From positions 1,203,435 to 1,267,434 of the forward strand of contig JBGAHS010000002.1 in NCBI GenBank assembly GCA_044226015.1: a stretch of DNA of 64,000 nucleotides. Reading direction: 5' to 3'. A model generated the notes under the pieces. It ran no database searches. It saw nothing but the letters and a program-made list of their open reading frames with translations, and was not told where the DNA came from. This stretch comes from Candidatus Obscuribacteraceae bacterium. GTDB taxonomy: Bacteria > Cyanobacteriota > Vampirovibrionia > Obscuribacterales > Obscuribacteraceae. The translations under genes and the position numbers were made by a program. Shown here one piece after another: positions 1 through 64,000 of this stretch. How positions within the stretch are numbered: the first letter of the stretch is position 1; each line of letters starts with the position of its first letter.

Positions 1-486
1 ATTACGGGGCTTAGCGCCGGCGGGTACGCCACCATATGCGGCGTCACTTTTTACAATGATTTTGCCTGCGGTTCAGCACAATTCGGAGTCAGCGATATGG
101 AATCGATGGCCCAGTTATTCCATAAGTTCCAGTCAAACTTCCTACAGACGATGATTGCCCCCTTTCCGGAACAACGAGAGGTGTACAAGAAACGATCGGC
201 TATCAACTTTGTGGATCAAATAAATTGCCCTATTTTGCTTTCTCACGGATTGCTAGATACTATTGTTCCAATTGACCAATCTGAGCGACTCGCGCATTCT
301 CTGAACGAAAAGAAAAAGCCATATGCCTATGTGAAGTTTGATGATGAACCTCACGTTTTTCGTAAAGCTGCGAACGTGAAAAAATTCATTGAAATGGAAC
401 TGGCGTTTTTTGGTGCTGTGCTTGGGTTTCAGCCTGCAGATCAAATTCCTCCTGTCAAAATCGAACATTTTCACCCGAGAAACTGA
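1..486 (+). CDS. S9 family serine peptidase (acylaminoacyl/dipeptidyl peptidase-like), 5'-truncated by window edge
   Basis: Frame is open from base 1 (ITGLSAGGY = GxSxG nucleophile); HGLLDTIV (Asp) and EPHVF (His) complete the triad. Confidence 0.85.
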   Translation: MTGLSAGGYATICGVTFYNDFACGSAQFGVSDMESMAQLFHKFQSNFLQTMIAPFPEQREVYKKRSAINFVDQINCPILLSHGLLDTIVPIDQSERLAHSLNEKKKPYAYVKFDDEPHVFRKAANVKKFIEMELAFFGAVLGFQPADQIPPVKIEHFHPRN

Positions 487-866
487 AGCGCCCGGCCCCT
501 GTAGTTTAAGCGTTTGCGGACCTCGACTTAATATGAGCCTGCGGTAATTTGTTAAGACACAGTCCTAGCGAGAGCCTTCCGCCAGCTATGTCAACTGCGA
601 TGTACGCTTAAGCAGAACCTGAATGGCACTATCCGCGGTGTAGCAGAATTGAAACACCGCCTGGACTGCGTTTGCAGCTCAGGCGCTGGTTTGACTTTCT
701 AGCTCTGCAGCAACTAAGGTCGAATAACTACTCTACTTTCATCAACCTCGGAAAAGATCTCTCAAGCTAACCCGCTGCTGCATTTGCGCAAATAAAAAAT
801 CCCGCAATGGATTGCCAACGCAGCCGGGCGAACTGTCTTTTCAAGCCAATCCGAAAGGAGTCGCTT

Positions 867-1796
867 ATGGATAAGTCATCTGTTCGCCCGCCGGCCCAAA
901 AATACGAATTCGTTCTTGGCGCTGGCGGTGTCGAAGGTCCCGCTCACATCGGGGTTCTTCGTTGCCTTGAAGAAAGGCAAGTTCCTCTCGGTAAGATAAC
1001 GGGTGCATCAGTTGGCGCGCTCATCGCGACGTTCATCGCCAACGGATACAACTCGAAACAGCTGCAGGAAATCTTCCTCAGCGAGAGCTTCCGTTATCCC
1101 AGCTGGGACCTCTGGTCGAAATGCATCCGCATGCCCGACCCGAGCAATCTCTTCTTCCCGTGGACCTTTGACCAGTCGACCTGGATGAACTACTTCATCA
1201 AGAACGCTTGGCCCTGGGTCGTGGACTTCAAGCCCTGGCTGACTCACGTAGTCAACGAGTATGGGCTGAAGCCGCAAGACAACCTGCGTCTCGTCGCCGC
1301 TGACGCTCTCACGCGCAAGCCGGTCGTCTTCCAGGGTTGCGACTATGACCTCGTCGACGGGCTCACTGCCTCTACTGCAGCGATATCCGGTCTCGGCATG
1401 CGTCCCCTCTGGATTCCGCCCAATGGAAATCACAGGGATGGACACGATGATTGTGAATCTGTCGGCGGGCATCTGCTCATCGATGGATTTTACTTCCACC
1501 CGATTCCGGCGACGCTCTGTGAGACGAAGCCCGCGATCGTGTCGAAGATCGGTTTTGCAACTCAACTGCCGAACGAGCGCTTGTCCCCCTGGGACTTCGC
1601 GATGCATCTTCGTGAGATGATGCTGGCGGTGCAGTTCGACGCGATGTTTCCGGATCCGCCCGGGCACATCATCATCGAGTCCGGAATGCGCAATGTGGCT
1701 TCGACGAATTTCGGCGTGTCGTTGCGCACGCTGGAAACCTTGATCGATCACGCGTACAAAGCAGCAAATGAAAAGCTGGCGCGTGAACTGCCCTAA
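867..1796 (+). CDS. Patatin-like phospholipase
   Basis: GAGGVEG glycine loop, GASVG (GxSxG), IDGF (DG motif); RBS aaggag before ATG 867. Confidence 0.85.
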   Translation: MDKSSVRPPAQKYEFVLGAGGVEGPAHIGVLRCLEERQVPLGKITGASVGALIATFIANGYNSKQLQEIFLSESFRYPSWDLWSKCIRMPDPSNLFFPWTFDQSTWMNYFIKNAWPWVVDFKPWLTHVVNEYGLKPQDNLRLVAADALTRKPVVFQGCDYDLVDGLTASTAAISGLGMRPLWIPPNGNHRDGHDDCESVGGHLLIDGFYFHPIPATLCETKPAIVSKIGFATQLPNERLSPWDFAMHLREMMLAVQFDAMFPDPPGHIIIESGMRNVASTNFGVSLRTLETLIDHAYKAANEKLARELP

Positions 1797-1832
1797 CAGG
1801 TAGGCAGATTGCAGCATGCGGAATTTACCTGG

Positions 1833-1885
1833 CGTGCAATGAAGAACTGGCTCAATGCCTGGATCTTCATTGCACGTACTTTTTC
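1833..1885 (+). terminator. Intrinsic terminator after patatin gene
   Basis: cgtgcaatgaaga...tcttcattgcacg inverted repeat followed by tactttttc. Confidence 0.6.
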
Positions 1886-1948
1886 TCTCCGGATCTACTA
1901 TGCCACTACGTAGACAACAGGTAGTGTACGACAGCCACTGCTGAGGAG

Positions 1949-2060
1949 TCCCAAAGCGCAACTGCAAATGCGTAGCTCCCAAAGCGCGTAGCAGCTCCCT
2001 AAAGCCACGAGCTAATACGTAACAGCTCCCTAAAGCGTCACCTGCATATGCGTAACTCCT
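1949..2060. repeat. Degenerate short repeat array, core tccc(t)aaagc x4
   Basis: Cores at about 1949, 1977, 1996 and 2027; units 1 and 4 also share aaagcg..ctgca.atgcgta.ctcc. Confidence 0.55.
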
Positions 2061-2740
2061 CAATGGATTCTAAGGCGATAACCTATTCGCGGAATATTTT
2101 CGATGTACGAACTATCATCTGCATCACCGTCGTCGATTTTTTTGCGCAGGCGCTTTATAGCCGTACGTAGAGCTTCTGGTCCAGCCTCGCTGTCATCACT
2201 CCAGACCCGTGAAAGAAGGGCATCGGTACTAAATACGGTATCAGGATTGCGCATCAAGAACTCCAGTAAAGCAAAGTCTCTGGGCATAAGTTGAATCTCT
2301 TTGCCATCCTTGCTTATGCGGTGCTTTGCGATATCGAGTTTCAGACTTCCCACTTCCAACATGTTTGAGTTCATTGCCACCGGGCGCCTTAAGAGAGCCC
2401 TTACACGCGCAGACAGCTCCTTGAGGCTAAACGGTTTTGTAAGATAATCATCCGCACCTGCATCAAGACCTGAGACCCGGTCGGTGATTGCATCACGCCC
2501 GGTCAAGATCAACACCGGCATGCTTCCTTTGCTTAGGCGGTAACGTCTGCATATTTCAAGTCCACTGATCCCGGGCAATTCCCAATCTAGTATTGCAAGG
2601 TCGTAGGATGAAGATTTGATTCGGTCGTAGCCATCATTACCATCTGTACAGAGCACCACTTCGTAATGCTCTGTGGCAAGCCATGAACTGATGGTTGCAG
2701 CCATCTCAGCATCGTCTTCAACTAGCAGAATCTTTGCCAT
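2060..2740 (-). CDS. OmpR/PhoB family response regulator
   Basis: KILLVEDD, LDWELPG, GADDYLTKPF receiver domain; winged-helix C-terminus (RLRKKI...RIGYRL). Confidence 0.92.
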   Translation of the reverse strand: MAKILLVEDDAEMAATISSWLATEHYEVVLCTDGNDGYDRIKSSSYDLAILDWELPGISGLEICRRYRLSKGSMPVLILTGRDAITDRVSGLDAGADDYLTKPFSLKELSARVRALLRRPVAMNSNMLEVGSLKLDIAKHRISKDGKEIQLMPRDFALLEFLMRNPDTVFSTDALLSRVWSDDSEAGPEALRTAIKRLRKKIDDGDADDSSYIENIPRIGYRLRIH

Positions 2741-2890
2741 AGTAAGTGGGGCGGGGTTTAACAGCAAGCACAGTCTAGCATTATCTCATTTAATCTGATG
2801 GTCTCAGTTTCGCCACAGATCAACCACAGTTCCACCATTTGTTTTTCCTAGTATTCAGTCATCGGGAATGCCTGCAGCGCAGGCGAACAA

Positions 2891-3595
2891 ATGGGGAGAA
2901 GCGACATGGGCAAAGAACTTACAGAAGCAAAAAATCAAGAAGTAGAAACAAGTTCCTCAAATGAGCAAAGCAGCGCCAAAGGCAGATTGCTGGAAGATTA
3001 TCTGAATTCCTCGGATTTCAAAACTCAAAATGATATTGGAGACAAATTCTCGGGCGGAACAGATGCAGCAAAAGATCCATCTGGACTGAAAGATGGAAAA
3101 GCACTCGAGAAAAAAGATAACGAATCAGGGTCACCCAGTGGCTTACCTGAACTGTCGATAAGTGATGCAAAGAACAACAACAACAATGAAAAAGGCAAAA
3201 ATTCCGAAAAAGAAGAAATTTCCGACTCTCAAGACGCTAGCGAACAGGTAGCCGAAAAAGGCGAGGGCGAAAACAAGTCAAAAGATGATGACGATTCGAA
3301 ACAACAAGGCTCAGAAGTGGAAAGCAACAAGCCTTACGACAGCCCTCAAAAGAAACGAGAAGAAGGAAAACAAGAAAACGAGGATGAAGCCGGGAAATCA
3401 GCTGAATCGGGTGCTCCTCAACTCAAGACTGACGAATCTGGAAAAACTAGTGAATCTGAAAGCGGCAGAGAAAAATCTGACCAAACCGACGACGATGTGG
3501 ACACTGACAAGCCTGCTAGTTCTCCCCAGGAAAAGGGTGGAAATGAACAGAGCAAAGCTGGCAATTACCTGCCCGAATTAGTACTGGTCGCCTAA
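2891..3595 (+). CDS. Low-complexity charged (S/E/K/D/N-rich), probably disordered hypothetical protein
   Basis: 234-aa ORF divergent from the regulator; RBS-like ggggag before ATG 2906; two LPEL motifs. Confidence 0.65.
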   Translation: MGRSDMGKELTEAKNQEVETSSSNEQSSAKGRLLEDYLNSSDFKTQNDIGDKFSGGTDAAKDPSGLKDGKALEKKDNESGSPSGLPELSISDAKNNNNNEKGKNSEKEEISDSQDASEQVAEKGEGENKSKDDDDSKQQGSEVESNKPYDSPQKKREEGKQENEDEAGKSAESGAPQLKTDESGKTSESESGREKSDQTDDDVDTDKPASSPQEKGGNEQSKAGNYLPELVLVA

Positions 3596-3717
3596 AGGCG
3601 ATATTGACTAAATACCTTACTAGTTTTCCTAGACGATGCCCAAGCCTCGCAGCGGTTGTAACCCAACCGCTGCTTCCTGCTTTACGTCGCTGCTAAGTTT
3701 CGGGCACTTCAAACACG

Positions 3718-3743
3718 AAATTTGATCGATATCGATCAAATTT
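3718..3743. repeat. Perfect 26-bp palindrome
   Basis: aaatttgatcgat|atcgatcaaattt. Confidence 0.8.
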
Positions 3744-4137
3744 GAACTTTTTACTCCCTTTCCGAGCGCTATCGCATGACAACACCAGGTCTGCTCAACG
3801 ACCCATCCCTCGCCTCTGGTAGATCCCTGACATCCTCGCTTAACATCTGCTAAGGCTTCCCTCGCTAGCTGCGTTAACTTCCATCCAGTTGTAAAGTAAC
3901 AATTGCATCGAAATTATTGCTTCTTGGGCTGCCAATTCCTTAGCTTAAGGACGCAATTTCCTCTCCCCACTTTCACAGGTCTAAACCCAGAGCCACTCAA
4001 AACCTACGCCAAAATCCTCTCGGCAGTGTCTGCTCTGGTTTTGAATTGCTATTCAGTTGCGCGCGCATCTGAGTAGTAATGTGCCTTTTGGAAGTGTGGA
4101 CAAGGAAGTTGAAGTCTCAAATCCTAACCTGGAGAAA

Positions 4138-4506
4138 ATGCACATGAACGTTCTGCTCTTCATCCCCGCGTTGCTTCTCGGCTTCCCGTTCGTCGTCGGG
4201 TCCTGGATCGCCGCGTCCCGCGTCTACAAGTTCCTCGCCTCGAAGTTCAGCGGCCAGACCTCCTTCGTGGTCACGCTCTGCCTCGCGGCCGCTGTCCTCA
4301 GCCTCCTCACCGCTCCGGCGTGGCTCATCGGCTGGCAGGGTTACGCGATCGTCTGCGCCGTCTACGTCATCTTCGTCGGTGTCGGCGCTCCGCACATCCG
4401 TCGCCTCCTGAAGTTCCTCGCCATCGAGCTGGACTCCGACCCGACCAACGACGTCCCGCTGCCGGAAGACGAGGTCAAAACGAAGGACGCCCCCAAGAAG
4501 GACTAA
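4138..4506 (+). CDS. Small multi-pass membrane protein
   Basis: RBS ggag at about 4131; 3-4 hydrophobic segments; strongly C-ending codons; hairpin follows. Confidence 0.75.
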   Translation: MHMNVLLFIPALLLGFPFVVGSWIAASRVYKFLASKFSGQTSFVVTLCLAAAVLSLLTAPAWLIGWQGYAIVCAVYVIFVGVGAPHIRRLLKFLAIELDSDPTNDVPLPEDEVKTKDAPKKD

Positions 4507-4560
4507 CAATCCTTCGACATGCGTCGCGTCTGAGTACCAAGTACTGAGTAAGTAACAAGC

Positions 4561-4605
4561 CCAGTAGGGAAGAACCCAGTTCTTCCCTACTGGTGCTTTG
4601 CTTTC
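4561..4605 (+). terminator. Intrinsic terminator
   Basis: ccagtagggaagaac-cca-gttcttccctactgg followed by a T-rich tract. Confidence 0.7.
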
Positions 4606-4677
4606 TTGCCTCAAAATCCGACGTTTTGTTTTTTCAGCCATTCTCTTATACGTTATAGTATTACGCCGCAGCGTCAA

Positions 4678-4794
4678 GTATCCTTCGATGCCGCCAGGAT
4701 GATATTGACCCCAAGCAGGATCCCAACAGACTCGCCACGCGTATCCTTCGATGCCGCCAGGATGATATTGACCCCAAGCAGGATCCCAACAGAC
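4678..4794. repeat. Exact 54-bp direct repeat x2 (63-bp period)
   Basis: gtatccttcgatgccgccaggatgatattgaccccaagcaggatcccaacagac at 4678-4731 and 4741-4794. Confidence 0.95.
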
Positions 4795-4884
4795 GGACCT
4801 AAGCAAGCACCTGTGCCAGCCAGCAGCTAGACGCGGATCCCTCCTTTAAGTAGAATCATCCTCAGCGTTTCGGGAACGTTCAGC

Positions 4885-6378
4885 TTGGACGATAATCAAA
4901 AAATTCAAAGCACTCAGACATTCGCCGAAAGGCTTGCCCTGAAGCTTGACCACAAGAATAGCGTCCCGCTATATCGGCAACTCAGTGAACGACTGCGCGA
5001 GATGATTCTCAGCCTGAAACTTATGCCAGGAGAACTCTTACCTTCGACTCGCGAACTCGCCATAGCTCTCAATGTCTCGAGAAAAACTGTTTTTCGCTGT
5101 TATGAGGACCTGCAGAGTCAGGGCTTCATCAAAACCGAATCTGGCTTAGGAACTTACGTAAACAACTCAAACTTTGCCAACACCAAGAGCACCGGCGAAA
5201 ACGTCATCCAGCACAGGCTGACCGCATATGCCCAAAGTTTGCTGAACTTGCCGGACGAACCAAGCCATCAAGGTGACCATCCCGAACTGCATTTCGGCGC
5301 TCCACCAGTGTCCGAGCTGCCACTGAGCGCATGGCGCCAAATGCTTCTAAAACAACTCAGAAAAACTGATTTAGACCAGTTCTATTATGATACGGAGGCA
5401 TTCGGTTATCTGCCCCTTCGTCAGGCACTTGCTTCTTATCTCATGCGTTCTCGCGCTCTGCATTGCGATGCTGAAAACCTTATCGTTTTTTCGCATGCTT
5501 TGAGCCCACTGCGTTTGCTCGCCAAAATCATGGTCGATGCAGGAGATTCGGTGGCAATGGAAAACCCCGGCTTCCCGTTTGCAAGACAAGTTTTTAGCTC
5601 AATCGGTGCAAAAATAATTCCAGTTGGTGTTGATGCTCAAGGATTGCGTGTACAAGAGTTAGCGGCTCTAAAAGAGCCTGTGAAGCTGGTTTATGTTACA
5701 CCATCCCATCAGGATCCCTGTGGTGTAATGATGAGTCTTGAGCGAAGAAAAGAACTGCTTGCTTGGGCAAAATCGAGCAACTGTTTGATTCTCGAAGACG
5801 ACTATGACAGCGAGTTTCGCTATACAGGCTCAACACTGCCCGCTCTAATGGCTCTTGATGAGAATGAATCGGTGATTTACATTGGCGATATGTGGAAAAC
5901 ACTGTTTCCGCTAGTAAATGTCGGTTACCTCGTTTTACCATCTGGGCTTCGTTCTGTTTTCAAAAAGGCGCAATCTATTAGTTGGACCAAAGCAAGCACC
6001 AGTCTTCCTTTTTTTGATCAGCTGGCACTTACTGATTTCATGAATGATGGTCTTCTCGAAAGACATTTGCGAAAAACCAAATCAACATACGCTAGCCGTT
6101 ACAGAAACCTCATAGTAGGACTGAGTAAGCATTTCAACAATCGAATTGACTATGCAAAAGAAAGCAGCAGCATGCAGCTGTTGATAAAGTTCAAACAACC
6201 TATAAGTGATTCAGAGGTAAAAGCAACTTCGGAAGCTGCCGGCTTATCCGTAGTCTCAACAAGAGCATATTATCAAGGCAATTTTGTTCAAAACGAGTAC
6301 TTACTTGCTTTCGTGATGCTTGAAGAAACAGAGATGAGCCGCCGCCTCAAACTCTGGTCGACTTTGCTTTTTGAATAG
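4885..6378 (+). CDS. MocR/GabR family (GntR HTH + PLP aminotransferase-like domain) transcriptional regulator
   Basis: PLYRQL...LPSTRELA..LNVSRKTV HTH; YVTPSHQDP, LEDDYDSEFRY, YIGDMWKTLFP. Confidence 0.93.
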   Translation: MDDNQKIQSTQTFAERLALKLDHKNSVPLYRQLSERLREMILSLKLMPGELLPSTRELAIALNVSRKTVFRCYEDLQSQGFIKTESGLGTYVNNSNFANTKSTGENVIQHRLTAYAQSLLNLPDEPSHQGDHPELHFGAPPVSELPLSAWRQMLLKQLRKTDLDQFYYDTEAFGYLPLRQALASYLMRSRALHCDAENLIVFSHALSPLRLLAKIMVDAGDSVAMENPGFPFARQVFSSIGAKIIPVGVDAQGLRVQELAALKEPVKLVYVTPSHQDPCGVMMSLERRKELLAWAKSSNCLILEDDYDSEFRYTGSTLPALMALDENESVIYIGDMWKTLFPLVNVGYLVLPSGLRSVFKKAQSISWTKASTSLPFFDQLALTDFMNDGLLERHLRKTKSTYASRYRNLIVGLSKHFNNRIDYAKESSSMQLLIKFKQPISDSEVKATSEAAGLSVVSTRAYYQGNFVQNEYLLAFVMLEETEMSRRLKLWSTLLFE

Positions 6379-6569
6379 CATGGTAACAGATCGTTCGCTT
6401 GGGTAGCGCACAATCTAATCCCTCGCTTACCCGGCCTGGCAGCGAATAACAGCTTTTTTGCAGCAATTGGAACGCTGGTGACAGCTCCCTTAGATTAAAG
6501 GGTCCAGTGAAAACGGCATTTGTATCTCAAACGCACTTAGTCATTTCTACGACGGTGCTTTGCGCCAAA

Positions 6570-6601
6570 GGAGTCCACCTTAGCGTCTTGTTGGAGTCCA
6601 C
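6570..6601. promoter_or_regulatory. Candidate MocR-type operator: ggagtccac direct repeat x2
   Basis: Identical 9-mers at 6570-6578 and 6593-6601, between the MocR gene and the Ub-like operon. Confidence 0.4.
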
Positions 6602-6839
6602 AATAAACAATCCGTGAATTCATCCAGACTAGCGTATTTCAACGACCAACTGGCGTTGTGATCCCCTCTGGACGCGCACTAAGCTCAACTTACATCCACT
6701 TACCCACTCAAACCCCAAAGCAGCAGTTCCAACAAAACGAAACAGAACTAAACCCCAACCCAAGTTTGCGCTCATGCGTCACGCATAGAGCCACTATTGA
6801 TTTAATTGCCATTTCCCCTATTAGCAAAGAACTCCAGAA

Positions 6840-9056
6840 ATGACTTTTGAAGACACTATCGGAATGTTACTAGCATTGGTTATCGTACTCGGATTTGCCT
6901 TCATGACCCTGCGGCACGAAAAGTGCCACAAACTGCAACTCAGATTCAACGAAAAGGTCTATGCACTCTCTCTCGCGGTGAACCAGTATCGCAGTCTCAA
7001 TTTCGAACTCCAACAAGGACCCAGCGGACTCAACAAAGACAATTGCAAATTCGTGAACTCCAGCCTTGAGGAACACAAAATTGCAAAAGATGCTTGGGCT
7101 AAATTCCTGAGCACCTACACACTTGCAGTTGCGAAGCTGAAAAGCGCTCAAGATTTTCAACACGAAGTGTCTGGAGTTCCAACCTGGTGGAGACTTCCAA
7201 CCTTGCTGGAAATTGCCCTGAAGAATCTCTTCGAAGGTGAATGCAAGGATTTGCCAGACAAACTGACAACAGAAGCAACTGCCGCGAGGGAAGCAATCCA
7301 ACGGTTTGTTACAGCACAAAAGACGAATGATGCGCAACTCTGCAAACTTAATAATCAAATAAGCGGGAACAGTAAGACTATCGTTCCATTGTTCGAAGAG
7401 CTGAAACTATGGGGTCCGACCAGCCCGAGGTACCAGACAGCAGTTACTAACGTGCAAGAGCAATACCTAGAGTTGGAACAGTCCCTAAAGCTGGATCCAC
7501 TTGATCCGAAACAGGAAGCTGTCGCAAATCTAGGAAAGCAGATTGCAAAGCTCACAGCGTTACTGCACAGAGCTCTGCGTCTATTCATTTCTCTTGAAGA
7601 GATGAGATACGCTGTCGTTCGGTTGGAAACGCGAATTGAGTCGATGCGAAACGACCAACCGCTTTCGACAATGACTAATGTACGTTATATCCAAAACGGA
7701 TTCACTCTGGACGAGCCTGGTTTCGAAGTACAGAGCATGCTTGATGATTGTCGAACGCTTCTGGGACTCATGGACAAAGCCCTCCTTAACAGGCGCTTGT
7801 ATTCTTTCAGTAAGTACCATAAGTTGTGTTCAACGAAAACTGAACAGTTGAAGCGTTTGCTCGCAGAAATACTGGACGACAAGTGTTTCGTAGACGAGCA
7901 GATGCAAGCGGTCAAAAAGCAATCCACTGTTGAAGACCGGAAGTCTGACAGGAAGCATTGGACCAAGATCCGCCGATTATACAAGGCTCAGCACTGGCAT
8001 GCAGCAATGCTCAGTGTGAAAGAATTCCTGCTTGAGCACACGCCACGCGTGCAAGCAAGAGAGCAAGTCGGAAAGTTGGCAGATTCTTTCGCGCAGGTAC
8101 TTCGTGTTCTGCAAGCTTATCCGAACGCGATTTCCTTCGAGCTTGATGCTGCTTTTCAGTTGATAACAACTGAGATTAGTTGTCTGCACCAGCAGGCAGC
8201 AAGCAGCAAGGCAGACTGGGCATCGCTAGCAAAGGAAGCTCAAGAACTGGACTTCCGTCTCGTGGGTTCTTCACCTGAATCACTTCTCTTCCGCGGACAG
8301 GCAGAGTTTAATGCCTACGAACAAGCTCAAACTGAGCTGAATAAGCTCATAGAGACAGTGCGCAGATTGGACGAAGAGTTTGCCTTTTGGTGTGGTGAGG
8401 AAGCCGCAAACAAACAGCAAGAGGTGCAGAAACAAGCTTCAGAACTCATCGAAGATGCGAAGATAATCAAACAAGATTGGCAGCAATTAACTGCGCAAAT
8501 TCTTAAGAACATGGAGCTCTTGGAAGAAGCAAACACTTTACTCGAATTGGCAAAGGAGAAACATAGACTTCAAGAATTGCAAATCGAAAAACTCGAAGCT
8601 CAGCTATCGACCTGTCAAAAGGACGAAGCATACAGTCGAGTGATTTGTGGCACCAAATTCGGTGCCTGCATCTACATTCAGGATGAACAGCCTCAGAAAC
8701 TGCTTGCAAAAGCAAAGGCAAGCTTGAAGGGTCGAGACTATGAATCCATGCATCTTGATCTCCAGCAGGCGCGCGCACGCCTGTCTTCAGAGAACGTTGA
8801 GGCATGGTGGTTGTGCTTACAATTGATGGCTAACAGCGATGTAGCTTGCGCGCGTTCATTCGCCCTCAAGCATGGTTACACTCCTGGAGGCTTTGATTTG
8901 TGGTCCCAAGAGAAACTGAAGACAGACCATGAAGAACTCTATGTTCCTTCAAGTCATGCCTGTGCACACAAAGGGGGAAGCGCTTATCCAGTGATCTACC
9001 CCAACGATTTTCCTGTCATGAGCGATTATGAAGGCGGGCTAGTGCCAGCCGGATGA
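6840..9056 (+). CDS. N-terminally membrane-anchored long helical/coiled-coil protein (paralog of 18173-20026)
   Basis: TM at aa ~7-23, extensive heptads; C-terminal WWLCLQLMANS..AL.HGY motif shared with the paralog. Confidence 0.75.
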   Translation: MTFEDTIGMLLALVIVLGFAFMTLRHEKCHKLQLRFNEKVYALSLAVNQYRSLNFELQQGPSGLNKDNCKFVNSSLEEHKIAKDAWAKFLSTYTLAVAKLKSAQDFQHEVSGVPTWWRLPTLLEIALKNLFEGECKDLPDKLTTEATAAREAIQRFVTAQKTNDAQLCKLNNQISGNSKTIVPLFEELKLWGPTSPRYQTAVTNVQEQYLELEQSLKLDPLDPKQEAVANLGKQIAKLTALLHRALRLFISLEEMRYAVVRLETRIESMRNDQPLSTMTNVRYIQNGFTLDEPGFEVQSMLDDCRTLLGLMDKALLNRRLYSFSKYHKLCSTKTEQLKRLLAEILDDKCFVDEQMQAVKKQSTVEDRKSDRKHWTKIRRLYKAQHWHAAMLSVKEFLLEHTPRVQAREQVGKLADSFAQVLRVLQAYPNAISFELDAAFQLITTEISCLHQQAASSKADWASLAKEAQELDFRLVGSSPESLLFRGQAEFNAYEQAQTELNKLIETVRRLDEEFAFWCGEEAANKQQEVQKQASELIEDAKIIKQDWQQLTAQILKNMELLEEANTLLELAKEKHRLQELQIEKLEAQLSTCQKDEAYSRVICGTKFGACIYIQDEQPQKLLAKAKASLKGRDYESMHLDLQQARARLSSENVEAWWLCLQLMANSDVACARSFALKHGYTPGGFDLWSQEKLKTDHEELYVPSSHACAHKGGSAYPVIYPNDFPVMSDYEGGLVPAG

Positions 9057-9088
9057 TTCGTCTTTCACGTTGCCTGAAGGGAGGCTTC

Positions 9089-11029
9089 ATGAATAGCTAT
9101 TTTTTGACTCGTCTTAGCAGCGAGCAGAAGAAAAAATTGGATGAGAAATCCATTGCCTACTTTGAATTCGCCCTCGGCGATGAGAATGGTTTGCTCCTGC
9201 AAGCTGACGCCATGGAATCAGCCCTGGAGGTTCTAGAGCTGATTGCGGAAGAACAAGTTGCCACAAACTACGAAGGTATTTTTCGTACCAGGGTAAGAGC
9301 TACTCACTCCGAACTCGCCTCAGCTGCGAACGTGGGCTCCTGGAAAGGCAAGAACAAGCATGGCATGTTGCAGATAGTTCAACAGCTGTTCTTGCCATAC
9401 TTGCAAAAACAGATCGTTTTGGAAAATCGCCACGGAGTTGTTGCACCCATCAACGATGGCAACTTCCACATTCACATCTACTCTGCACCTGTCAAAACAT
9501 CAGGTTGCAACACTCCCAAAACGATCTGGGGAATTCCCACTCAGTCCTCTAGCAATTCCTGGAGTCCAAGCGGCAAAGGGACTTGCTTCTACGACGGCAA
9601 ATACGCCGTTGCAGAACTTCTCGAGCAGAACAATCTGTATGTTTTCCATAATCTAGCGGAGAGTGGAAATGTTAATGAGGAGATGCTGTTCTCAGTTCTC
9701 CTCGATCGTGTTTTGCAACACCTGCAGCCTGAGCAATCAGAAGCCCAGGCAAAGCACCTGTTTATCGATGCTTGTTCGTACTTTCGCTGCGCTGGACTCA
9801 CCGAAGCCAGCGGTTCTGCCGACGAGCTTCAGGTATCAATCCGAGAGCTTAAGAAAGAGTTGAAGAAATGCTCACGCGCAGCCGCTGCTGAAGAACTCAA
9901 ACTTCTTCGCAATGAGAAAATTTCAACTGATGAAATCTTTGCAGCGGAATACGAGAATCTTCTCAAAGTTCCAAAAGTAACAGATGTTCAAGTTGAAAAC
10001 GGCGTCATCATCGTTTCAACAGAAGTACTTTACGCAAAGGATCCGCGATCGGACAAATATCACGAGATTGGCGCATTCAAGATTCACCTTTCACCCGAAA
10101 ATGAGAGCCCCCGCTGGTTCAATCAGACGCGGCTGGTAAAATCAATTGGTACGAAACCAATGCAAGCGGTGCACGTCTTTAACAGCGGCATGGCCTGCCT
10201 CGGAAACACAGAAGCCTTGTTCAAAGACTTGTTTAAGCAGCGAGAATGGGCGCTCGCAGCGCAGGTAGCCATAGAATTTGCCGAGAGCGTAAATCAGCGT
10301 CAGCGCGACAATGCTGGTTTACATGTAACCGAGTGGCCGGAAGCTGCTGATGCTGATGTTGCGCGCCGCGATAAACGCATCAGTCGACCCAAAAAGTTAA
10401 CTGATGCACAACTCGCGTACAAGCCGCAGTACATCTCTGCTTGTGCCGATCGTGTGAACTCGCTGATTAAAGATTCTCTCTGTCAGATCGAATCGATACG
10501 CAGAACAGTTGAAGAACTTCAAGCTGAGCTCGTTTCCCTTTTGCGGAACCGCGCCTCAAAATTGAAACAGGCGACTCGTAAGAAACTCTGCAATCGAGAT
10601 GAAATTGCAGCGGAATTCGACGCGCTGTTAAGAGTCCCGAAAGTAACTGGCGTTCGTGTACAAGATCGCAGTGTCACAATTTCGACTGAGACACTGTTTT
10701 GCACCTGTCCAAATTCCAAACTCAAACGAGAAATTGGCAGTTTCCTGATCAAAATCAATCTGGATGGAAGCGGAGATTGCGTGCGCTGGATAAATACCAG
10801 CCGCCAGGTCAAAGCTCTCTTTCAGAAGCAAAACGCCGTCCGAGTGCTAAGTAGCGGGCGTGCGCTGTTCAGCGATATTCGCGAATCCTTCCCGGATCTG
10901 ATTGCTGACTTCAAGTTGGCAATTCTTGCACAGCTGGCAATTGAATTCATCGAACAAATTGATGCCGATGAGCCAGCTTCCTCTTTCCTTGATCAATGGC
11001 CAGAGTCCCAAACCTCAGGAGCAATCTAA
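9089..11029 (+). CDS. Prokaryotic E2-fold protein with two tandem coiled-coil+E2 modules (first active-type, second inactive)
   Basis: RBS gggagg before ATG 9089; repeat period 223 aa; module 1 AVHVFNSGMACLGN (His and Cys, Cys codon 10196), module 2 AVRVLSSGRALFSD; adjacent JAB, ThiF and Ubl genes. Confidence 0.75.
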   Translation: MNSYFLTRLSSEQKKKLDEKSIAYFEFALGDENGLLLQADAMESALEVLELIAEEQVATNYEGIFRTRVRATHSELASAANVGSWKGKNKHGMLQIVQQLFLPYLQKQIVLENRHGVVAPINDGNFHIHIYSAPVKTSGCNTPKTIWGIPTQSSSNSWSPSGKGTCFYDGKYAVAELLEQNNLYVFHNLAESGNVNEEMLFSVLLDRVLQHLQPEQSEAQAKHLFIDACSYFRCAGLTEASGSADELQVSIRELKKELKKCSRAAAAEELKLLRNEKISTDEIFAAEYENLLKVPKVTDVQVENGVIIVSTEVLYAKDPRSDKYHEIGAFKIHLSPENESPRWFNQTRLVKSIGTKPMQAVHVFNSGMACLGNTEALFKDLFKQREWALAAQVAIEFAESVNQRQRDNAGLHVTEWPEAADADVARRDKRISRPKKLTDAQLAYKPQYISACADRVNSLIKDSLCQIESIRRTVEELQAELVSLLRNRASKLKQATRKKLCNRDEIAAEFDALLRVPKVTGVRVQDRSVTISTETLFCTCPNSKLKREIGSFLIKINLDGSGDCVRWINTSRQVKALFQKQNAVRVLSSGRALFSDIRESFPDLIADFKLAILAQLAIEFIEQIDADEPASSFLDQWPESQTSGAI

Positions 11030-12240
11030 TGTATTTTTCAAGAAGAGAACAGCCTCTTACACCCCACAGTTTCAATACGCAGGTCAGGTTTCTGCCCAAA
11101 GCAGAACCGAAGAAACCGCGAATTGTTCTTTCCCGACTAGCATTTGCACAGATGACTGTGTATGTGAAAATCGCACAGGAAGAAGTCGGTTGGATGGGCA
11201 CAGTGAAGCGCCTTCCAGATGGTGACTTTCTGATTGAAAAGTGTTTCTTGTTCAAGCAGAAGGTCCATGCAACTGAAACTGAAATCAGCACAGAAGGATT
11301 CTCTGAACTCTCAATGGAGCTGCTCAACACAGCGACTGATGACGAAGACGAATCGAACTGGGAGGTGAACAAGCTCCGTTTCTGGGGTCATTCACACGTC
11401 AGAATGGCTACAGGACCCTCAGACACAGACCAGCGTGCGATGCTCACCTCATTCGGCAAGGGACACTCTAACAACACCGGGCAGCTTCGTTTTTGCTTCG
11501 AAGAATGCGGTTATCCTTGGGTGATTCGCGGTATCTTCAACAAATTCGGTGAAGCGAACTTTGATGTTTATCTTTATTCTGAAGGCTTGCACTTTGCGGA
11601 CGTTGAGTGGACGGTAGAAGACCCTAGCGCAGAAGAGATTGCTTTACAGAAGCAGGTCGATACGCTCTGTTTAGCCATCCAAACAGGACTGTTTCCAAAT
11701 AAAGAAACAACAAAACCTGCCAAGGTTGCCACTCTCGGAGAGCCTGAGTCCGACTCAAGCGTCTGTCCTCAAAGGAAGAGTCCTAATACCTTCGGTTTTG
11801 GCATCGATCGTGAACTGAGGTATTGGCCTCACATTACTCCGGAATTGCGTACCGCCATTCAACAAGAATTCGACAAGAAGGTTGTAAGTGTGCGTCGTCA
11901 TTCAGAAGAGCCGCAGCAAACGAAATCCGGATGGCGGTCCATGTTTCAACAACGTACTAGCAGCGCACAGGTTCAAACCAACTCTGCAGATTCCTCAACT
12001 TCGACCGAGCAATATCCAAGCGAGTTCGGTGATGAAGTCTACGGGCGAGGCTCAGCTCCCGACATGGGCTCAGCCTCTGCAAGACCAGCTCTTCAAATCG
12101 GCAAAGAACATCGAGCCGAAACACCGCGAACAAATGAAGTGCGGTGGATTGCACCAAAACCAAAAGAAACGCCCAAAACGACCAGCATTTCTGAAACCTT
12201 GCGCACGGCATGGAGCGAGCTCCTCGACTTCCTCTCCTAG
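11029..12240 (+). CDS. JAB/MPN+ metallopeptidase with long disordered C-terminal tail
   Basis: EEVGW...WGHSHVRMATGPSDTD = E..HxH..PSxxD; ATG overlaps the upstream stop (taatg). Confidence 0.88.
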   Translation: MYFSRREQPLTPHSFNTQVRFLPKAEPKKPRIVLSRLAFAQMTVYVKIAQEEVGWMGTVKRLPDGDFLIEKCFLFKQKVHATETEISTEGFSELSMELLNTATDDEDESNWEVNKLRFWGHSHVRMATGPSDTDQRAMLTSFGKGHSNNTGQLRFCFEECGYPWVIRGIFNKFGEANFDVYLYSEGLHFADVEWTVEDPSAEEIALQKQVDTLCLAIQTGLFPNKETTKPAKVATLGEPESDSSVCPQRKSPNTFGFGIDRELRYWPHITPELRTAIQQEFDKKVVSVRRHSEEPQQTKSGWRSMFQQRTSSAQVQTNSADSSTSTEQYPSEFGDEVYGRGSAPDMGSASARPALQIGKEHRAETPRTNEVRWIAPKPKETPKTTSISETLRTAWSELLDFLS

Positions 12241-12315
12241 AACGGTCGATAGAGCTTAGTGTTCTCAGATTCTATTTCAACAAAAACCACACACACTTTT
12301 TTGAAAGTAGTACAC

Positions 12316-13002
12316 ATGATTGATACGCAACGACATCTGTCAGTTTTTGATCCAGATGCTTTTGGCAGCAAGATTGTCGACGTAATCGGTGTCGGTGCTA
12401 CCGGCTCGAAGGTTGTACTCAGCCTGGCTAAGCTGGGCATCCAAAACATTCGTGCATGGGACGCCGACGTTCTCGAAGCGCACAACATCTGCAACCAGGC
12501 ATACGCAAAAGAAGATATCGGCCTGAAAAAGGTCGAAGCTCTGAAGGAAATGGTCTGGCGCCAAGCCGGCTTGAACCTGGATGCAAGAGCTGAATATGTT
12601 GACGGCACACAAGAACTCGGTCCAATCGTATTCTTGCTAACCGACACTATGTCCTCCCGCAAGAAGATCTGGGAAGGCAGCTTGCGCTTCAAATCGCGTG
12701 TCAAGCTAGTGGTGGAAACCCGCCTTGGCGCTGAGTCGTCGTACATTTACAGTATCAACCCTTGCTCACTGCCTGAAGTACAGGGTTGGGAAAGCACACT
12801 CTGCGATGACGATAAAGTTGAGCGCTCCGCATGTGGAAGCAAGATTTCCGTCGGTCCCAGCGCTGGAATTCTCGCAGAGAAGGCTGTATGGCAATTGATT
12901 CGCTGGTTCGCCATCGAGAACGGTCAGGATGACGTTCTTGACCATGAGATCATCGAGTCCTTCCGTCCACCTGCAATCTACACCAGACAGTTCGAAGATT
13001 GA
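12316..13002 (+). CDS. ThiF/E1-like Ubl-activating enzyme
   Basis: VIGVGATGS (GxGxxG), DADVLEAHNICNQ, GLKKV, LTDT, ETRLG; candidate catalytic Cys in ERSACG (codon 12832); no CxxC Zn site. Confidence 0.9.
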   Translation: MIDTQRHLSVFDPDAFGSKIVDVIGVGATGSKVVLSLAKLGIQNIRAWDADVLEAHNICNQAYAKEDIGLKKVEALKEMVWRQAGLNLDARAEYVDGTQELGPIVFLLTDTMSSRKKIWEGSLRFKSRVKLVVETRLGAESSYIYSINPCSLPEVQGWESTLCDDDKVERSACGSKISVGPSAGILAEKAVWQLIRWFAIENGQDDVLDHEIIESFRPPAIYTRQFED

Positions 13003-13202
13003 GAGAATTTGACTCCAAACAGATCTTCATCAGCAGAACCGCCACCGCTATCGGTGGCTTAGCCTTCAACCGATAGCGCCTGGCGACGTTATCGACTGAA
13101 GACACAAAACTGGATGCGACAGCGCTCAGCTCTGCATCCAAGACAACTTAACTAAAAACTCTATCCAAGACATACTCATCCTTTACGAAAGAGCAGTTAA
13201 AC

Positions 13203-13457
13203 ATGTCCACTGAAAACAGTAATAAAAACGGTGTCGATAGCGCTCCTGAAATGCTCAGCGTGCGAGTCGGCAAAATGCCTGGCAACATCACAATCAAGAA
13301 GGTCTCCCCAGGCTCAACAGCGGCTGACGTGTTGCGCATGGCAGACCTTGACCCCAGCGACCACGAAGTGCGTGTCAATGGAGTTCCAGCCAACCTGACT
13401 CAAAAATTGCGGCACAACGATGCGGTGTTGTTGTTCAAGCCACTGGCCGGCAACTAG
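13203..13457 (+). CDS. Ubiquitin-like (beta-grasp) protein 1, C-terminus ...LAGN
   Basis: ThiS/MoaD/Ub-like pattern (GSTAADVL, VRVNG, LRHNDAVLL); directly follows E1. Confidence 0.85.
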   Translation: MSTENSNKNGVDSAPEMLSVRVGKMPGNITIKKVSPGSTAADVLRMADLDPSDHEVRVNGVPANLTQKLRHNDAVLLFKPLAGN

Positions 13458-13554
13458 CAAAACGACACGCATCAATTCTCAAGCAGGAGTGCCTTCTGAC
13501 ACTCCTGCAATCGATTCTACACATCCAAAACTATTGAAGGAAAAGAGATAAAGC

Positions 13555-14478
13555 ATGGGAACTTTCATTAATGTGTTCGTTCTTGGACCACTCCTGGGAC
13601 TGCTTACTATTCAGTTGCTGGCTCGGGTACACCAAATCAAGAATCGTGTTTTGCCGAAGCCCAAGAATGAGCTGCGAGTGCTAGTAAATGGCGTCGCTGT
13701 GATTTTCGAACTGATTGGCATGTGCGCAATCAGCATGTTTTTGGGCGCCGGAATTCTCGCTCTGTCAGTGCCAATGCTGTTGATCGCTCAGCTTATCATT
13801 GCCGGTGAAGATGCTGGCGAAGATAACGTCAAAGCAAAAATGGTTATTGAAACCTACCAGCGATGGTCTACCAGGTTCAAGCTCGTCGCCCAGATTACGT
13901 TCAATCATGGACGGGTGCTAGTACAATCGTACACAAGTAGCCGTTCTCCTCGATCCTCCGAGAACGCAACAGTCGGCACGACAGAAAAAACTCCTACCCG
14001 TGCTGAGCCGATTAGCTGCCCACGAAAACCATTGAGTGAGCAAGAATTGCTACAGCAACTGGTGGCAAAGGTTGCACAGTTACAACAATGGGCATCGCGC
14101 CCAGAATCTGACCGTGTAGCCGTTGCTGAACTGACAAAGCAGGCGCGCGACCTGGAGGAAGCACTCAATGCTGAAGTGCAAAAGCTTGAAACCGGCACCA
14201 CCGACTGGAAAGACATCTGCTCTCACATCGAAGGTCTAAACCGCCATCAGCTACCGGCAGAGCTATCCAGCGCACTCAATGAACTGGTTCAAGAGCGTGC
14301 CGCCAAGCTTGACACCAATCGGGATGATGTTGCTCTGCTTTCGAGCGAGTTGCGCGCCACAGCAGACAACCTGAAGCAAAAGCTCACCACGCGGTCTCTC
14401 TCTCCTGAAGAAGTGATCAGCTCTGCTAATGCAGCACTGGATTCGGCTGAGCAAGTCTGCTCAAAATCCCAAAGCTAA
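13555..14478 (+). CDS. Membrane protein (about 3 TM) with C-terminal coiled-coil domain homologous to downstream CC proteins
   Basis: Hydrophobic N-terminus; C-terminal LQQLVAKVAQLQ...SPEEVISSANAALDSAEQV aligns to LNDVLAQVQKLQ...SAEDAILDAEAAIAEAAQV. Confidence 0.75.
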   Translation: MGTFINVFVLGPLLGLLTIQLLARVHQIKNRVLPKPKNELRVLVNGVAVIFELIGMCAISMFLGAGILALSVPMLLIAQLIIAGEDAGEDNVKAKMVIETYQRWSTRFKLVAQITFNHGRVLVQSYTSSRSPRSSENATVGTTEKTPTRAEPISCPRKPLSEQELLQQLVAKVAQLQQWASRPESDRVAVAELTKQARDLEEALNAEVQKLETGTTDWKDICSHIEGLNRHQLPAELSSALNELVQERAAKLDTNRDDVALLSSELRATADNLKQKLTTRSLSPEEVISSANAALDSAEQVCSKSQS

Positions 14479-14514
14479 GTAGCACACAAGCACGATGACA
14501 TAGATTTCGTCTAA

Positions 14515-14572
14515 CAGCAGGTCGCAATGTCTGCTGGGCTCCCAAAAGGCAGGCCCAAACGGGCCTGTCTTT
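14515..14572 (+). other. Two-hairpin intergenic RNA element, copy 1
   Basis: cagcag/ctgctg stem and aaaggcaggccc-aaac-gggcctgtcttt stem; conserved with compensatory changes in copy 2. Confidence 0.55.
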
Positions 14573-14630
14573 CTGGAAATTTGTACACACTCAAAATGTT
14601 CACAAGCACACCTAACTGAAAGAACCGAAA

Positions 14631-15164
14631 ATGGGACTCTACACAGCCAAGACTAACTCAATGGAAGCGCTGAACGACGTACTGGCACAAGTACAAAAGC
14701 TCCAAGCAAATGTCGGTCTTACCGAGACAGAGCGAGCTGAACGTCAGCGCCTGCAAGCTGAAGTACAGTCAAAACAACAAGCCCTGCAAACAGCGACGCA
14801 GCGCCTGAAGTCTACGACTGAGATTTGCGAGCAAACCGCGGCACGTATCCAGACGATCGCTGATATCAGCGCTTCCCTTGGCACCGAAATGGCTGCATTG
14901 CCAACTGACCTGCAGACTCAATGCGCCGCCGTGAACGACCATTTGACTGGCTTGTCCTCTAAGCTGTCCGAACTGGCAAACTCATGCCAAAACGACAAAG
15001 CGACGGCAAGAGAAGTGGTCGAGCAAAAGAAAGGCGAACTCCAGTCTGCCAAGGAAGCTCTCCTCGCTGATATCAACAAGCAACGCCCTTCAGCTGAAGA
15101 CGCCATTCTTGATGCAGAAGCAGCAATCGCCGAAGCGGCACAAGTCTCATCGAACCAGGACTAA
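14631..15164 (+). CDS. Soluble coiled-coil protein CC1
   Basis: 177 aa, A/E/Q/L-rich heptads; near-identical paralog at 15711. Confidence 0.85.
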   Translation: MGLYTAKTNSMEALNDVLAQVQKLQANVGLTETERAERQRLQAEVQSKQQALQTATQRLKSTTEICEQTAARIQTIADISASLGTEMAALPTDLQTQCAAVNDHLTGLSSKLSELANSCQNDKATAREVVEQKKGELQSAKEALLADINKQRPSAEDAILDAEAAIAEAAQVSSNQD

Positions 15165-15251
15165 AGTTCCCGTCCGAGTTCAAATTCGCTCAGCCCATGT
15201 TTATTGCCTGTAACCATTTCACAAAATCCTCTTGTAACAGGACAGCTATAG

Positions 15252-15503
15252 ATGACCATCAACAAAAACAACAGCGGCGTTGAGCCCACTCCAGAGATGC
15301 TCAGTGTGCGAGTCGGCAAAATGCCTGGCAATATCACAATCAAGAAAGTCTCAACCGGTTCAACAGCTTCTGACGTGTTGCGCATGGCAGACCTTGATCC
15401 GACCGATCACGAAGTGCGTGTCAACGGAGTTCCTGCCAATTTGACTCAAGAGCTGCGTCATAACGATGCGGTGTTGTTATTCAAGCCTCTGGCGGGCAAC
15501 TAG
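15252..15503 (+). CDS. Ubiquitin-like protein 2, C-terminus ...LAGN
   Basis: 66/70 aa identical to Ubl1 from PEMLSV to the end, with many synonymous differences. Confidence 0.85.
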   Translation: MTINKNNSGVEPTPEMLSVRVGKMPGNITIKKVSTGSTASDVLRMADLDPTDHEVRVNGVPANLTQELRHNDAVLLFKPLAGN

Positions 15504-15554
15504 CAACAGGCTCTGCAGTCAGCTGAGCAAGTTTGCTCAAAATCCCAAAGCTAA
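15504..15554 (+). pseudogene. 3' remnant of a deleted second copy of the TM-coiled-coil gene
   Basis: Reads QQALQSAEQVCSKSQS*, versus NAALDSAEQVCSKSQS* at the end of 13555-14478. Confidence 0.75.
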
Positions 15555-15593
15555 GTTGTGCTTACAAAGCACAATGATATCGATTTGGTCTAA

Positions 15594-15652
15594 CAGCAGA
15601 TCGCAATGTCTGCTGGATTCCCAACAGACAGACCCAAACGGGTCTGTCTGTT
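15594..15652 (+). other. Two-hairpin intergenic RNA element, copy 2
   Basis: cagcaga/tctgctg stem and aacagacagaccc-aaac-gggtctgtctgtt stem. Confidence 0.55.
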
Positions 15653-15710
15653 TGCAAATTTGTACACAGTGTCAAATGTTCACAAGCACACCTAACTGAA
15701 AGAACCGAAA

Positions 15711-16241
15711 ATGGGACTCTACACCAAGGCTGACTCAATGGAAGCGCTGAACGACGTACTGGCTCAAGTAAAGAAGCTGCAAGCAGAAACCAGCCTCACC
15801 GAGACAGAGCGTGCTGAACGTCAGCGCCTGCAAGCTGAAGTACAGTCAAAACAACAAGCCCTGCAAACAGCGACGCAGCGCCTGAAGTCTACGACTGAGA
15901 TTTGCGAGCAGACCGCGGCACGTATCCAAACTATCGCTGACATTGCAGCGTCACTCAGCACCGAAATGGCTGCATTGCCAACGGACCTGCAGACTCAATG
16001 CACCGCCGTGAACGACCATTTGACCGGCTTATCCACTAAGTTGTCCGAACTGGCAAACTCATGTCAAAACGACAAATCGGCGGCCAGAGAAGCGGTAGAG
16101 CAAAAGAAAGGCGAGCTGCAGTCTGCAAAGGAAGCTCTCCTCGCTGATATCAACAAGCAACGCCCTTCAGCTGAAGACGCCATTCTTGATGCAGACGCAG
16201 CAATCGCCGAAGCAGCACGAGTCTCAGCGAACCAGAACTAA
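15711..16241 (+). CDS. Soluble coiled-coil protein CC2
   Basis: 176 aa, duplicate of CC1 including the upstream region (ctgaaagaaccgaaaatgggactc). Confidence 0.85.
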   Translation: MGLYTKADSMEALNDVLAQVKKLQAETSLTETERAERQRLQAEVQSKQQALQTATQRLKSTTEICEQTAARIQTIADIAASLSTEMAALPTDLQTQCTAVNDHLTGLSTKLSELANSCQNDKSAAREAVEQKKGELQSAKEALLADINKQRPSAEDAILDADAAIAEAARVSANQN

Positions 16242-16343
16242 AGTTCTCGCCTAGTTTACCCTGGCAAATAGCATCCAACTACATGAATGCTATTTGCCTC
16301 TCTACGAATTTCCACCAAATCCGTTAACAACGAAAGACATCAA

Positions 16344-17126
16344 ATGAGCCAATCATCCTATTTCCTGCCAGCCTTGACTGCCGCAGACGCACAAACCCTG
16401 GAAGCTGCTGGCTGCATCTGTGCATTGACCACAATCAACCATGAGACTGGATACATCATCAATCCTGGAGACCTGGAATTGGCAATCCAGCGCTTGAACG
16501 CCGTAGTCGATCAAATGAATTCGACAGGTCAGTTCGGCGTCATGCGCGTGACTCTCCTTCGCACAGACGTAGCGACGGCTCGCACGAAGCAGCGAGGCAC
16601 TTCTTCGAAAGATAGCTCTATGGAAGCGCTGTCCACTGTACTTGCCCAGGTGCAACGGCTTCAGGCGCAGGTCAATCTCACAGACACTGAACGTGATGAA
16701 CGTCTACGCTTACAAGCTGAAGTTCAGTCGAAACAGAAAGATCTGGAAACCGCAACTCAGCGCCTGAAGTCAACTGTTGCGATCTACAATCAAACCGCAG
16801 CGCGCATTCGTACAATCGCAGAAATTGCGGGTGCACTGGGCACAGAAATGGAAGCTTTGCCTGCTGAACTGCAGGGTCAATGCAGCTCTGTCAACGAGCA
16901 TCTAAACGGTCTGGCAGCCAAACTCACCGATCTGGCAAATTCCTGCCAAAACGACAAAGCCGCAGCGCTGCAAGCAGTCGAGGGAAAGAAATCCGAGCTT
17001 CAAGCCGCTAAGGATGCTCTGGTCAACGACATGAGCAAGAAACGAGTTTCGGCTGAAGAAGCCCTGCTCGATGCAGAAACCGCGCTCAACGACGCAGAGA
17101 GCGTCGCATTCAAGCAACAAAGTTGA
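16344..17126 (+). CDS. Coiled-coil protein CC3 with an N-terminal ~70-aa domain shared with the E2 protein
   Basis: From SMEAL onward it aligns with CC1/CC2; N-terminal SYFL..L domain aligns gaplessly to 9095-9304. Confidence 0.82.
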   Translation: MSQSSYFLPALTAADAQTLEAAGCICALTTINHETGYIINPGDLELAIQRLNAVVDQMNSTGQFGVMRVTLLRTDVATARTKQRGTSSKDSSMEALSTVLAQVQRLQAQVNLTDTERDERLRLQAEVQSKQKDLETATQRLKSTVAIYNQTAARIRTIAEIAGALGTEMEALPAELQGQCSSVNEHLNGLAAKLTDLANSCQNDKAAALQAVEGKKSELQAAKDALVNDMSKKRVSAEEALLDAETALNDAESVAFKQQS

Positions 17127-17197
17127 AGCAGCTTTGGCTTTCTATCTCTCTCGCCTGTCTTAACGACTTCCTCACTGGCTCGATGCGAGTGAGCTCA

Positions 17198-17230
17198 GGA
17201 AAAGACCGATGTTAATCGTCGGTCTTTTCC
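17198..17230 (+). terminator. Probable terminator closing the Ub-like operon
   Basis: ggaaaagaccga...tcggtcttttcc inverted repeat. Confidence 0.6.
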
Positions 17231-17361
17231 ATTATGATCAAAAATTGCCTACGAATTCCTGAATCGAAAGAAAACGGATCCGAACGGCAGAAAGGGCGCG
17301 AGCATTGCTTGCGTCCTTTCCTATTTTCCTTGAAAATGACTTTTGAATGAAAGAGTTACTT

Positions 17362-17838
17362 ATGAAGCGCTTTGCTCTGGTACTTTTGTCTCTAGTTTCG
17401 TTCGGGCTTGTTGGCTGTGGAAACAATAGACACTTCGATGAAATCCCAAGCTTCGGCGAAAGCAAATTCGAGCAACTCGACCGCAATCACGACGGAACAG
17501 TTGTCGAAAGCGAACTTCTGGAAGCAGCGACTGCGCCTGAATTCAACGAATCCGAACGAGAACTCATCAAGTCAATACACGAGAATATCGCGGGAATCGG
17601 CCACATCACAGCAAGCGAGGAGTTCACTCACGAAGCTTCGGATGGCGGAACGTTCGTAAAAGTGCATCATTCCCACGGGATAGATCAGTTTGAGTTTAAG
17701 GAACTCGGCGAAAATCAGCAGATTAGACGAACAAACATGAAAGTACTGCTGCTTGTGTACATCGTGATTTGTCTAACAATTTCTACGGGCATGTGCTTTG
17801 GAGAGCGGATGCAAAAGGAACGACAAGGCGCGTCATGA
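17362..17838 (+). CDS. Lipoprotein with EF-hand-like loop and C-terminal TM
   Basis: Signal peptide with LVGC lipobox; DRNHDGTVVESE (DxNxDGxxxxxE); hydrophobic C-terminal segment. Confidence 0.7.
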   Translation: MKRFALVLLSLVSFGLVGCGNNRHFDEIPSFGESKFEQLDRNHDGTVVESELLEAATAPEFNESERELIKSIHENIAGIGHITASEEFTHEASDGGTFVKVHHSHGIDQFEFKELGENQQIRRTNMKVLLLVYIVICLTISTGMCFGERMQKERQGAS

Positions 17839-18100
17839 TCACTCCGTCCTCATGTGCTTAAGCCTTTTCCGCTGAACCTACACAAAATGCAGGGAGACAG
17901 GATCAGAAATCCTCCTCCCTGATTTACTCCTCGAAATACCAATTAGTGGCAAGCTGCCTGGTTTTTCGAGGAGACTTTCATAAACGATTATAAAAACAGC
18001 ACACCTACTACTCGCATTAGTACCCGAGTCCTGAAATAAAGTAGCAAAGAAGACCAAGTTCAAAAGTCCTCGTAGAGCATTTCAGAAGATGGAAAGCGAA

Positions 18101-18134
18101 GAGGGCGGGACAAGCTTACGCTCATCCCGCCCTC
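18101..18134 (-). terminator. Terminator downstream of 18173-20026
   Basis: gagggcggga...tcccgccctc; T-rich tract follows on the minus strand. Confidence 0.55.
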
Positions 18135-18172
18135 CCGCATCAGCTCAGTTTAGCCATAAGCCAAACTAAAGC

Positions 18173-20026
18173 TTAGTTCCACGGTGCCTTGAAATCAGGA
18201 GCAGGCCCGAAGTCAGCGCCACCACCATTGGTGCCGTTCAAATCGGGTTGCCACAGACCTCCGGCCGAGGTGGCACGCTTGCTGACAAAACCGTCGACCC
18301 ATTCCGTGCAGGTTTTGTCATCGCGGTAACCGTTGTTCCAGGCAGTGCGCTGGGCAACCCGGTCGTTGCTGTTCCGCATTTGCCGCAGAAGATTGAACCA
18401 GCCAATGTTATTGACTGCCCCAAGCTCTTTGCGCAATGAACGGACAGCCTCAGAATAACCGACCTGCTCGCCAGCACGCCAGGCGCGAACAGCCGCATCG
18501 TAGCGAGCCGAAGCCTCATCGAGGTGGCTGCTAAAATTGCTGTCGCGTCGGCTTGCATCTGCACCGCTGTAGTTCCGTCCATTGATGGTGCAGCTAAAGG
18601 CGTTCCACGCGCTGCTCTGCTTGAGCTGGGTCTTCAGCTCGGACAACTCATCCCACTTCTTGTTGTCGTCGTTGACTGCCTGCTTCGCATCCTTCAACTT
18701 CTGGATGCCGTCTTCTGCGTCTCGCTTCACCTGACGCCAATCCTGCTTGGTCAAGCGAATCTGACGTTCGATGCGAGTAGAGATGTCGTTTATAACGTTG
18801 ACCTTCTGCTTCGTTGCATCAGTCAATTCGTTATGCAGACTTTGAGACAGGAAGCTCAACGGAGGGGTTCCGTTGCGATCCGCATCTTCAAAGTCACGAC
18901 GGAAGTTCTTCACGGCAACCAGCGCATCATCGTAATCACGACGAGACTGCACAGCCTCGTCGCGAACAGCGTTCAACGACTTCTCAATACTCTGACCACT
19001 GGACTTCAGGTCAGTCCAATTAGAGTGGTCTTGCTTGAGCGACTCAGCAAGGCTGTTGAGCTGATTCTTCAGCGACTCGAACTTCTGGTCAGTGCTCGTC
19101 GAAGTGAAGTTCGCATTGTCTTCCAACGAGCGCGCAACATCTCGCTGCAGACGCTGACAGTACGCAACTACCTCACGCGTTTCGCGGCGATCCTCAATGC
19201 GCTGATTAAGCGCATCCATCCGACGAGCTGCACTCACGAACTTGTGTTCGAAGTAAGCTGCCTTGACGGAAGATTCGTAGCTGCTATCGCTGCCCTCGGA
19301 CTTCTGCAAAATCGCCGTCAATTCACTCTCTACCCGCTTCTTAGAGCTGAAAGCGCGATCGATGCAAGCAGTGGCGGACGCAGCAGAAGACTTGGCGTTT
19401 TTCAGAGAAGCAGCAGCTGAACGCGGGTCACCAGCTTCCAACGCCCCATCGATACTGTCCAGTGAGCGGCGGGCAGCCGAGATGTGCGCGTCTGGGTTGT
19501 TGTCCTCCTCTTCAAGGCGCAGCTTCTCCGAGCGCGAAGAAGTACCAGGATAGTTGAGGTCGATCGTTTGCCGGCGCGCTTGCTCAACACGCTCTTCGGC
19601 ATTGCTGAGAGCGGAACGAGCGCCGCTGTCAGTCTTCACCTCGATAGCCAGATTCAGATCAGACAGCACTGATTGGAAGTGCCCCTCCGCTTCCGCGGAG
19701 ATTTTGTCGGCGGCCTGCGGGTCGCGCGAAAGTACGGTTTCCGCCGTCTTCAGCTCACGTTCAGCCGAGTCGAAGCGACTCTGGTAGGGCTGAAACTTGA
19801 GGCCGGTTCCTGAAAGGGTGCCTTGCTGTCGCAAGATTTGCGCCTGCAGCTGGTGGCAGGCAGCGATGTGCGCCTGGCTGCTGGTTTTCGCCGCCTCGAC
19901 ATTGTGCCGATGGATGGCGTAGCCGATGATGCTGCCGATGATCACAACGGCGGCGATGGCGATAGCGATGATGACGCCCTGATTCGCCTGCCCCCGTCGA
20001 TTCCGATTCGTGTTACTCATGTTCAT
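18173..20026 (-). CDS. Membrane-anchored long helical/coiled-coil protein (paralog of 6840-9056)
   Basis: N-terminal TM (VIIAIAIAAVVIIGSIIG); KQDWRQV and WFNLLRQMRNS..AWNNGY match KQDWQQL and WWLCLQLMANS..ALKHGY. Confidence 0.8.
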   Translation of the reverse strand: MNMSNTNRNRRGQANQGVIIAIAIAAVVIIGSIIGYAIHRHNVEAAKTSSQAHIAACHQLQAQILRQQGTLSGTGLKFQPYQSRFDSAERELKTAETVLSRDPQAADKISAEAEGHFQSVLSDLNLAIEVKTDSGARSALSNAEERVEQARRQTIDLNYPGTSSRSEKLRLEEEDNNPDAHISAARRSLDSIDGALEAGDPRSAAASLKNAKSSAASATACIDRAFSSKKRVESELTAILQKSEGSDSSYESSVKAAYFEHKFVSAARRMDALNQRIEDRRETREVVAYCQRLQRDVARSLEDNANFTSTSTDQKFESLKNQLNSLAESLKQDHSNWTDLKSSGQSIEKSLNAVRDEAVQSRRDYDDALVAVKNFRRDFEDADRNGTPPLSFLSQSLHNELTDATKQKVNVINDISTRIERQIRLTKQDWRQVKRDAEDGIQKLKDAKQAVNDDNKKWDELSELKTQLKQSSAWNAFSCTINGRNYSGADASRRDSNFSSHLDEASARYDAAVRAWRAGEQVGYSEAVRSLRKELGAVNNIGWFNLLRQMRNSNDRVAQRTAWNNGYRDDKTCTEWVDGFVSKRATSAGGLWQPDLNGTNGGGADFGPAPDFKAPWN

Positions 20027-20256
20027 TGAATTCTCCGGTTTGTAGAAGAAGAAACGTGTGTTCGAACTTCCGGCTCCACCTACTCAGTGGTGCCGGCTTG
20101 GCGAACTCCAGTAGTCCGCCGCTTCCGCGTTTGAACTCCCGACTCCAACTCAGTGGGCCGGTCCTGGCTAGCTCAAGAGAGCCGCCTCTTTTGCGCGGGC
20201 TGGTCAACTCCAACGGAGTTCACCAACTATGCCTCGCGCGTCGACAATCTGGCATC

Positions 20257-20862
20257 CTAATGGTGCCGTGTCACGAAGCTGCGGGATAGTTCGCCGATGG
20301 TGCGCACAGCCACCTCGCGAGCGAATTCGGCCGGGTCTGGATTCGGGTTCTCCCAATCCAACCATGACCCTGACTCCCGCAGTACACGTGCCTGATCTGC
20401 ATCGTCGAATCCTGCCGCTTTCAGCGAACGACCGACGCGCATTCCCGCCGTGTAGGTATACCGTTCGGTTCCCTCGTAATGTCGCTTACTGCGAACGACG
20501 ACCAGCACACAGTATGTGTAGGTTGGGAACCCTCTGAGATAGCGATAAGCATCCAACTGCTGTGTCGCGACTGCTGCACCATCCATGCCACCATCTTCCT
20601 GACGAGTGAACGTCACAAAGAAAGCGACTCCGTTCTTGTTACCAAGTCGGGTCAGCTGGCGCTGGAGATTGCTGCGCTCGATGAGGGGCGAGTCGTCGTC
20701 GAAAGTCCATGATGGACTGACCCAAACTCGCTGGTCGTCGAGATAATCTTTTACTCGTGGTTTCATAAATTGCTCCGGTAGACGCAATCGAAAAAACTCT
20801 TCTAGTTCTATCGATGGAACGATAGCAGCAAGTGACCGAGGACCAACATTTGTTGGATGCAT
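20257..20862 (-). CDS. TPM (TLP18.3/Psb32/MOLO-1)-like domain protein
   Basis: LQRQLTRL..KNGVAFFVTF..DGAAVA..VLVVV..RVGRSL..FDD pattern resembles the TPM fold; start uncertain. Confidence 0.55.
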   Translation of the reverse strand: MHPTNVGPRSLAAIVPSIELEEFFRLRLPEQFMKPRVKDYLDDQRVWVSPSWTFDDDSPLIERSNLQRQLTRLGNKNGVAFFVTFTRQEDGGMDGAAVATQQLDAYRYLRGFPTYTYCVLVVVRSKRHYEGTERYTYTAGMRVGRSLKAAGFDDADQARVLRESGSWLDWENPNPDPAEFAREVAVRTIGELSRSFVTRHH

Positions 20863-21338
20863 TCAGGTTCTACTGCGGTCTCGGGTGCTGGGTTTGCGTT
20901 CCTGGGCTGAGATGTAAGAGAAGAGACTCCTTACCCTCCACGTTTGACCCCTCAATATTCAAGGGTTGTAACTGTCGGAGCATAACAGCACCACGCCCTC
21001 CAGCCCAGCCAGCACAAGCGACAGCACTGTGGGACTGGCAGCGTAATGCTCCCAACTACATCACAAGAGTCGCTAGCACTAGCTATGAGGAGACCTCTTA
21101 AGCTAACTAGCGCCTTAATAATGAATCTCCTGTCATGTCCGCGCTCCAACCCATGAATACGGGAATTGAGCTTCCTGCCAAACTGTAGCAATCAAAACCA
21201 AGTAGATCCGATTTGAACCTAATTCGATCCTCTTAGCCAAGACAATATGCAAAGTCTTTCTACAGAACTATCGTCTAACCCAGAGTATTGGCATCCAAGA
21301 GGTTAAGATCAGTCCGACAATATCCGGGGATGCCAAAA

Positions 21339-22121
21339 ATGCTCAAGAATAAAACCGCACTAGTGACTGGTTCAACCAGCGGTATAGGATTGGGAATGGC
21401 TCGCAAATTAGCCATGAACGGCGCAAATGTGATTCTAAATGGATTCGGCGACCATGTAGAAATTGAAAAACTACGCACATCGATTGAAAACGAATTTTCA
21501 GTGAAAGCCGCCTACATAAACGCTGACCTGAGTAAAAGCAACGAGATAGAAACGCTCACGAATAAGGCTCTGGAACTTTTCGACAGCGTGGACATATTGG
21601 TAAACAACGCCGGAGTACAACACACTGCTTCTGTTGAAGATTTTCCCGCAGATAAGTGGGACTTGATTATCGCGCTGAATCTCTCTGCCGCCTTCCATCT
21701 GACTCGACTGCTTCTGCCAGGAATGAAGAAAAACAACTGGGGCAGAATTATCAATATCGCATCGGTTCATGGCTTGGTTGCATCTATGCAGAAAGCTGCC
21801 TATGTTGCAGCAAAGCATGGAATCGTCGGTTTAACGAAAGTAGTAGCTCTTGAATGCGCAGAAAGTGGTATCACCTGTAATGCCATTTGTCCTGGCTGGG
21901 TGCTCACGCCACTAGTGGAAAAACAAATTGAAGCACTAGCTCAACAAAGAGGAATCAGCATCGATGCGGCTTCTGATGAGCTTCTTAGCGCAAAACAACC
22001 AAGCAAGCGCTTTACCGAAATCGATCATCTTGCAGAACTAACAATTTTCCTTTGCAGTGAACATGCCTCAAACATGACGGGCGCGAGCATCCCCATGGAC
22101 GGTGCTTGGACAGCGCATTAG
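21339..22121 (+). CDS. bdhA: D-3-hydroxybutyrate dehydrogenase (SDR)
   Basis: TGSTSGIG, NNAGVQH, ASVHGL, YVAAKHG, CPGWVLTPLVEKQI, KQPS. Confidence 0.9.
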   Translation: MLKNKTALVTGSTSGIGLGMARKLAMNGANVILNGFGDHVEIEKLRTSIENEFSVKAAYINADLSKSNEIETLTNKALELFDSVDILVNNAGVQHTASVEDFPADKWDLIIALNLSAAFHLTRLLLPGMKKNNWGRIINIASVHGLVASMQKAAYVAAKHGIVGLTKVVALECAESGITCNAICPGWVLTPLVEKQIEALAQQRGISIDAASDELLSAKQPSKRFTEIDHLAELTIFLCSEHASNMTGASIPMDGAWTAH

Positions 22122-22139
22122 ACTGGCAAGCAACCCCTA

Positions 22140-23426
22140 TCACTGGTGCGGTAGTTTATCCAACTGTTTCACTATTGGCTCATCAAAGCTCTTCTTCAAT
22201 TGAAGTGCAAGGTCACGGCTGGAGTTCGCATTTACTGCCGCAATACGATCTCTAAATACACGGTACTTCTTTTCGTCTTGCTGCACCGTGTTGTATTGAA
22301 CAGCCTCATTGAGGAACTGCAAAGACTCTCCATACAAATGCATAGCCGCCAGTTCCTGTCCAAGCTTAAAGGCTACCGCTGAGTGAAAATGTGGATGCAT
22401 TGCGTAAGCCGCAGCAAGCTGAGCACAAGCATTCTTTCGATTTCCGCGAATTGAAAACAAATCGGCCAGACGAATTCTGAAAAGAGTCGAACGAAAGCCA
22501 CCGCCATTGGTGCCAGGTTCCGACAACTTAAAAGAGAGGTCGTTGATAGCGGCTTGCAGAACACGCTTATCAGCATATTCCATCAAGTCATAGACCTGGT
22601 GCTTCGCCTCTGATAGAGTTTGTGCATCGTGCTGCCAGTAGAGCCCGAGCAACGAAGGCACAATTGCCTTGTCATATTGCTTTGCTCCCAGGTAAACTCG
22701 TCCAAGCAAAAGATTCATTTCATCATCCATAGGTGACTCTTGCAAAGCTCGAGTTATGCCTTCCACCACTTCTGATTGTTTTCTTCCTGTCTTCACCAGA
22801 GCCAAGGCGTTTATGCGCAGAGCGAGCGGTTCTTTTGGGTTACGTTTGAGTTCCTGATTTACCAGACTGAGCGCAGAGCCTATTTTGCCTTCGTTGTATT
22901 CCAGCATCGCTAGCGTAGCAAAGGTGCCTGGGTAGGGGTCTGATGTCTGAATCGCTTCACTTAACTCTTTTCGAGCATTAGAAAGCGCCTTTTGCTTGCT
23001 CTCCCGGCTAAAAGTGATGGCCGCTAGATTTTTTCTGGCAGCATAGAAGAGAACAGCCGGGTCACGCGGATATTTGTCTTGCAAATAGAGAAACATCAGT
23101 GCCGAACTAAACTGGTCGTGCGCAAAAATTTTCTTAAACTGATTCAAAACAAAATCAGCGCTACTTTTATCAGCCGCTGCATACTGGTCGTTAGCCAGTC
23201 CGTAGAGACCTTTGCTCGCCAGAGCCTCCCCCGCCGTGAGACAGGTAAAGGGGTCAGCAGGATTCTTGCTCAATTCTGTAGACAGAAAGTTAATGTCAGA
23301 ATCTGTCGCCTTTAGCCCCCTCGACAGTCGTGACCTCAATTCGTCGACCCCCGGAGAGGCCAAAACAGCCATATGTCCAGAAAGGATCATTAGAAATATA
23401 GAGAATAGTTGACACCCTTTTTTCAA
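22140..23426 (-). CDS. Exported TPR-repeat protein
   Basis: Signal peptide; TPR-like helices (ALQESPMDDEMNLLLGRVYL). Confidence 0.75.
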   Translation of the reverse strand: MKKGCQLFSIFLMILSGHMAVLASPGVDELRSRLSRGLKATDSDINFLSTELSKNPADPFTCLTAGEALASKGLYGLANDQYAAADKSSADFVLNQFKKIFAHDQFSSALMFLYLQDKYPRDPAVLFYAARKNLAAITFSRESKQKALSNARKELSEAIQTSDPYPGTFATLAMLEYNEGKIGSALSLVNQELKRNPKEPLALRINALALVKTGRKQSEVVEGITRALQESPMDDEMNLLLGRVYLGAKQYDKAIVPSLLGLYWQHDAQTLSEAKHQVYDLMEYADKRVLQAAINDLSFKLSEPGTNGGGFRSTLFRIRLADLFSIRGNRKNACAQLAAAYAMHPHFHSAVAFKLGQELAAMHLYGESLQFLNEAVQYNTVQQDEKKYRVFRDRIAAVNANSSRDLALQLKKSFDEPIVKQLDKLPHQ

Positions 23427-23584
23427 ACGAAATCCCTCTTCTCTTTAGAATCAAGCTTTTCAGGCTTCTGAGTCTAGCAGATGTCTAAGTCGGGCTCAAT
23501 TGACAAAACAAGGCTGGTAAGCTACAAAATTAAATAGGGTTAATAATTATCACAGTCTGTTCCTTATCCGGGGCTCTCACCTTT

Positions 23585-25858
23585 ATGAAGACTCGTGCAA
23601 AACAGGGTTCTACACTCTCTTTGGTTGTGGCGTGCACCATCGTCCTAGTCTTACTAGGCATTGGCTTTATAGCACTTACATTTCTTTTTGGTGGTCATCG
23701 CGAAGCGCAACACGCTGCCGACTCTGGCAGCTTGAACGTTTCCAAACGAGCAATTTTGTCTCCGGCGGTGCAATCATCCGCCTTAGAGTCAGACGTGGGG
23801 CGTGCTATGGCAGCCAACTTGTCTGCGCCAAATGGCTCAAACATCAACATGGGCACGGGAGTGAACTTGTTGAGCTTCAACCGCATGGTCGCTCAAGCCA
23901 TGTTGGTCGCTCTTAACGCCGAGGCAGAAGGCCAGGGTCAAGCGAACGCCCAACAAGCCTTCAATTTCGTCGAAGGTAGTGCTGGCAGTATCGGTGCTCA
24001 GTTGAAGACACTGTTGAGCGACAACAGTGCTGGAGCCTGGGCTGAAGACGACTACAACGAAGTCAGCGGAAACGTACTGAAGATGTTGGGCGGCCAGGGC
24101 GCCCCCACATACAATCCGGCAGACTTCCAAGTCGCCTACATGAACCAGAGAGCTAACGATTTCACTGGTACCAACGTTGATATGTCGGCATTCGACCCCT
24201 CATCAACGACGTACAGAAACGAGATACTGCCCATAAAGGACTACACCGATCCAAATCAAAGAAACAACTTCAACTCGAAGTCTTTCGTGAAGGGTTCGGG
24301 CAGTTCTGCCAACGTATCATTCCTGGCAGGTTTCACAACGATAACCACGGCTGGCTGCAATTTCATGGGAGTTCCAACCAACCCGGGAATGCAACCTCAC
24401 CTTGAGTCTACCAACCTCTTCAGCCAGGAAACATCTCAACCAGGTCAGGGCTCTGTGTACCTGCCTCCTAACGCCTTCAGGATCGGTGGCACGGCAACAG
24501 CCACCCCAGCCCAGGACAATGGAATGACAAAGGCTCACGTTGTGTCTGTGTCAATGATCGGCACTCCGCAGACTCCATTCCCTCTGCAGATTCCAGGCGG
24601 CTACATCGTCATCGACAATTCAGCCACCCAGAACTTCTCCGGACACACTCCAAATACAGATAACGTCGCAGCCCACGAACTGGGCACGGGCATCCTTGTA
24701 GATAAAGCAACAGGTTACTTCTCCTACGGTTCTGACCCGAATGGAAAAGGAAACTTGATCGACCAGTGGCAAACATACGACCACGATCCGAACAACTTCC
24801 AGCCCTCGGCTTCAGACCCTCCGTATCAGGGAATCTACAACTCAAGCGGAAACGCCCTAGCATCAGCAAGCGAAGCTGCGAAGATCCCCTACGTGCCCAA
24901 CCCAACTACTCCTCCATCAATTCTCTGCACTGATAACAATTCCAGTGCTCCAGGAGGAGATCCAACTTGTATTCAAGAAGCTAGTGGAACCGCATCAGTT
25001 CTGTCACCATTTGACCGTGCCTATCATCCAAACTCGCTCGCCAATGGTGGGGGCACTATGTCGACTACCGATTCAACAGCCAGCGAACTCGCCCAATGCC
25101 AGGTTATCGATCTCTATGGACCGACACCACACGGTGGTGGTCCAGCTATGGATTACAACTACAACTTCGGCCCTACCGGCATCAGACGCTATCCTAACGG
25201 ATTGCCCAGCCAGGCTAATCAATACGCATGGCAAGGTCCTCCCGGCGGCGGCTTCGGAATGTCTCCTGACTCTGTTCCAGCTTCAGTCCACACAAACTCA
25301 AGCTCAACCTGCAAAGTCACCGAAGATGGAACCATTCAACAATACTTCCAACAAGTTGAAGCTGGTAACCACATTGAGGTTGACCGCGGAGCAAGCAACA
25401 CATCAGTACTCTCATTCTTGAGACAACGCATGCTGGAAATCCTGCCGACTGCTACCGCAGCTCAGATGGATCAAATTCTGCAAACTCCTATCGGTCTGGG
25501 CAAAACCTACTTCATCTACCTGAAGAATGGTGCTCTGACGATGGATACAACAGGTCCAGCCTACAGAGGTGGTCAATCCGCAAACGCTTTACAGGCTGAT
25601 GGTTACGAACACAAAGTAAAATCAGACTACCCAATTTTGGAAGGTGTAGCAAACCCATATTACGCATATGGCATCCACGACAGATTGTTCACCACCTGGG
25701 GAAGCAACTCTAATAAAGACGACCTGCAAGGCGAAATCACAGCTACTCAAACAGCCTCATTCCAACCAGCTTCTGGTGCTTATGGACTGCTTGGTATCGT
25801 GCGGTTCACCGAAACAAGTACCGCTAGTGGAAGCCTCGGCTTCAACAACCGCGACTAG
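23585..25858 (+). CDS. TadG-like (Tad domain) large pilus-associated/surface protein
   Basis: KQGSTL + hydrophobic helix + REAQHAADSGSL, typical of Tad/TadG N-termini; G/S/T/N-rich body. Confidence 0.65.
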   Translation: MKTRAKQGSTLSLVVACTIVLVLLGIGFIALTFLFGGHREAQHAADSGSLNVSKRAILSPAVQSSALESDVGRAMAANLSAPNGSNINMGTGVNLLSFNRMVAQAMLVALNAEAEGQGQANAQQAFNFVEGSAGSIGAQLKTLLSDNSAGAWAEDDYNEVSGNVLKMLGGQGAPTYNPADFQVAYMNQRANDFTGTNVDMSAFDPSSTTYRNEILPIKDYTDPNQRNNFNSKSFVKGSGSSANVSFLAGFTTITTAGCNFMGVPTNPGMQPHLESTNLFSQETSQPGQGSVYLPPNAFRIGGTATATPAQDNGMTKAHVVSVSMIGTPQTPFPLQIPGGYIVIDNSATQNFSGHTPNTDNVAAHELGTGILVDKATGYFSYGSDPNGKGNLIDQWQTYDHDPNNFQPSASDPPYQGIYNSSGNALASASEAAKIPYVPNPTTPPSILCTDNNSSAPGGDPTCIQEASGTASVLSPFDRAYHPNSLANGGGTMSTTDSTASELAQCQVIDLYGPTPHGGGPAMDYNYNFGPTGIRRYPNGLPSQANQYAWQGPPGGGFGMSPDSVPASVHTNSSSTCKVTEDGTIQQYFQQVEAGNHIEVDRGASNTSVLSFLRQRMLEILPTATAAQMDQILQTPIGLGKTYFIYLKNGALTMDTTGPAYRGGQSANALQADGYEHKVKSDYPILEGVANPYYAYGIHDRLFTTWGSNSNKDDLQGEITATQTASFQPASGAYGLLGIVRFTETSTASGSLGFNNRD

Positions 25859-25882
25859 TTTAGCCTTAGAGGCAAAAAAACT

Positions 25883-25918
25883 GCAGGGAGGGTAGAGATA
25901 CCCTCCCTGTTTGTTATT
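25883..25918 (+). terminator. Intrinsic terminator
   Basis: gcagggagggta-gaga-taccctccctgt followed by ttgttattt. Confidence 0.7.
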
Positions 25919-25952
25919 TGATATCATCATGAAAGGTGAAGGGGGTATTATC

Positions 25953-26441
25953 GTGCGCACCTACATACTTATTCTCGCTCTGCTAAGTTCGGCTCAGCTC
26001 TGCCCTCCAGCCCATAGCCAATTTGGCGTGCCACAAAAAGAGTCACCTGCAGAAAAGCTGAAAAAATCCAAAGCGAAATTCAAGACCCAAGCGGTGACCG
26101 CGCTCAGACCAATCCCAAACGTTCCGGCATATCCTGCTCCTCAAAACGCTCAGAAGTTCATTCGAGCGCAACAATACAGCGCTCTCGGACAAGGTGATAA
26201 CTGCATCGTTCAGTCATTCTTGTTAAGGGACCCGCCTGACACAGTGCGCGAATTCTATAGAACACAGCTCACAAACAATGGGTGGATGCTTCAACCTGCC
26301 AACGCAGCAGGAACACAGCTGCTTGCCAGACGGCGCAAAGATGGTTCATCGTGCCATGTGATGGTTGCGCCTAGCCCAGAAAAAGGCTGGAAGTCTTTCG
26401 TGCAACTAAGGTACGTGCAATTCCACCCATTAGAAGATTGA
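25953..26441 (+). CDS. Exported hypothetical protein
   Basis: Probable GTG start after gggggt; signal peptide; VREFYRTQLTNNGW motif. Confidence 0.65.
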   Translation: MRTYILILALLSSAQLCPPAHSQFGVPQKESPAEKLKKSKAKFKTQAVTALRPIPNVPAYPAPQNAQKFIRAQQYSALGQGDNCIVQSFLLRDPPDTVREFYRTQLTNNGWMLQPANAAGTQLLARRRKDGSSCHVMVAPSPEKGWKSFVQLRYVQFHPLED

Positions 26442-27334
26442 TGAAATTCAAAATCATAACTAACCTGATTCTTGCCAGCTTCATTGCTTGTGCTTTTCCA
26501 GTCAACTCAAACGCAAATCAACTTTCGCTAGGAAAAGAGTCCAAAGTCCCGGGCACAATCATGATTCCAGTGGTCAGCTTCAGTAGCCTGAACGGCATTA
26601 CGATTGAAGACCTTTATAAAAAACGCAGTGAAGCAGTTTTCAAATATAAGCAATTACTATCAGACACTTACGAACCATCCGATTCAATTTTTGGTTCTTG
26701 CGAATCAAAGAAACCCTGGTGGGGAACCTGGGGAATGTACGTCTACAGGCAAGGACAGCGTGCAATAGTCGGTCCTTCTAAAGAATCAATCTACCTCTTC
26801 AATCCCTTTAGATTGGTCTCCGCAGAGCAACACAGCGTTGGTTTATGGGACCCACGTTCGCTCTCTGATGCGGACCTCAGAGACCCTAAATTCCCTTTTG
26901 TCTGGGAGTCAGGTCCTGTTTTGTTCAACCCAAAATTGCGTACAGCGCAAGTCTGGTACAACGTCTCAAAGTTCAATAATCAATTGCTTGAATATCAGAA
27001 AAACATGCGGGTTCATTTAACGAGCATAAATGGATTTAGCCTTATTGCATACAACGCCAGAGACTTTGGCCTCAACTACATTTACATGGACCCTATTAAG
27101 AGTATAAACATGCGACGCTGGCGCGCACAGGCAGTCCCAATTACCCAGTTTCTGCACTGCGGTGGCTCCTGTGGTTACCCCGGCGGTTGCAACAACATGA
27201 GCCCATTTATAGAAGAACTCGACAAAAACAGTTTCCGCAAACTCCCTGCCAGAGCCTATTTGAAGCTATGGTCTATTGAACCGGAAACTGTTAGTAATCC
27301 TCCAGATTTTACCTACATCATTGATTTCAAATAG
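26438..27334 (+). CDS. Exported hypothetical protein with HCGGSCGYPGGCNNMSP motif
   Basis: Signal peptide; overlaps upstream stop; Cys/His cluster. Confidence 0.7.
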   Translation: MMKFKIITNLILASFIACAFPVNSNANQLSLGKESKVPGTIMIPVVSFSSLNGITIEDLYKKRSEAVFKYKQLLSDTYEPSDSIFGSCESKKPWWGTWGMYVYRQGQRAIVGPSKESIYLFNPFRLVSAEQHSVGLWDPRSLSDADLRDPKFPFVWESGPVLFNPKLRTAQVWYNVSKFNNQLLEYQKNMRVHLTSINGFSLIAYNARDFGLNYIYMDPIKSINMRRWRAQAVPITQFLHCGGSCGYPGGCNNMSPFIEELDKNSFRKLPARAYLKLWSIEPETVSNPPDFTYIIDFK

Positions 27335-27416
27335 CTTTGAACATTGTGTAATTTAGAGATTGATTGCTGTGATGGTGATGGTATAAACCGATAAACGTCA
27401 TAAGTTTGGAGAAAAA

Positions 27417-28346
27417 ATGAGCGAAGAAACCGCAGCAGAAAGCTCCCCAGCAAATAACTATTTTGGCTTGCCCGAAGAATTTTCAAGCCCAGAAAACTCG
27501 CGTGTAGCCATCGTCCCTTGTCCATACGAAGCAACGACGAGTTATGGCAAGGGAACTGCAAATGGTCCCGCGGCCATCTTGGAGGCGAGCCAGCAGGTTG
27601 AGCTCTTCGATGATGAACTCTGGGTCGAGCCACATGTTGTAGGTATTCAAACCTGTAGTCCAGTTATCATGGATGCGCAAACTGCAGAAATGGAGAATCC
27701 ATTCTTGCAGTTACAAGAAGCTGTAGCACCACTGGTCGAGTTCAACAAATTTCCGATAATTCTCGGTGGCGAGCATTCACTCACGCTGGGCGCAGTTAAA
27801 GCGTGCCTTGGACGATATCCCGACCTTTCGATTCTCCAAGTTGACGCCCACGCAGACCTTCGCAAATCGTATGAGGATAAGGATTATAGCCACGCGTGCG
27901 TTAGCTATCATCTCTACAAAACTCTGCCGCAACCTAACATTACCCAAGTAGGTATTCGCAATATTAGCAAGGGCGAAGCTGAATGGATGGAAGAAGAACA
28001 GCCCAACATCCACATCTTCTGGGCACGCCATCAAGAAAAATGGAATTTTTCGGAAATCATCTCGACCTTATCTGACAATGTCTATCTCACAATCGATGTC
28101 GACGGACTTGATTCAGCTTTGATGCCTGCAACAGGAACACCAGAGCCCGGCGGCATGAACTGGTATCAATTGATGGACCTCATCAAACAACTCTGCATTC
28201 GTAAAAATGTTGTTGCTGCAGACATCGTAGAGTATGCCCCTATCGATAACTTTCACGCTCCCTCGTTTCTTTGCGCAAAGCTTATCTATAAAATAATAGG
28301 CTACCGCTTTGCTCTAGACCTCGGAGTGACGAAAAAATATCTGTAA
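27417..28346 (+). CDS. speB: Agmatinase (ureohydrolase family)
   Basis: GGEHS, DAHADL, DVDGLD, PATGTPEPGG. Confidence 0.9.
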   Translation: MSEETAAESSPANNYFGLPEEFSSPENSRVAIVPCPYEATTSYGKGTANGPAAILEASQQVELFDDELWVEPHVVGIQTCSPVIMDAQTAEMENPFLQLQEAVAPLVEFNKFPIILGGEHSLTLGAVKACLGRYPDLSILQVDAHADLRKSYEDKDYSHACVSYHLYKTLPQPNITQVGIRNISKGEAEWMEEEQPNIHIFWARHQEKWNFSEIISTLSDNVYLTIDVDGLDSALMPATGTPEPGGMNWYQLMDLIKQLCIRKNVVAADIVEYAPIDNFHAPSFLCAKLIYKIIGYRFALDLGVTKKYL

Positions 28347-28569
28347 ATGAAAGACCGCAGCTTTCGCCGCGGTCTTCAAAATTTGTGCTTCTCAGGTTTT
28401 CACCTTTGAATATTGCTTCCTCCATCGATTGCTACCCACCCCAGGCAGCTCTCTAGGATTTTGAAACAGCCACTGCCAGGTTGAGTACACCACACCCCTG
28501 ATGTATTTCGTCCTGTCAGTTGCTCTGACAAACGTCTATATACGAGTAATTCAAAATTTGGACAAGAAT

Positions 28570-29040
28570 ATGGAAATTTTGGAACTCCACAGTTTAATGC
28601 AAGAAACTCTTGCCGAAGCAAAACGCTGCGAAATGGACGTGCCGGTTGGAGCCATCATCGTCAAAGACGGGGAAATAATTTCACGCGGCTTTAATCAAAG
28701 AGAGCAATTAAACGACCCCATTGGTCACGCAGAAATCATAGCCATAAAACAGGCTGCCCTGAAACTGGGAAGCTGGCGCCTCAGTGGTTGCATCCTGTTT
28801 TGCACGCTAGAGCCCTGCCCAATGTGTGCCGAAGCAGCAATACAAAGCCGCATTAGCAAGATTGTGTTTTCAGCTTACGACCCTGTTGCGGGCGCTGCAG
28901 GAACAGTGTTCAATCTGTTCGCAAATAGAAAGGCTTTACCAACACCAGAGTTGATTGGTGGCATACTGGAAAAAGAAGGAGTCGCGTTGCTAAAAGATTT
29001 TTTCGAGCAACGAAGAAAAGAAAATGATGCCAAAAAGTAA
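28570..29040 (+). CDS. tadA: tRNA adenosine(34) deaminase
   Basis: VPVGA, DPIGHAE, WRL, TLEPCPMCA, LLKDFF. Confidence 0.88.
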   Translation: MEILELHSLMQETLAEAKRCEMDVPVGAIIVKDGEIISRGFNQREQLNDPIGHAEIIAIKQAALKLGSWRLSGCILFCTLEPCPMCAEAAIQSRISKIVFSAYDPVAGAAGTVFNLFANRKALPTPELIGGILEKEGVALLKDFFEQRRKENDAKK

Positions 29041-30694
29041 ACCGCCAGTTTTCCTCCTCAGCCTTCTGGTTTGCCTGATTGCCAGCCCGAAGACGATTAG
29101 CGCGGAAGGGCTTCCTGAGGCTAAGCCCAAGAAACAGATTAGCTACGCAAATGATCTGCTGGCGCTTCGTCCAGACGAATCCATACGCCATCTCTGCGCT
29201 CCCTTAAATGAGGCTTTGAGGAAGTCTGATTTCAAACTCGCAGCAAACATCATGCGCTGTATTGCACTCTCATTCAGATTCGACGAAAACGATAGAGCCG
29301 CTTGCCAGGCAGCTTTAATGGCAACAAGGTTAGATCCGAACAACGCTCTGGCAGAGTTTCAGGCTGCAGAATATTTGAACAGAAACGGAGAACAAACACT
29401 CAGCGAGAGCATCCTCGAAAAGATTGCAGAGGGCAAAGATGAGCGCCTGGCTCTTCGAGCCTCAGCGTTTCTAGCGCATCAGAAGGGTTACACCGGAAAA
29501 GCAATGGAACTGATGCAGCGCTACCTGGAGAAGTATCCAGATGATCAACGGACATTGCTGCGCCTTTGCTACATCTATCAAAACATCGACGATCGCGATG
29601 ATGCTGCCATTTCGTACAAACGCTTAGCAGAACTCAGTGACACTGAATACTTGCGCCAGATTTACCTCGGCAGAGCAGCAGAAGTAGAAAACAAACTAAA
29701 CGATGCCATCAAGGCATATCAAAAAGCAGGAAACTTCCTTCCTTACGACCCCCTCTGGCACTCACAGCTCGCAGCAATATTTTTGAAACAGCAGAAATTG
29801 AAAGAAGCAGATTATCAATTGAAACAATGCTTTGAATGCAGCAGATTACTGAGCAGCGCATATTCCAACTGGGCAGTAAAAGAATCCTTCTTCGGTAGCT
29901 CTAAGCAAGCCCATCAAGCTATCGCTTACATTCAAGAATTACGACCAAATGCCAGCGAGATTTGGCTGGTAAATGGAATTATTTTGGAGCGAGAGAACCG
30001 CAGCAAAGAAGCAGTTGAGTCCTTTCGCAAATCACTAAGCTTGAATTGCCACAACAGTTCTGTCTACCAACATCTCTTGCAAGCAGCAGAGTTTTCCGCT
30101 AGCACAAAACGCAAAGAACTCTGCAAACAGTGGGTTGACGCCTGCCCAAGCTCAGGACTAGCTGCAATCGAATTGGCAAATGCAATTGCCAGAGAGAATG
30201 ATCCCGCAGCAACCCGGAAAGCATATGAGAAAGCCCGAGATCTCGTTCGGAACAGACGCCCCCCGTCCGATCCCAACTACAGAATCGCAATCTGCAAAAT
30301 GCGCGCACAACTGTCTGTAATCTATTACAAGAACAAAGAGAAGGAATCTGCACTGGAAGAAGCAAAGGCTTTCAATTCATTGCGACCAGAATCTGCTGCG
30401 AACATGGGGATGCGTCCTCCAAAAATAGATCTCAGCAAAATTAAAGACAAGGAACTAAAAGCAGCTGAGCATGCCCTTCTAGCCGATGTGCTCAGTGAAA
30501 CCAGAGATCTGAATGATGCTGAAAAAGAATACCGCGAAGCAATAAAGCAAGACCCCAACGACAGCATGTATCATTCCTGCCTTCTGAAAGTTCTGCTAGA
30601 CAAAAAAGATTTCGCCGCAGCTGCCGCTGAAGATGCAAAAGTAAGTCACCAAATTGTGAGTCATGTGGGTGACATCTTCAGCAAGAAGAAATGA
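29024..30694 (+). CDS. Exported TPR-repeat protein
   Basis: Signal peptide; multiple TPRs (e.g. AEKEYREAIKQDPND). Confidence 0.8.
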   Translation: MMPKSKPPVFLLSLLVCLIASPKTISAEGLPEAKPKKQISYANDLLALRPDESIRHLCAPLNEALRKSDFKLAANIMRCIALSFRFDENDRAACQAALMATRLDPNNALAEFQAAEYLNRNGEQTLSESILEKIAEGKDERLALRASAFLAHQKGYTGKAMELMQRYLEKYPDDQRTLLRLCYIYQNIDDRDDAAISYKRLAELSDTEYLRQIYLGRAAEVENKLNDAIKAYQKAGNFLPYDPLWHSQLAAIFLKQQKLKEADYQLKQCFECSRLLSSAYSNWAVKESFFGSSKQAHQAIAYIQELRPNASEIWLVNGIILERENRSKEAVESFRKSLSLNCHNSSVYQHLLQAAEFSASTKRKELCKQWVDACPSSGLAAIELANAIARENDPAATRKAYEKARDLVRNRRPPSDPNYRIAICKMRAQLSVIYYKNKEKESALEEAKAFNSLRPESAANMGMRPPKIDLSKIKDKELKAAEHALLADVLSETRDLNDAEKEYREAIKQDPNDSMYHSCLLKVLLDKKDFAAAAAEDAKVSHQIVSHVGDIFSKKK

Positions 30695-30962
30695 AGCTTA
30701 GTTCCTTGCAGAGGCTCACGCGAAGTCCATATCCACCAAATTGACGAAATTACGAAGACCTCTTTTAAATCTAATACGCAGCCTGGCTCGTAGCGCCTGC
30801 GTCCTACGCTAGGCTGCGAGTATTCCAGGTTCCCCTTACTCTTTTGGAGACTAACCCGTAGATTAGCCTCACTCAAACGCGATTGAGTCCACGCAACTTC
30901 CCCTGGAGGAAGCCGCGATCGCGCATCCTCGGACTTAGGTCCACATCTTGGAAGGGTTTACT

Positions 30963-31727
30963 ATGCTACGCCCAATTTCCGTTGTTGACTGGGATGCATG
31001 CCGACTCCCACACTACGACCGCGAAGCCCTGCTGTTAGCCTTCAAGAATGTCGAGCTAGACATCGGAGACGAACACGGCACTCCTGCAGAAGTTGTTGCG
31101 CGCTACGATTCCGCATTCAAACTTCAGCAAGAGCACAAGTTTACGGAGGCTGTTGAGCTTTACCGCCAGGTAGAGGAACTAGCGCAAGCCAGTGGCAATC
31201 CGGTTCTGGCAATGATGGCGCAACACCAGCGCTTTGTTTGCACCCAGACTGGACACATGCTCATCCGCGAGCTGGCATTGCTCATCAACTACCTCCCCAC
31301 TCTCTACGAAGAACTCGAAGCACCAACAGCTCATGCCATGCGGCTGACGGTCGCCATGAAAGAATTCGAGTCCCTCGTCCGCAGCAATCACATGCTTCTC
31401 AAAGCTCAGGAGCAAGGACGCTACGCCAGAACTCGACTCTCTGCCATCGAAGAGATGATTGCCGAGTGTTCGTTCGAACGTGCAGAGAATTTCGCTCGGG
31501 AAACCGCCCGTGTGCTCGCCGAATCACTCGGCGAAGACCACTGGTGGCGAGCTATTCTCTTGCTCAAGCAAGCAGAGTGCTTGAAAGCACTGAACAAGCT
31601 CGAAGAAGCCCGCGCAGTCCTCAAGGTCTGCGACATGATTTTTGCTGAATGGTGCTGCTCTGAAGAGCACATTCTCTTTCCCTACGTGCGTCAATTCGTG
31701 GTGCTGAGCCGCTCGGTTGGCGCTTGA
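30963..31727 (+). CDS. Helical TPR-like hypothetical protein
   Basis: LGEDHW..LLKQAECLKALNKLEEA resembles kinesin-light-chain-type TPR. Confidence 0.6.
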   Translation: MLRPISVVDWDACRLPHYDREALLLAFKNVELDIGDEHGTPAEVVARYDSAFKLQQEHKFTEAVELYRQVEELAQASGNPVLAMMAQHQRFVCTQTGHMLIRELALLINYLPTLYEELEAPTAHAMRLTVAMKEFESLVRSNHMLLKAQEQGRYARTRLSAIEEMIAECSFERAENFARETARVLAESLGEDHWWRAILLLKQAECLKALNKLEEARAVLKVCDMIFAEWCCSEEHILFPYVRQFVVLSRSVGA

Positions 31728-31770
31728 TTCCCACTTACAAACATCATCACTTGACTGGAGAAATCTAGAA

Positions 31771-31944
31771 ATGTCGAAAGACAAAAACGAAGAAACGAAG
31801 CAGGACCCTCGCGAACAGCAACCCAGCGCTCCCGCCAACTCGGGAACGTCGGCGAGCGACGCGAAACCTGCCGACAGCCCGAAGCCCAGCGACAGCCGCC
31901 CTGACTGGCTCGGATGCGGACCTACCGGTTTCGGTGGCTGCTAA
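31771..31944 (+). CDS. 57-aa disordered peptide ending DWLGCGPTGFGGC
   Basis: RBS ggag upstream of ATG 31771; codon style matches neighbouring accessory genes. Confidence 0.5.
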   Translation: MSKDKNEETKQDPREQQPSAPANSGTSASDAKPADSPKPSDSRPDWLGCGPTGFGGC

Positions 31945-32071
31945 TTCGCTTGCCTGATTAACGCATATTGGTGCAAGAGTGTTCTTTGCACCGATTCTTC
32001 AACGACCTTGGGGGTCTAGGTACAGCCCGCGTGTGGCTGTATCTAGCCCCTTTCTTGCTAAGGAAATTTCA

Positions 32072-32371
32072 ATGAATCCTGCCCTTTCACTCCTGGTTTA
32101 TTCGGTCGCGCTCGCCGTCATTGCTGGCTTTGGATACCTGTGGTACCAGACCACTCCGACGAAGGGTTCTGGCTGGACGCTGTTCGCCTGCATCTTCGTC
32201 TCCGTCTGCATGAAATCACCAGCAGACATTTTCGTCAGCACCTTCGTTTACGGCATCATGAGCGTTGGCTTCGGCGTGGGCTGGTATCAGACACGAAACA
32301 TCAAAGACAGCGGCTGGCTTTTAGCGGCCTCCATCCTCTCGGCTCTGACGCTGGTCGATAAACTGTTCTAA
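32072..32371 (+). CDS. Small 4-TM protein with internal duplication
   Basis: GFGYLWYQT..KGSGWTL versus GFGVGWYQT..KDSGWLL. Confidence 0.7.
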   Translation: MNPALSLLVYSVALAVIAGFGYLWYQTTPTKGSGWTLFACIFVSVCMKSPADIFVSTFVYGIMSVGFGVGWYQTRNIKDSGWLLAASILSALTLVDKLF

Positions 32372-32409
32372 TTTGTTTGAGTCAGCACGGTGCTGCTGAC
32401 AGCTTGATT

Positions 32410-32451
32410 ACAGAGTGGCGTAGAACTTACCTTCTACGCCACTCTGTTTTT
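32410..32451 (+). terminator. Intrinsic terminator
   Basis: acagagtggcgtagaa...ttctacgccactctgt followed by tttt. Confidence 0.75.
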
Positions 32452-32567
32452 GCTACGGCTTTTCAATTTAGCATCATTCTACTATGGCATATCGTTGTAA
32501 ATCAAAAAAAGGAAGCGGAGGCCGAAACCCATGCACATGGCATGGGCTCGACCTCCGCGACAGGCGC

Positions 32568-33230
32568 TCACTTCTTCACGCCGGCTCCAGGATAGGCTAC
32601 ATCCTTGTAGTTACCCCAAATCCAGACGCTGCCAGAGCCGTCCGCAGCCTCTCCTTGCAGGTGCTTGCCCACGGGGATGGACGAACTCAGCTCAAGCTGG
32701 TAGACAGCAGTGTCGCCCTCGTAGAGAGTGACCTTGCTCGTACCCTTCTCCACCTTACCACCCTTCAGCGAGCGGACAACGACGTTTCCGCACACGCGGA
32801 TAACCTCGCTGCCGTCAGCAGGGAAGAGCAGCACCGATTGCGCGTCGGTACTGAAGTTGCGAACCTGCCAGGTTCCAACAACCTTGCTGCCGCTGTAGAG
32901 CGTCACTTCGTAACGCTTTTCCGAAGCAACAGGCTTCCACGACTTGTGCTTCACCACCCAGGTGCCACGGGCGTTGCCGGTCTGGCTCGGAGCGCCCTTC
33001 TCCTTGCCCTTCACCTCGTAGGTGATTGAGTCGGAGTCGGCGGCAGCGGAGTAGGAGTCGGCAGTCACAGTAGGCTGTGCAACACCATCCTGGTAGACGG
33101 TGATTTCATAGCCGGTGGCAGCCTTCGGAGGGTCCTTCTTGGTGTCATCTTTGCCCCACCAGTTGCAACCGCTCAGCGTGACGCAGAGAACAGCAGCAAC
33201 AAGGACAGACATTACTCGATTCAGATTCAT
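32568..33230 (-). CDS. Lipoprotein with three ~55-aa beta-rich repeats
   Basis: LSGC lipobox; YEITVYQDG / YEVTLYSGS / SKVTLYEGD, each ending G.(W/V/Y). Confidence 0.75.
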   Translation of the reverse strand: MNLNRVMSVLVAAVLCVTLSGCNWWGKDDTKKDPPKAATGYEITVYQDGVAQPTVTADSYSAAADSDSITYEVKGKEKGAPSQTGNARGTWVVKHKSWKPVASEKRYEVTLYSGSKVVGTWQVRNFSTDAQSVLLFPADGSEVIRVCGNVVVRSLKGGKVEKGTSKVTLYEGDTAVYQLELSSSIPVGKHLQGEAADGSGSVWIWGNYKDVAYPGAGVKK

Positions 33231-33460
33231 GGTTTTCTCACTTGTGTGTTGGGGCTAACGCCCATTCGTCGAACATGTAGAAGCGCAGCGAAATTGCATT
33301 TCCGCTAGAACAGCAGGTCAAATCCGCACAGAAGCTCTGAGGGAAAGGGGGAGTGAAACTGGAAGGTGGATTGCGACTTGTGCGGGAATCTGACCTGGAT
33401 GTTCAAAAGAAAAAAGAGACAAACTCAACTTAGCGCCCCGGGGTGTGCAGAATCAGCCTC

Positions 33461-33490
33461 TGGACCCTGGGTGGATTTAAATTGGATCTA
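33461..33490. promoter_or_regulatory. Candidate operator: TGGAYY x3 at an exact 11-bp period
   Basis: tggacc 33461, tggatt 33472, tggatc 33483 in a divergent intergenic region. Confidence 0.3.
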
Positions 33491-33871
33491 AAGGACATTC
33501 AGCAGGTCTAGCCCAAACCTCAGCCAGAAAGGCTCTCTGGCAGCTAAGTCCCAGAGTTGCAGCCATAAATTCAACGCTGGCGAAGCTACCGCGAGCGCTG
33601 CCATAAGATTACTGCCATACAAACAAGCCTCAATCCGCCAAACCTGCACTGGGCCAGGACTGAGTAAACATGAACAGAGTTCCTGCCTTGAGTGGATCTA
33701 ACAAAATTCGAAGCTCTAAAATCCTGCTATCACTCTTCTTCACCCCAATCAGGTCCGTCCAAACCAAAGCTAAGCCTCTCCCGATTTACAGCTAAACAAG
33801 TGTTCAGACGGAACATTGGGATTTTGCGTTGCAGAAGAAGAAAGAAACGAACTATCACAGTGGAGGTCAGA

Positions 33872-34636
33872 ATGAGACAATCACTCTCCGGCTACTTGCT
33901 CGCTAAAGGAGCTTCCTTGCTGACGAGCAAACTGAGTCATGAATCGTTCAGCAAATCAAGCATGCTGGTTCTCTCAGCTCACAAGGGACTGTTCTGGGTT
34001 GAACTCATCAAGCTCGGAAATGTATACGAAGCTAGCACAGGCACAAAGCACTTCCAATCGACTGACGAAGATGAGATCATCCAGCTCATCCTCAATCAAT
34101 GTTTTGAGGAACTTCGCCTCCTCGAACACACCGACCTCTCCGAGCGATATGACATCGCACTGGTCGCCACCACCAATGATGGCAGCCCGCCCCAGGTCAC
34201 TGTCATGCGGATGGGTCAGGACGGAAACCTTCAATACTCCGGAATCTACGGAACTGAGCGGCAACTTATTCGACAAGCGGTGGCGATTGTCGAGCGACAA
34301 ATCGAGCAACAGAGCATCGAGTTCGGAGACATTCTCGTCAAGGATGATGCAGGCAAATCGATTTGCGTCCGCATCTGCGCCGAAAGTGCCTACAGCACTG
34401 ACTACGATCTCTTCGCCGGCGGCGGGTCGACGTTCTACACCAAGGGCACAGGCAAAGACCTGAGCAATTCCGTCGACACCTTTCTTGCCTACTATTTCGC
34501 CAGCGCAAAACGTTTGCAGCTGCGTGTCACCGCCGATGATATCACTGACAGACGAAAGCGCGCGCTAGATTTACAGGCAGATTCCGATCACGGAGTCGAA
34601 TTCAAGGCACCCCTGGTCTTCGATCCTCCTGTTTAG
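33872..34636 (+). CDS. Hypothetical protein
   Basis: RBS ggagg before ATG 33872; followed by a terminator. Confidence 0.65.
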   Translation: MRQSLSGYLLAKGASLLTSKLSHESFSKSSMLVLSAHKGLFWVELIKLGNVYEASTGTKHFQSTDEDEIIQLILNQCFEELRLLEHTDLSERYDIALVATTNDGSPPQVTVMRMGQDGNLQYSGIYGTERQLIRQAVAIVERQIEQQSIEFGDILVKDDAGKSICVRICAESAYSTDYDLFAGGGSTFYTKGTGKDLSNSVDTFLAYYFASAKRLQLRVTADDITDRRKRALDLQADSDHGVEFKAPLVFDPPV

Positions 34637-34641
34637 CAGCT

Positions 34642-34685
34642 GGCGGGGGAGTATTGGCAATCGCCTCTACTCCCCCGCCTTTTTA
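34642..34685 (+). terminator. Intrinsic terminator
   Basis: ggcgggggagta...tactcccccgcc followed by ttttt. Confidence 0.7.
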
Positions 34686-34946
34686 CTTTTAAAGCCTGAT
34701 CAAATAAACACAAATTTTTTCAAGCCAAGCTACTACACCTTATCGTTTAGCCAAGATTGGGCGCTGCAGCTCAGCCGCTGAAATCAGAACCTTTCGCCGC
34801 ACGACGGGTACATTTTTTCCACAACTCTTGCTTATTATTCATCTACCAGCCCAATCAACCCGATCCTGAAAACACCTCGCGCAATCCCAGATTCTCGAGG
34901 TGTTTTCTTTTCTACTTTTCTTGCGCAAGTTTTTGCTTTTCAAAAT

Positions 34947-35399
34947 TCAGCATGCTTGCGGGAAAGTGCTTGTGAAAACTGGCAATTCGCCAGCGTGCAT
35001 TGGATTGATGCGTTCAGACTCAAGAACAGTGAAATAGAACTCTGTAATCCCTATGCATAAGCAATCGCCAGATGACAGAGAGAAACGCTCCCGGTCGACT
35101 TTTCTTCCGTTAACCCTTGTGCCGTTCTTACTGCAAAGATCAATGATGAAGAAGGATCCATTCTCGAAAGTGATGCTTGCATGTTGACGTGACACAGTTC
35201 TATCGTCGTTTAGAACAAAATCGTTTTCTAAACCACGACCAAGCGTTGTTGTGAATCTCGACAAACTATATTCATGGCCTGTTCGGCGTTCGACCAAAAA
35301 GGCAACACAATGTACATCGGTTTCTTGAATGAGCATGATTAGTAAGGTTCCTTCGAAAGCCAAAATCTGTAGGAAGTTCCCCAGTGACTCCGATGTCAA
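34947..35399 (-). CDS. FHA domain protein
   Basis: LGRG..ND, VSRQHA, DLCSKNGTRVNG, GDCLCIG. Confidence 0.85.
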   Translation of the reverse strand: MTSESLGNFLQILAFEGTLLIMLIQETDVHCVAFLVERRTGHEYSLSRFTTTLGRGLENDFVLNDDRTVSRQHASITFENGSFFIIDLCSKNGTRVNGRKVDRERFSLSSGDCLCIGITEFYFTVLESERINPMHAGELPVFTSTFPQAC

Positions 35400-35500
35400 G
35401 AATACAAGTTATGAGATACGCTTAAAATGGCTAAACGCACTGGCTGAAATGTGGAATTATGCAAGCAGCGACCAAACTTTGGGTTCCGGACACGAACTGA

Positions 35501-36649
35501 ATGACAACGGCAGACTCATTGACCAAAAGACCAGTGCTGGCAGCAATTGTGGCAGCTGTGTTTGTTGCTTTGATTGTCTGGCTGGTCGTAAAACAATTCG
35601 AAGGCTTTGAAGCAAACGTTTTTCAACGTCTGATAACTGCATTTGGTGCAACGGATGTAAAAATCGACATAGCGTCACTACGGCACATGTCCTTAAATGC
35701 CAAAGCCGCAACGAGCGCAGGTTTTCTCCTATTTGCCATCGCCTCGATCTGGGCCGGTTTTAAGTTAGCCACCTTCGCTCGAATTATTGTGGGCATCCAG
35801 CTTTTCGTTATGAGCCTTATCTATCAATGGGCACTGTGGAATCTGTTTGGAATAACAGGGCACCCACTTGGCTACTCATTCACAGTTCTAATTGGCTGCA
35901 TTTCGGGCGCAGGGCTCAGACAAATTGAACTCGCCAGAAGAGAGAGCGAAGCACGATATTACGAACTCAAATTGCGAAATAAAGAATTGAAGGAAACGAG
36001 GCTAAGCCTGGTCAAACAAGACGAAGTAGAACGCCGCATGCTCGCCGCTGACCTGCATGACCAGGTTCTAAATGACATGAAACAACTTGTGCAGCGCTTC
36101 GAAAATTATGTCGAAAACGCTGAAGACAGAGAATCGCTTGACAAAGTACGTACGCTTTCAAACAAAGTCATGGGCGAAATTAGAGAGGTAATGGAAAGCC
36201 TCTGCCCATCAGTGCTCGAACATCTTGGCATGGCTGCGGCAATCGAAGATTGCTTGAGAAAAGGTGGTGAGAGATCGGGGTTCAAAGTTCGCTTTCGAAA
36301 TAAAATCGACTCCGACGAATTCAAGTGCCTATCTATCGTTGAGCAATCTCTTGTCTATCGTTTGGTGCAAGAATCGATAACCAACACTTGCAAACATGCA
36401 AACGCAGGTACGGTTCGCGTAACTATTGAAAAAATTGATTCATCACTTTTAATCACTATAAACGACGATGGGAAGGGGCTTGACCCCGCTAAAGCAAGGT
36501 CTGATTCTCGCGGATTGAAATACATGCGCTTGAGAGCTGACCTCATCGGTGCAACAATAGCGTGGAAACAAGGTGACAATGACAAGGGCACCAAAGTTGA
36601 GATACGCTTAGATTTGACGGGCAGGCAGGCGGTGCAAAGCGATGACTAA
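35501..36649 (+). CDS. Membrane sensor histidine kinase (HisKA_3/NarX-like)
   Basis: About 4 TM; ERRMLAADLHD H-box, QESITNTCKHA N-box, DDGKG, GTKV. Confidence 0.9.
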   Translation: MTTADSLTKRPVLAAIVAAVFVALIVWLVVKQFEGFEANVFQRLITAFGATDVKIDIASLRHMSLNAKAATSAGFLLFAIASIWAGFKLATFARIIVGIQLFVMSLIYQWALWNLFGITGHPLGYSFTVLIGCISGAGLRQIELARRESEARYYELKLRNKELKETRLSLVKQDEVERRMLAADLHDQVLNDMKQLVQRFENYVENAEDRESLDKVRTLSNKVMGEIREVMESLCPSVLEHLGMAAAIEDCLRKGGERSGFKVRFRNKIDSDEFKCLSIVEQSLVYRLVQESITNTCKHANAGTVRVTIEKIDSSLLITINDDGKGLDPAKARSDSRGLKYMRLRADLIGATIAWKQGDNDKGTKVEIRLDLTGRQAVQSDD

Positions 36650-37394
36650 ACTACTGGTTGTAGATGATTTATCAGCCCTGAGGCAACATATAGTTCGACT
36701 GGTAAAGGAAAAGGTCGTTCCAAATGACTTGGAGGTCATGGAGGCACCTAACGGTGCCGAGGGGCTGAAACTTTTCAGAACCTTCAAACCTGACATGATA
36801 GTTATGGATATTGTCATGCCTGAAATGACCGGTATTAAAGCGGCTCAACAAATCTGGGGAGAAAGTCCCAGAACAAAGATTCTCTTCTGGTCGCAGTTCC
36901 ACAAAGAAGCATACATTCGCGAGCTAGGCAAAATAGTTCCAGATGAAGCAATTCATGGATACGCACTGAAAAGCGAAAGCGATGAGAAGTTGCTCTATGC
37001 TCTGACATCAATAATGCTTCACGACAATCCTTACATCGACCCGATCGTTCGCGGTGTACAAACAAGATTGCAGAGCAAAGATGGCTCACTCTCTGATGTG
37101 GAATACGAAACCTTACTAGACATTGCATTGGGACTTACCGACAAAGCGATTGCGTATCGCAGACACATCAGTGTTCGCGGTGTACAAAACCGACTTGCCA
37201 TGCTTTCAGCAAAACTCTTCAAGGGAGAAGATGTATTCTTGAAAGAAAGCGCCGGAATGGAAGTCTACAACCCACGCACACGCTTGGTTCTTGAAGGGCT
37301 GAAACGCGGACTGATTGATATCGATCAAATTCCACAGCTTGAAGAAGAGCTTAATGAGTGGATCGAAGAAGAATTCGATTACGAGAAAACATAG
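36642..37394 (+). CDS. NarL/LuxR-type response regulator
   Basis: LLVVDD, MDIVMPEMTG; LSDVE..L..IALGLTDKAIA HTH; overlaps the kinase gene. Confidence 0.85.
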   Translation: MTKLLVVDDLSALRQHIVRLVKEKVVPNDLEVMEAPNGAEGLKLFRTFKPDMIVMDIVMPEMTGIKAAQQIWGESPRTKILFWSQFHKEAYIRELGKIVPDEAIHGYALKSESDEKLLYALTSIMLHDNPYIDPIVRGVQTRLQSKDGSLSDVEYETLLDIALGLTDKAIAYRRHISVRGVQNRLAMLSAKLFKGEDVFLKESAGMEVYNPRTRLVLEGLKRGLIDIDQIPQLEEELNEWIEEEFDYEKT

Positions 37395-37609
37395 TTTCCA
37401 ATTGACCTGTTGGAATGCGAGTTACTAGGCTGTAAGTAAGTAGCTTCACTACTTGTCCGCCATAAGTCCGCTTCTTACTAGTTCGTTATTTAGCCCAAAT
37501 GCAGGCAGTTTTGCTTGCAGATTAGTCTTGAGTTTCAGCGTCACTCCCCGCGCTGCTGGCTCTGCTTTTCTGGCGTTCCTTAACTTCTCCTTCGCGGAGG
37601 CGCGCTCCA

Positions 37610-37819
37610 ATGCACAAAATTGTTCTCAAATCGTTCCTTGAAGAAGATGATGCTCAGGGCATCACAGAGTATGGAGCTATTTTAGCTTTTACATGCTTAC
37701 TCATCATCGTTGTTTTTAGTTTCGCGCATGGCACCTTAGGGTTTGCTATGAGCACTTCTATGTCTACAGTTATTGGGCAGTTTGATCGTTTGAATAACGC
37801 CGCATTCAATGCCACCTGA
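37610..37819 (+). CDS. Flp/Fap family type IVb pilin
   Basis: FLEEDDAQG|ITEYG + hydrophobic helix (Flp G-x-x-E-Y motif). Confidence 0.75.
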   Translation: MHKIVLKSFLEEDDAQGITEYGAILAFTCLLIIVVFSFAHGTLGFAMSTSMSTVIGQFDRLNNAAFNAT

Positions 37820-37905
37820 CAGAATTTTCTTGTACTCTCTCTTCACTTAATGAGGGCAAAGCTCATCGCTTTGCCCTCACTCTTTGTTTGCAAATTTTCC
37901 GAAAA

Positions 37906-40023
37906 TTAGTGCTTGCCCTGCGTTCCTTCCCAGGCGAAACTGTACTTATCTCCAGCCTCTTCGATGATTTTAGATGTCGGCTTACCTGCACCATGACCGG
38001 TGCGTGTTTCCACTCTTATCAAAACAGGAGGCGCATTGCTTGCCTGAGCTGCCTGAAGTGTAGATGCGAATTTGAAGCTATGCCCGGGGAATACACGATC
38101 ATCATGATCCCCAGTTATTATCAAAGTTGCGGGATAGCGGGTTCCTGCATGAACATTATGCAAAGGCGAGTACTTCATCAAATAATTCAACTCGCTTTTC
38201 TCGTCTGAAGAGCCATACTCTCCCATCCAGGCATGCCCAATCGTGAACTTATGGTAGCGAAGCATGTCGAGGACGCCTACCTCTGGAATAGCAACAGAAA
38301 AGAGATCAGGACGCTGCGTTAACACAGCACCAATCAAAAGCCCACCGTTGCTTCCACCATTTACGGCAAGCATGTCCTTAACAGTGTAGTGATTGTCCAG
38401 CAGCCACTCTGAAGCCGAAATAAAATCATCAAAAACATTTTGCTTTTTGTCTTTCATTCCTGCTCTGTGCCACTCTTCACCATATTCGCCACCACCGCGA
38501 ATAGATGGCTGTGCATAAATACCGCCTTTCTCCAGCCAGGCCACAATGCTTGGGCTAAACCGTGGCAGCATGGGAATGTTAAAGCCCCCGTAAGCATACA
38601 AGAAGGTCGGCAGAGGTTTTTTCTGCAATCCCAATCCCTTTTTTGCAACGATGAACATCGGAATTTTGCTGCCATCTTTGCTGGAATAGAAGATCTGCTT
38701 CGTCTCGTAGTCATCAGGATTAAAGGCCACTGTGGGACGAGCAAGTAATTCCTGTTTCTTGGATGCGAAGTCGTATTTGTAAATTGAAGGTGGTTCAGTG
38801 AAACTCACAAAAGAGAAGAAAGCTTCCTTGTCTTCCTTTCTGCCAGTAACCACATTTACAGCACCAATTCCAGGTGTCGCGATTTGCCCTGAGCGCTTAC
38901 CATCGCGATCATATAACCACAATTCGGTGTGAGCATCTTTCAAATAACTCGCTACCAATTTGCCATCAACAGCGACTGTGCTGCGCAAAATCTCATTTTG
39001 CTGCGGCACAAGTTCCTTCCAATCTTTAGGGCTCGGGCTGGCAGTATCAATGGAAATCAAACGTCCACGTGGCGCTTTGTCAGTCGTTTGAAAAATGAAA
39101 TTTGCGCCCTCATTATCAACGAATTCGTACTGGTAACCCCAGCTGTCTATCAGGTGAACAAAGGGACTCTCAGGCTTTGTCAGGTCTTTGTAATAAACCA
39201 GATTTTCCGGGTTGGTATTTCTAGATATGCTTACAACGAGATATTTTCCGTCATCACTTAACTCCGGAGAAAACTCCCACTCCTTCTCCTGCGCATTTTC
39301 GAGGATCATCTTGTCCTCTGACTGCGAACTTCCTATCTTGTGATAATAGACCTTGTTGTAATAATTTTGGTCCTTCAATTCATTCTTCGGTTCTGGATAA
39401 CGGCTGTAATAGATGCCGCTTCCATCAGAATTAAATTCGCAGCTTGTGAACTTAATCCATTTCAGTTCATCTCCGAGATCTTTTCCCGAATCAACATCTC
39501 GAACCTTCCAGGAAGTCCAATCTGAGCCAGCTTTAGAAACGCCATAGCAGAGCAACTTTCCGTTGTCGCTTATCGAATAGCCAGCCATTGAAGTGGTGCC
39601 ATCAGCGGAAAGTCCGTTAGGATCCAAAAGCACTCGTGCGTCTTTGGCATAGGGAGTCTTCGAAACATAGAGCACAGGCTGATTTTGCAAACCGCTCAAC
39701 TTCGTGAAAAAGAATAAGTCTCCTCGTTTGATCGGAGCGGCATATTTGTCATAGTTCCACAATTCGCCAAGTCGCTTTTTGAATTCTTTGTTAGAAGGCA
39801 AAGACCCTAAATAGTCGAAGGTCAGCTTATTTTCGTCGTCGATCCACTTCCTGGTTTCTTCTGATTCGTTATTCTCAAGCCAGCGGTAAGGATCTGCAAC
39901 CTTGACTCCATGATATTCATCTTGAGTTGAGTCTTTTTTTGTCTCCGGATATTTGAAGTTAAATCCTGCCTGTGCTGCCAATAAAACCAGAAGCACAGAG
40001 CAACAAAGTCCAATGTTTACCAT
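37906..40023 (-). CDS. Prolyl oligopeptidase (S9A), exported
   Basis: DPYRWLE, YGGF, RGGGEYG, GGSNGG, DHDDRV, GHGAG. Confidence 0.95.
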   Translation of the reverse strand: MVNIGLCCSVLLVLLAAQAGFNFKYPETKKDSTQDEYHGVKVADPYRWLENNESEETRKWIDDENKLTFDYLGSLPSNKEFKKRLGELWNYDKYAAPIKRGDLFFFTKLSGLQNQPVLYVSKTPYAKDARVLLDPNGLSADGTTSMAGYSISDNGKLLCYGVSKAGSDWTSWKVRDVDSGKDLGDELKWIKFTSCEFNSDGSGIYYSRYPEPKNELKDQNYYNKVYYHKIGSSQSEDKMILENAQEKEWEFSPELSDDGKYLVVSISRNTNPENLVYYKDLTKPESPFVHLIDSWGYQYEFVDNEGANFIFQTTDKAPRGRLISIDTASPSPKDWKELVPQQNEILRSTVAVDGKLVASYLKDAHTELWLYDRDGKRSGQIATPGIGAVNVVTGRKEDKEAFFSFVSFTEPPSIYKYDFASKKQELLARPTVAFNPDDYETKQIFYSSKDGSKIPMFIVAKKGLGLQKKPLPTFLYAYGGFNIPMLPRFSPSIVAWLEKGGIYAQPSIRGGGEYGEEWHRAGMKDKKQNVFDDFISASEWLLDNHYTVKDMLAVNGGSNGGLLIGAVLTQRPDLFSVAIPEVGVLDMLRYHKFTIGHAWMGEYGSSDEKSELNYLMKYSPLHNVHAGTRYPATLIITGDHDDRVFPGHSFKFASTLQAAQASNAPPVLIRVETRTGHGAGKPTSKIIEEAGDKYSFAWEGTQGKH

Positions 40024-40122
40024 AACACTGCCCCGCTAACCTTTTACGAGTCCACATTATAGCGCTGTGTCAGAATGCAAATGAAAGTGCTAGCGAATTC
40101 ATAAGTTTTGGGACACCTTGTC

Positions 40123-41535
40123 TCAAGGGTCGGCGGAACCAGCCTCTGTTGCAGCAACCAAGGCTGGCTCCGTTTCTGAAAACTGCGGCGTTTCCTCATT
40201 GGTACAGATTGCATCTTTGCAATATCGCAACTCAATCGGACGCAAAACAAAATATAGACTCAAGCAAATAATCCAACCCGGCAAAGCCGGAACCCCACAC
40301 CAGGAATTGGATAAACCGGGAAGCAATCCCGACACCAAACTCGCGATGATACTCCCGGTGGTGAGTGCTGCAACAGCTGCCCATCTAATGGCAGGAAGTT
40401 TTTCATACGGCACAAGAACATTCAAGTTCTCTGCAGAGCCCCAAACCCGCTTTATCAGGAAGGCCTCAGTCATCATGATCACAGTTGCACTTGGAAGAAT
40501 TATTGACGATAAAGCAGCGACCACTTCAAAATTTTTGCTGTAGCCCAAAAGCATAACAGAAGCGCTTGCAGCAGCAATCGCAAGGGCTCCAACAAGCACC
40601 TTTCGGGGAATCTTCTTCAAGTTCTCTACTGCATTAATCGTGGCATACAGTCCTGCATCGTTCACAGCTACATAATTTATAGTCAGAACTGCTGCAGAAA
40701 TTATCGCCAGTCCACCAAAAACATAATCGTTCATCAGGCGGGTGGCGCCAGCTATGCCGTGAACACCAGTCAGCTTCGCCATCATCCATCCTGTAATCGG
40801 AAAAATCACCATACCGATCAACAGAGCGACACTCAGTGGAAGAATCGCAAAGGTCCATTTTGGTTTACCAAAACGCCAGTAGTCTGGCTCATTTCCCCAG
40901 CACGAAATGCCCACAACAAATGAGGACACCATTGTTAAACAATCGATGGACTTGAGATTAGAAGCCTCGTTCCAGACAGTGACCGGACAGGTGGAGGCTG
41001 ATTTGACGAATGCTACTCCGACCCAAAATAGCAAGACCGGAGCCGCTAAGTATTTGGCAAAATTAGCTACTCCGTTGAAGCCGAAAAAGTTATTCACAGC
41101 CATCAAAAGCGCCATAATTGCTACAAATACGGCCTGGGGGATTCCAAAATCGAAAAGTCCTCTTATGCCATCTGCCAGAAATATTGCATTCAGTGCATAC
41201 CAACCGAGCGAAATCCAGATGACGTTTAGCGTGATCAACCGAGCGCCCCAGCGACCGAACACAGCACGGCTCAGCATTGTGTACGAGAGCCCGAACTTAG
41301 CACCCATATAACTGGCTGGAATGCCGTAGAGCAAGACAATCAGACAGCTGAACGCAACAGAAAATACAAGCTGTTTCAAGCTCATACCAGCATGAAACCA
41401 GCGAAATCCTGCTAAGACATTTGGGAAGCAAGTCACCATCGTTATCCACAACAAGCCCATGGTAAAGGCACCGCGGCGCTCTGAAAGAGGCACGGAGGAC
41501 AAAAGGTGATCTTCTGTGGTGTCGTCAGTATCCAT
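40123..41535 (-). CDS. NCS1/CodB-like cytosine/purine permease
   Basis: About 12 TM; VPLSERR, LSRAVFGRWG, EPDYWRF. Confidence 0.8.
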   Translation of the reverse strand: MDTDDTTEDHLLSSVPLSERRGAFTMGLLWITMVTCFPNVLAGFRWFHAGMSLKQLVFSVAFSCLIVLLYGIPASYMGAKFGLSYTMLSRAVFGRWGARLITLNVIWISLGWYALNAIFLADGIRGLFDFGIPQAVFVAIMALLMAVNNFFGFNGVANFAKYLAAPVLLFWVGVAFVKSASTCPVTVWNEASNLKSIDCLTMVSSFVVGISCWGNEPDYWRFGKPKWTFAILPLSVALLIGMVIFPITGWMMAKLTGVHGIAGATRLMNDYVFGGLAIISAAVLTINYVAVNDAGLYATINAVENLKKIPRKVLVGALAIAAASASVMLLGYSKNFEVVAALSSIILPSATVIMMTEAFLIKRVWGSAENLNVLVPYEKLPAIRWAAVAALTTGSIIASLVSGLLPGLSNSWCGVPALPGWIICLSLYFVLRPIELRYCKDAICTNEETPQFSETEPALVAATEAGSADP

Positions 41536-41989
41536 AGTCGCTTTTCGGTGGACGAGAAAGCTTAGCATGCAGTCTGGATAAACTCCTTGGGGAAACCCGC
41601 AGGATAGGTTTCAAGGTAACAAATTGGAACAGCAAACTCGCTCAATATTCCGTTGACGCAAGTGAATTATGTTGGACTAGCGCAGGGATGCATAGAAACG
41701 CGGCTCGCTTAAATGCTGCTAAGCCAAAGATTTATAAAAACCGAATTCGCCGCGCACTGAGGCTTCGCCTCGCGCTAGCCCTGCTCGCAGCTCTGGGAGA
41801 AGCCCCATGCGCAGATTGAGCGTACACCCTGCAGCAGCGAATACTCGAACTATCCCCACATTTCCGTTTCTCAAGTGAGAACAACCCAGAGCTAGCCAGT
41901 CACATCAGCAAAAAGCAAGAGCATTGAAGCCATTAACAGCTTCTGGGCGGGGAGTGTTTCTGAACAAACCTTTTTCTCGAGGGACAAGC

Positions 41990-43114
41990 ATGAAGTCTTT
42001 CTACACACAGCAATTTCTCACAACGCTGCTCATCGCGAGCTGCTGGTTCGGCGGCATCGCAGCTCTCAGTCGCACCGACATGACTCCGCACTCACACGTG
42101 GCTCTGCGGACTGAAGAAAAGTCGCCAGACCACCAGTCAAAGACTGTTACTGAGCCTCGCGACCCGGACAAAACGGGCGAAACCTCGCGCGTCCACCATC
42201 GCGATGGATTCGACAACGAGCGCAAAACTGAGATCACCTTCGCCGATAAGACGCAGGCTCTCATCGAGTACAGTGTCTTCGGCAAACCTGCCAAAGTCAC
42301 TGAGACCTACAAAGACGGCAGCAGCCAGCTGTTCTTCTTCGACCCCATCAAGGGTCAGTTGCAGCGCATCGAATCGGTGCGTCCTGATGGCACGCTCGCC
42401 ATTCGCTCGCAACCGGTCAAGAACACTCTTCAGCGGCAGTTCTTCAGCACCGATGGCAAGACGCTGCGCTGCAAACTGAGCATGGAAGAGGGCAAGACCA
42501 GCGCTGAAATCTTCAGAGCCGACGGCACACTGGAGGCTCGCTATGAGGAAATCAGCACCGGTGAAGATTCAGCAGCAGAACACAAAGTCAGCCTGAAAGT
42601 CTTCGACAAATCAGGCAAGAAACTGCTGCGAGAAGAGACGCTCGAAAACAAGACTGATGAATTGTCGATGGCTGAGTACGAACACGAGGGCTACTCTCCG
42701 CAGTCGCTCGTTGTTAAAACCTTCTGGGACAACGGCAAGATTCGCTCTGAGCAAGAGTGGGATACTTACGGTGGTGCCAATGCAACGCTCAAACAAGCCA
42801 TCGACTACAACGAAGATGGCAAGAAAACACGCTGCACCAGCACCTGTTACGAGAAGATCGCTGAAGAGTACGCCAATTTCCGTGTCGAAAATTACGGCGC
42901 GTATTCGCAGGTCGAGAGCACCATCTTCGTCAACAGCAGCCACAAAGTGCTGAAGCAGTCCACCATGGAAAACGGCGCTCTCAAAGAGAGCACGCCGACA
43001 AACAAAGTGCTAGAGCAAAGCCCGGCGACTCCGCCGAGCCTGTTCAGCTACCCGCAAGAATTCTTCCGGGCTTCGCTCGAAGGAAACCACTTGCGACAGA
43101 TTTTCTCTGAGTAA
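41990..43114 (+). CDS. Membrane-anchored beta-repeat (MORN/YwqK-like) protein A
   Basis: N-terminal TM; repeated xxDGxL turns (RPDGTL, STDGKTL, RADGTL, WDNGKI). Confidence 0.7.
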   Translation: MKSFYTQQFLTTLLIASCWFGGIAALSRTDMTPHSHVALRTEEKSPDHQSKTVTEPRDPDKTGETSRVHHRDGFDNERKTEITFADKTQALIEYSVFGKPAKVTETYKDGSSQLFFFDPIKGQLQRIESVRPDGTLAIRSQPVKNTLQRQFFSTDGKTLRCKLSMEEGKTSAEIFRADGTLEARYEEISTGEDSAAEHKVSLKVFDKSGKKLLREETLENKTDELSMAEYEHEGYSPQSLVVKTFWDNGKIRSEQEWDTYGGANATLKQAIDYNEDGKKTRCTSTCYEKIAEEYANFRVENYGAYSQVESTIFVNSSHKVLKQSTMENGALKESTPTNKVLEQSPATPPSLFSYPQEFFRASLEGNHLRQIFSE

Positions 43115-43204
43115 TTCGCCGCAAGCGCAAGGAGGCGCGACTACCCCCCGCCTGAATGTTCAGGCGGGGGTGCCCGAAACTAGAACTCAACTGGGAGTCT
43201 ACCC

Positions 43205-43957
43205 TTGTTACGTCTATTTCTCGTACTGAGCGTCTCCATCCTCTTCGGTTTACTGAGCGGCTTGTGCTGCCGCACCGATAAGAATCGCCTCTTCCTCTTC
43301 GCCGGACTCGGCGGACTGGCTGGAGTTATTGCAGCAGCAATGCTGCAAATGTTCTACCCGGTGCTCTTCGACCACTTCTTCTCCTGCGACAGCTGGTTTG
43401 AATGGGTCAAGTACGCTGGCACCGGCTACTCGCTGATGCTGCTTCCACGAAGTCTCATCCTTCTGCCCATTGGCTTCGCTGGCGGCTTTGCTTTGAGCAA
43501 GCTTGTTCGTCCAAGTCAACCACTGAGCAGTGGCTGGCCAGTTGCAGCTTTTGCAACTTGCTTTCTGCTCATCTGGGGCTTCGAAGCGGAGCATCTGCCT
43601 GGCGAAGTGCAAACCCGTGTTTGTGTCTACCGATTTACCGACGAAAACCTGACGGAAGAGCAATCGGATGAGTGGAACAAGTTCCTTGACTGGAACTGGA
43701 GTCCCCATTTCCACTACGAAGTCTATTCTCGAGACACGATGCCACGCGCACTGCAGTTGCTGCTGAACGCCCGAGACATCTTCACAAACCAACATGAGCA
43801 GCCACATCTCGGTGGCTCTACTTTTGTGTTTGTGAAGGAGTACTGGGTCAAAGGACAACGCAAAAGTGTCATCACAACGACCAAGACCGGCTTCAAAGAT
43901 GCGTTTGAACTCGGAGAGTTCTACCGCAACTTTGCTCGCAGTCGCTGCACACCGTGA
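43205..43957 (+). CDS. Multi-pass membrane hypothetical protein
   Basis: About 4 TM plus soluble C-terminus; RBS ggga before TTG. Confidence 0.65.
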   Translation: MLRLFLVLSVSILFGLLSGLCCRTDKNRLFLFAGLGGLAGVIAAAMLQMFYPVLFDHFFSCDSWFEWVKYAGTGYSLMLLPRSLILLPIGFAGGFALSKLVRPSQPLSSGWPVAAFATCFLLIWGFEAEHLPGEVQTRVCVYRFTDENLTEEQSDEWNKFLDWNWSPHFHYEVYSRDTMPRALQLLLNARDIFTNQHEQPHLGGSTFVFVKEYWVKGQRKSVITTTKTGFKDAFELGEFYRNFARSRCTP

Positions 43958-44006
43958 CTCGGTCGCGCCTCCAGATAGGTACAAGGAAGTACCTGTCTAG
44001 GGGTGC

Positions 44007-44040
44007 GTTGAATTGGGCTAACACCCCAATTCAACATTTT
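44007..44040 (+). terminator. Terminator between convergent genes
   Basis: gttgaattggg...cccaattcaac followed by atttt. Confidence 0.6.
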
Positions 44041-44142
44041 GCCAGAATCTACTACACCCCATCGTATTAAATCAAAAAAGATCTAAAAGGAAGCAAGCAG
44101 CAAAGCTTGCCGCATACTTCCTTTTGACCTAGCTCAAAAAAC

Positions 44143-44418
44143 TCAGGCTTCGCGAGCACAAGCAATAACCCCACCTATCAATGCAAAGCAGAACAATGCA
44201 GGAATGCTAGCAAACCCGCTAAACAGCACAGCGCAAGTGATGACAGCAGCAACTCCAGCCACAAACAGCAATGCGAAAAACGCAAAGTAGCTAATGCTAT
44301 CTACTGGACCTGACATGGATAAGCGAATCATCAATCGAAGAACCACAAAGCCGGCCAGACCAGCCAGAAAGACAGACAGAAGTGCCTGAGCAAGAGCGAA
44401 ATCACTAAAGACATTCAT
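44143..44418 (-). CDS. Small 3-TM protein (paralog of 44514-44801)
   Basis: Shared G..(V/I)LR...F..L.(V/A)A...IPAL.C...IG...C pattern. Confidence 0.7.
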   Translation of the reverse strand: MNVFSDFALAQALLSVFLAGLAGFVVLRLMIRLSMSGPVDSISYFAFFALLFVAGVAAVITCAVLFSGFASIPALFCFALIGGVIACAREA

Positions 44419-44459
44419 TTACCAAACAGCCTATTTAAGAGATAGATGGGAAGCAAAGA

Positions 44460-44486
44460 AGCAGCCGGGCGACTTGCCCGGCTGCT
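44460..44486 (-). terminator. Hairpin agcagccgggc-N5-gcccggctgct, copy 1
   Basis: 11-bp stem identical to 44825-44851; T-rich tail on the minus strand. Confidence 0.6.
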
Positions 44487-44513
44487 CGAGAAGAAATTCA
44501 GGAGCAGGTTCGC

Positions 44514-44801
44514 TCAGGCTCTTGAGCCACAGCCGAACGCCGCACCAATAAATCCCAAGCAAATCAGCGCAGGAATTCCAGCATGCCCGATGAAGAGCAT
44601 GACGATGGTGGCAACTGCAGCGATTGCCGCGAACACGAGGAACACGAAAAAACCAACTGCATTTCCCATTCGCTCATCAGCAGATTGCGCTGGATACAGC
44701 CCCGTAATGAAACGGAGAATCCAGTACCCCGCGCCCAGCGCGAGGAATGCATAGACAATGGACAGAACGAACGCAAGCGGGTCGTTGAATGAAATGGTCA
44801 T
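44514..44801 (-). CDS. Small 3-TM protein
   Basis: Hydrophobic 95-aa ORF, paralog of 44143-44418. Confidence 0.7.
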   Translation of the reverse strand: MTISFNDPLAFVLSIVYAFLALGAGYWILRFITGLYPAQSADERMGNAVGFFVFLVFAAIAAVATIVMLFIGHAGIPALICLGFIGAAFGCGSRA

Positions 44802-44824
44802 GGCATTGTACTTTCATGAGGAAA

Positions 44825-44851
44825 AGCAGCCGGGCGAGATGCCCGGCTGCT
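44825..44851 (-). terminator. Hairpin agcagccgggc-N5-gcccggctgct, copy 2
   Basis: Same stem, different loop; followed by tttcc on the minus strand. Confidence 0.6.
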
Positions 44852-44882
44852 CAGAGTTGAGAAAGAAACTTGAGGGGAGTCC

Positions 44883-46010
44883 TCACTTTGCATTCACGAA
44901 AAACGACCAGGACTGAGGGTCATTCACTGAATGCTGAAAGGGCTTGCCGTCCAGGTCGTAGACGTAGCCAATCTTGTCATTGCCACCAGGGTAGCTGCGC
45001 AACCCATCAGGCACGAAGCCGCGAGTGCGAGGCTGATACACATGCACCTCGCTCTTTCCTTCCTTGAACTCTTCATGACTGACGGTGCGACTTTCCATGT
45101 CAAACTCGCGACGCATCTCAAGAACACCCGTCTTGGAAAACCGCTCGTGGCGCAGGAGCGCGCCGTTCGAACGAACCCAGACCTTGTGCTCGATAGTTAC
45201 GCCGTCGTCGCCAAAAGCCTCGCTGTAGGCAAGCTGGTAGAACGGACGTTCCCAGTCTTCTCCGACCAGACGCCAGACCTGACGACACTTGAGTTTGTCC
45301 TTTTCGCTGTAGCGAAACTCCAACGAACCATCAGGAAGAGCCTTGCCTGTGTGCTCACAGACGCCTTTTTCGTCGAAGTACTCCCAGCTGACCAGTTGCT
45401 GTCCTTGACGCTGAATGCGCAGACGAATCTGCTTATGTTCAGCATCCCAGAAAACACGATCCTCATTTACGACCGTGTTAGTGCTGGAGGCTTCCTTTCG
45501 ACCGCTGTCCGTGTAATCGACAGTCGTAGCACGACCATCAGCGAAGAGCGTCTGTTCTTGCACAAGTTTCCCTGCACTAAAAAAGCTACGCTTAACGCTG
45601 CCGTCAGCTGCGCTCTCCGCTAATGTTTCGACGCTACCGTCCTTTCTGTAGCGCCACGATTTCTTGATGCGCCGACCGCTGTCGTCGTATTCAGCCCGGT
45701 ACATCGGGCTGCCATCCTCACTCTCGACCCAAACCACGCTGAGCTTGTTGCCTTCGCCGAAGCAGAGGTGCGCAACGCTCTTGTCCGCTCGAAAGCGATG
45801 CACCACCTCTCGGCCTGAGGACGACTGCTGATCCTGTGTACTGAAGTACGGCGTCGCCTCATCCTCGAGCTGTGGCAGCCCCGGCACCTGGGAGAGCTGC
45901 GGTGTGTAGACGAAGGATGGAGGGGTGACGGGCTGGCTTCCGAACCAGAGACCGAGGAGCAGCAGCAGCGTGGCAAAGCATCCAACACCGAGATTCTTGA
46001 AACGATTCAT
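44883..46010 (-). CDS. Membrane-anchored beta-repeat (MORN/YwqK-like) protein B
   Basis: TM; YRAEYD, SWEY..KG..HTG..DG, GEDW.R.(F/Y)Y.L shared with 49905-51065. Confidence 0.75.
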   Translation of the reverse strand: MNRFKNLGVGCFATLLLLLGLWFGSQPVTPPSFVYTPQLSQVPGLPQLEDEATPYFSTQDQQSSSGREVVHRFRADKSVAHLCFGEGNKLSVVWVESEDGSPMYRAEYDDSGRRIKKSWRYRKDGSVETLAESAADGSVKRSFFSAGKLVQEQTLFADGRATTVDYTDSGRKEASSTNTVVNEDRVFWDAEHKQIRLRIQRQGQQLVSWEYFDEKGVCEHTGKALPDGSLEFRYSEKDKLKCRQVWRLVGEDWERPFYQLAYSEAFGDDGVTIEHKVWVRSNGALLRHERFSKTGVLEMRREFDMESRTVSHEEFKEGKSEVHVYQPRTRGFVPDGLRSYPGGNDKIGYVYDLDGKPFQHSVNDPQSWSFFVNAK

Positions 46011-46260
46011 GCTTGTCCTTTCTGAAGACAGTGGTAGAAAAAACAGTCCTGTAGATTGCACCTTGAAGCACATAAAGGAGTTATTGAACTGACTTGGGTG
46101 GCTTTCTTAGCGACTAACTCCAGATGTGCTCAGGTGAAACAGGTGACAGTTCCACGCTAGACCGGCGAAACACCCTCAGGGAAGTAGTTCTAAAAGAATT
46201 TCATGGGAGATTTCCCATGAGTTCAATGACTGATAGATCAGGTTAGCGCAAAGTGTTTAT

Positions 46261-46809
46261 GTGGTAGGAATGTCTTGGAGATTTAGTTTCCGGTCCGATA
46301 TTACAAAGGAGCCTATTTTGACTGAACCTGAGAATTCTCAAAATGATATGAAGAGCGAGCCAGGCGATGCTGCATCCGCTCAAAGAGTTCAGGCTCCAAG
46401 AAGAAGCATAATGGATGTTGCAGGCGAAACCATTCGCTACATCGAGCGTGCCGAGAAAGATAAGACGCTTCACGTAAGGACTAATGACAGAAAATCGGCC
46501 GTGTTTATGGCGATCTCTCTCATTCTAGGTGTCGCCTTTACAGCTTTGTACATGCTGAATGAATCATCACGCCAACTCTGCATTGTAATGGCTCTTATTG
46601 CTGATGCGTTTCTAGGCCTTTCGATACTCTGGTATGTACTGCTTCGCTTCGGCGTGTTGAGAACAGTTGAACCCAGGCATGCTTTGCTTTGCTGGCAATT
46701 GATGCTCGGCGCAGGCGTGCTTTTTGCGTTTTACACTATGAACATTGCCTTTGCTTTTTTCACTGTCTACAGCACCTACCATCCTGCCACTCCGCCAAGT
46801 ACTTTGTAA
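46261..46809 (+). CDS. 3-TM membrane hypothetical protein (start may be TTG 46318)
   Basis: Three hydrophobic segments; RBS aaggag near 46306. Confidence 0.65.
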   Translation: MVGMSWRFSFRSDITKEPILTEPENSQNDMKSEPGDAASAQRVQAPRRSIMDVAGETIRYIERAEKDKTLHVRTNDRKSAVFMAISLILGVAFTALYMLNESSRQLCIVMALIADAFLGLSILWYVLLRFGVLRTVEPRHALLCWQLMLGAGVLFAFYTMNIAFAFFTVYSTYHPATPPSTL

Positions 46810-46900
46810 TCAAAATTGGGCGAAGTTCGTCTTGAACATTCCGCAGCTTATATTTGCTCAGGGGAATAAACAGATCAGTCCCTGAGAAATTTTGGCGTCT

Positions 46901-48241
46901 ATGGCTCACAGTAAAAGCACTTCACAGCAATTCCTGGTTGATCACCTCCTCAGGCGAGCGGGTTTCAATAGCACGCTGCAAGAACAGCGGTATTACAACG
47001 AACTAGGCTTTGAAAAAAGCCTGGATGAATTGCTTCATCCCGAAAAGATAGAAAATTCTGCACTGAACAAAATAATCGACGAACAGAACTTTGACTTTAC
47101 CGATATTGCTGACCTGCGCCGCTGGTGGATCTACCGCATGATGTTCACGCGCGCACCACTTGAAGAAAAAATCTGCCTCTTCTGGCACGGTCATTTCGCT
47201 ACTTCCAACGCGGGCAAAGTCAACAACCCCTACCTTATGTACCAGCAAAATTTGACTTTTCGCAAGTACGGACTGGGCAGGTTCGAAGACTTATTGCTGG
47301 CTGTTTCTCGTGACCCCGCCATGATTATCTGGTTGGACAATAAAGAGAATCGCAAAAATAGACCCAACGAAAACTACGCCAGAGAAGTTATGGAACTTTT
47401 CACAATGGGCATCGGCAATTACAGCGAAACAGATGTGAAAGAAGCTGCTCGAGCATTCACAGGATGGGCAGCACCGAGCGAATTTTATTTCAACAAGAAA
47501 CATCACGACTACGGGCAAAAAACCTTTCTGGGACAAGCTGGAAACTATGGGGGCGAAGACATCGTTCGCATTCTGGCAGCGCGCCCAGAGACAGCCAAAT
47601 ACCTCAGTCGCAAATTGATTGCTTTCTTCTGTCTTGATTCTAACGACGAAGCCTTCATCAATCGCATTTCACAGGTCTATCTATCTAGTAACCAGGAGAT
47701 TCGAAAGGTGCTAAGAGCAATTTTTGAATCAGACGAATTCAGAAGTGAGCAAGCCTATCACGCCAAAATAAAGAGCCCGGCTGAGTTTGTAATTGGCACC
47801 ATGAAATTGCTTCATGTCGACAAACTGGATGGCGACCTGCCCAGCGTGATGGCTCGAATGGGACAAAATCTTTTCGAACCACCAAACGTAAAAGGCTGGG
47901 ACGGAGGGCTCTCCTGGATTGCGACCGACACCCTGATGGAACGATTTAATTTCGCCAATCGCATAAGCTCTCAGAAGTTTGATGCAAAAGAAGGCTACAT
48001 AAATCCAGAAGTGCTATCACACCAATACGGCTCTACAAGCGCTAAAGATATGGTTGACTACTTCCTTGCGCGCCTCGTAGATGCTGACGTTCCTAGCACC
48101 ACTAAAAAGAAACTTCTCGAATACGTTTCAACAATAGACAATAAAGAACTTACAAACATTCCTGATGCCAAAACTCTAGACATGAAAATGCGTGGGCTAC
48201 TCCACCTGATTATGACTCTGCCGTCCTACCAATTAGCTTGA
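46901..48241 (+). CDS. DUF1800 family protein
   Basis: HLLRRAGF, FWHGHFATS, PNENYAREVMELFTMG, ARAFTGW, PPNVKGW. Confidence 0.9.
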   Translation: MAHSKSTSQQFLVDHLLRRAGFNSTLQEQRYYNELGFEKSLDELLHPEKIENSALNKIIDEQNFDFTDIADLRRWWIYRMMFTRAPLEEKICLFWHGHFATSNAGKVNNPYLMYQQNLTFRKYGLGRFEDLLLAVSRDPAMIIWLDNKENRKNRPNENYAREVMELFTMGIGNYSETDVKEAARAFTGWAAPSEFYFNKKHHDYGQKTFLGQAGNYGGEDIVRILAARPETAKYLSRKLIAFFCLDSNDEAFINRISQVYLSSNQEIRKVLRAIFESDEFRSEQAYHAKIKSPAEFVIGTMKLLHVDKLDGDLPSVMARMGQNLFEPPNVKGWDGGLSWIATDTLMERFNFANRISSQKFDAKEGYINPEVLSHQYGSTSAKDMVDYFLARLVDADVPSTTKKKLLEYVSTIDNKELTNIPDAKTLDMKMRGLLHLIMTLPSYQLA

Positions 48242-48249
48242 GGTGCTTG

Positions 48250-49500
48250 ATGAAAATCACAAGAAGACGTTTTGTTCAATCTGGTATCACCGCATTTGGT
48301 GCCGCACTTGCTTCAAGCCAATTGGTCAATCTTCTTGCACAACAAGCCCAAGCCGCACCGCGCAACGCTGGTGCTTCAAGAATTCTGATATTAGTGCAAA
48401 TGTCTGGTGGAAACGATGGGCTCAACACTGTGATTCCATATGCTGACCCTGCATACCTCAAACTGCGCCCCAGCATCGGCATAAAACCAGATGCCGTTTT
48501 AAAATTAGATGACAAATTTGGCTTGAATCCCAATCTTGGGCCACTTGAACAGTTGTTCAAAGACGGGCACCTGGCGATTGTTCAAGGAGTTGGCTATCCA
48601 AATCCAAACAGATCACATTTTCGCTCGCTAGAGATATGGCAAACAGCAGAACCGAAGAAGGTAAAAGATACGGGCTGGATCGGTCGCTATTTAGACCTGG
48701 CGAATGCCGGCAACAACCGCATCGATAATATTTTCCCAGCAATCAATATCGATTCAATTCCACCAAAAACCCTATCGGCAGAAAAGGTGATTGTGCCTTC
48801 GATAAATGATATTGCCAGATTCAGTTTCAAAACAAATCCGCGCTATGAGGCTGATCGAAAAGCACAAATCGAAGCATTCAACGCTATTTATGAAAAGTAT
48901 CAACTGAACCGACCTTATATCAACGAGTTGCGAAAGGTAGGTTTGGACACTACCGGTGCTTCAGATTACTTCGAAAAACTGGTGACACAAAATCCTGGTA
49001 GCGCAAAATTTCCAAACGATGGCTTTGGTAAAGCAATGCGATTCATCTCTCAACTAATTGTCGGTGGCGTTAATTGCTCGATTTACACGCTCTCACTCGG
49101 TGGCTTCGACACTCACACCAACGAAGTCAACGCGCAGGGGCGGCAACTCAGAACTCTTGGAGAATCGATCAAAGCCTTACATGACAATTTGAAAGAGCAC
49201 AAGTTAGACAAAGATGTGGTCGTGATGACATTCTCAGAGTTCGGCAGACGTGCGGCTGAAAATGGTGGCAGAGGAAGCGACCATGGAGCAGCTGCACCGA
49301 TGTTCGTAGTGGGCTCTCAGGTTAAAGGCGGCATTGTCGGAGAACACCCAAGTCTGACTGAGCTGGAAGATGGTGATCTGAAATACAAGATGGATTTCAG
49401 AAACGTCTACGCAAGTGTTTTAGACAAGTGGCTTAATGCTGACAGCAAGATTATTCTTGGCGATAAGTTCGATAACCTTGAACTCTTTCTTAAGACTTAA
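48250..49500 (+). CDS. DUF1501 family protein (Tat signal)
   Basis: TRRRF; GGNDGLNTVIPY, RSHF, GGFDTH, SEFGRR, GSDHG. Confidence 0.9.
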   Translation: MKITRRRFVQSGITAFGAALASSQLVNLLAQQAQAAPRNAGASRILILVQMSGGNDGLNTVIPYADPAYLKLRPSIGIKPDAVLKLDDKFGLNPNLGPLEQLFKDGHLAIVQGVGYPNPNRSHFRSLEIWQTAEPKKVKDTGWIGRYLDLANAGNNRIDNIFPAINIDSIPPKTLSAEKVIVPSINDIARFSFKTNPRYEADRKAQIEAFNAIYEKYQLNRPYINELRKVGLDTTGASDYFEKLVTQNPGSAKFPNDGFGKAMRFISQLIVGGVNCSIYTLSLGGFDTHTNEVNAQGRQLRTLGESIKALHDNLKEHKLDKDVVVMTFSEFGRRAAENGGRGSDHGAAAPMFVVGSQVKGGIVGEHPSLTELEDGDLKYKMDFRNVYASVLDKWLNADSKIILGDKFDNLELFLKT

Positions 49501-49904
49501 GAAAGGGACTGCTTTAACAAAGAAATCTTGACCACAGCACTTGAGGAGATTGAATCTGCTCATCCTGATTTGAGAGATTTGATTATCTTCCGATTCCCCC
49601 AACTGATTCCTGAGCAAAACGCAAAAGCTACTTTCTGCAATCACTTCCAGCCCTAAGACAGAAGCTTCTTGCTTCGTTGTTTTGGACTGCGAATCTGAGA
49701 AAAATGAAAAGTAAGCTCGTCGATTCTCTGCTCGGGGTGCTCAGTGCGTCGCCTGTAGCGCTAGCTGTCGCTACCAGGGCGATCGCCCCAGAGCACGTCA
49801 GGCGGGCGATAGGACAGTTTCTCTGCAAGAACAGCATTAAAAACTTCTGACACTGATTGGTGGTTTCCGCAAATCAGTGTAACCCCGTTCCGAAAGGAAT
49901 TCAC

Positions 49905-51065
49905 ATGAATCAAATCAGACGAACCGTCGTAGCAGGGCTAATCGTCCTCTCCTGTGCCGCAGTCACCATCCTGATGTTCGCAGCAACACTCCGCATGGAG
50001 AACGGTGCAGCAGAACGTCACTGGGACATGCGGGTCTCCGATACGCTTCCACTGCAGCTCATGGACGAGCTGACTGGAGAGCTGACACGGACCGTACATC
50101 CCAACCCCAAGACCGGCCGTCCTGACTTCATCGAAGTGGGCTACAAAGATGGTCGGCTAGGCACTTACCACTTCGATAACGGTCACCTCAGCCGTTATCA
50201 AAGCTTCGAAGCAGACAAGACCCTCCGCTACGAAGCTGAATACGACGCAACTGGCGCGTTAACCGGATATCGCTTCTTGCGCAAGGATGGAACTCAGGAA
50301 ACCGTTTACCGACGCAACTTGAGCGGCTCTGAAGAGCTGTCATTCTTCGATGCAAAAGGTCTGTGCATCAAATCAGTGGTCACAGCGGCCGATGGCAGCC
50401 AGACCATCAGCGTCAGGGATGCCGCCACCGCGCGCGTCAGCAACACGAACAGTGATGCCAGCGCGAGCGAGAAGGAGTTCTACCCCGTCGAAACGGAGAA
50501 CGGAACGATTCACCAGCTGAAAATGAAGCTGCAAGGCGTCAGACTGAAGAGCTGGGAGTATCGCAACAAAGAAGGCACCCTTCTCCATACTGGCACATTC
50601 ACCGCAGATGGTGACATCGAAATGACGATCTATTCTGCGGGCAAAGCTGTGCTCAAACAGACCTGGACCGGCAGCGGCGAGGACTGGACAAGACGATACT
50701 ATCGACTTTCCATAATTCGCCAGCTCGACGGCTCTGGCGAAGTGGCCTCCGAGGCAAAGCTTCAGGCTGACGGCAAAACACCGTTGGAAATCAGCACCTT
50801 CTACGGCGGGAGAAAGAACAACACCAACCATTACGACAGCAACGGCTTCCACTACCGCACCAGCTACTACGACTACAGCGGCTCACCATCCTCTAGCTAC
50901 GAGATTCCTGCGCAATACCGGCGCCAGTCCAAATTCTCGCCACTAGTTCTTGGGGAACCCAGCGACGGCAAACAACCTTTGTACCGCTTACGCGGTGTGC
51001 CTTACTCGTCCGCGCCCGAGGAAAACGCCGGCCCACTGCCAGCCTTCTTCCTCAACGCGAAATAA
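49905..51065 (+). CDS. Membrane-anchored beta-repeat (MORN/YwqK-like) protein C
   Basis: TM; YEAEYD, KSWEYRNKEG..HTG, GEDWTRRYYRL; paralog of protein B. Confidence 0.75.
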   Translation: MNQIRRTVVAGLIVLSCAAVTILMFAATLRMENGAAERHWDMRVSDTLPLQLMDELTGELTRTVHPNPKTGRPDFIEVGYKDGRLGTYHFDNGHLSRYQSFEADKTLRYEAEYDATGALTGYRFLRKDGTQETVYRRNLSGSEELSFFDAKGLCIKSVVTAADGSQTISVRDAATARVSNTNSDASASEKEFYPVETENGTIHQLKMKLQGVRLKSWEYRNKEGTLLHTGTFTADGDIEMTIYSAGKAVLKQTWTGSGEDWTRRYYRLSIIRQLDGSGEVASEAKLQADGKTPLEISTFYGGRKNNTNHYDSNGFHYRTSYYDYSGSPSSSYEIPAQYRRQSKFSPLVLGEPSDGKQPLYRLRGVPYSSAPEENAGPLPAFFLNAK

Positions 51066-51146
51066 CAAACTGATCACCAGTTCACCTGTCAGAGAGGGAG
51101 TGCGCATTTGCACTCCCTCTCTGATTATCCTTTCGAGGAGCTCTCT

Positions 51147-52055
51147 ATGCACTTTTGCAAACCTGCTCTCATCAGAAATCCGGTTGGAGGTTCAGCGAAT
51201 ACGTTCATGTACACCAGCCTTCTGAAAGAGCTGGCGGGGCATAAGTCGTGTGTCTTAGACTACACCACCACACCAGAGCCACGCTCAGCCTACAATCACG
51301 CCACGGACGCCATCGCCCGCGGTGCAGACCTTCTCATCGCGATGGGTGGTGATGGCACTGCGATGGAAGTCGCTGAGGCCGCGCTCGCGACGAACACACC
51401 CATGGCTGTCTATCAAGGCGGCACTGGAAATCAGTTCGCCAGCACCTTTTACCCCAGACTGCCGGCAGATCTCTTCTGTCGCATGCTTCTTGAGGGAGAA
51501 CCTCAAGAACTGGACATTCTGCAGCTGAATCTGCGCCTGAACGGAAGCGAAAGTTCCAGATACGCCCTGGTCGGCTGCTGCTCACACGAAATCGCCAACG
51601 CCATCTCGTTTGCTCCCAGAAAGTGGAAGAGAATTTTTGGCAATCTCGTTTATCACTACCGCTGTGGTCTGGCTTTTCTGAATCCCAAAACGCAAAAGGT
51701 AAGGTTTGTTACTGATAAAGCTCAATGGGAAAGCGATGTCCTGACCTGCTCAGTCCTGAACGCATGTGCCATGCCTCTGCTGCAAACGGGGTCGTCCATC
51801 AACGCAAGCGACGGACTCGCCGACGTCTTCGTCATATCAGCAAAAACACGAAAAGAACTCGTGAAGCTGGGCTTCAATCTGTTCTTCAAAGGACCACGGC
51901 GGGTCCGAGAAAACCTGCAGATGCTGCGTACAAACCGGATCGTACTCGAGTCAGACAAAACCTTCGACATGAACATCGATGGTGAGCCTGCCCAAGCCGA
52001 CCGGGTCGAAATCAAAGTGCTCAAAGGCGCTTTGAAAATGATTGTTTCTCAATAA
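51147..52055 (+). CDS. Diacylglycerol/lipid kinase family protein
   Basis: NPVGG, GGDGT, GGTGNQFA, SDGLADV, NIDGE. Confidence 0.85.
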   Translation: MHFCKPALIRNPVGGSANTFMYTSLLKELAGHKSCVLDYTTTPEPRSAYNHATDAIARGADLLIAMGGDGTAMEVAEAALATNTPMAVYQGGTGNQFASTFYPRLPADLFCRMLLEGEPQELDILQLNLRLNGSESSRYALVGCCSHEIANAISFAPRKWKRIFGNLVYHYRCGLAFLNPKTQKVRFVTDKAQWESDVLTCSVLNACAMPLLQTGSSINASDGLADVFVISAKTRKELVKLGFNLFFKGPRRVRENLQMLRTNRIVLESDKTFDMNIDGEPAQADRVEIKVLKGALKMIVSQ

Positions 52056-52065
52056 TTCAAGTCCC

Positions 52066-52102
52066 TAAGCCGAGTCCCTACGAGGGTCTCGGCTTAACTT
52101 TT
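52066..52102 (+). terminator. Intrinsic terminator
   Basis: taagccgag.ccct...aggg.ctcggctta followed by actttt. Confidence 0.55.
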
Positions 52103-52119
52103 GCATTGAAAGTGTTGCG

Positions 52120-52905
52120 ATGTTTGCTAGAACCAAAACAGTTATTTCAGGTTCATTCATTGGTCGATTGGTTGCTTGCTGCAAAGACAAGTACAAGAAA
52201 GAAGTCGAACTACGCCTAACAAGCGGTTACATCGCGCCGGTGTCACGATGGCTGCTTATTCCAACCCGAATTATCACCGCCTTCTGGTGCTGGCTTCAAC
52301 TGGGTCGAATCAGTCTGATCAATTCGGACATCTGCTTCTCCAAGCAACGGCTGATTTATTGCCCCAACCACAGCAGCTACTTCGACGCCCTCGTCATGCA
52401 CAGCATCACGATGGGACCAGTCCACTACATGAGCGCCGTTGAAGAACTTCGTGGACTCTTCGGATTGAAAGCGCTACTCTTAACCGCGGTTGGCTCTTTC
52501 GCAGTCGATCGTTCGAAAGGTCGCACTGTTATTGCTCCGGCGGTGGATACGCTGGTCAGCGGTAAGCAGCTGCTCATGTTTCCGGAGGGTAAAATCCACA
52601 TCACTGGAAAGTTTGGCCCCTTCAAACCAGGCGCTGCTGTGATTGCTGGTCGAGCCTGTGAGCATCTCGAAGCAGGAACACCCGTCGGCATCGTGCCAGT
52701 GCACATCAGCTATGGAAAGCGCGATGTTGAAACTGGCAGCACTTACAGCTTCTTTAAGATGGGATTCTCCTGGCGAGGAGGCGTGAAGGTATTCTTCGGA
52801 GAACCGATCTGGGTTAACGAACTCCAGGAGCTGTCGGCAGACGAAATCATGGAAAAGGTGCGACAGGGCATGCTGAAATTCCCGTCTGAAACAAGCGGTG
52901 AATAA
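52120..52905 (+). CDS. PlsC-like lysophospholipid acyltransferase
   Basis: NHSSYFD (HxxxxD), FAVDR, FPEG, FKPG. Confidence 0.85.
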   Translation: MFARTKTVISGSFIGRLVACCKDKYKKEVELRLTSGYIAPVSRWLLIPTRIITAFWCWLQLGRISLINSDICFSKQRLIYCPNHSSYFDALVMHSITMGPVHYMSAVEELRGLFGLKALLLTAVGSFAVDRSKGRTVIAPAVDTLVSGKQLLMFPEGKIHITGKFGPFKPGAAVIAGRACEHLEAGTPVGIVPVHISYGKRDVETGSTYSFFKMGFSWRGGVKVFFGEPIWVNELQELSADEIMEKVRQGMLKFPSETSGE

Positions 52906-53162
52906 AAGAGAAACGCAAGTATGAAGTTTGGCTCCAAAAGCCAGACCCATGCTTGCTTTCTCTTACCAGAATACTACTACACGTTATACTAGACACCCCT
53001 TTGGAGCCTGAAGCAAAATTTGACCAAAGCCACAAGTCACATCACGCTAAAGCGACGACGATGAATGACCAGACCTCTTTTCTTCAGTCCTTCTTAGCTA
53101 AAAGTTGCGCAATAATGTATTCAAAAGAGGCTCTCCCAGAGAGCGAATGCTACAATTTGGCA

Positions 53163-55103
53163 ATGCCTAAGATAAACGTTTTACCTGACTTTATAGCCAG
53201 TCAGATCGCCGCCGGAGAGGTGGTCGAGCGTCCTTCATCTGTCGTGAAAGAGCTCGTAGAGAATGCCATCGATGCTGGCGCTCATCAAATAGAAATCGCA
53301 GTCGGAGCTGAATGCCGAGATATTCGCATAGCTGATGATGGCTGCGGTATGAGTCCTGATGACGCTGTACTCGCATTTCAAAGACATGCCACTTCCAAGC
53401 TTAGTTCTGCAGAAGACCTGACCAATCTCAAGACTCTGGGGTTCAGAGGAGAAGCTCTGCCCAGTATAGCCTCAGTATCACGAGTCAGCTGCACCACACG
53501 AACAGCAGACGCCACTAACGGCACCAAAGTCAGCGTTGAAGAAGGCAAGATAAGCGCACATGAAACCGGTTGCGCCATTGGAACAATAATAGAAATTTGC
53601 GATCTCTTTTACAACGTTCCAGCTCGCCTGAAGTTCTTGAAGAAAGGCTCCACAGAATTTTCCCATATACATGAAATCGTAGAACAACTTGCTCTTGCAA
53701 ATCCTAAGATAGTCTTTCAATTGCTAAATCAAGGCGAAGTAGTGTTGAGAACAAGCGGCTCTGGCAAGCTGGCTGAGGCAATGGTTGAGCTGGAATTTGT
53801 CAAACCATCTCACGACCTCATTCCAATTACCGGAGTTGATATGCGCTTCGGAATGGCTGTTTATGGTAATGTCGGACGCCCGCCTCTCTGTCGTGGTGAC
53901 CGCAAAGGCATTGTAACCATCGTCAATAACAGGCCCGTGCGCTGTCATCTTGCGCTCAAAGCCCTCGACTACGCGTTTTCTGACTTAATACCTCGGGGCA
54001 AATATCCGATTGCCGTCCTCAACGTCACGATAGATCCCCACGAAGTTGATGTGAATGTACATCCGACCAAGAAAGAGGTTCGCTATAGCAATTCCAGCGA
54101 TGTTTACCTTGCAATTCAAAAGGCCTTAATTGAAGGAACTCGCAGAATGAAGATGAGTTCCGAGGTCGTAGTCAACCCGGGTGCTCCTGGCTCAAGCGAA
54201 GAGAAAGAAGAGCAGCCGCAGGAAAGAACAGAAATCGCGCATGAAGAGAAGAGTCAAGTAAGTAGTCCTGTTGAGACTCCTCTCGTGACGCAACAAAGTA
54301 CGCCCGACCTGGCAATTACAAATCAGTCTTTCCAGACAAGCGACACTGAATATAGTGGCGCGCCAGGCACGCCTGTAGTTCGCGACACACGCGAGGTTGC
54401 AGTCGGAGGAAAAACTTATCAGCGCATTCAGCAGCTTGGTCTTCGTGATCGACTGGTCAGCACTCCTCCAAGCCGAATTAGCAATCAGTATCCGATGCCA
54501 TCTGCCAGAAAAGAACCTGCTTTTCCGATAGGCTGGCGTTATGTCGGCTACATCTTCAACATGTACATGCTTTTTGAAACTCCGGAAGGCTTCAAAATGG
54601 TTGAGCAACATATTGCTCACGAGCGATTGTTGTACGAGAAATTAATAGCACAGCAAGAGCTTCCTGGGCGAATTACAGAAGCGGTGCAAAGACTCATCAT
54701 TTCCGCGCCACTAAATCTGGTGCCTTCACAGAAAGCTGCGCTTGCTGAAAATTTGGAATTTATACAATCACTCGGTTTTGATTTTGACTTCCAACCGAGC
54801 CACATAAGCTGTGTACAGGTTCCGCTAGAGCTGGCAACAAAAGACTACGCCGGAACAATTCAGCAGATCTTGGAACAAATTTTAAATTGCGATAAAGCGG
54901 AATTCTCGTTGGAAGCAACAAAGTCTCTGGCCTGTCAGGCAGCCATCAAAAATGGCATGGTGTTAACAGAAGGCGAGATCATGGAACTCGTCGCAGCATG
55001 GCTAGCTTGCCCACGCAACGATACCTGCCCGCATGGCAGACCAATCTGCCTGACGTTCAGCAAAGAGAAATTATTTGATCTCTATCACAAAAGCACGCTC
55101 TGA
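53163..55103 (+). CDS. mutL: DNA mismatch repair endonuclease MutL
   Basis: IAAGEVVERP, GFRGEAL, DVNVHPTK, EQHIAHER..E, ACQAAIK, CPHGRP. Confidence 0.96.
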   Translation: MPKINVLPDFIASQIAAGEVVERPSSVVKELVENAIDAGAHQIEIAVGAECRDIRIADDGCGMSPDDAVLAFQRHATSKLSSAEDLTNLKTLGFRGEALPSIASVSRVSCTTRTADATNGTKVSVEEGKISAHETGCAIGTIIEICDLFYNVPARLKFLKKGSTEFSHIHEIVEQLALANPKIVFQLLNQGEVVLRTSGSGKLAEAMVELEFVKPSHDLIPITGVDMRFGMAVYGNVGRPPLCRGDRKGIVTIVNNRPVRCHLALKALDYAFSDLIPRGKYPIAVLNVTIDPHEVDVNVHPTKKEVRYSNSSDVYLAIQKALIEGTRRMKMSSEVVVNPGAPGSSEEKEEQPQERTEIAHEEKSQVSSPVETPLVTQQSTPDLAITNQSFQTSDTEYSGAPGTPVVRDTREVAVGGKTYQRIQQLGLRDRLVSTPPSRISNQYPMPSARKEPAFPIGWRYVGYIFNMYMLFETPEGFKMVEQHIAHERLLYEKLIAQQELPGRITEAVQRLIISAPLNLVPSQKAALAENLEFIQSLGFDFDFQPSHISCVQVPLELATKDYAGTIQQILEQILNCDKAEFSLEATKSLACQAAIKNGMVLTEGEIMELVAAWLACPRNDTCPHGRPICLTFSKEKLFDLYHKSTL

Positions 55104-55557
55104 GCGTTCGCGCACCTCGCGATATTGCAGGCGCTCAGAGACTTCTTCTGCAAGCGGCTTGTCAAGCACAAATCACGACTCGCGCGCCTGTACACAACGC
55201 CAAGAGCTGTTCCGCTGCAGCCGTGTGACGAGAATGGCTCAGCATGCCATTCTCAACCGCCAGCATTCAATGCTAACCGCTAGCGCACACTAGTGTAATT
55301 AGGTCTAAGCTAATTGAACGAGTGCCTGAAACCTAATAGGTTTAGGTGTTTCCGTAAACCAAACCTTGTTTCCCGCAGCCCGCGCAAAAAGAACTAGCTA
55401 GAGCCACAACGACGCGCATAAATACAGCTTGACACGCCTTCTGGTGTGTCAGGTGCGGTAACAAGGGCTGATGCGATGACGACAGGTAACGTGGCACACC
55501 TGCTCGCGCGTATCAGTATCCAGTCAGTGAAGTAATCGTAAAACAAGGCAAGCCACC

Positions 55558-56643
55558 ATGACTACAAAGCTCTCCAAACTTGATGTGGCAGAGCTACTTG
55601 GACCCACGCCGATCGCTCGCGTGACGGACCGAGAAATCTGCTCACAGCTTCTCTCCCCTCAAACCAAAGCTTTACTGGGACAGATCGAAAACATCGTTCA
55701 TGGCCCCGAACTACGCGAAACCGACTCTCCGCTTTTCCCTGGAGACGAGGTTAGCAATCTGAATGATCATCGCCTCTACGGTGGTAAGAACGGTTTCATC
55801 CGCTTCCCCTACGTTGCGACGATCTACAAGACGACCTACGGCGCCCTGGTCATTAAGCGAGATCAGCACAAGTTCAAAGTGCTGGCTTACCTCGGTGACA
55901 TCAGCAAGGGCAAAGCTGAACTCATCTTCATGGCAGCTCTGCGCGACCGTCGCTACGACGGCACGTTGCGGGGCAACGATTGCGCGCTACTCTCGTTTGC
56001 TTACGACGAGAAGAGCAACGCACCCCTGCCTGTCGATGCCAGCTCCGTGGAAGTCTCGGTCTACGCCTTCTCGCCTGGCTCCCGCATCGTTCATGCGTGC
56101 GGTGATGCCGAACTTGAAGCGTTCGTAGCCAGCCCGTTCAAATACCTGGGCGACCCCGAGAAGTTCCGTCGCCTGCTCGACCGCGCCTGGAGCAGCTATC
56201 GCTCTCCTGGACAAATCGGAGCCCCAATCGGCGATATCGCCAAGTTCGTCGGCCCTCGTTTCGACCTCATCGCGAAAAACAAGGGCTACGATTTCCTCGA
56301 GGATGCAGCAAGCCACTACCATGTCGCCATGTTCGCGGCATCCATGGGCTATCGATGCACCTATGAAGACCAGGAGAAACAGCTTGCAGAGTTCAAGGCT
56401 GGCATCGAACGCATTAAAGCGTCCGGCGTCAAACTGACTCGTCAGCAAGAATCGTGGGTCTGCGTCATGCAGTCCTTGCCGGTCGAACTCATTCCGCCTC
56501 AGCTTTACCTGGGCGGAGTCAAATGGCCGCAAGACAACATTTCGCAGACGAACCTGTGGATGAACAAGCCCCTTAACGATAAGGCTCGCTTGCTAATCCC
56601 AGGAGCGATTAAGCGTGACCTGCCTGCAGGCTGTGCGTCCTGA
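55558..56643 (+). CDS. Unknown-function protein, possibly GNAT-like; paralog of the next gene
   Basis: FPGDE, ALRDRRYDGT, GYDFLE.AASHYHVAM...GY, WPQDNI shared with the paralog. Confidence 0.75.
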   Translation: MTTKLSKLDVAELLGPTPIARVTDREICSQLLSPQTKALLGQIENIVHGPELRETDSPLFPGDEVSNLNDHRLYGGKNGFIRFPYVATIYKTTYGALVIKRDQHKFKVLAYLGDISKGKAELIFMAALRDRRYDGTLRGNDCALLSFAYDEKSNAPLPVDASSVEVSVYAFSPGSRIVHACGDAELEAFVASPFKYLGDPEKFRRLLDRAWSSYRSPGQIGAPIGDIAKFVGPRFDLIAKNKGYDFLEDAASHYHVAMFAASMGYRCTYEDQEKQLAEFKAGIERIKASGVKLTRQQESWVCVMQSLPVELIPPQLYLGGVKWPQDNISQTNLWMNKPLNDKARLLIPGAIKRDLPAGCAS

Positions 56644-56781
56644 TCGAGCACTGGAATTATTCCGGACAGCGGTTCCCACAAGGCAACTGCATCTAGAGAC
56701 AGTCGGAGCAAGCTTCCAAGCTTGTTCCGGCTGTTTTCCAGTGCGTTCTCAACAATTCGGGCACGCCCGAGAAGGAGACCT

Positions 56782-57834
56782 ATGCTCAAATTCAAAAGCT
56801 GGAACACAGCTGCGATGCTGGGCGTAACACCTCTTTCCCGGACGCAGGTGACAGACGAAATGATCTGGAACCACCTGCTGACCCCTACCGTAAGAGCTCT
56901 GCTCGGACCGATCACATCTTTCGGCGAGCCGACAGTGTTCGAAACGACTGCCGGTCATTTTCCGGGAGACGAGAGCACCAACTTGAATGCCCACCTCATC
57001 TACGGGCAGCAAGGGTATGTGCGTTACCCCTACGTCTCAGTATGCCACCGCACCGCCTATGGTGCGCTGGTAATCAAACAAGATTTCCGCAAGATCAAAG
57101 TCAGCGCATGGGTTGGCGATGTCAATGCGGGAAAAGCCGAAATGGTTCTGCTCGTAGCGCTTCGCGACCGTCGCTATGACGGCACGAAAGCAGCGAATGA
57201 CACAGCGCTACTCGGCTTCCCCTACGACAACCCCGTCAACAATCCGCTGACGACGAGCCTCAACTCGCTGGAAATCTCAGTTTACAGCTTCTTGCCGGGT
57301 TCGAAAGTAAAGGACGCCTGTGGCGACCATGAACTCGAACTCTTCGTCGAGAAGCCCTTCACCTTTGTTGACCGGCCCGAAGTCTTCCTCAAGCTTTTCG
57401 AAAAAGCCTGGACAAGCAACCGCGGACCCGGCCAACATGCGGCTCCGATCAAGGACGTCTCCAAATTACTCTTGACCGGCGTCGAAGCCGTGGCCAGGCA
57501 TTGCGGATACGACTTGTTGGAAGCGGCTTGCAGCCATTACCACGTGGCTATGTGGTTCACCTCAAACGGCTTCGTCTACGAGTACGAAAAAGACCGGCAG
57601 CTGATGCAAAATCTCGCTGCAGGTCTCAAAAGAATTCGTGACGAAGGCACACCCTTGAATCGCACACAGCAATCATGGGTTTGCGCAATTCAAAACCTGC
57701 CGCAAGAGCACGTTCCAGCGAAGCTTCGCCTGGGACTGCAATGGCCGCAGGACAACATCCGTCCAGACAGCCTCTGGGTTGCAAAATCTCTCTCAGCTAA
57801 AGCGAAAGAGTTGTTGCTGCCACTCAAGGGCTGA
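56782..57834 (+). CDS. Unknown-function protein, possibly GNAT-like; paralog of the previous gene
   Basis: RBS aaggag; same motifs (GYDLLEAACSHYHVAM...GF). Confidence 0.75.
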   Translation: MLKFKSWNTAAMLGVTPLSRTQVTDEMIWNHLLTPTVRALLGPITSFGEPTVFETTAGHFPGDESTNLNAHLIYGQQGYVRYPYVSVCHRTAYGALVIKQDFRKIKVSAWVGDVNAGKAEMVLLVALRDRRYDGTKAANDTALLGFPYDNPVNNPLTTSLNSLEISVYSFLPGSKVKDACGDHELELFVEKPFTFVDRPEVFLKLFEKAWTSNRGPGQHAAPIKDVSKLLLTGVEAVARHCGYDLLEAACSHYHVAMWFTSNGFVYEYEKDRQLMQNLAAGLKRIRDEGTPLNRTQQSWVCAIQNLPQEHVPAKLRLGLQWPQDNIRPDSLWVAKSLSAKAKELLLPLKG

Positions 57835-58012
57835 AGCCACTGTTTCTCGTTCGCGATGACGCCCATCGCGCATTTGCTTGCAGCGTTCAACAAGCTGCGG
57901 AAATGAAAGACCCAAATGAAGACCCCATACCTACGGACCAAAGGGGCGCGCACCCGCAGCAAGGCAAGCACTTGCGGGGGGTGGCGCGCTTAAAGCGAAA
58001 AGGAACAACCCA

Positions 58013-59065
58013 ATGAAAGCGCAACCCAACGGGGCAGATTCCCGCGGGTTCTCAGCGCACTATGTCATCAGCGCTGGTGGATCTCGTGCTATCCTCGCCG
58101 GCTGCGGTTCCATCTTCGCCAGCCAACTGGCTGGAGTGAAGTGGAACAGCATCGGTGGTGTGAGTGGCGGCTCAATTCCCGCCATCCTACTGGCTGCAGG
58201 TGTCTCCCCTGCACAACTCCTCAAGTACGCACTTGAACTCGACTTCCGAGAGAAGTGTGTGTCAACGGCCGGCAAATTCAAAACCTTGCTTGCTATCTTG
58301 CTCAAGGAGTATCACGAGCATCCGCAAAACCGCACGGGCTTCGGTGTTATGGAAACCGACAAGCTCGCCGAATTCATCGACGAACTCGTCCCTGTCTGGC
58401 CGGAGAAATTCTGGACCATGGCAGTCGACGGGACCTCGCAGATCGTATTCAAGAAAGACGGCATCTTCCGTTACGACATTGACGGCAAATGCACCAGGCT
58501 GTCTGACGACCCCGGCAAACCCGGTTTCGCCATTCAAGCGACCTGTGCCATCCCCGGCATCACCAAAGCACCGAAGTTGAACGGAGTCCATCTCTACGAC
58601 GGCGCTTACACGCATCACGGCATCTGCCCTGTTGGCGTGCCCATCGAACGCTGGGGAGTCGACCCGAAGACAGTGGTAGGTGTCTGCGTGGGCGAGGACA
58701 TGATGGATGGTCTCGCCGGCAAGCTGCGTCAGTTCTGGAAATGGATCTGGCGTATCAAGCCTGATAACTCGTGGGGTTCGCATGCTGCGGGCGCCATCGA
58801 GATCCACCCACACATCGACCACATTCACGCGCTGCGCTTCGACCTGTCCGCCGATGAAAAATGGCTGGCTGTGCTCGAAGGCTTCGCTGAGACCGTGGAG
58901 GCTTATGCCGCAAACGGAATACTCACCGGTGAAGGACTGCGTACTGCACGTGCGGTACTTGCAGCACTTCCCGACCTCGCCAAAGCAGAAACTGCTGGGC
59001 TCGGATACCCTCAACGGTTGTCCTTGCTGGCAGAACAGGTCTTCAAAGAGCATGGATTGCTCTAA
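58013..59065 (+). CDS. Patatin-like phospholipase/esterase
   Basis: SAGGSRA, GVSGG (GxSxG), ATCAIPG, YDGA. Confidence 0.8.
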   Translation: MKAQPNGADSRGFSAHYVISAGGSRAILAGCGSIFASQLAGVKWNSIGGVSGGSIPAILLAAGVSPAQLLKYALELDFREKCVSTAGKFKTLLAILLKEYHEHPQNRTGFGVMETDKLAEFIDELVPVWPEKFWTMAVDGTSQIVFKKDGIFRYDIDGKCTRLSDDPGKPGFAIQATCAIPGITKAPKLNGVHLYDGAYTHHGICPVGVPIERWGVDPKTVVGVCVGEDMMDGLAGKLRQFWKWIWRIKPDNSWGSHAAGAIEIHPHIDHIHALRFDLSADEKWLAVLEGFAETVEAYAANGILTGEGLRTARAVLAALPDLAKAETAGLGYPQRLSLLAEQVFKEHGLL

Positions 59066-59217
59066 AGTCCACGTGTGCGAGCGTCGCATCTCACGCCATC
59101 ACTGGTGGTGAGCATGCGACGCTTGCAGTCCGCCCGAAACTAGACTTTCACTACCAATTCCTGGACAGGCACAACACTTCGCTTGTCCCAAGAATAAGAA
59201 GAATAGGATGAACTATC

Positions 59218-61140
59218 ATGTCAAAGAAGATTACCTCCTCCAAGTCAAACACCTCCAAGAACGGCAACCTTGCAGAAGACATTCTGCGCGATGCTGGCAA
59301 GAGCGAAGACGAAGTAACGCGAACAGGCGCCATCGACCGCGCTGACAGTGCTACAGACGAGCTTTACGGCGAACGCGGACGCACGAGCGGAAGCCCTGTG
59401 CACCGTGTCATCTGGAAAAAAGCTGGTCTGAGAAACTTCACTCCCGGGCAAGACAAAGTCGACGCCCAAGTCGAAGAGACTGTCGCCAGGTCAATCGCGG
59501 TGCTCAAGCAGAACACTGCCGATGGCACCATATACGATGCCAACGGCAAGGTGAGCAAGAAAACCATTGCTGACCTGGGAAACGCTGGCTACTGGGGCAT
59601 GCTCGTCGACAAGAAATATGGCGGTCAGGGTGCAAGCCTTCAACGCTTCACGAAAATGATCACCGAAGTCGCTGCTGCCGGCTATCCGACTGAAGCTGGC
59701 TACGCTTCCATTCATGGATGCATCGGCGCGGTCGACCCGGTAAGCGTCTTCGGCACCGAAGCACAGAAAGCTTACTTCTTGCCGCAGCTGGCATCAGGCA
59801 AGCGCATCTCTGCTTTCGCTCTCACAGAGCCAGCGGCTGGCTCCGACCTCACCAACCTGAAGACAGTGGCACGCCGCGATGGCGACGACTACGTCATCAC
59901 TGGCGAAAAGCTCTTCATTTCGAACGCTGTTCCGGGTCGCACCATCGGACTGGTTACACGCGTCGAAGGTGAAGACAAGCCTGCCGTTTTCATCGTGGAG
60001 CTGCCGGAAGAGGAAAATGAAAGCTTCCAGCTCGTTCACTATGGCATTCATGCCTTGAAGCACGGCTTCAATAACGGGCTCAAGTTCAACAAGTTCCGCG
60101 TGCCCGCAGCTAATCGGCTGGCGGCTCCCGACGGCAACGGACTCGTCATCGCATATCACGGACTGAACTATGGCCGTGTCGCTCTCTGCGCCAATGCTTC
60201 AGGCGTCATGCGCCTATTGCTGCGCAGCATCTGCCCTGACAGCTGGGGCAAATATCGCGTCACCTTCACTCAGCCTATCGAGACCCGAGAGCTGGTGAAG
60301 AAACGCGTCGCTCGCCTTGCAGCTCTCATCGTCGGCGCAGACGCGCTGCGTGACTGGTGCTCGGCAAAACTCGATGAAGGCTACCGAGGCGAACTCGAGT
60401 GCATCATCGCGAAAATCTTCGGCAGCACTGCACAGAAAGAAGCCGCGGTCGACATCGCCATGACCACTCACGGCGGTCGCTCGTTCCTGCATGGACACCT
60501 CGTTGGCGACAACATTCACGACTACCTCGCTCCCATGATTTATGAGGGCGAGGGCGAAATGCTCGCCATGAAGTTCTTCCTTTCGCTGGCTACTGAGCAC
60601 GGCTCAAACTTCATGCTGCCCCTGGGCAACGCAATGAAGGCACTCAGCAAAGGCAAGGTCTTCTCCGGTCTCTGGCAGCTCGTCAGCAATGGTGTGCCAT
60701 TCGCCTGGTGGACCGTCAAGAACTACTTCAAACGATTTGTGAACTCCCAGTCTATGCCCGGCATGGACAAACGACTCAAAAAGCACGTCAACTTCGCACT
60801 TGCTCAGAGCGCCCGTCTTGCAGCTGAAATCTCGACCAACATGGTCAAGCATCAGGTCAAGCTCGGCGATCGGCAATCTCGCATCGTGCACATGAGTCAG
60901 CGAGTTCAAGACACTGTCGTGATGCTGGTGACTGCTATGCACGCGCACCACAGCAAGGATGAAGCAACTATTCTGGCTGCTCACATCCTCTGTCAGGACC
61001 TGCGTCGCAAACTCACCGGTGAACAGCCCAGCGACAAGTACTTCCATGAATGCTCTAAGCTGGCAGACATGGTCGTCGAAGGCAAGTTCAAGCAGCTTGA
61101 CGGTGTCGAAAAGGCTCAGGTTTTGCGTCAGTACAATTAG
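59218..61140 (+). CDS. Acyl-CoA dehydrogenase family protein (extended)
   Basis: FALTEPAAGSD, GEKLFISN, LNYGR, HGGRSF, IYEGEGEM. Confidence 0.92.
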   Translation: MSKKITSSKSNTSKNGNLAEDILRDAGKSEDEVTRTGAIDRADSATDELYGERGRTSGSPVHRVIWKKAGLRNFTPGQDKVDAQVEETVARSIAVLKQNTADGTIYDANGKVSKKTIADLGNAGYWGMLVDKKYGGQGASLQRFTKMITEVAAAGYPTEAGYASIHGCIGAVDPVSVFGTEAQKAYFLPQLASGKRISAFALTEPAAGSDLTNLKTVARRDGDDYVITGEKLFISNAVPGRTIGLVTRVEGEDKPAVFIVELPEEENESFQLVHYGIHALKHGFNNGLKFNKFRVPAANRLAAPDGNGLVIAYHGLNYGRVALCANASGVMRLLLRSICPDSWGKYRVTFTQPIETRELVKKRVARLAALIVGADALRDWCSAKLDEGYRGELECIIAKIFGSTAQKEAAVDIAMTTHGGRSFLHGHLVGDNIHDYLAPMIYEGEGEMLAMKFFLSLATEHGSNFMLPLGNAMKALSKGKVFSGLWQLVSNGVPFAWWTVKNYFKRFVNSQSMPGMDKRLKKHVNFALAQSARLAAEISTNMVKHQVKLGDRQSRIVHMSQRVQDTVVMLVTAMHAHHSKDEATILAAHILCQDLRRKLTGEQPSDKYFHECSKLADMVVEGKFKQLDGVEKAQVLRQYN

Positions 61141-61177
61141 GCAATTGAGCCCAACGGCTTAGTTTAGTGATTTCACA

Positions 61178-61228
61178 GAGGGGGCGAAGGAAGTAGAGAA
61201 ATCTGCTCTTTCGCCCCCTCATTCTTTC
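61178..61228 (+). terminator. Intrinsic terminator
   Basis: gagggggcgaa...ttcgccccctc followed by attcttt. Confidence 0.6.
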
Positions 61229-61473
61229 TGGTGTCCTGTAATGCCAGTGTGGCTCACAGGGCACCTTTTATTCGATCAATTCATACTACAACGATTAGTA
61301 TTCAGGGTGAACACTAACTGTCTCATCCAGAAACAAGTAACTCCTCTTCAAAAAGTTTCGCAAAAATCAATGCTAATTAAGGGGCAAGCAAGTGAGTACA
61401 GCGTTTTTTTGGGAAGATCAAACATGACCTGACAGATCGTCAGGCTGGTGAATACTGTTCCGAGAAGACTTAC

Positions 61474-62451
61474 TTGAAAGTTGTAATTCCTGGTGGTACT
61501 GGCGAAGTTGGAAGTATTCTTGCGAAAACTTTCCTGCTTCGTGGCCATGAAGTAATCATTCTCTCCAGAACGCATCAGACCTCCGCAAGCGGAAAGCTGA
61601 AATTCGCCTACTGGGACGCAGAAAATCTTGGCGACTGGACAGATGCACTTGAAGGAGCCGATGCGCTAATCAACCTTGCAGGCAGAACAGTGAACTGCAG
61701 ATACACTGAAGAAAACCGAAAGCAAATCAAAGAGTCACGCGTGAAATCCACTCAAATACTCGGAGAGGCAATTGCACAGTTATCAAAGCCACCAAAAACG
61801 TGGCTACAAATGAGCACTGCAACAATCTACGCGCATACCTACGAAAGGTCTAACGACGAATACTTTGGTATCATAGGCGGTGACGAGCCCAATGTACCAG
61901 ATTCCTGGCGATACTCAATAGAAGTTGCACGCGCCTGGGAAGAAGCCCTCGATAAAGCTCCTGTAAGCAAGCTCACTCGTCGCGTTAAAATGCGAACGTC
62001 AATCGTAATGAGTCCACATCAAGGCGGCCCATTCGACATTCTACTTAAACTGGTCCGCATGGGATTAGGCGGAACTTCAGGCAACGGGAATCAATTCATT
62101 TCATGGATAAGTGATGTCGATTTCGCCAATGCAGTGTTCTTTCTGCTTGAGCAAAAGGAAATTTCAGGAGCCGTAAATCTCGCGAGCCCCAACCCTTTAC
62201 CTAATCGCGATTTCATGCGCATTTTGCGAGAAGCATGGGGCACCAAATTCGGACTACCGGCTTCAGAATGGATGCTAGAAATGGGAGCGGTACCACTAAA
62301 AACTGAGACCGAACTTGTACTCAAAAGTCGAAAGGTTCATCCGGCTAAATTACTTCAAGCTAAGTTTCCCTTCGAACATCCCTACTGGGAAGAGGCTGCA
62401 GTCGACCTCTGCTATCGTTGGAAACAAGAGCAAAAGGTGAAAGCGGGATAA
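61474..62451 (+). CDS. TIGR01777/YfcH-like NAD-binding epimerase-family protein
   Basis: GGTGEVG, INLAG, SRVKST, AWEE, GNGNQFISWI, SRKVHPAKL. Confidence 0.85.
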   Translation: MKVVIPGGTGEVGSILAKTFLLRGHEVIILSRTHQTSASGKLKFAYWDAENLGDWTDALEGADALINLAGRTVNCRYTEENRKQIKESRVKSTQILGEAIAQLSKPPKTWLQMSTATIYAHTYERSNDEYFGIIGGDEPNVPDSWRYSIEVARAWEEALDKAPVSKLTRRVKMRTSIVMSPHQGGPFDILLKLVRMGLGGTSGNGNQFISWISDVDFANAVFFLLEQKEISGAVNLASPNPLPNRDFMRILREAWGTKFGLPASEWMLEMGAVPLKTETELVLKSRKVHPAKLLQAKFPFEHPYWEEAAVDLCYRWKQEQKVKAG

Positions 62452-62723
62452 GCTTGCACACCCGCGCCAACGTTATCGCTAGCAATTGCATCAAATTCCT
62501 CTCAAGTCAGCGCGAAAAGCTTGAATTTGCAGCGCTGATGCAGCAGCATGAGACGTCTATTTTCACCAGCATCCGCAGCAGCAAGAAACCAATAACAACT
62601 CAACAAAAACGCCAGCACTAACAGTATTTCTCGAACAAATCGTTCCGAGGGTGTTTGTTTGCGTCAGCTGCGAGCATAGTTCCTGAACCCCAACTCCACT
62701 ACGTGGAAAAAGGAGGTTTTGCA

Positions 62724-63488
62724 ATGAGCAACACTACCGCCGATGCGGTCAATCGCTGCAAAGGCGTTGACGTATCACATAGAAGCGGTGTCATCGACTG
62801 GAGAAAGGTCCGCGATTCTGGCTACACGTTTGCCTTCATCAGGGCAACCGACGGAGCCGATGGCGTGGACCCGAGCTTTGCATTGAATCGTCGTTCCGCC
62901 CGAGACAACGGGTTGGCTGTCGGTTTCGTGCACAGCTTCCGCGTCGACACCAACATCGAAGCACAAGTGACAAACTTCATTCGTGCTCTCGGTCAACTCG
63001 AAGATGACCTCTTGTCGCCGGTTCTCAACTGTAAAGCGTCCGAGCATTGGACGAAGATCAGCATGAAGGACCGCGTCGAACTGGTCGTCGAATGGTGCAC
63101 CCGAGTCAAACGCCTCTTGGGCGTTGCACCGATTCTTCGTGGAACTCCGAGCTTCTTCAACGAAGTTCTCGGTGCCGATGAAAAACTCAAGAACTTCGAA
63201 CTCCTGATCGAAGAGCTTGACGTTGAACAGCCGTCGACTCCGGCTCCCTGGGCCGAATGGACGTTCTGGCGCAGCCAGGAGAAGGCAAGCATTCCTGGTA
63301 TCACAGGTGATGCCGCACTCAACTGGTACAATGGCGCCGACATCAGCAAGGCACAGCATAAGCGAGACTCCAGCGGCACCCCTCAGCCGCTGACCTGGCT
63401 GGAAACTACTGCCTGGACCATCGGTGTCAGCCTCTATTTCATCGGCGTAATCACTGTCATCTACGAGCATTTCGCTCGACACTGGTGA
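62724..63488 (+). CDS. GH25 lysozyme-fold protein lacking the DxE catalytic motif, C-terminal TM
   Basis: GVDVSH, IDW.KV, FAFIRATDG, PVLNCK in place of PVLDxE, WTFW, IPGITG; RBS aggagg. Confidence 0.75.
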   Translation: MSNTTADAVNRCKGVDVSHRSGVIDWRKVRDSGYTFAFIRATDGADGVDPSFALNRRSARDNGLAVGFVHSFRVDTNIEAQVTNFIRALGQLEDDLLSPVLNCKASEHWTKISMKDRVELVVEWCTRVKRLLGVAPILRGTPSFFNEVLGADEKLKNFELLIEELDVEQPSTPAPWAEWTFWRSQEKASIPGITGDAALNWYNGADISKAQHKRDSSGTPQPLTWLETTAWTIGVSLYFIGVITVIYEHFARHW

Positions 63489-63701
63489 CGCAAGAATGCG
63501 GAGTTTCCTGAACCAAAAGTTCAGCGAGACCCCGCTTCTTGTTTTTCGGCTACATCTACTACTCGTCATCGTACATTACAACAGCGAGACAGCGAGCAGC
63601 GAGTTCCAAGGCAGCATCACCCGCAAAGCACGCTCAGCCAGCCTGCACATGGTCTTAGTCAGAATTGCGCAAAGCATCAAATAACAGCGCGAACCCTTTG
63701 C

Positions 63702-64000
63702 TTATTGCCCTCTGTTCGTTGTAAGGTTTTGCATTCTCCAATCACCAGCACCAGGACTCGCCTTTCGCTGCCTTAATTCGAAGCGCAAGATTCCCTGTGC
63801 GATGAACGGTTCGACTGCCTTCTTAATTCCATTCAACTCGGCGGTCGATTGCGCAGCAAGCATTGCATCAACAATTACCGGCACCATTTTGGTGTTTCGC
63901 ATTGCAGCCAGCTCACCTGCTGCAGTGATTCTCTCTGCTTCAACATCCGACTTCAGTCGTCCCTTCAGATCAGCAACGCGCACTGCCAGATCGAGCTTTT
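63702..64000 (-). CDS. Helical (HEAT-like) hypothetical protein, 5'-truncated by window edge
   Basis: Frame open to the window end; LKSDVEAERITAAGELA resembles a HEAT repeat. Confidence 0.5.
   Translation of the reverse strand, partial: KLDLAVRVADLKGRLKSDVEAERITAAGELAAMRNTKMVPVIVDAMLAAQSTAELNGIKKAVEPFIAQGILRFELRQRKASPGAGDWRMQNLTTNRGQ

Follow-up and report, generated by a model that had tools for sequence, protein, structure and literature searches.

A ten-gene bacterial operon predicted to encode a ubiquitin-style protein-tagging kit with membrane-anchored and coiled-coil proteins

The archaeal SAMP2/UbaA/JAMM1 system and TtuB have a Gly-Gly end and are not known to use an E2, Ubc13-Mms2 is an E2 plus a UEV, and Pex4p-Pex22p is a membrane-tethered E2. 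Bil is an anti-phage system that acts by conjugation to a phage tail protein. It has separate genes for the ubiquitin-like protein (Ubl), E2, JAB and E1, the last being an IAD-AAD-CYS multidomain protein (PMC11601596, PMC10557695). The Ubl of type II Bil has a conserved reactive Gly and behind it a tail that the JAB removes, the post-Gly residue being cut off (PMC10557695). Bub has no catalytic cysteines and is marked by Tyr/Ser oxyesters, Ubl-E2 and JAB-E1 or E2-E1 fusions and DUF6527 (PMC11601596, PMC11601603). Bil, Bub and CBASS Cap2 are described as soluble, as glycine-based where a Ubl is used, and as tied to defence (PMC10557695, PMC11601596, PMC11601603). In operon type 6d of Iyer 2006 (PMC1779556), the classical His is missing from the E2, which instead carries one downstream of its Cys, and the JAB carries JAB-N. 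MccB, according to PMC12250964, activates a C-terminal Asn via a succinimide.

Extent and gene order of the locus

We analysed a window of 64,000 nucleotides from a Candidatus Obscuribacteraceae bacterium (assembly GCA_044226015.1, contig JBGAHS010000002.1). A first-pass annotation had placed in it, at 6840..20862, a complete Ubl-conjugation locus of co-oriented genes closed by a terminator. The program-made ORF list contains ten co-oriented plus-strand ORFs from 6840 to 17126, and a hairpin does close the run. The locus is mostly confirmed, but with narrower borders of 6840-17230: the core and the membrane and coiled-coil genes stood, and the 3' third (a lipoprotein, a helical paralog and a TPM-like gene) fell away. 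These ten adjacent genes are predicted to form an operon for a ubiquitin-style protein-tagging kit plus membrane-anchored and coiled-coil proteins. The features are as follows.

6840..9056, plus strand: A, 738 aa, one N-terminal transmembrane (TM) helix (residues 6-24, by hydropathy), then a long all-helical rod
9089..11029, plus strand: B, E2 protein, 646 aa (AlphaFold with VIA-align/Foldseek, HMM against PDB), comprising N0 (~9089-9322), Nb, a helix, an active UBC module (~9908-10387), a helix and an inactive UEV-like module (~10568-11017)
10172 and 10196, plus strand: codons of B for His362 and Cys370 respectively, in the first UBC module
11029..12240, plus strand: JAB/JAMM predicted metallo-isopeptidase whose C-terminal tail is long and variable; HSH at 11389, PSxxD at 11416
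12316..13002, plus strand: E1, 228 aa, a single adenylation domain (Pfam ThiF) with crossover-loop Cys173 and without a zinc CxxC
13203..13457, plus strand: Ubl1, beta-grasp tag ending in Gly-Asn; its profile matches SAMP2, TtuB, ThiS and MoaD
13555..14478, plus strand: F, 307 aa, two to three N-terminal TM helices (by hydropathy) and the shared coiled-coil module
14545..14572, plus strand: intergenic 12-bp hairpin, then a short T-rich stretch (RNA fold of 14530-14580, -25.9 kcal/mol); copy at ~15625-15652
14631..15164, plus strand: G, 177 aa, stand-alone coiled-coil module, 64% identical to the coiled coil of J
15252..15503, plus strand: Ubl2, recent duplicate of Ubl1, 87% identical by pairwise comparison
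15504..15554, plus strand: remnant of the 3' end of F (last 16 codons), translating to the C-terminal residues of F
15711..16241, plus strand: I, duplicate of G, 90% identical by pairwise comparison
16344..17126, plus strand: J, N0 domain in common with E2 proteins (by an E2-only N0 HMM) fused to the coiled-coil module
17198-17230, plus strand: terminator-like hairpin at the operon end, 33 nt, 14-bp stem, -23.4 kcal/mol

The E2 stop and the JAB start overlap (TAATG, 11027-11031), and the most likely true starts are 9089 (E2), 11029 (JAB), 12316 (E1) and 16344 (J). The stretch is covered throughout, duplication junction included, by contigs of DNA run X2 from a second study; runs X5 and X8 cover it in short pieces only. 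A promoter scan gave fewer sites than shuffled sequences.

Ubl2 and I arose by a recent tandem duplication of the segment holding the Ubl, F and G (88-89% DNA identity). We rejected an assembly artefact; a run X2 contig covers the junction, where the remnant of F lies. The duplication is not a conserved feature of the system, and a paired Ubl as part of its design is not supported.

The lipoprotein, the convergent 617-aa helical gene and the 201-aa gene were considered as members and rejected, as they lie beyond the terminator. The 201-aa and 617-aa pair also recurs in a genome (G006) that lacks both the E1 and the E2 family, which together with its position places it outside the system. The EF-hand of the lipoprotein has only a weak Pfam match (E 0.005). 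The TPM-like label of the 201-aa gene is unproven: the best match to Pfam TPM reached E 0.23 for one of five aligned relatives, and the family gave no informative match against the PDB.

The conjugation core and its family

The AlphaFold model of the first module of B had a pLDDT of 91, and a single-sequence model of the whole E2 protein (pLDDT 35) was set aside. The best 18 of 50 VIA-align rows were all UBC/E2 chains, with Z up to 7.0 (under the tool's caution level of 8), rmsd 3.8 and 119 aligned, and the best Foldseek E was 0.019. These matches place the module, at modest scores, in the UBC/E2 fold, which is defined by a helix, a four-strand meander, a flap with the catalytic Cys and C-terminal helices, and an HMM search of the PDB aligned the Cys of B to the catalytic Cys of UBE2L3 with an E of only 0.6. 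The bacterial E2s BilB, Cap2 and BubB were absent among the best 50 VIA-align rows, and may nevertheless be kin. The second module is homologous to the first (hhalign 100%), with Arg and Leu replacing His and Cys. Because alignment A2 had been picked partly by motif, we quote conservation from modules classed by position: His and Cys are present in 75/75 first modules versus 6/46 second modules, with the His 8 residues upstream of the Cys in all 75. Pfam gave no family common to the 70 E2 modules. The tandem of an active and a dead E2 fold annotated at first pass is supported.

The JAB profile matches Rpn11 (E 1.7e-4) with the Glu, HSH and SxxD aligned, and the E, H, H, S and D residues are invariant in 22 aligned members, in agreement with the intact E..HSH..PSxxD motif first noticed. 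The operon JAB matched no JAB model in Pfam or NCBIfam, and NCBIfam gave no family common to the 22 JABs. The E1 matches Pfam ThiF (E 9.5e-12), with GxGxxG at 12388 and Cys173 within ERSACG. The family upholds this description, as the equivalent Cys is found in 109/109 E1s and CxxC in 0/109. Among the operon families, only the E1 had PHROGs matches, to unnamed families.

Both Ubls end in LAGN, and the Ubl profile matches SAMP2 (E 3e-5). In the alignments with SAMP2, TtuB, ThiS and MoaD, the Gly occupies the register of the first Gly of GG and the Asn that of the last. By pattern, Gly-Asn occurs in 82 of 102 unique Ubl units, and about 40 of the 102 terminate exactly at the Asn-register residue. 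Four units that retain the Asn have Ala/Ser for the Gly, and the post-Gly residue is Ala in four units and Gln in one. Poly-Ubl precursors and Ubl fusions exist in which each unit is followed by Gly-Asn, so that a processing protease is needed. We lean somewhat towards the Asn as the reactive end of the Ubl; the Ala and Gln variants, together with the removal of the post-Gly residue in type II Bil, mean that the Ubl might be trimmed after the Gly.

The core belongs to a large unnamed family found in Obscuribacterales, CPR bacteria and large phages. The E2 module family comprises 2,828 clusters at 50% identity and is patchy, occurring in 34/107 genomes of the order, with up to four E2 pairs per genome. 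Beside the E1 in 57 genome loci we found the JAB in 56, the E2 in 51 and the Ubl in 46, A in 3 and the coiled-coil module in 2; the Ubl was found in 31/79 viral loci. Most sister loci have, in place of the membrane and coiled-coil genes, a dedicated Clp ATPase without the ClpP-docking loop. This Clp partner, the spread to CPR bacteria and phages, and the conservation and register of Gly-Asn are points on which the first-pass annotation was silent. Apart from the ThiF domain, the family goes unrecognised by Pfam, NCBIfam and PADLOC, and our literature search found no paper describing this uncatalogued core family. The expectation that no RING/HECT E3 is encoded agrees with the lack of a RING or HECT match in Pfam among the window proteins.

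Membrane and coiled-coil genes, proposed mechanism and alternatives

The topologies of A and F come from hydropathy alone, and in A they agree with the TM-helical protein said to open the run. Of 11 full-length orthologs of A, 10 lie immediately 5' of an E2 gene, and A-E2a-E2b cassettes occur far from any E1. It is a member of a broad helical family whose other members have no link to the system; EzrA is a lead only (atlas score 0.78, and a Pfam EzrA match of an A paralog at E 0.002). A is a candidate membrane anchor, substrate adaptor or E2 substrate.

The coiled coils annotated in four proteins (F, G, I and J) are one common module, with 30-90% identity in pairwise BLAST; G and I have neither TM helices nor N0. 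The profiles of the coiled coil and of A were made by iteration from proteins of the window itself, and their E-values for these proteins are circular, so we relied on pairwise BLAST and on a profile of N0 domains taken from E2 proteins only. With this HMM, made from 84 domains, J scores E 7e-10 among 12,885 ORFs. In split loci, the active and the inactive E2 each carry N0, as expected if it is a pairing domain. The N0 tree did not resolve the source of the domain in J, PDB searches with N0 and J gave no informative match, and an atlas search with J found nothing. In a relative (L002), the coiled-coil module is fused behind a Ubl. J is a candidate bridge between the E2 and F.

F and J occur in the same 5/107 genomes of the order, always at a fused-E2 locus, and the subtype with A, F and J is likewise found in 5/107. 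These are 5 of the 34 E2-family genomes, from two genera, and their loci are largely one clade; the co-occurrence of F and J is therefore not independent evidence, and both are dispensable for the core. Synteny and shared domains support a link, new here, of the membrane and coiled-coil genes to the core, while the statement that the locus is built around them was too strong.

The core probably carries out protein conjugation and, if it does, tethering to the membrane by A, F and J is fairly likely. Our best reading of the whole, with about even chances, is membrane-tethered Ubl conjugation on the cytoplasmic side of the inner membrane. The JAB would cut Ubl precursors and fusions just past Gly-Asn and also strip the tag from targets. 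A homodimeric E1 would adenylate the Ubl at its C-terminus, with the Asn as the likeliest site, and take the Ubl onto Cys173. The first UBC module would next receive the Ubl on Cys370, its inactive neighbour helping with positioning as a UEV-like partner, and would hand it to a target lysine without an E3. Through the coiled-coil module, F as TM anchor would be joined to J as N0 adaptor and to G/I, whose counterpart in a relative is fused to a Ubl; J would dock on the E2 via the common N0 domain, and A would be a membrane-bound adaptor or substrate of the E2. Tagged complexes would likely be remodelled or released, a step suggested by the sister loci only, as the linked Clp clade is not represented in this genome.

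The biological role might be anti-phage, as in Bil, the Ubl being trimmed to Gly (or used with its Asn) and placed on incoming or assembling phage proteins while the membrane proteins detect infection or bring about cell death. This role, which is compatible with membrane tethering, would fit the four-gene logic shared with Bil (PMC10557695), the patchy distribution, the multiple E2 pairs, which look like specificity diversification, and the members in large phages, typical of conflict genes. We consider it unlikely, since the only PADLOC matches among 136 neighbouring proteins were one PDC-S01 candidate and a Ser/Thr kinase of a generic kind, the named neighbours of family loci are housekeeping genes, the multidomain E1 of Bil is missing and the GC content of the locus has no mobile-element signature. 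The suggestion of a membrane-associated Ubl pathway for defence or envelope stress keeps its membrane part, and the neighbours give no sign of defence. It is less probable still that conjugation is soluble and the TM and coiled-coil genes hitch-hike as substrates or cargo, in the manner of ribosomal proteins fused to ubiquitin. Most loci do without them, the fusion in L002 resembles a precursor fusion, and G and I lack TM helices and N0; however, J has N0 in common with the E2s, and A accompanies E2 genes even at sites with no E1 or Ubl nearby.

Two further explanations concern the chemistry. The E1 could cyclise the C-terminal Asn to a succinimide like MccB, giving an iso-Asp, nucleotide- or lipid-linked product, with the membrane proteins serving an Atg8-like lipidation. 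The Asn is conserved at the terminal position, and the E1 profile finds MccB, for which the paper cited above gives the succinimide route, as its top PDB match (38.6 bits, against 33.6 for ThiF). That match spans the ATP-binding region only, however, and MccB forms no thioester and needs an RRE, whereas the operon E1 lacks an RRE, keeps an invariant Cys and is partnered by an E2 with a Cys of its own; Ubl variants with Ala or Gln could not cyclise likewise, and we find this chemistry very unlikely. PaaA was considered as another Asn-acting analog and rejected, since a review describes Glu substrates for it. A sulfur-carrier or cofactor pathway of the ThiS/ThiF or MoaD/MoeB type is scarcely credible. 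The Ubl comes closest to SAMP2/TtuB/ThiS and the E1 to ThiF/MoeB, but there is no GG end, no CxxC and no ThiG, MoaE, cysteine synthase or rhodanese among 123 neighbours from 22 loci, and an E2 with conserved His and Cys stands beside the E1 in 51/57 loci. The choice of protein conjugation over sulfur relay at first pass, and the absence of sulfur-relay partners on which it drew, are both supported.

Comparison with described systems

Several traits of the family are otherwise known from eukaryotes, namely the E2/UEV pairing, the poly-Ubl precursors, a JAB resembling Rpn11, the candidate membrane tethers and the dedicated unfoldase. The operon raises two questions: can Asn serve as the conjugating end of a Ubl, and do bacteria tag proteins with Ubls at membranes? 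Taken to its full extent, a reading that we consider unlikely, the system would conjugate through Asn with an E2-UEV pair, have its own single-pass and coiled-coil adaptors as tethers to the inner membrane, and be read in sister loci by a dedicated protease-independent AAA+ segregase. It would then be a bacterial counterpart of membrane-associated ubiquitin/p97-type quality control, a matter of cell biology and not only of phage defence, common to CPR bacteria and large phages.

The operon has the layout of neither Bil, Bub nor CBASS; for Bil and CBASS this had been proposed at first pass. Like Bil types I and II, it encodes Ubl, E2, JAB and E1 by separate genes of a single operon, with no E3 and an expected Cys relay. 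Its E1, however, is a single ThiF domain of 228 aa and not a multidomain protein, its Ubl has a conserved Asn at the terminal-Gly register where that of Bil has a conserved Gly and a non-conserved tail, and it adds an inactive second E2, N0/Nb and TM and coiled-coil partners (or, in sister loci, a Clp ATPase). The defence or CapH/CapP neighbours that mark Bil were not found, only 2/136 neighbours matching PADLOC. Bub (6E/DUF6527) shares poly-Ubl and coiled-coil-Ubl architectures and a JAB that frees the Ubl from a fusion (PMC11601596, PMC11601603), but the operon genes are separate, their E1 and E2 Cys are conserved, and the 17 window proteins gave no DUF6527 Pfam match. Type II CBASS differs in that neither the operon nor its neighbours matched a CD-NTase and no E2-E1 fusion (Cap2) is present; PADLOC E1-E2 models match only the ATP-binding region of the operon E1. 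Iyer 2006 type 6d, which we take to be PRTRC, differs in the position of the His, upstream of the Cys throughout the family (75/75); PRTRC_ThiF gave 31 bits for the operon E1 against a cut-off of 144.75, and no other PRTRC model matched.

ThiS/ThiF and MoaD/MoeB sulfur relays, unlike the operon, have a Gly-Gly end, zinc CxxC pairs and ThiG/MoaE/cysteine synthase neighbours. MccB is likewise a ThiF-fold enzyme acting on a C-terminal Asn, but its substrate is a short peptide bound via an RRE domain, with no E2 or JAB. The archaeal SAMP2/UbaA/JAMM1 system and TtuB include the nearest solved relatives of the Ubl and share the small homodimeric E1 and the JAMM protease. As in Ubc13-Mms2, whose chains, like those of Pex4p-Pex22p, are among the structure matches of the operon E2, an active UBC is paired with an inactive UBC fold, here without an E3. 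Pex4p-Pex22p, in which a single-pass anchor holds an E2 at the membrane, is an analogy only, as A, F and J gave no sequence homology to anchors of these types, and it is the described arrangement that the proposed tethering of the operon E2 would resemble.

Layout of the operon

Ten ORFs in one orientation occupy positions 6840-17126 of the window, followed by a hairpin where a terminator had been proposed. In order, the operon comprises:

A: 738 aa, one N-terminal transmembrane (TM) helix
B: 646 aa, E2 protein with two modules homologous to each other
JAB: JAB protein
E1: 228 aa, single ThiF domain
Ubl1: ubiquitin-like protein (Ubl), terminating in Gly-Asn
F: 307 aa, two or three TM helices and a coiled coil
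G: 177 aa, coiled coil
Ubl2: Ubl, terminating in Gly-Asn
I: 176 aa, coiled coil
J: 260 aa, N0 domain (the N-terminal domain of E2 proteins) and a coiled coil
17198-17230: 14-bp operon-closing hairpin

Ubl2 and I are the products of a tandem duplication of the Ubl-F-G segment (88-89% DNA identity) in which the copy of F was cut to 16 codons. Contigs from the DNA run of a second study (X2) covered all 30 bins of the stretch and spanned the Ubl2 duplication junction, which rules out an assembly artefact as the source of the layout. The relatives have one Ubl gene each, so the duplicated Ubl is not part of the architecture to which the first-pass annotation had assigned it. A MocR/PdxR-type regulator is located upstream of the operon (4885-6378), as it is upstream of the operon of another locus (L002:1027-2481), and a 63-bp direct repeat, one copy of which is absent from run X2, lies 5' of the MocR gene at about 4680-4810.

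Predicted conjugation enzymes and the Ubl tag

The ThiF domain of E1 was recognized by Pfam (E 9.5e-12), and the closest named relatives, at 77% identity, belong to Candidatus Obscuribacterales, the probable affiliation of the genome itself. The crossover-loop Cys173 was kept in 109/109 family members and CxxC was found in 0/109, as expected of the E1 with a cysteine and without a Zn CxxC described earlier. JAB gave no Pfam or NCBIfam match, while its profile (22 sequences) matched Rpn11 (E 1.7e-4), the alignment bringing Glu, HxH and SxxD into register, in agreement with the intact motif first noticed.

The first module of B was modelled with AlphaFold from 70 sequences (pLDDT 91). E2 chains occupied the top 18 of 50 rows in VIA-align (best Z 7.0, rmsd 3.8, 119 residues), the best Foldseek match was an E2 (E 0.019), and profile alignment placed the module's Cys on that of UBE2L3 (E 0.6). 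Each score is modest; the three methods are concordant and point to the UBC fold anticipated by the first-pass annotation. When modules were sorted into first and second by position, His and Cys were present in 75/75 first modules versus both in 6/46 second modules, and the window's second module has neither, which upholds the tandem of active and dead E2. The E2 family is large and comprised 2,828 clusters (E<1e-10). Additional E2a-E2b pairs, some preceded by an A ortholog and others not, were located either upstream of the main operon or at a distance from it (L155, L172, L205, L206, L214; L018, L019, L023, L025), and some genomes carried up to four such pairs per one or two E1s.

Among 102 unique Ubl units, pattern matching gave 82 G-N, 4 G-A, 2 S-N, 1 G-Q and 1 spurious ending; the 12 unparsed units, when inspected, gave 5 G-N, 2 A-N and 5 degenerate second domains. 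About 40 units end at the Asn-position residue and the rest run on into short tails, more Ubl units or other domains. Alignment with PDB entries superposed the Gly on the penultimate Gly of SAMP2, TtuB, ThiS and MoaD, which places the Asn at the reactive terminal position. On this alignment we lean slightly towards a JAB cut after the Asn, which would then be the reactive end; the trimming of the residue after the Gly in type II Bil (PMC10557695) argues against it. Poly-Ubl precursors were found at L018:4335-5207, L019:4479-5225, L023:4418-5179 and L077:10687-11100; they consist of two or three units, and every unit has a Gly-Asn end. Ubl genes of CPR bacteria (L026, L034, L035, L164, L051, L057) extend beyond the Gly-Asn, either with a second, degenerate beta-grasp domain plus a tail of helices or with other domains.

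Family range and associated genes

In counts that take in short contigs and distant E1s, the genes beside E1 were JAB (56), E2 (51) and Ubl (46) at 57 genome loci and JAB (77), E2 (33) and Ubl (31) at 79 viral loci. Hosts were mostly Obscuribacterales/Melainabacteria and CPR bacteria, plus large phage contigs; the E1 and E2 families each occurred in 34/107 genomes of the window's order. On some of the large phage contigs (L067-L070, L097) a second JAB-E1 pair lies about 6-8 kb downstream of the first, and L086 carries two E2-E1 sets and a Ubl ending in Gly-Ala. In a more distant phage group (L113-L145, e.g. L123:11009-12157), JAB-E1 was found with no Ubl or E2 detected, often adjoining an uncharacterized protein of 484 aa and a reverse transcriptase (Pfam RVT_1, E 8e-17; one cluster of 27 loci). 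ThiF-like proteins of cultured Xanthomonas, Erwinia and Flavobacterium phages (H1-H20, GenBank; 25-32% identical) are annotated as thiamine biosynthesis proteins. One Pseudohongiella record and one Thorarchaeota bin (L054, L056) also contain E1, JAB and a Gly-Asn Ubl; their E1s grouped with those of phages, and the DNA may be prophage or mis-binned.

A two-ring Clp ATPase directly follows E1 at 25/57 genome loci (L005, L007-L009, L011-L015, L018-L023, L025, L027-L030, L032, L040, L041, L044, L050), and follows Ubl on one short contig (L151) from the clade to which the window locus belongs; the window operon has none. These linked ATPases, which are about 800 aa long and whose middle region is short (33-63 aa in the parsed sequences), form a clade separate from the three Clp ATPases of the window genome. 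The (I/V)GF motif, which mediates ClpP docking, was absent from the second-ring loop of 24/24 extractable linked Clps (27 rows, one duplicate, 3 unparsed) and present in ClpC-like controls. In sequence, the clade resembles a protease-independent segregase.

An order-wide search recovered eleven full-length A orthologs, four of them already part of the query alignment. For ten of these, the gene immediately downstream is an E2 gene; the remaining one extends past the edge of its contig, and its N-terminal sequence matches L150, where E2 comes next. A-E2a-E2b cassettes occurred at L155, L172, L205, L206 and L214, where the retrieved stretch contained no E1, JAB or Ubl; their genomes had E1 elsewhere where this was checkable. 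F and J were found in the same 5/107 genomes, each with a fused double E2 and representing two genera whose E1s group together (support 0.97), plus one metagenome contig (L150). One coiled-coil module is common to F, G, I and J, a profile of 84 E2-borne N0 copies matched the N-terminal domain of J (E 7e-10), N0 stands in front of both active and inactive E2 at split loci, and at L002 a coiled coil is fused straight after the Ubl Gly-Asn. This domain sharing is our main reason for treating A, F, G and J as probable working parts of the system.

The membrane and coiled-coil genes of the first-pass annotation stand for A, F, G and J, tied by synteny and shared domains, and fall for its three 3' genes. 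The lipoprotein gene was rejected since the genome encodes a paralog of it at another place and the other loci have no counterpart. The 617-aa and 201-aa genes (18173-20862, - strand), then read as a convergent TM-helical paralog and a TPM-like gene, were rejected since the pair recurs in a genome without the system (G006). Together they look like a split version of a widespread family of helical membrane proteins 840-1050 aa long, each gene resembling one half, and A is a distant relative of that family. This family (L211, L212, L213) has a signal peptide, a TPM-like domain, a TM helix and an EzrA-like rod of helices, and the genome encodes two full-length copies at other places.

Proposed mechanism and known systems

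The most likely mechanism overall, to which we give about an even chance, is membrane-tethered Ubl conjugation. JAB would mature the Ubl, which E1 would adenylate and carry on Cys173 before it passes to Cys370 of the first UBC module. The inactive module may position the Ubl, and A or an F-J-G coiled-coil assembly would anchor the E2 to the inner membrane, picking targets in place of an E3. A soluble system in which the extra genes are cargo has to be set against the domain sharing of A, F, G and J, and we consider it rather unlikely.

Phage defence of the Bil kind is the strongest rival, although clearly less probable than tethered conjugation. PADLOC matches among 136 neighbouring proteins were limited to a kinase of generic type and a single candidate gene, so the defence role suggested by the first-pass annotation is unsupported by gene context. 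MccB-like or lipid chemistry is improbable, and a sulfur relay very improbable: no sulfur-relay enzyme was found among 123 heuristically picked neighbours from 22 loci at E<1e-25, a cut-off at which most neighbours had no match.

No paper describing the family was found in the literature searched, and the operon tables in the Bil and Bub supplements could list members. The window locus fails the defining tests of CBASS and of sulfur relay, as well as those of Bub (PMC11601596, PMC11601603) and of type 6d (PMC1779556). Compared with Bil as described in PMC11601596 and PMC10557695, it differs in E1 architecture, so that the mismatch to the Bil and CBASS layouts noted at the outset persists, but it resembles Bil in the outline of its workings.

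Follow-up and report, generated by a model that had tools for sequence, protein, structure and literature searches.

A conserved operon of Obscuribacterales predicted to conjugate a ubiquitin-like protein, with an E2/pseudo-E2 pair

The fusion gene and its operon

The window, a 64,000-nucleotide stretch of a Candidatus Obscuribacteraceae genome, carries on its forward strand a gene cluster built around a single open reading frame (ORF) of 658 aa, which houses two modules, each composed of a coiled coil and an E2-like domain. Pairs of one active and one dead E2 are known from eukaryotes (Ubc13/Mms2). The neighboring genes encode a JAB/MPN-type peptidase, an E1, and 2 copies of a ubiquitin-like protein (Ubl), together with membrane and coiled-coil proteins, as follows:

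6840..9056, +, up738, a membrane-anchored long helical protein of 738 aa with an N-terminal hydrophobic segment
9053..11029 (likely start 9089), +, E2/pseudo-E2 fusion (ORF, module alignment, predicted model)
9089..9301, +, N80, a small alpha/beta N-terminal domain of the fusion (own HMM on the loci; secondary structure)
9314..9727, +, middle domain, weakly class I glutamine-amidotransferase-like or GH42-like
9740..9916, +, module 1 helix and coiled coil, with a degenerate helix motif that matches at 1 of 4 positions
9926..10345, +, module 1 E2 (UBC-fold) head, predicted active: His374 (10172), Cys382 (10196), Gly384, Asn385, Asn414, Asp419
10403..10573, +, module 2 helix and coiled coil, with the conserved motif K457-x2-Y460-x3-C464-x2-R467 ... 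R498
10595..11005, +, module 2 pseudo-E2 head: Arg597, Leu605 (10865), Ser607, Asp608
10996..12240 (likely start 11029), +, JAB/MPN-type peptidase: Glu codon 11182, HSH-x7-S-x2-D at 11389
12259..13002, +, ThiF-family E1: Pfam ThiF (E 9.5e-12), GxGxxG (12388), SACG cysteine (12832)
13203..13457, +, Ubl 1, Gly-Asn end, weak ThiS hit (E 0.008)
13555..14478, +, 307-aa membrane protein, helical at its C-terminus, a conserved gene downstream of the Ubl in fused-type operons (L021, L033, L099, L100)
14631..15164, +, coiled-coil protein copy 1, 177 aa, 90% identical to 15711-16241; its homolog in L021 is fused behind the Ubl
15252..15503, +, Ubl 2, Gly-Asn end, 87% identical to Ubl 1
15711..16241, +, coiled-coil protein copy 2, 176 aa
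16287..17126 (likely start 16344), +, N80 and coiled-coil protein, with homologs in L021, L099, and L100
17290..17320, +, terminator-like hairpin of 14 pairs after the cluster (consensus match only; the number of such sites is not above that in shuffles)

The fusion ORF probably starts at Met13 (codon 9089), where its homologs begin. The two modules are spaced by 223 aa, with HLFIDAC at aa 235 and PQYISAC at aa 458 and with HVFNSGMACLG and RVLSSGRALFS separated by the same distance, and they are 34% identical over 200 aligned aa (E 6e-31; local score of 253, compared with a maximum of 55 in 1000 shuffles), bearing out the module duplication proposed in a preliminary description of this DNA. 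The same description placed a Cys codon at 10196 and a Leu codon at 10865 and stated that the second copy had lost both His and Cys; the two codons are indeed TGC (Cys382) and CTG (Leu605), and module 2 has Arg597 and Leu605 where module 1 has His374 and Cys382. The span given there, 9745..11010, captured the modules and missed the N-terminal 225 aa, with their two further domains, as well as the surrounding operon. The same ORF is present in a contig from an unrelated 2016 activated-sludge run of a separate study, which covers 8800-13198 with no listed difference inside the fusion ORF; the fusion is thus no assembly artefact. The source genome contains a single copy of the E2 gene.

Evidence for the E2 fold comes from a fold search and from a profile match to bacterial UQ_con E2s, in which His374 and Cys382 align with HPHV..G..CLG. 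Module 1 is accordingly an E2-fold domain with intact His and Cys, predicted to be active, as the preliminary description had it. The module 2 profile matches module 1 with a probability of 100, and the module 2 head retains the scaffold residues and 0 of 6 active-site positions. None of the four libraries scanned holds a model for this E2 family. The full-length model predicted for the 658-aa fusion from 22 sequences has a pLDDT of 84.4 and a pTM of 0.53. Our own HMM finds the N80 domain in the fusion, in stand-alone pseudo-E2 genes, and in the 16287-17126 protein. The middle domain occurs two or three times over in many relatives.

Upstream of the fusion, up738, for which no Pfam family reached its cut-off, directly precedes the E2 gene in the window and in L021, L027, L028, L085, L088, L090-L092, and L100, and marks the operon subtype of the window. 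Downstream, the likely start of the JAB gene overlaps the E2 stop codon as TAATG. The JAB protein has no Pfam hit and is named from its gene context and from Glu ... HxH-x7-S-x2-D, which we take to be the JAB motif and which is present in all 53 JAB ORFs tallied. The [AVS]CG motif of the E1 was found in 47 of 50 E1 ORFs, 1 of the 3 exceptions being truncated. A Gly-Asn end characterizes 53 of the 54 Ubl domains of the window and related loci, including those inside poly-Ubl precursors, which carry repeated Gly-Asn ends in other loci.

The region 14434-16256 contains local tandem duplicates of the coiled-coil gene (753 bp, 89% DNA identity) and of the Ubl gene (246 bp, 85%). In three loci, the reading frame of the Ubl continues past Gly-Asn into a coiled-coil or helical tail (L021 2486-3226, L034 11518-12330, and L035 10054-10668), and the fusion in L021 consists of the same parts that are separate genes in the window. 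Such in-frame fusions resemble eukaryotic ubiquitin fusions. Just beyond the cluster, on the opposite strand, lies a 617-aa membrane-anchored paralog of the 6840-9056 protein (18173-20026, -). Between a response regulator and a GntR/PLP regulator, a G+C-richer segment with a short direct repeat (4117-4806) is possibly a small mobile or repeated element.

Distribution of the E2 and its twin

The family comprises 1149 representatives at 50% identity, and the named homologs belong to Candidatus Obscuribacterales and Melainabacteria. Matches were found in 35 of 107 genomes of the order to which the window belongs and in 0 of 300 further genomes sampled from the phylum. Nine loci with a single E2 gene, each accompanied by JAB and E1 genes, come from Saccharibacteria, Parcubacteria, a Thermoanaerobaculia genome, and two other metagenome-assembled genomes (MAGs); seven of the nine include the Ubl, and each of these genomes, which are MAGs and possibly incomplete, contains one E2 copy. 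Since these operons keep E2, JAB, and E1, the pathway exists without the twin. Eukaryote-like UQ_con E2 genes (L115-L128) occur in 14 of the 251 genomes sampled from the phylum, among them 8/8 of one family.

Two operon subtypes can be distinguished. In subtype 1, the E2 itself usually bears a membrane segment at its N-terminus, and the E1 is followed by a ClpB-like AAA+ ATPase; this gene lies 20-202 bp after the E1 in 26 of the 38 Obscuribacterales E1 loci, including L022, L023, L025, L077-L081, and L101-L111. In subtype 2, to which the window belongs, the upstream gene carries the membrane anchor, the Ubl is followed by coiled-coil genes, and the ClpB-like ATPase is absent. Extra E2/twin pairs without an adjacent JAB or E1 gene are present in L077-L080, L085, and L088-L092, some of them beside a complete operon, and several genomes have three or more E2/twin pairs.

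The fetched loci yielded 51 adjacent pairs after removal of one duplicate locus, 49 from Obscuribacterales and 2 from viral contigs. The twin is a separate gene in 42 of the 49 Obscuribacterales pairs and fused in 7, so that the tandem arrangement of the window is a minority state and the fusion is incidental. A further 17 modules are unpaired, 9 of which derive from the single-gene operons and 8 from Obscuribacterales contig ends. The two viral contigs (L074 7551-12310 and L075 7158-11306) carry the operon with a second E2 copy of its own, which in L074 lacks the Cys and lies near an Apyc1-like gene; these second copies appear to be independent duplications.

His, Cys, and Gly (two residues after Cys) are all present in 50/50 distinct first-module sequences. 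Among 50 second modules (one truncated row was dropped), 8 have the His, 28 the Cys, 3 the Gly, and 1, which is viral, the full set; no Obscuribacterales twin combines all three. Fused up738-type proteins follow the same pattern, with Cys in 11 and His in 2 of 20 second modules. The expectation in the preliminary description that module 2 would be systematically Cys-less therefore fails, and what the twins lose is the set of His, Cys, and Gly/Asn rather than Cys alone. At most 3 of the 6 active-site positions are kept in any of 47 second modules (47/47). Judged by their sequences, the twins are pseudo-E2s, with an E2 fold and never an intact active site.

Reciprocal conservation and a proposed division of labor within the pair

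The conserved features of the family are distributed reciprocally between the two copies. We compared 95 single-type modules (87 of which are library proteins without genomic context, classed by best hit), 49 first modules, and 47 second modules (viral and two truncated rows excluded), scoring the helix motif R-x2-Y-x3-C-x2-R...R on four positions, with the Cys uncounted, and the active site on six (His, Cys, Gly, Asn385, Asn414, and Asp419). With columns picked after inspection of the data, at least 3 of 4 helix positions were present in 81/95 single-type, 2/49 first, and 47/47 second modules, whereas at least 5 of 6 active-site positions were present in 94/95, 49/49, and 0/47, respectively. 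After thinning at 80% identity, the frequency of the motif Tyr was 0.92, 0.10, and 1.00 and that of the His 1.00, 1.00, and 0.12 in the same three groups. The window conforms, with 1/4 helix and 6/6 active-site positions in module 1 and 3/4 and 0/6 in module 2; the two viral pairs and a reversed fusion (P0035) do not follow the rule. Single-gene relatives thus hold both the catalytic set and the helix motif, and in pairs the active copy has the former and the twin the latter. Beyond the shared scaffold, the twins conserve mainly this helix motif, which lies outside the E2 head.

A fold search with the full-length model returned many helical hairpins, which we take to be antiparallel, aligning over residues ~253-509 (72-79 aa, rmsd ~2-3 Å). 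By these matches, helix 256-288 would pack antiparallel to helix 451-507, which implies that, in the model, Tyr460 and Arg467 lie beside the active head and the dead head lies at the far end of the coiled coil. We consider it probable that the two halves form an obligate heterodimer in which the dead twin lends a conserved helix that supports the working E2. The best reading of its history leads from a homodimeric E2 to an obligate E2/pseudo-E2 heterodimer and then to the fusion. The single-gene ancestor would likely have been an antiparallel coiled-coil homodimer in which each RxxYxxxCxxR helix braced the E2 head of its partner; complementary loss is to be expected if each head depended on the helix contributed by the partner subunit. 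One duplication in Obscuribacterales would then have left the catalytic set to the active copy and the helix to the twin, and the pair may later have fused in some lineages, including that of the window.

Alternatively, and compatibly with a heterodimer, the head of the twin could be a UEV-like binder, either of an acceptor Ubl for chain building, as the preliminary description suggested by analogy with Mms2, or of the target in place of an E3. The dead head has not been deleted but still has every residue of the scaffold that defines the fold (T, L, G, I, N, AP, G, L, WP), which leaves room for a binding role, the operons contain no E3 gene, and an E2/UEV pair has a precedent in the consulted part of PMC5325457. 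There are also a few twin-biased positions (Ala at 328, Glu at 385, and Ser/Thr before 390), but such positions in the head are mostly less than 90% conserved. Furthermore, the Ubl has no invariant Lys (the best column reaches 30 of 54 Ubl domains), the twin-less single-gene operons have the same E1, JAB, and Ubl, and the model implies one head at either end of the coiled coil, in contrast to Ubc13 and Mms2, which touch directly. Given the missing Lys, the conservation centered on the helix, and the predicted distance between the heads, the acceptor-Ubl role is unsupported, and we regard a UEV-like function of either kind as unlikely.

The same heterodimer could also serve a chemistry other than conjugation to protein lysines, such as sulfur transfer or the modification of lipids or small molecules at the membrane. 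The ThiF-like E1, the weak scores of the Ubl as ThiS/SAMP2, and the invariant Asn past the terminal Gly of the Ubl are in keeping with this reading, which nevertheless appears improbable: no conserved sulfur-pathway gene lies beside the operon, the combination of JAB, E2, poly-Ubl precursors, and an adjacent ClpB-like ATPase fits protein tagging, and the related Bil and Bub operons conjugate to proteins according to the consulted part of 10.1101/2024.11.21.623953. Even less probable is that module 2 is a second active enzyme with a hydroxyl nucleophile. The consulted part of the same source describes Bub E2s, once deemed inactive, that use an invariant Ser, and Ser/Thr occupies a column seven residues after the Cys position in 40 of 47 second modules; yet this column is mixed, is not equivalent to the Cys, and holds Ser/Thr in 22 of 95 single-type enzymes too, the Cys position itself accommodates many residues with no accompanying invariant His or acid, and the E1 retains its Cys.

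The age of the twin bears on the last alternative. The 23 second modules of a 53-row tree all fall into a single clade (support 97/96), in which module 2 of the window groups with stand-alone twins; a 180-row quick tree recovered the same clade with a weaker support of 82. Constraining the two modules of the window together was rejected (p-AU 5e-8). Across the 23 second modules, the fused or separate state changed at least 3 times and the Cys state at least 6 times. Median dN/dS was 0.10 for first and 0.12 for second modules, as estimated from the 43 of 59 close pairs with usable dS, almost all of them unfused and with genomes shared between pairs. On this sequence evidence, the twins form an old clade under purifying selection. 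A recent internal duplication that left module 2 in functionless decay would fit the patchy loss of Cys and the aberrant C-terminus of one homolog near a contig end (P0009/L027), but this reading, close to the random decay envisaged in the preliminary description, is the least probable of all and is refuted for the family by the low dN/dS (almost wholly from unfused twins), the single old clade, the helix motif in 47/47 twins, and the AU test, with all unpaired Obscuribacterales modules sitting at contig ends.

For the obligate heterodimer, the following course of conjugation can be proposed. JAB would trim the Ubl at its Gly-Asn end, the E1 would adenylate the Ubl and, through Cys192, pass it on to Cys382 of module 1, from which the E2 would transfer it to a target without an E3. 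The least certain step is the outcome, which may be mono-tagging of membrane-associated targets for remodeling or removal, as suggested by the membrane anchor, carried by either the E2 or the upstream gene, and by the ClpB-like ATPase beside many relatives. More tentatively, Obscuribacterales might have split an E2 into an active E2 and a pseudo-E2 activator, anchored at the membrane and combined with a dedicated ClpB-like unfoldase or coiled-coil partners, as a tag-and-extract pathway paralleling ERAD/p97, with the homodimer, heterodimer, and fused stages all still alive; we see this as possible rather than likely. The patchy distribution and multiple copies per genome would fit roles in conflict or stress, but none of the results points to defense.

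Comparison with known systems

The gene content is closest to that of BilABCD, whose four components are likewise Ubl, E2, JAB, and E1, with no E3 (consulted parts of 10.1101/2023.09.26.559546 and 10.1101/2024.11.21.623953), and which also forms one operon with Cys-based E1 and E2. However, BilD is a multidomain IAD-AAD-CYS E1, whereas the E1 of the window is a single ThiF domain of ~230 aa, and BilB has a conserved His after the Cys (CEHH), whereas the His of the window E2 lies eight residues before the Cys and no conserved His follows the Cys in the E2 alignment of the family. The N-terminal domains with the coiled coil and the pseudo-E2 twin are likewise not described for Bil in the passages compared.

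Bub (6E/DUF6527) operons resemble the present ones in their homodimeric ThiF-like E1, JAB, Cys-less E2-fold protein, and poly-Ubl precursors. Their E1 and E2 are Cys-less and form Tyr and Ser oxyesters (consulted parts of 10.1101/2024.11.21.623953 and 10.1101/2024.11.21.623966), whereas the E1 SACG Cys and the Cys of the first E2 are conserved here and the twins have no Bub-type invariant Ser or His. Bub genes are fused as Ubl-E2/JAB-E1 or E2-E1 and accompanied by BubE, whereas the window-type genes are separate; no operon gene of the window has a Pfam hit to DUF6527/BubE, and no BubE-like gene is conserved.

As for Type II CBASS, the E1 stands alone without the E2-E1 fusion (Cap2), and no CD-NTase hit was obtained among the window genes scanned. 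The PADLOC E1-E2 models match only the nucleotide-binding stretch of the E1, no PADLOC model gave a hit for the E2 or the Ubl, and the other window genes with Pfam hits include no defense genes. The gene set is thus Bil-like yet fails the E1 and E2 definitions of Bil, as well as those of Bub and CBASS. Class 6d is presumably PRTRC-like, and the PRTRC ThiF model scored 31 bits against a cut-off of 144.75. This class combines Ubl, JAB, E1, E2, and a helical protein (Iyer et al. 2006; PMC1779556, Table 1, consulted in part) and shares with the window individual genes for Ubl, JAB, E1, and E2 alongside helical proteins, but in its E2s the classical His is missing and a His follows the Cys, whereas the family of the window has the classical upstream His.

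No description of an E2/pseudo-E2 operon type was found in the literature searched, which included PMC11354881, subscription papers and bioRxiv supplements being outside its scope; this variant of bacterial Ubl-conjugation operons is real and conserved and, it appears, undescribed. It adds to these an operon type often linked to a membrane anchor and an unfoldase. Because single gene, two genes, and fusion are all extant, the birth of a pseudo-enzyme becomes testable by swapping parts. The eukaryotic counterpart is Ubc13-Mms2/Uev1A, in which Mms2 binds the acceptor ubiquitin and aims its Lys63 at Ubc13 (consulted part of PMC5325457). Both systems couple an active E2 to a non-catalytic E2 variant, but in the bacterial system no Lys of the Ubl is invariant, a coiled coil is predicted to join the pair, and the twin goes back to a duplication of this bacterial gene that was independent of the eukaryotic UEVs. 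Complementary loss within a dimer, not chain building, is the apparent reason for this separately arisen bacterial pair of an active and a dead E2.

Follow-up and report, generated by a model that had tools for sequence, protein, structure and literature searches.

A predicted helical-hairpin protein family encoded in a ubiquitin-like operon of Obscuribacterales

Among described systems, Bil and Bub come close to the ubiquitin-like (Ubl) operon analyzed here. Bil modifies a phage structural protein, the targets of Bub are not known, and those parts of the published accounts that are available to us describe no system as membrane-anchored (10.1101/2023.09.26.559546; 10.1101/2024.11.21.623953; 10.1101/2024.11.21.623966). 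Like Type I/II Bil (BilABCD), the operon in the window (the whole stretch of 64,000 nucleotides of a Candidatus Obscuribacteraceae genome that was analyzed) has separate Ubl, E2, JAB and E1 genes, with the E2 recognized by motif only, and its commoner relatives have the Bil order Ubl-E2-(E2)-JAB-E1 (10.1101/2023.09.26.559546, as far as this source is available). PADLOC matched its E1-E2 models over the E1 adenylation region only. Judged by title and the start of the abstract, no paper listed by the literature searches deals with this operon type or with the coiled-coil (CC) domain described below; supplementary operon tables on bioRxiv may list relatives. The CC family, whose members have as fusion partner a membrane anchor, a small domain that also occurs in the putative E2, or the Ubl itself, is likely the operon's membrane-bound scaffold and target.

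Coiled-coil genes of the Ubl operon

The preliminary description had located four CC open reading frames, at 13555, 14631, 15711 and 16344, and all are present there (Table 1). The last is listed from 16287, and its second ATG, at 16344, is where homologues begin. A promoter/terminator scan stayed near chance level.

Table 1. Features of the operon in the window
Feature	Position	Strand	Basis or remark
TML	6840..9056	+	738 aa, single TM, long helical; no Pfam family
Putative E2-pseudoE2 fusion	9053..11029	+	without N-terminal TM
Putative E2: N-module	9089-9304	+	domain map
Putative E2: Cys-bearing domain, Cys382	9938-10342	+	domain map, alignment
Putative E2: Cys-less domain	10604-11005	+	domain map, alignment
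JAB/JAMM-type peptidase, long low-complexity tail	10996..12240	+	metal-site motif, HH match
Single-domain ThiF/E1, 228 aa	12316..13002	+	Pfam ThiF E 1e-11; Cys173 invariant
Ubl 1, C-terminal end ...LAGN	13203..13457	+	ThiS E 0.008, below cut-off
TM-CC: ~3 TM helices, linker, CC domain (residues 161-307)	13555..14478	+	
Intergenic stretch, copied again at 15567-15724	14488..14644	+	repeat families D3, D7
Free CC copy 1, 177 aa	14631..15164	+	AF2 model
Ubl 2	15252..15503	+	87% identity with Ubl 1; dN/dS 0.10
3'-end remnant of deleted second TM-CC gene	15510..15556	+	89% identical to 14434-14480
Free CC copy 2, 176 aa	15711..16241	+	recent duplicate of 14631
N-CC: N-module 16350-16565, 170-aa CC domain 16614-17123	16344..17126	+	

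The proposal made in the preliminary description hung, among other things, on CC genes being conserved beside E1, E2 and JAB genes in other genomes. Indeed, CC genes stand beside E1, JAB, E2 and Ubl genes in all six loci where CC and E1 share a contig, which supports their belonging to the Ubl operon, though 29 of the 34 genomes with an E1 lack CC. Among 107 genomes, 34 carry the E1 and five the CC domain; the operon family is common in one order. A Saccharibacteria genome also holds a relative, whose E2, JAB and E1 gave no match in phage collections. CC was found only in one branch of the Obscuribacterales-like E1/E2/JAB/Ubl operon. Since a single E1 clade holds all CC loci (SH-aLRT 97, quick tree), the patterns of CC co-occurrence count as one evolutionary event, not as independent cases. 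The conserved core is the TM-CC plus N-CC pair, both classes being kept in every complete CC locus; together with TML, a fused E2, JAB, E1 and Ubl, the pair occurs in five genomes and one metagenome contig (the G060 locus lies in three contig pieces, and L044 stops at a contig end, where TML was not seen).

CC and the ClpC-like ATPase are mutually exclusive among the 41 E1 loci (ClpC-like ATPase only, 28; CC only, 5; neither, 8). Instead of a scaffold, the CC pair could be the output effector: a helical protein acting on the membrane, made of a TM-bearing and a soluble subunit, which would be switched when a Ubl is attached or removed and might, for example, arrest the infected cell. Such a role would suit its occupying the place of the ClpC-like ATPase of the 28 other loci, the largely separate clades that the TM and soluble classes, both kept in every complete locus, form on the domain tree, and the amplification of soluble CC copies in the window's genus. 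However, no pore-former match stands out from generic coiled-coil noise (E 0.02-0.08 in NCBIfam, well short of the cut-off), the three-TM anchor suggests a resident protein, and no defence-island context was found in the 29 flanking ORFs scanned. We consider an effector role unlikely.

A recent tandem duplication of DNA gave rise to the two free CC copies (14631 and 15711), which share 91% of their nucleotides and 90% of their amino acids (dN/dS 0.21). The duplicated unit also holds Ubl 2 and the 47-nt TM-CC remnant, which is in frame beyond the Ubl 2 stop codon, and its junction is spanned too by contigs from an independent 2016 run (X2). The duplicated CC and Ubl copies are under purifying selection. 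These evident traces of duplication and deletion in the region, the several separate origins of free CCs on the domain tree, the many E1 genomes that lack CC and the single origin of the CC loci could all be expected if the CC genes were loosely attached accessories outside conjugation, and their fusions and duplications tolerated accidents of local recombination. Yet two genera have preserved the TM-CC/N-CC pair, with ~26-33% cross-class, cross-genus identity, and the pair has a domain in common with the E2 and is found nowhere else in the 107 genomes; we regard the accessory explanation as quite unlikely.

Homology and predicted fold of the CC domain

The CC domain is an uncatalogued, previously unnamed helical-hairpin family, of which we found 44 distinct proteins. 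Searches of Pfam, NCBIfam, PADLOC and PHROGs with the CC proteins gave sub-threshold coiled-coil noise alone, PDB sequence profiles gave generic helical proteins alone, and the best ESM Atlas score, 0.76, was uninformative. In one of these searches the 25 families listed, out of 81, did not include PspA_IM30 or Snf7. Two sets of CC matches were set aside as generic coiled coils: weak ones (E about 2e-4) from G069 and G085, and 8 of 38 that were long or repetitive, P0064 alone of the 8 having been inspected.

Non-circular profiles and the alignment agree that the four ORFs are, as had been proposed, true paralogues of one domain, and the motif columns quoted in that proposal are invariant across the four-way alignment. 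Pairwise homology of the 13555 domain is weak (E 0.06 against 14631; 1e-5 against 16344); what makes it firm are the non-circular profile searches over the 24,319 ORFs of its own genome. A TM-class profile built without window sequences retrieved, next after 13555, the ORFs 15711 (1e-8), 14631 (9e-8) and 16344 (1e-4), the best unrelated ORF standing at E 0.018, and the reciprocal profile found 13555 at E 5e-4 (best unrelated ORF, 0.35). A domain size of ~170 aa holds for 16344 (170 aa) and fails for 13555, whose 147-aa domain has 23 aa less at the hairpin tip. Across the family the domain measures 144-170 aa, the hairpin being 23 aa shorter in most members. All 22 domains tested are acidic (pI 4.65-5.65), and in 37 of the 44 proteins another domain precedes the CC N-helix.

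The predicted CC fold is a generic helical hairpin: the AF2 model of 14631 (pLDDT 84.5) has helices at 2-19, 24-80, 84-140 and 147-167 (domain numbering; H1 to H4). The kinship with PspA/Vipp1/ESCRT-III once suggested for it was not borne out. The CCs might be very divergent subunits of that kind, polymerising on and remodelling the membrane under Ubl control; in the long class, a short N-helix and a hairpin at 24-140 do resemble PspA, with its hairpin at 24-142 (PMC8281802, as far as available), VIA superposed the CC model on PspA (4whe) over 118 residues at 2.4 A (Z 9.7), and Foldseek listed Vipp1 at E 0.14. However, PspA ranked 26th, behind unrelated hairpins from YscO/CT670, colicin, dynein and SMC proteins, all of them under the tool's ~13 Z for helical bundles, and the TM-score with Vipp1 was 0.35. 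The available part of PMC8281802 names the alpha5 domain swap as a defining feature of the PspA type; no alpha4 plus alpha5 was found in CC, where the hairpin is followed by 29 residues with one 21-residue helix (147-167). Compared with alpha0, the free membrane-binding helix at the N-terminus of that group, H1 is amphipathic (moment 0.20-0.68) but near neutral (net -2 to +2). In the same genome, PF04012 (PspA_IM30) finds the real PspA/Vipp1 genes, with three matches above cut-off on C8 and C10, and no window sequence reaches even E<=1. Unlike PspA/Vipp1/ESCRT-III, the acidic CC domains are variable in hairpin length and N-terminally fused. A specific kinship of the CC family with PspA/ESCRT-III is not supported, and we judge descent from such subunits highly improbable.

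Likeness of function could also have evolved independently. In such an analogue of ubiquitin-ESCRT, a membrane-tethered E2/pseudo-E2 would tag a new class of hairpin subunits; polymerising together from a TM-anchored seed, these would deform the inner membrane or break through it. JAB would reverse the tag and free subunits from Ubl-CC precursors. We think this decidedly unlikely.

The N-module, the putative enzymes and a possible mechanism

A domain common to 16344 and the E2 had been noticed from the start, and the profile searches confirm it: among the ORFs of the genome, a profile built from 52 E2-only N-modules has just two hits with E<=1, namely 16344 (3e-7) and the E2 of the window (1e-14). 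The N-module model (pLDDT 92.6) is arranged beta-alpha-beta-beta-alpha-beta-beta, and no match at E<=0.001 was found in Pfam, PDB or viral folds. For the N-module, the best VIA rows were PrgK 19-92 (Z 5.3, 50 aligned, rmsd 2.7) and EscJ (Z 5.1); for CC they were CT670 (Z 12.4, 149 aligned, rmsd 5.5) and YscO (Z 11.3, 147 aligned, rmsd 5.0). Taken at face value, these top rows would combine a ring-building motif with a YscO/FliJ-like stalk into a ring-shaped membrane machine that exports or unfolds Ubl-tagged proteins. But all the scores fall in the tool's "common" range, ACT domains tie with PrgK (CASTOR2 Z 5.2), and CC loci hold no ATPase or export gate gene; such a machine seems very improbable.

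The identities "E2" and "UEV-like" come from motif and context and are putative. The motif PHV..G.ACLG, looked at as counterpart of a His-Pro-Asn-like motif with a Cys after it, is conserved and aligns in register with Prok-E2_B, and the Cys domain matches four Prok-E2_B members at HH E 0.014-0.035 (decoys, 0.028-0.71); statistically the E2 assignment is not secure. No Pfam or PDB match was found for the E2 domain, and a search of 400 further genomes sampled from the phylum gave no match to the E2 profile; ESM Atlas linked the E2 region (0.91) to unnamed clusters, partly phage, which is a lead only. Judged by its motif, a JAB/JAMM metal site E...HxH...S..D is present: E..HSH..S..D recurs in 41/41 relatives, and the HH comparison with Prok-JAB members gave E 4e-4 over 20 columns (reversed decoy, 0.15). 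E1 Cys173 is likewise found in 41/41 relatives. A Gly-Asn end or junction occurs in 33/33 Ubl relatives and also as the linker within poly-Ubl genes, and two natural Ubl-CC fusions (L040:2486-3226 and P0038) keep it.

TML lies directly 5' of a TM-less E2 in 9/9 such loci with upstream DNA, is absent from all 28 ClpC-type loci, and probably partners this E2 at the membrane. Because three loci (L083-L085) carry TML and TM-less E2 genes without CC, CCs are not needed as an E2 anchor. The idea that TM-CC and N-CC replace the lost TM of the E2 was demoted, since TML tracks that loss. In the commoner operon type, the N-module sits on a separate pseudo-E2; after the fusion of two E2 genes one N-module is left on the E2, and the second is on N-CC in 5/5 complete CC loci. 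Two N-modules per operon are not universal: among the complete loci without CC, which number 26, at least two were detected in 14, a single one in 11 and none in 1.

Our preferred reading builds on the genes, their linkage, the common N-module and the Ubl-CC fusions, all of which are observed. In it, the acidic hairpin CC family of one operon branch provides a membrane-anchored TM-CC and a soluble N-CC that are likely a scaffold, which would dock on the putative E2, and likely are or present the Ubl target; taken whole, we give it slightly less than an even chance. By analogy with Bil and Bub biochemistry, the Ubl would be trimmed by JAB at its Gly-Asn junction and activated by E1 Cys173 before passing to the Cys-bearing E2 domain, with the Cys-less domain as non-catalytic partner. 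TML would hold the E2 at the inner membrane. N-CC may dock on the E2 by N-module/N-module contact, its N-module standing in for that of the separate pseudo-E2 of the commoner operon type. The basic first loop of TM-CC implies, by the positive-inside rule, that its CC domain would be cytoplasmic.

TM-CC and N-CC may pair via the conserved end helices H1/H4. Invariant residues are concentrated in H1 and H4, together with the beginning of H2 and the last part of H3; the AF2 monomer model is least certain in placing H1/H4. An interface would be expected to look like this. No lysine is invariant in the family; the best-kept position is Lys150 of 14631 (Lys in 32/46 rows), which is absent from the window's TM-CC, and the lysine before H4 would be the best candidate Ubl acceptor. 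Free CCs may be dispensable extra copies of the N-CC class, encoded by genes of their own or released from a Ubl-CC precursor by cleavage. By analogy, the system would probably serve a membrane-linked stress or anti-phage response.

Comparison with known systems

The operon family couples Ubl enzymes to the membrane and alternates a ClpC-like unfoldase or a hairpin pair as accessory module. If CC is the scaffold or substrate, the target is encoded in the operon, the system can be reconstituted from seven genes, and it becomes directly testable whether bacteria employ Ubl tags in membrane protein quality control or remodelling. Ubc13-Mms2 is a pair of an active and an inactive E2 (E2 plus UEV), and in ubiquitin-ribosomal protein fusions a Ubl is the cleavable N-terminal fusion to a partner protein; both resemble the E2 pair and Ubl-CC in working, with no homology claimed. 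The YscO/CdsO/FliJ stalks and the PrgK/EscJ ring-building motif are top but sub-threshold fold matches for CC and the N-module; unlike those systems, ours shows no sequence match to them and its loci lack a type III secretion context.

As in Bil, a short extension follows the Ubl Gly (this and the following Bil comparisons refer to the available part of 10.1101/2023.09.26.559546). Unlike the Type II Bil E1, which is IAD-AAD-CYS, the E1 here has ~228 aa and one ThiF domain. The E2 also differs from that of Bil: it pairs a Cys-bearing with a Cys-less form and comes with an N-module, coiled coils and a membrane anchor. As accessory genes, the operon family has either a ClpC-like ATPase or the CC pair.

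With Bub (6E/DUF6527), the family shares JAB-cleaved Ubl fusions (here a predicted cleavage), poly-Ubl genes and Cys-less E2-like domains (10.1101/2024.11.21.623953; 10.1101/2024.11.21.623966, here and below as far as available). DUF6527 itself had no match among 14 window proteins, and our locus maps, unlike Bub, hold no JAB-E1, Ubl-E2 or E2-E1 fusions. A few Bub Ubls bear coiled coils placed N-terminally, whereas here the coiled coil is C-terminal to the Ubl Gly; and, again unlike Bub, E1 and E2 retain conserved cysteines.

CC copies in the window and their family

The window occupies positions 1203435-1267434 of contig C1. Ten plus-strand genes (6840-17126) encode, in order, TML (a long helical protein with one TM segment), a putative E2, JAB, E1, Ubl, TM-CC, CC, Ubl, CC and N-CC, where CC is a helical-hairpin domain fused to an anchor of about three TM segments in TM-CC and, in N-CC, to the N-module also found on the putative E2. 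Among these proteins only the E1 passed the Pfam cut-off (ThiF); its nearest named relative (77% identity) is on a contig of Candidatus Obscuribacterales. The GC content of the operon is that of its flanks, and a Pfam scan of 29 flanking ORFs revealed no defence families.

Coordinates of the operon features and related genes (window unless a locus or contig is named)
Feature	Position	Strand	Remark
MocR/GntR-PLP regulator	4885-6378	+	upstream of operon
MocR/GntR-PLP regulator	L040:11599-13053	same as operon	upstream of operon
MocR/GntR-PLP regulator	L062:1877-3334	same as operon	upstream of operon
TML	6840-9056	+	
Ubl 1	13203-13457	+	
TM-CC	from 13555	+	CC of 147 aa
Free CC	from 14631	+	
Ubl 2	15252-15503	+	ends in TAG
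TM-CC remnant	15501-15554	+	in frame behind Ubl 2 TAG
Free CC	from 15711	+	
N-CC	from 16344	+	
Distant TML paralogue	18173-20026	-	617 aa, 1 TM; E 2e-4 to TML; just downstream of operon
201-aa gene	20257-20862	-	precedes TML paralogue
Another TML paralogue	C6, near 703897		contig of same genome
Commoner operon, example	L062:10097-12538		
Minimal version	L002:8080-11401		Saccharibacteria genome

With profiles built without window sequences, the top ranks among 24,319 genome ORFs went to the four window ORFs in either direction of search, which bears out the preliminary description of four paralogous CC domains; pairwise similarity of the TM-CC copy to the others was weak. Its proposal of a domain common to E2 and N-CC also held, an E2-only profile (72-aa N-module) matching those two proteins only. 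The size given there, about 170 aa, applies to the soluble window copies but not to the TM-CC domain; the usual length is about 147 aa, the 170-aa form being a sub-clade that includes these soluble copies.

When 1.84 billion representatives were searched with a CC profile, 38 matches reached E<=0.001. We left out eight long or repetitive proteins, two fragments (P0051, P0059) and P0006, which is from the window itself; with locus proteins the family comprises 46 rows, 44 of them distinct (22 TM-CC, 13 N-CC, 7 free, 2 Ubl-CC). TM and soluble classes were largely apart in a FastTree phylogeny, and free CCs arose several times. No CC lysine is invariant; one before H4 is present in 32/46 rows. 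We conclude that CC is a real, uncatalogued domain family.

The window's free CCs arose when a Ubl-(TM-CC)-CC unit was recently duplicated; the second TM-CC has been deleted down to 47 nt. The duplication junction is also present in an independent sequencing run, and a dN/dS of 0.21 indicates purifying selection on the duplicated free CCs. Read-through of the Ubl 2 TAG would append the last helix of TM-CC to the Ubl; the in-frame position of the remnant is probably a coincidence.

Distribution among Ubl operons

E1 matches were found in 34 of the 107 genomes of the order, and strong CC profile matches in 5. We retrieved forty regions surrounding an E1 or CC match and added the window and L002, which made 41 E1 loci. 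A ClpC-like AAA+ gene (Clp; Pfam AAA_2, ClpB_D2-small) occurs in 28 of them, all lacking CC; the reverse combination accounts for 5, and the other 8 have neither. Several of the E1/CC loci stop at contig ends. A sixth CC locus, on metagenome contig L096, has the order TML-E2-JAB-E1-Ubl-TM-CC-N-CC. The CC context patterns represent one origin, because the CC loci all fall, together with one truncated locus, into a single E1 clade (SH-aLRT 97, quick tree). The anticipated conservation of CC genes with the Ubl operon was thus found in one operon branch (5/41 E1 loci and L096), of which CC genes are a dedicated part. A literature search covering titles and the openings of abstracts turned up no account of such an operon or of the CC domain; this membrane-linked bacterial Ubl operon type is apparently undescribed so far.

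The commoner form (Ubl, TM-E2, pseudo-E2, JAB, E1, ClpC-like AAA+; 28/41 loci, L046-L078) looks like a membrane-anchored Ubl tagging and unfoldase system, which we take to be reminiscent of ERAD. The minimal version comprises CC-E2, JAB, E1 and a 219-aa gene, and lacks CC and Clp genes; the 219-aa product appears by eye to be a two-repeat Ubl and has no Pfam match. Extra E2/pseudo-E2 pairs lacking their own E1, JAB or Ubl occur at L083-L085 (with TML) and as second pairs at L056, L057, L063 and L064. Some genomes of genus g34 have up to 7 N-module matches. The MocR/GntR-PLP gene (3/42 loci) is possibly an operon regulator, and possibly there by chance.

Six TML homologues scanned had no Pfam match; the layout of TML, one TM and then long helical repeats, is reminiscent of EzrA. 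The 201-aa protein, which has no library match, appears to be TPM-domain-like.

E2 layout and fold of the CC domain

E1 Cys173 is invariant and the JAB motif complete in 41/41 cases. The PHV..G.AC motif of the putative E2 is in register with four Prok-E2_B members (E 0.014-0.035, near the best decoy at 0.028), and matches in Pfam and PDB are absent; judged from sequence, this assignment is the weak link among the enzyme calls.

The commoner type has two genes here: a long E2 gene encodes TM, N-module and Cys-bearing domain, and a short one N-module and degenerate domain. In the CC type both are fused, with a single N-module and no TM. Since the second N-module sits on N-CC (5/5 complete CC loci), the layout suggests N-module:N-module docking between N-CC and E2; counter to a two-N-module rule, 11 of 26 complete non-CC loci had one detected N-module and 1 had none. 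The N-module is confidently modelled as a small alpha/beta domain, with PrgK/EscJ and ACT domains as tied, weak structural matches.

Loss of the E2 TM tracks TML in 9/9 loci with upstream DNA, three of them without CC. Therefore the CC pair is not simply the anchor of E2; a client or output replacing Clp is more likely. The best reading, still tentative, is that the CC proteins form a scaffold/substrate pair.

The AF2 model of CC (pLDDT 84.5, with least confidence in the terminal helices) begins with a short helix, continues with a hairpin of 57+57 residues and closes with a single helix of 21 residues. Its hairpin had invited comparison with PspA/Vipp1/ESCRT-III, a superfamily defined by a hairpin followed by alpha4 and a domain-swapped alpha5 (PMC8281802); CC has one helix there. 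Foldseek gave no match at E<=0.001 (Vipp1, E 0.14, TM-score 0.35), and in VIA the CT670/YscO, colicin, HDAC-complex and dynein hairpins outranked PspA (rank 26, Z 9.7), all scores lying under the value below which the tool urges caution with helical bundles. All 22 CC domains measured are acidic, and a PF04012 search of the genome found genuine PspA/Vipp1 genes but not the window CC genes. We therefore reject membership; a relationship to ESCRT-III is unsupported and improbable. CC may work like a membrane-tethered hairpin polymer.

Ubl processing and comparison with known systems

Gly-Asn forms the Ubl end or linker in 33/33 cases (both window Ubls and 31 related ones), and many genes stop directly after the Asn, pointing either to a strict JAB P1' preference or to an unusual Asn C-terminus of the mature Ubl. 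Poly-Ubl genes of 2-3 head-to-tail repeats with Gly-Asn linkers (L056, L057, L062-L064, L066, L070, L071, L094) resemble eukaryotic polyubiquitin precursors. In P0038 and in G059 a Ubl is joined through Gly-Asn to a soluble-class CC. JAB cleavage of BubAB (10.1101/2024.11.21.623953) and pre-processing of BilA (10.1101/2023.09.26.559546) offer an analogy: cutting of the fusion would release just what the neighbouring Ubl and CC genes of the window encode separately.

Although the operon falls outside the defining features of Bil and Bub, with a single-domain E1, no DUF6527 and none of the characteristic fusions, it works like Bil (10.1101/2023.09.26.559546) and Bub (10.1101/2024.11.21.623953; 10.1101/2024.11.21.623966).
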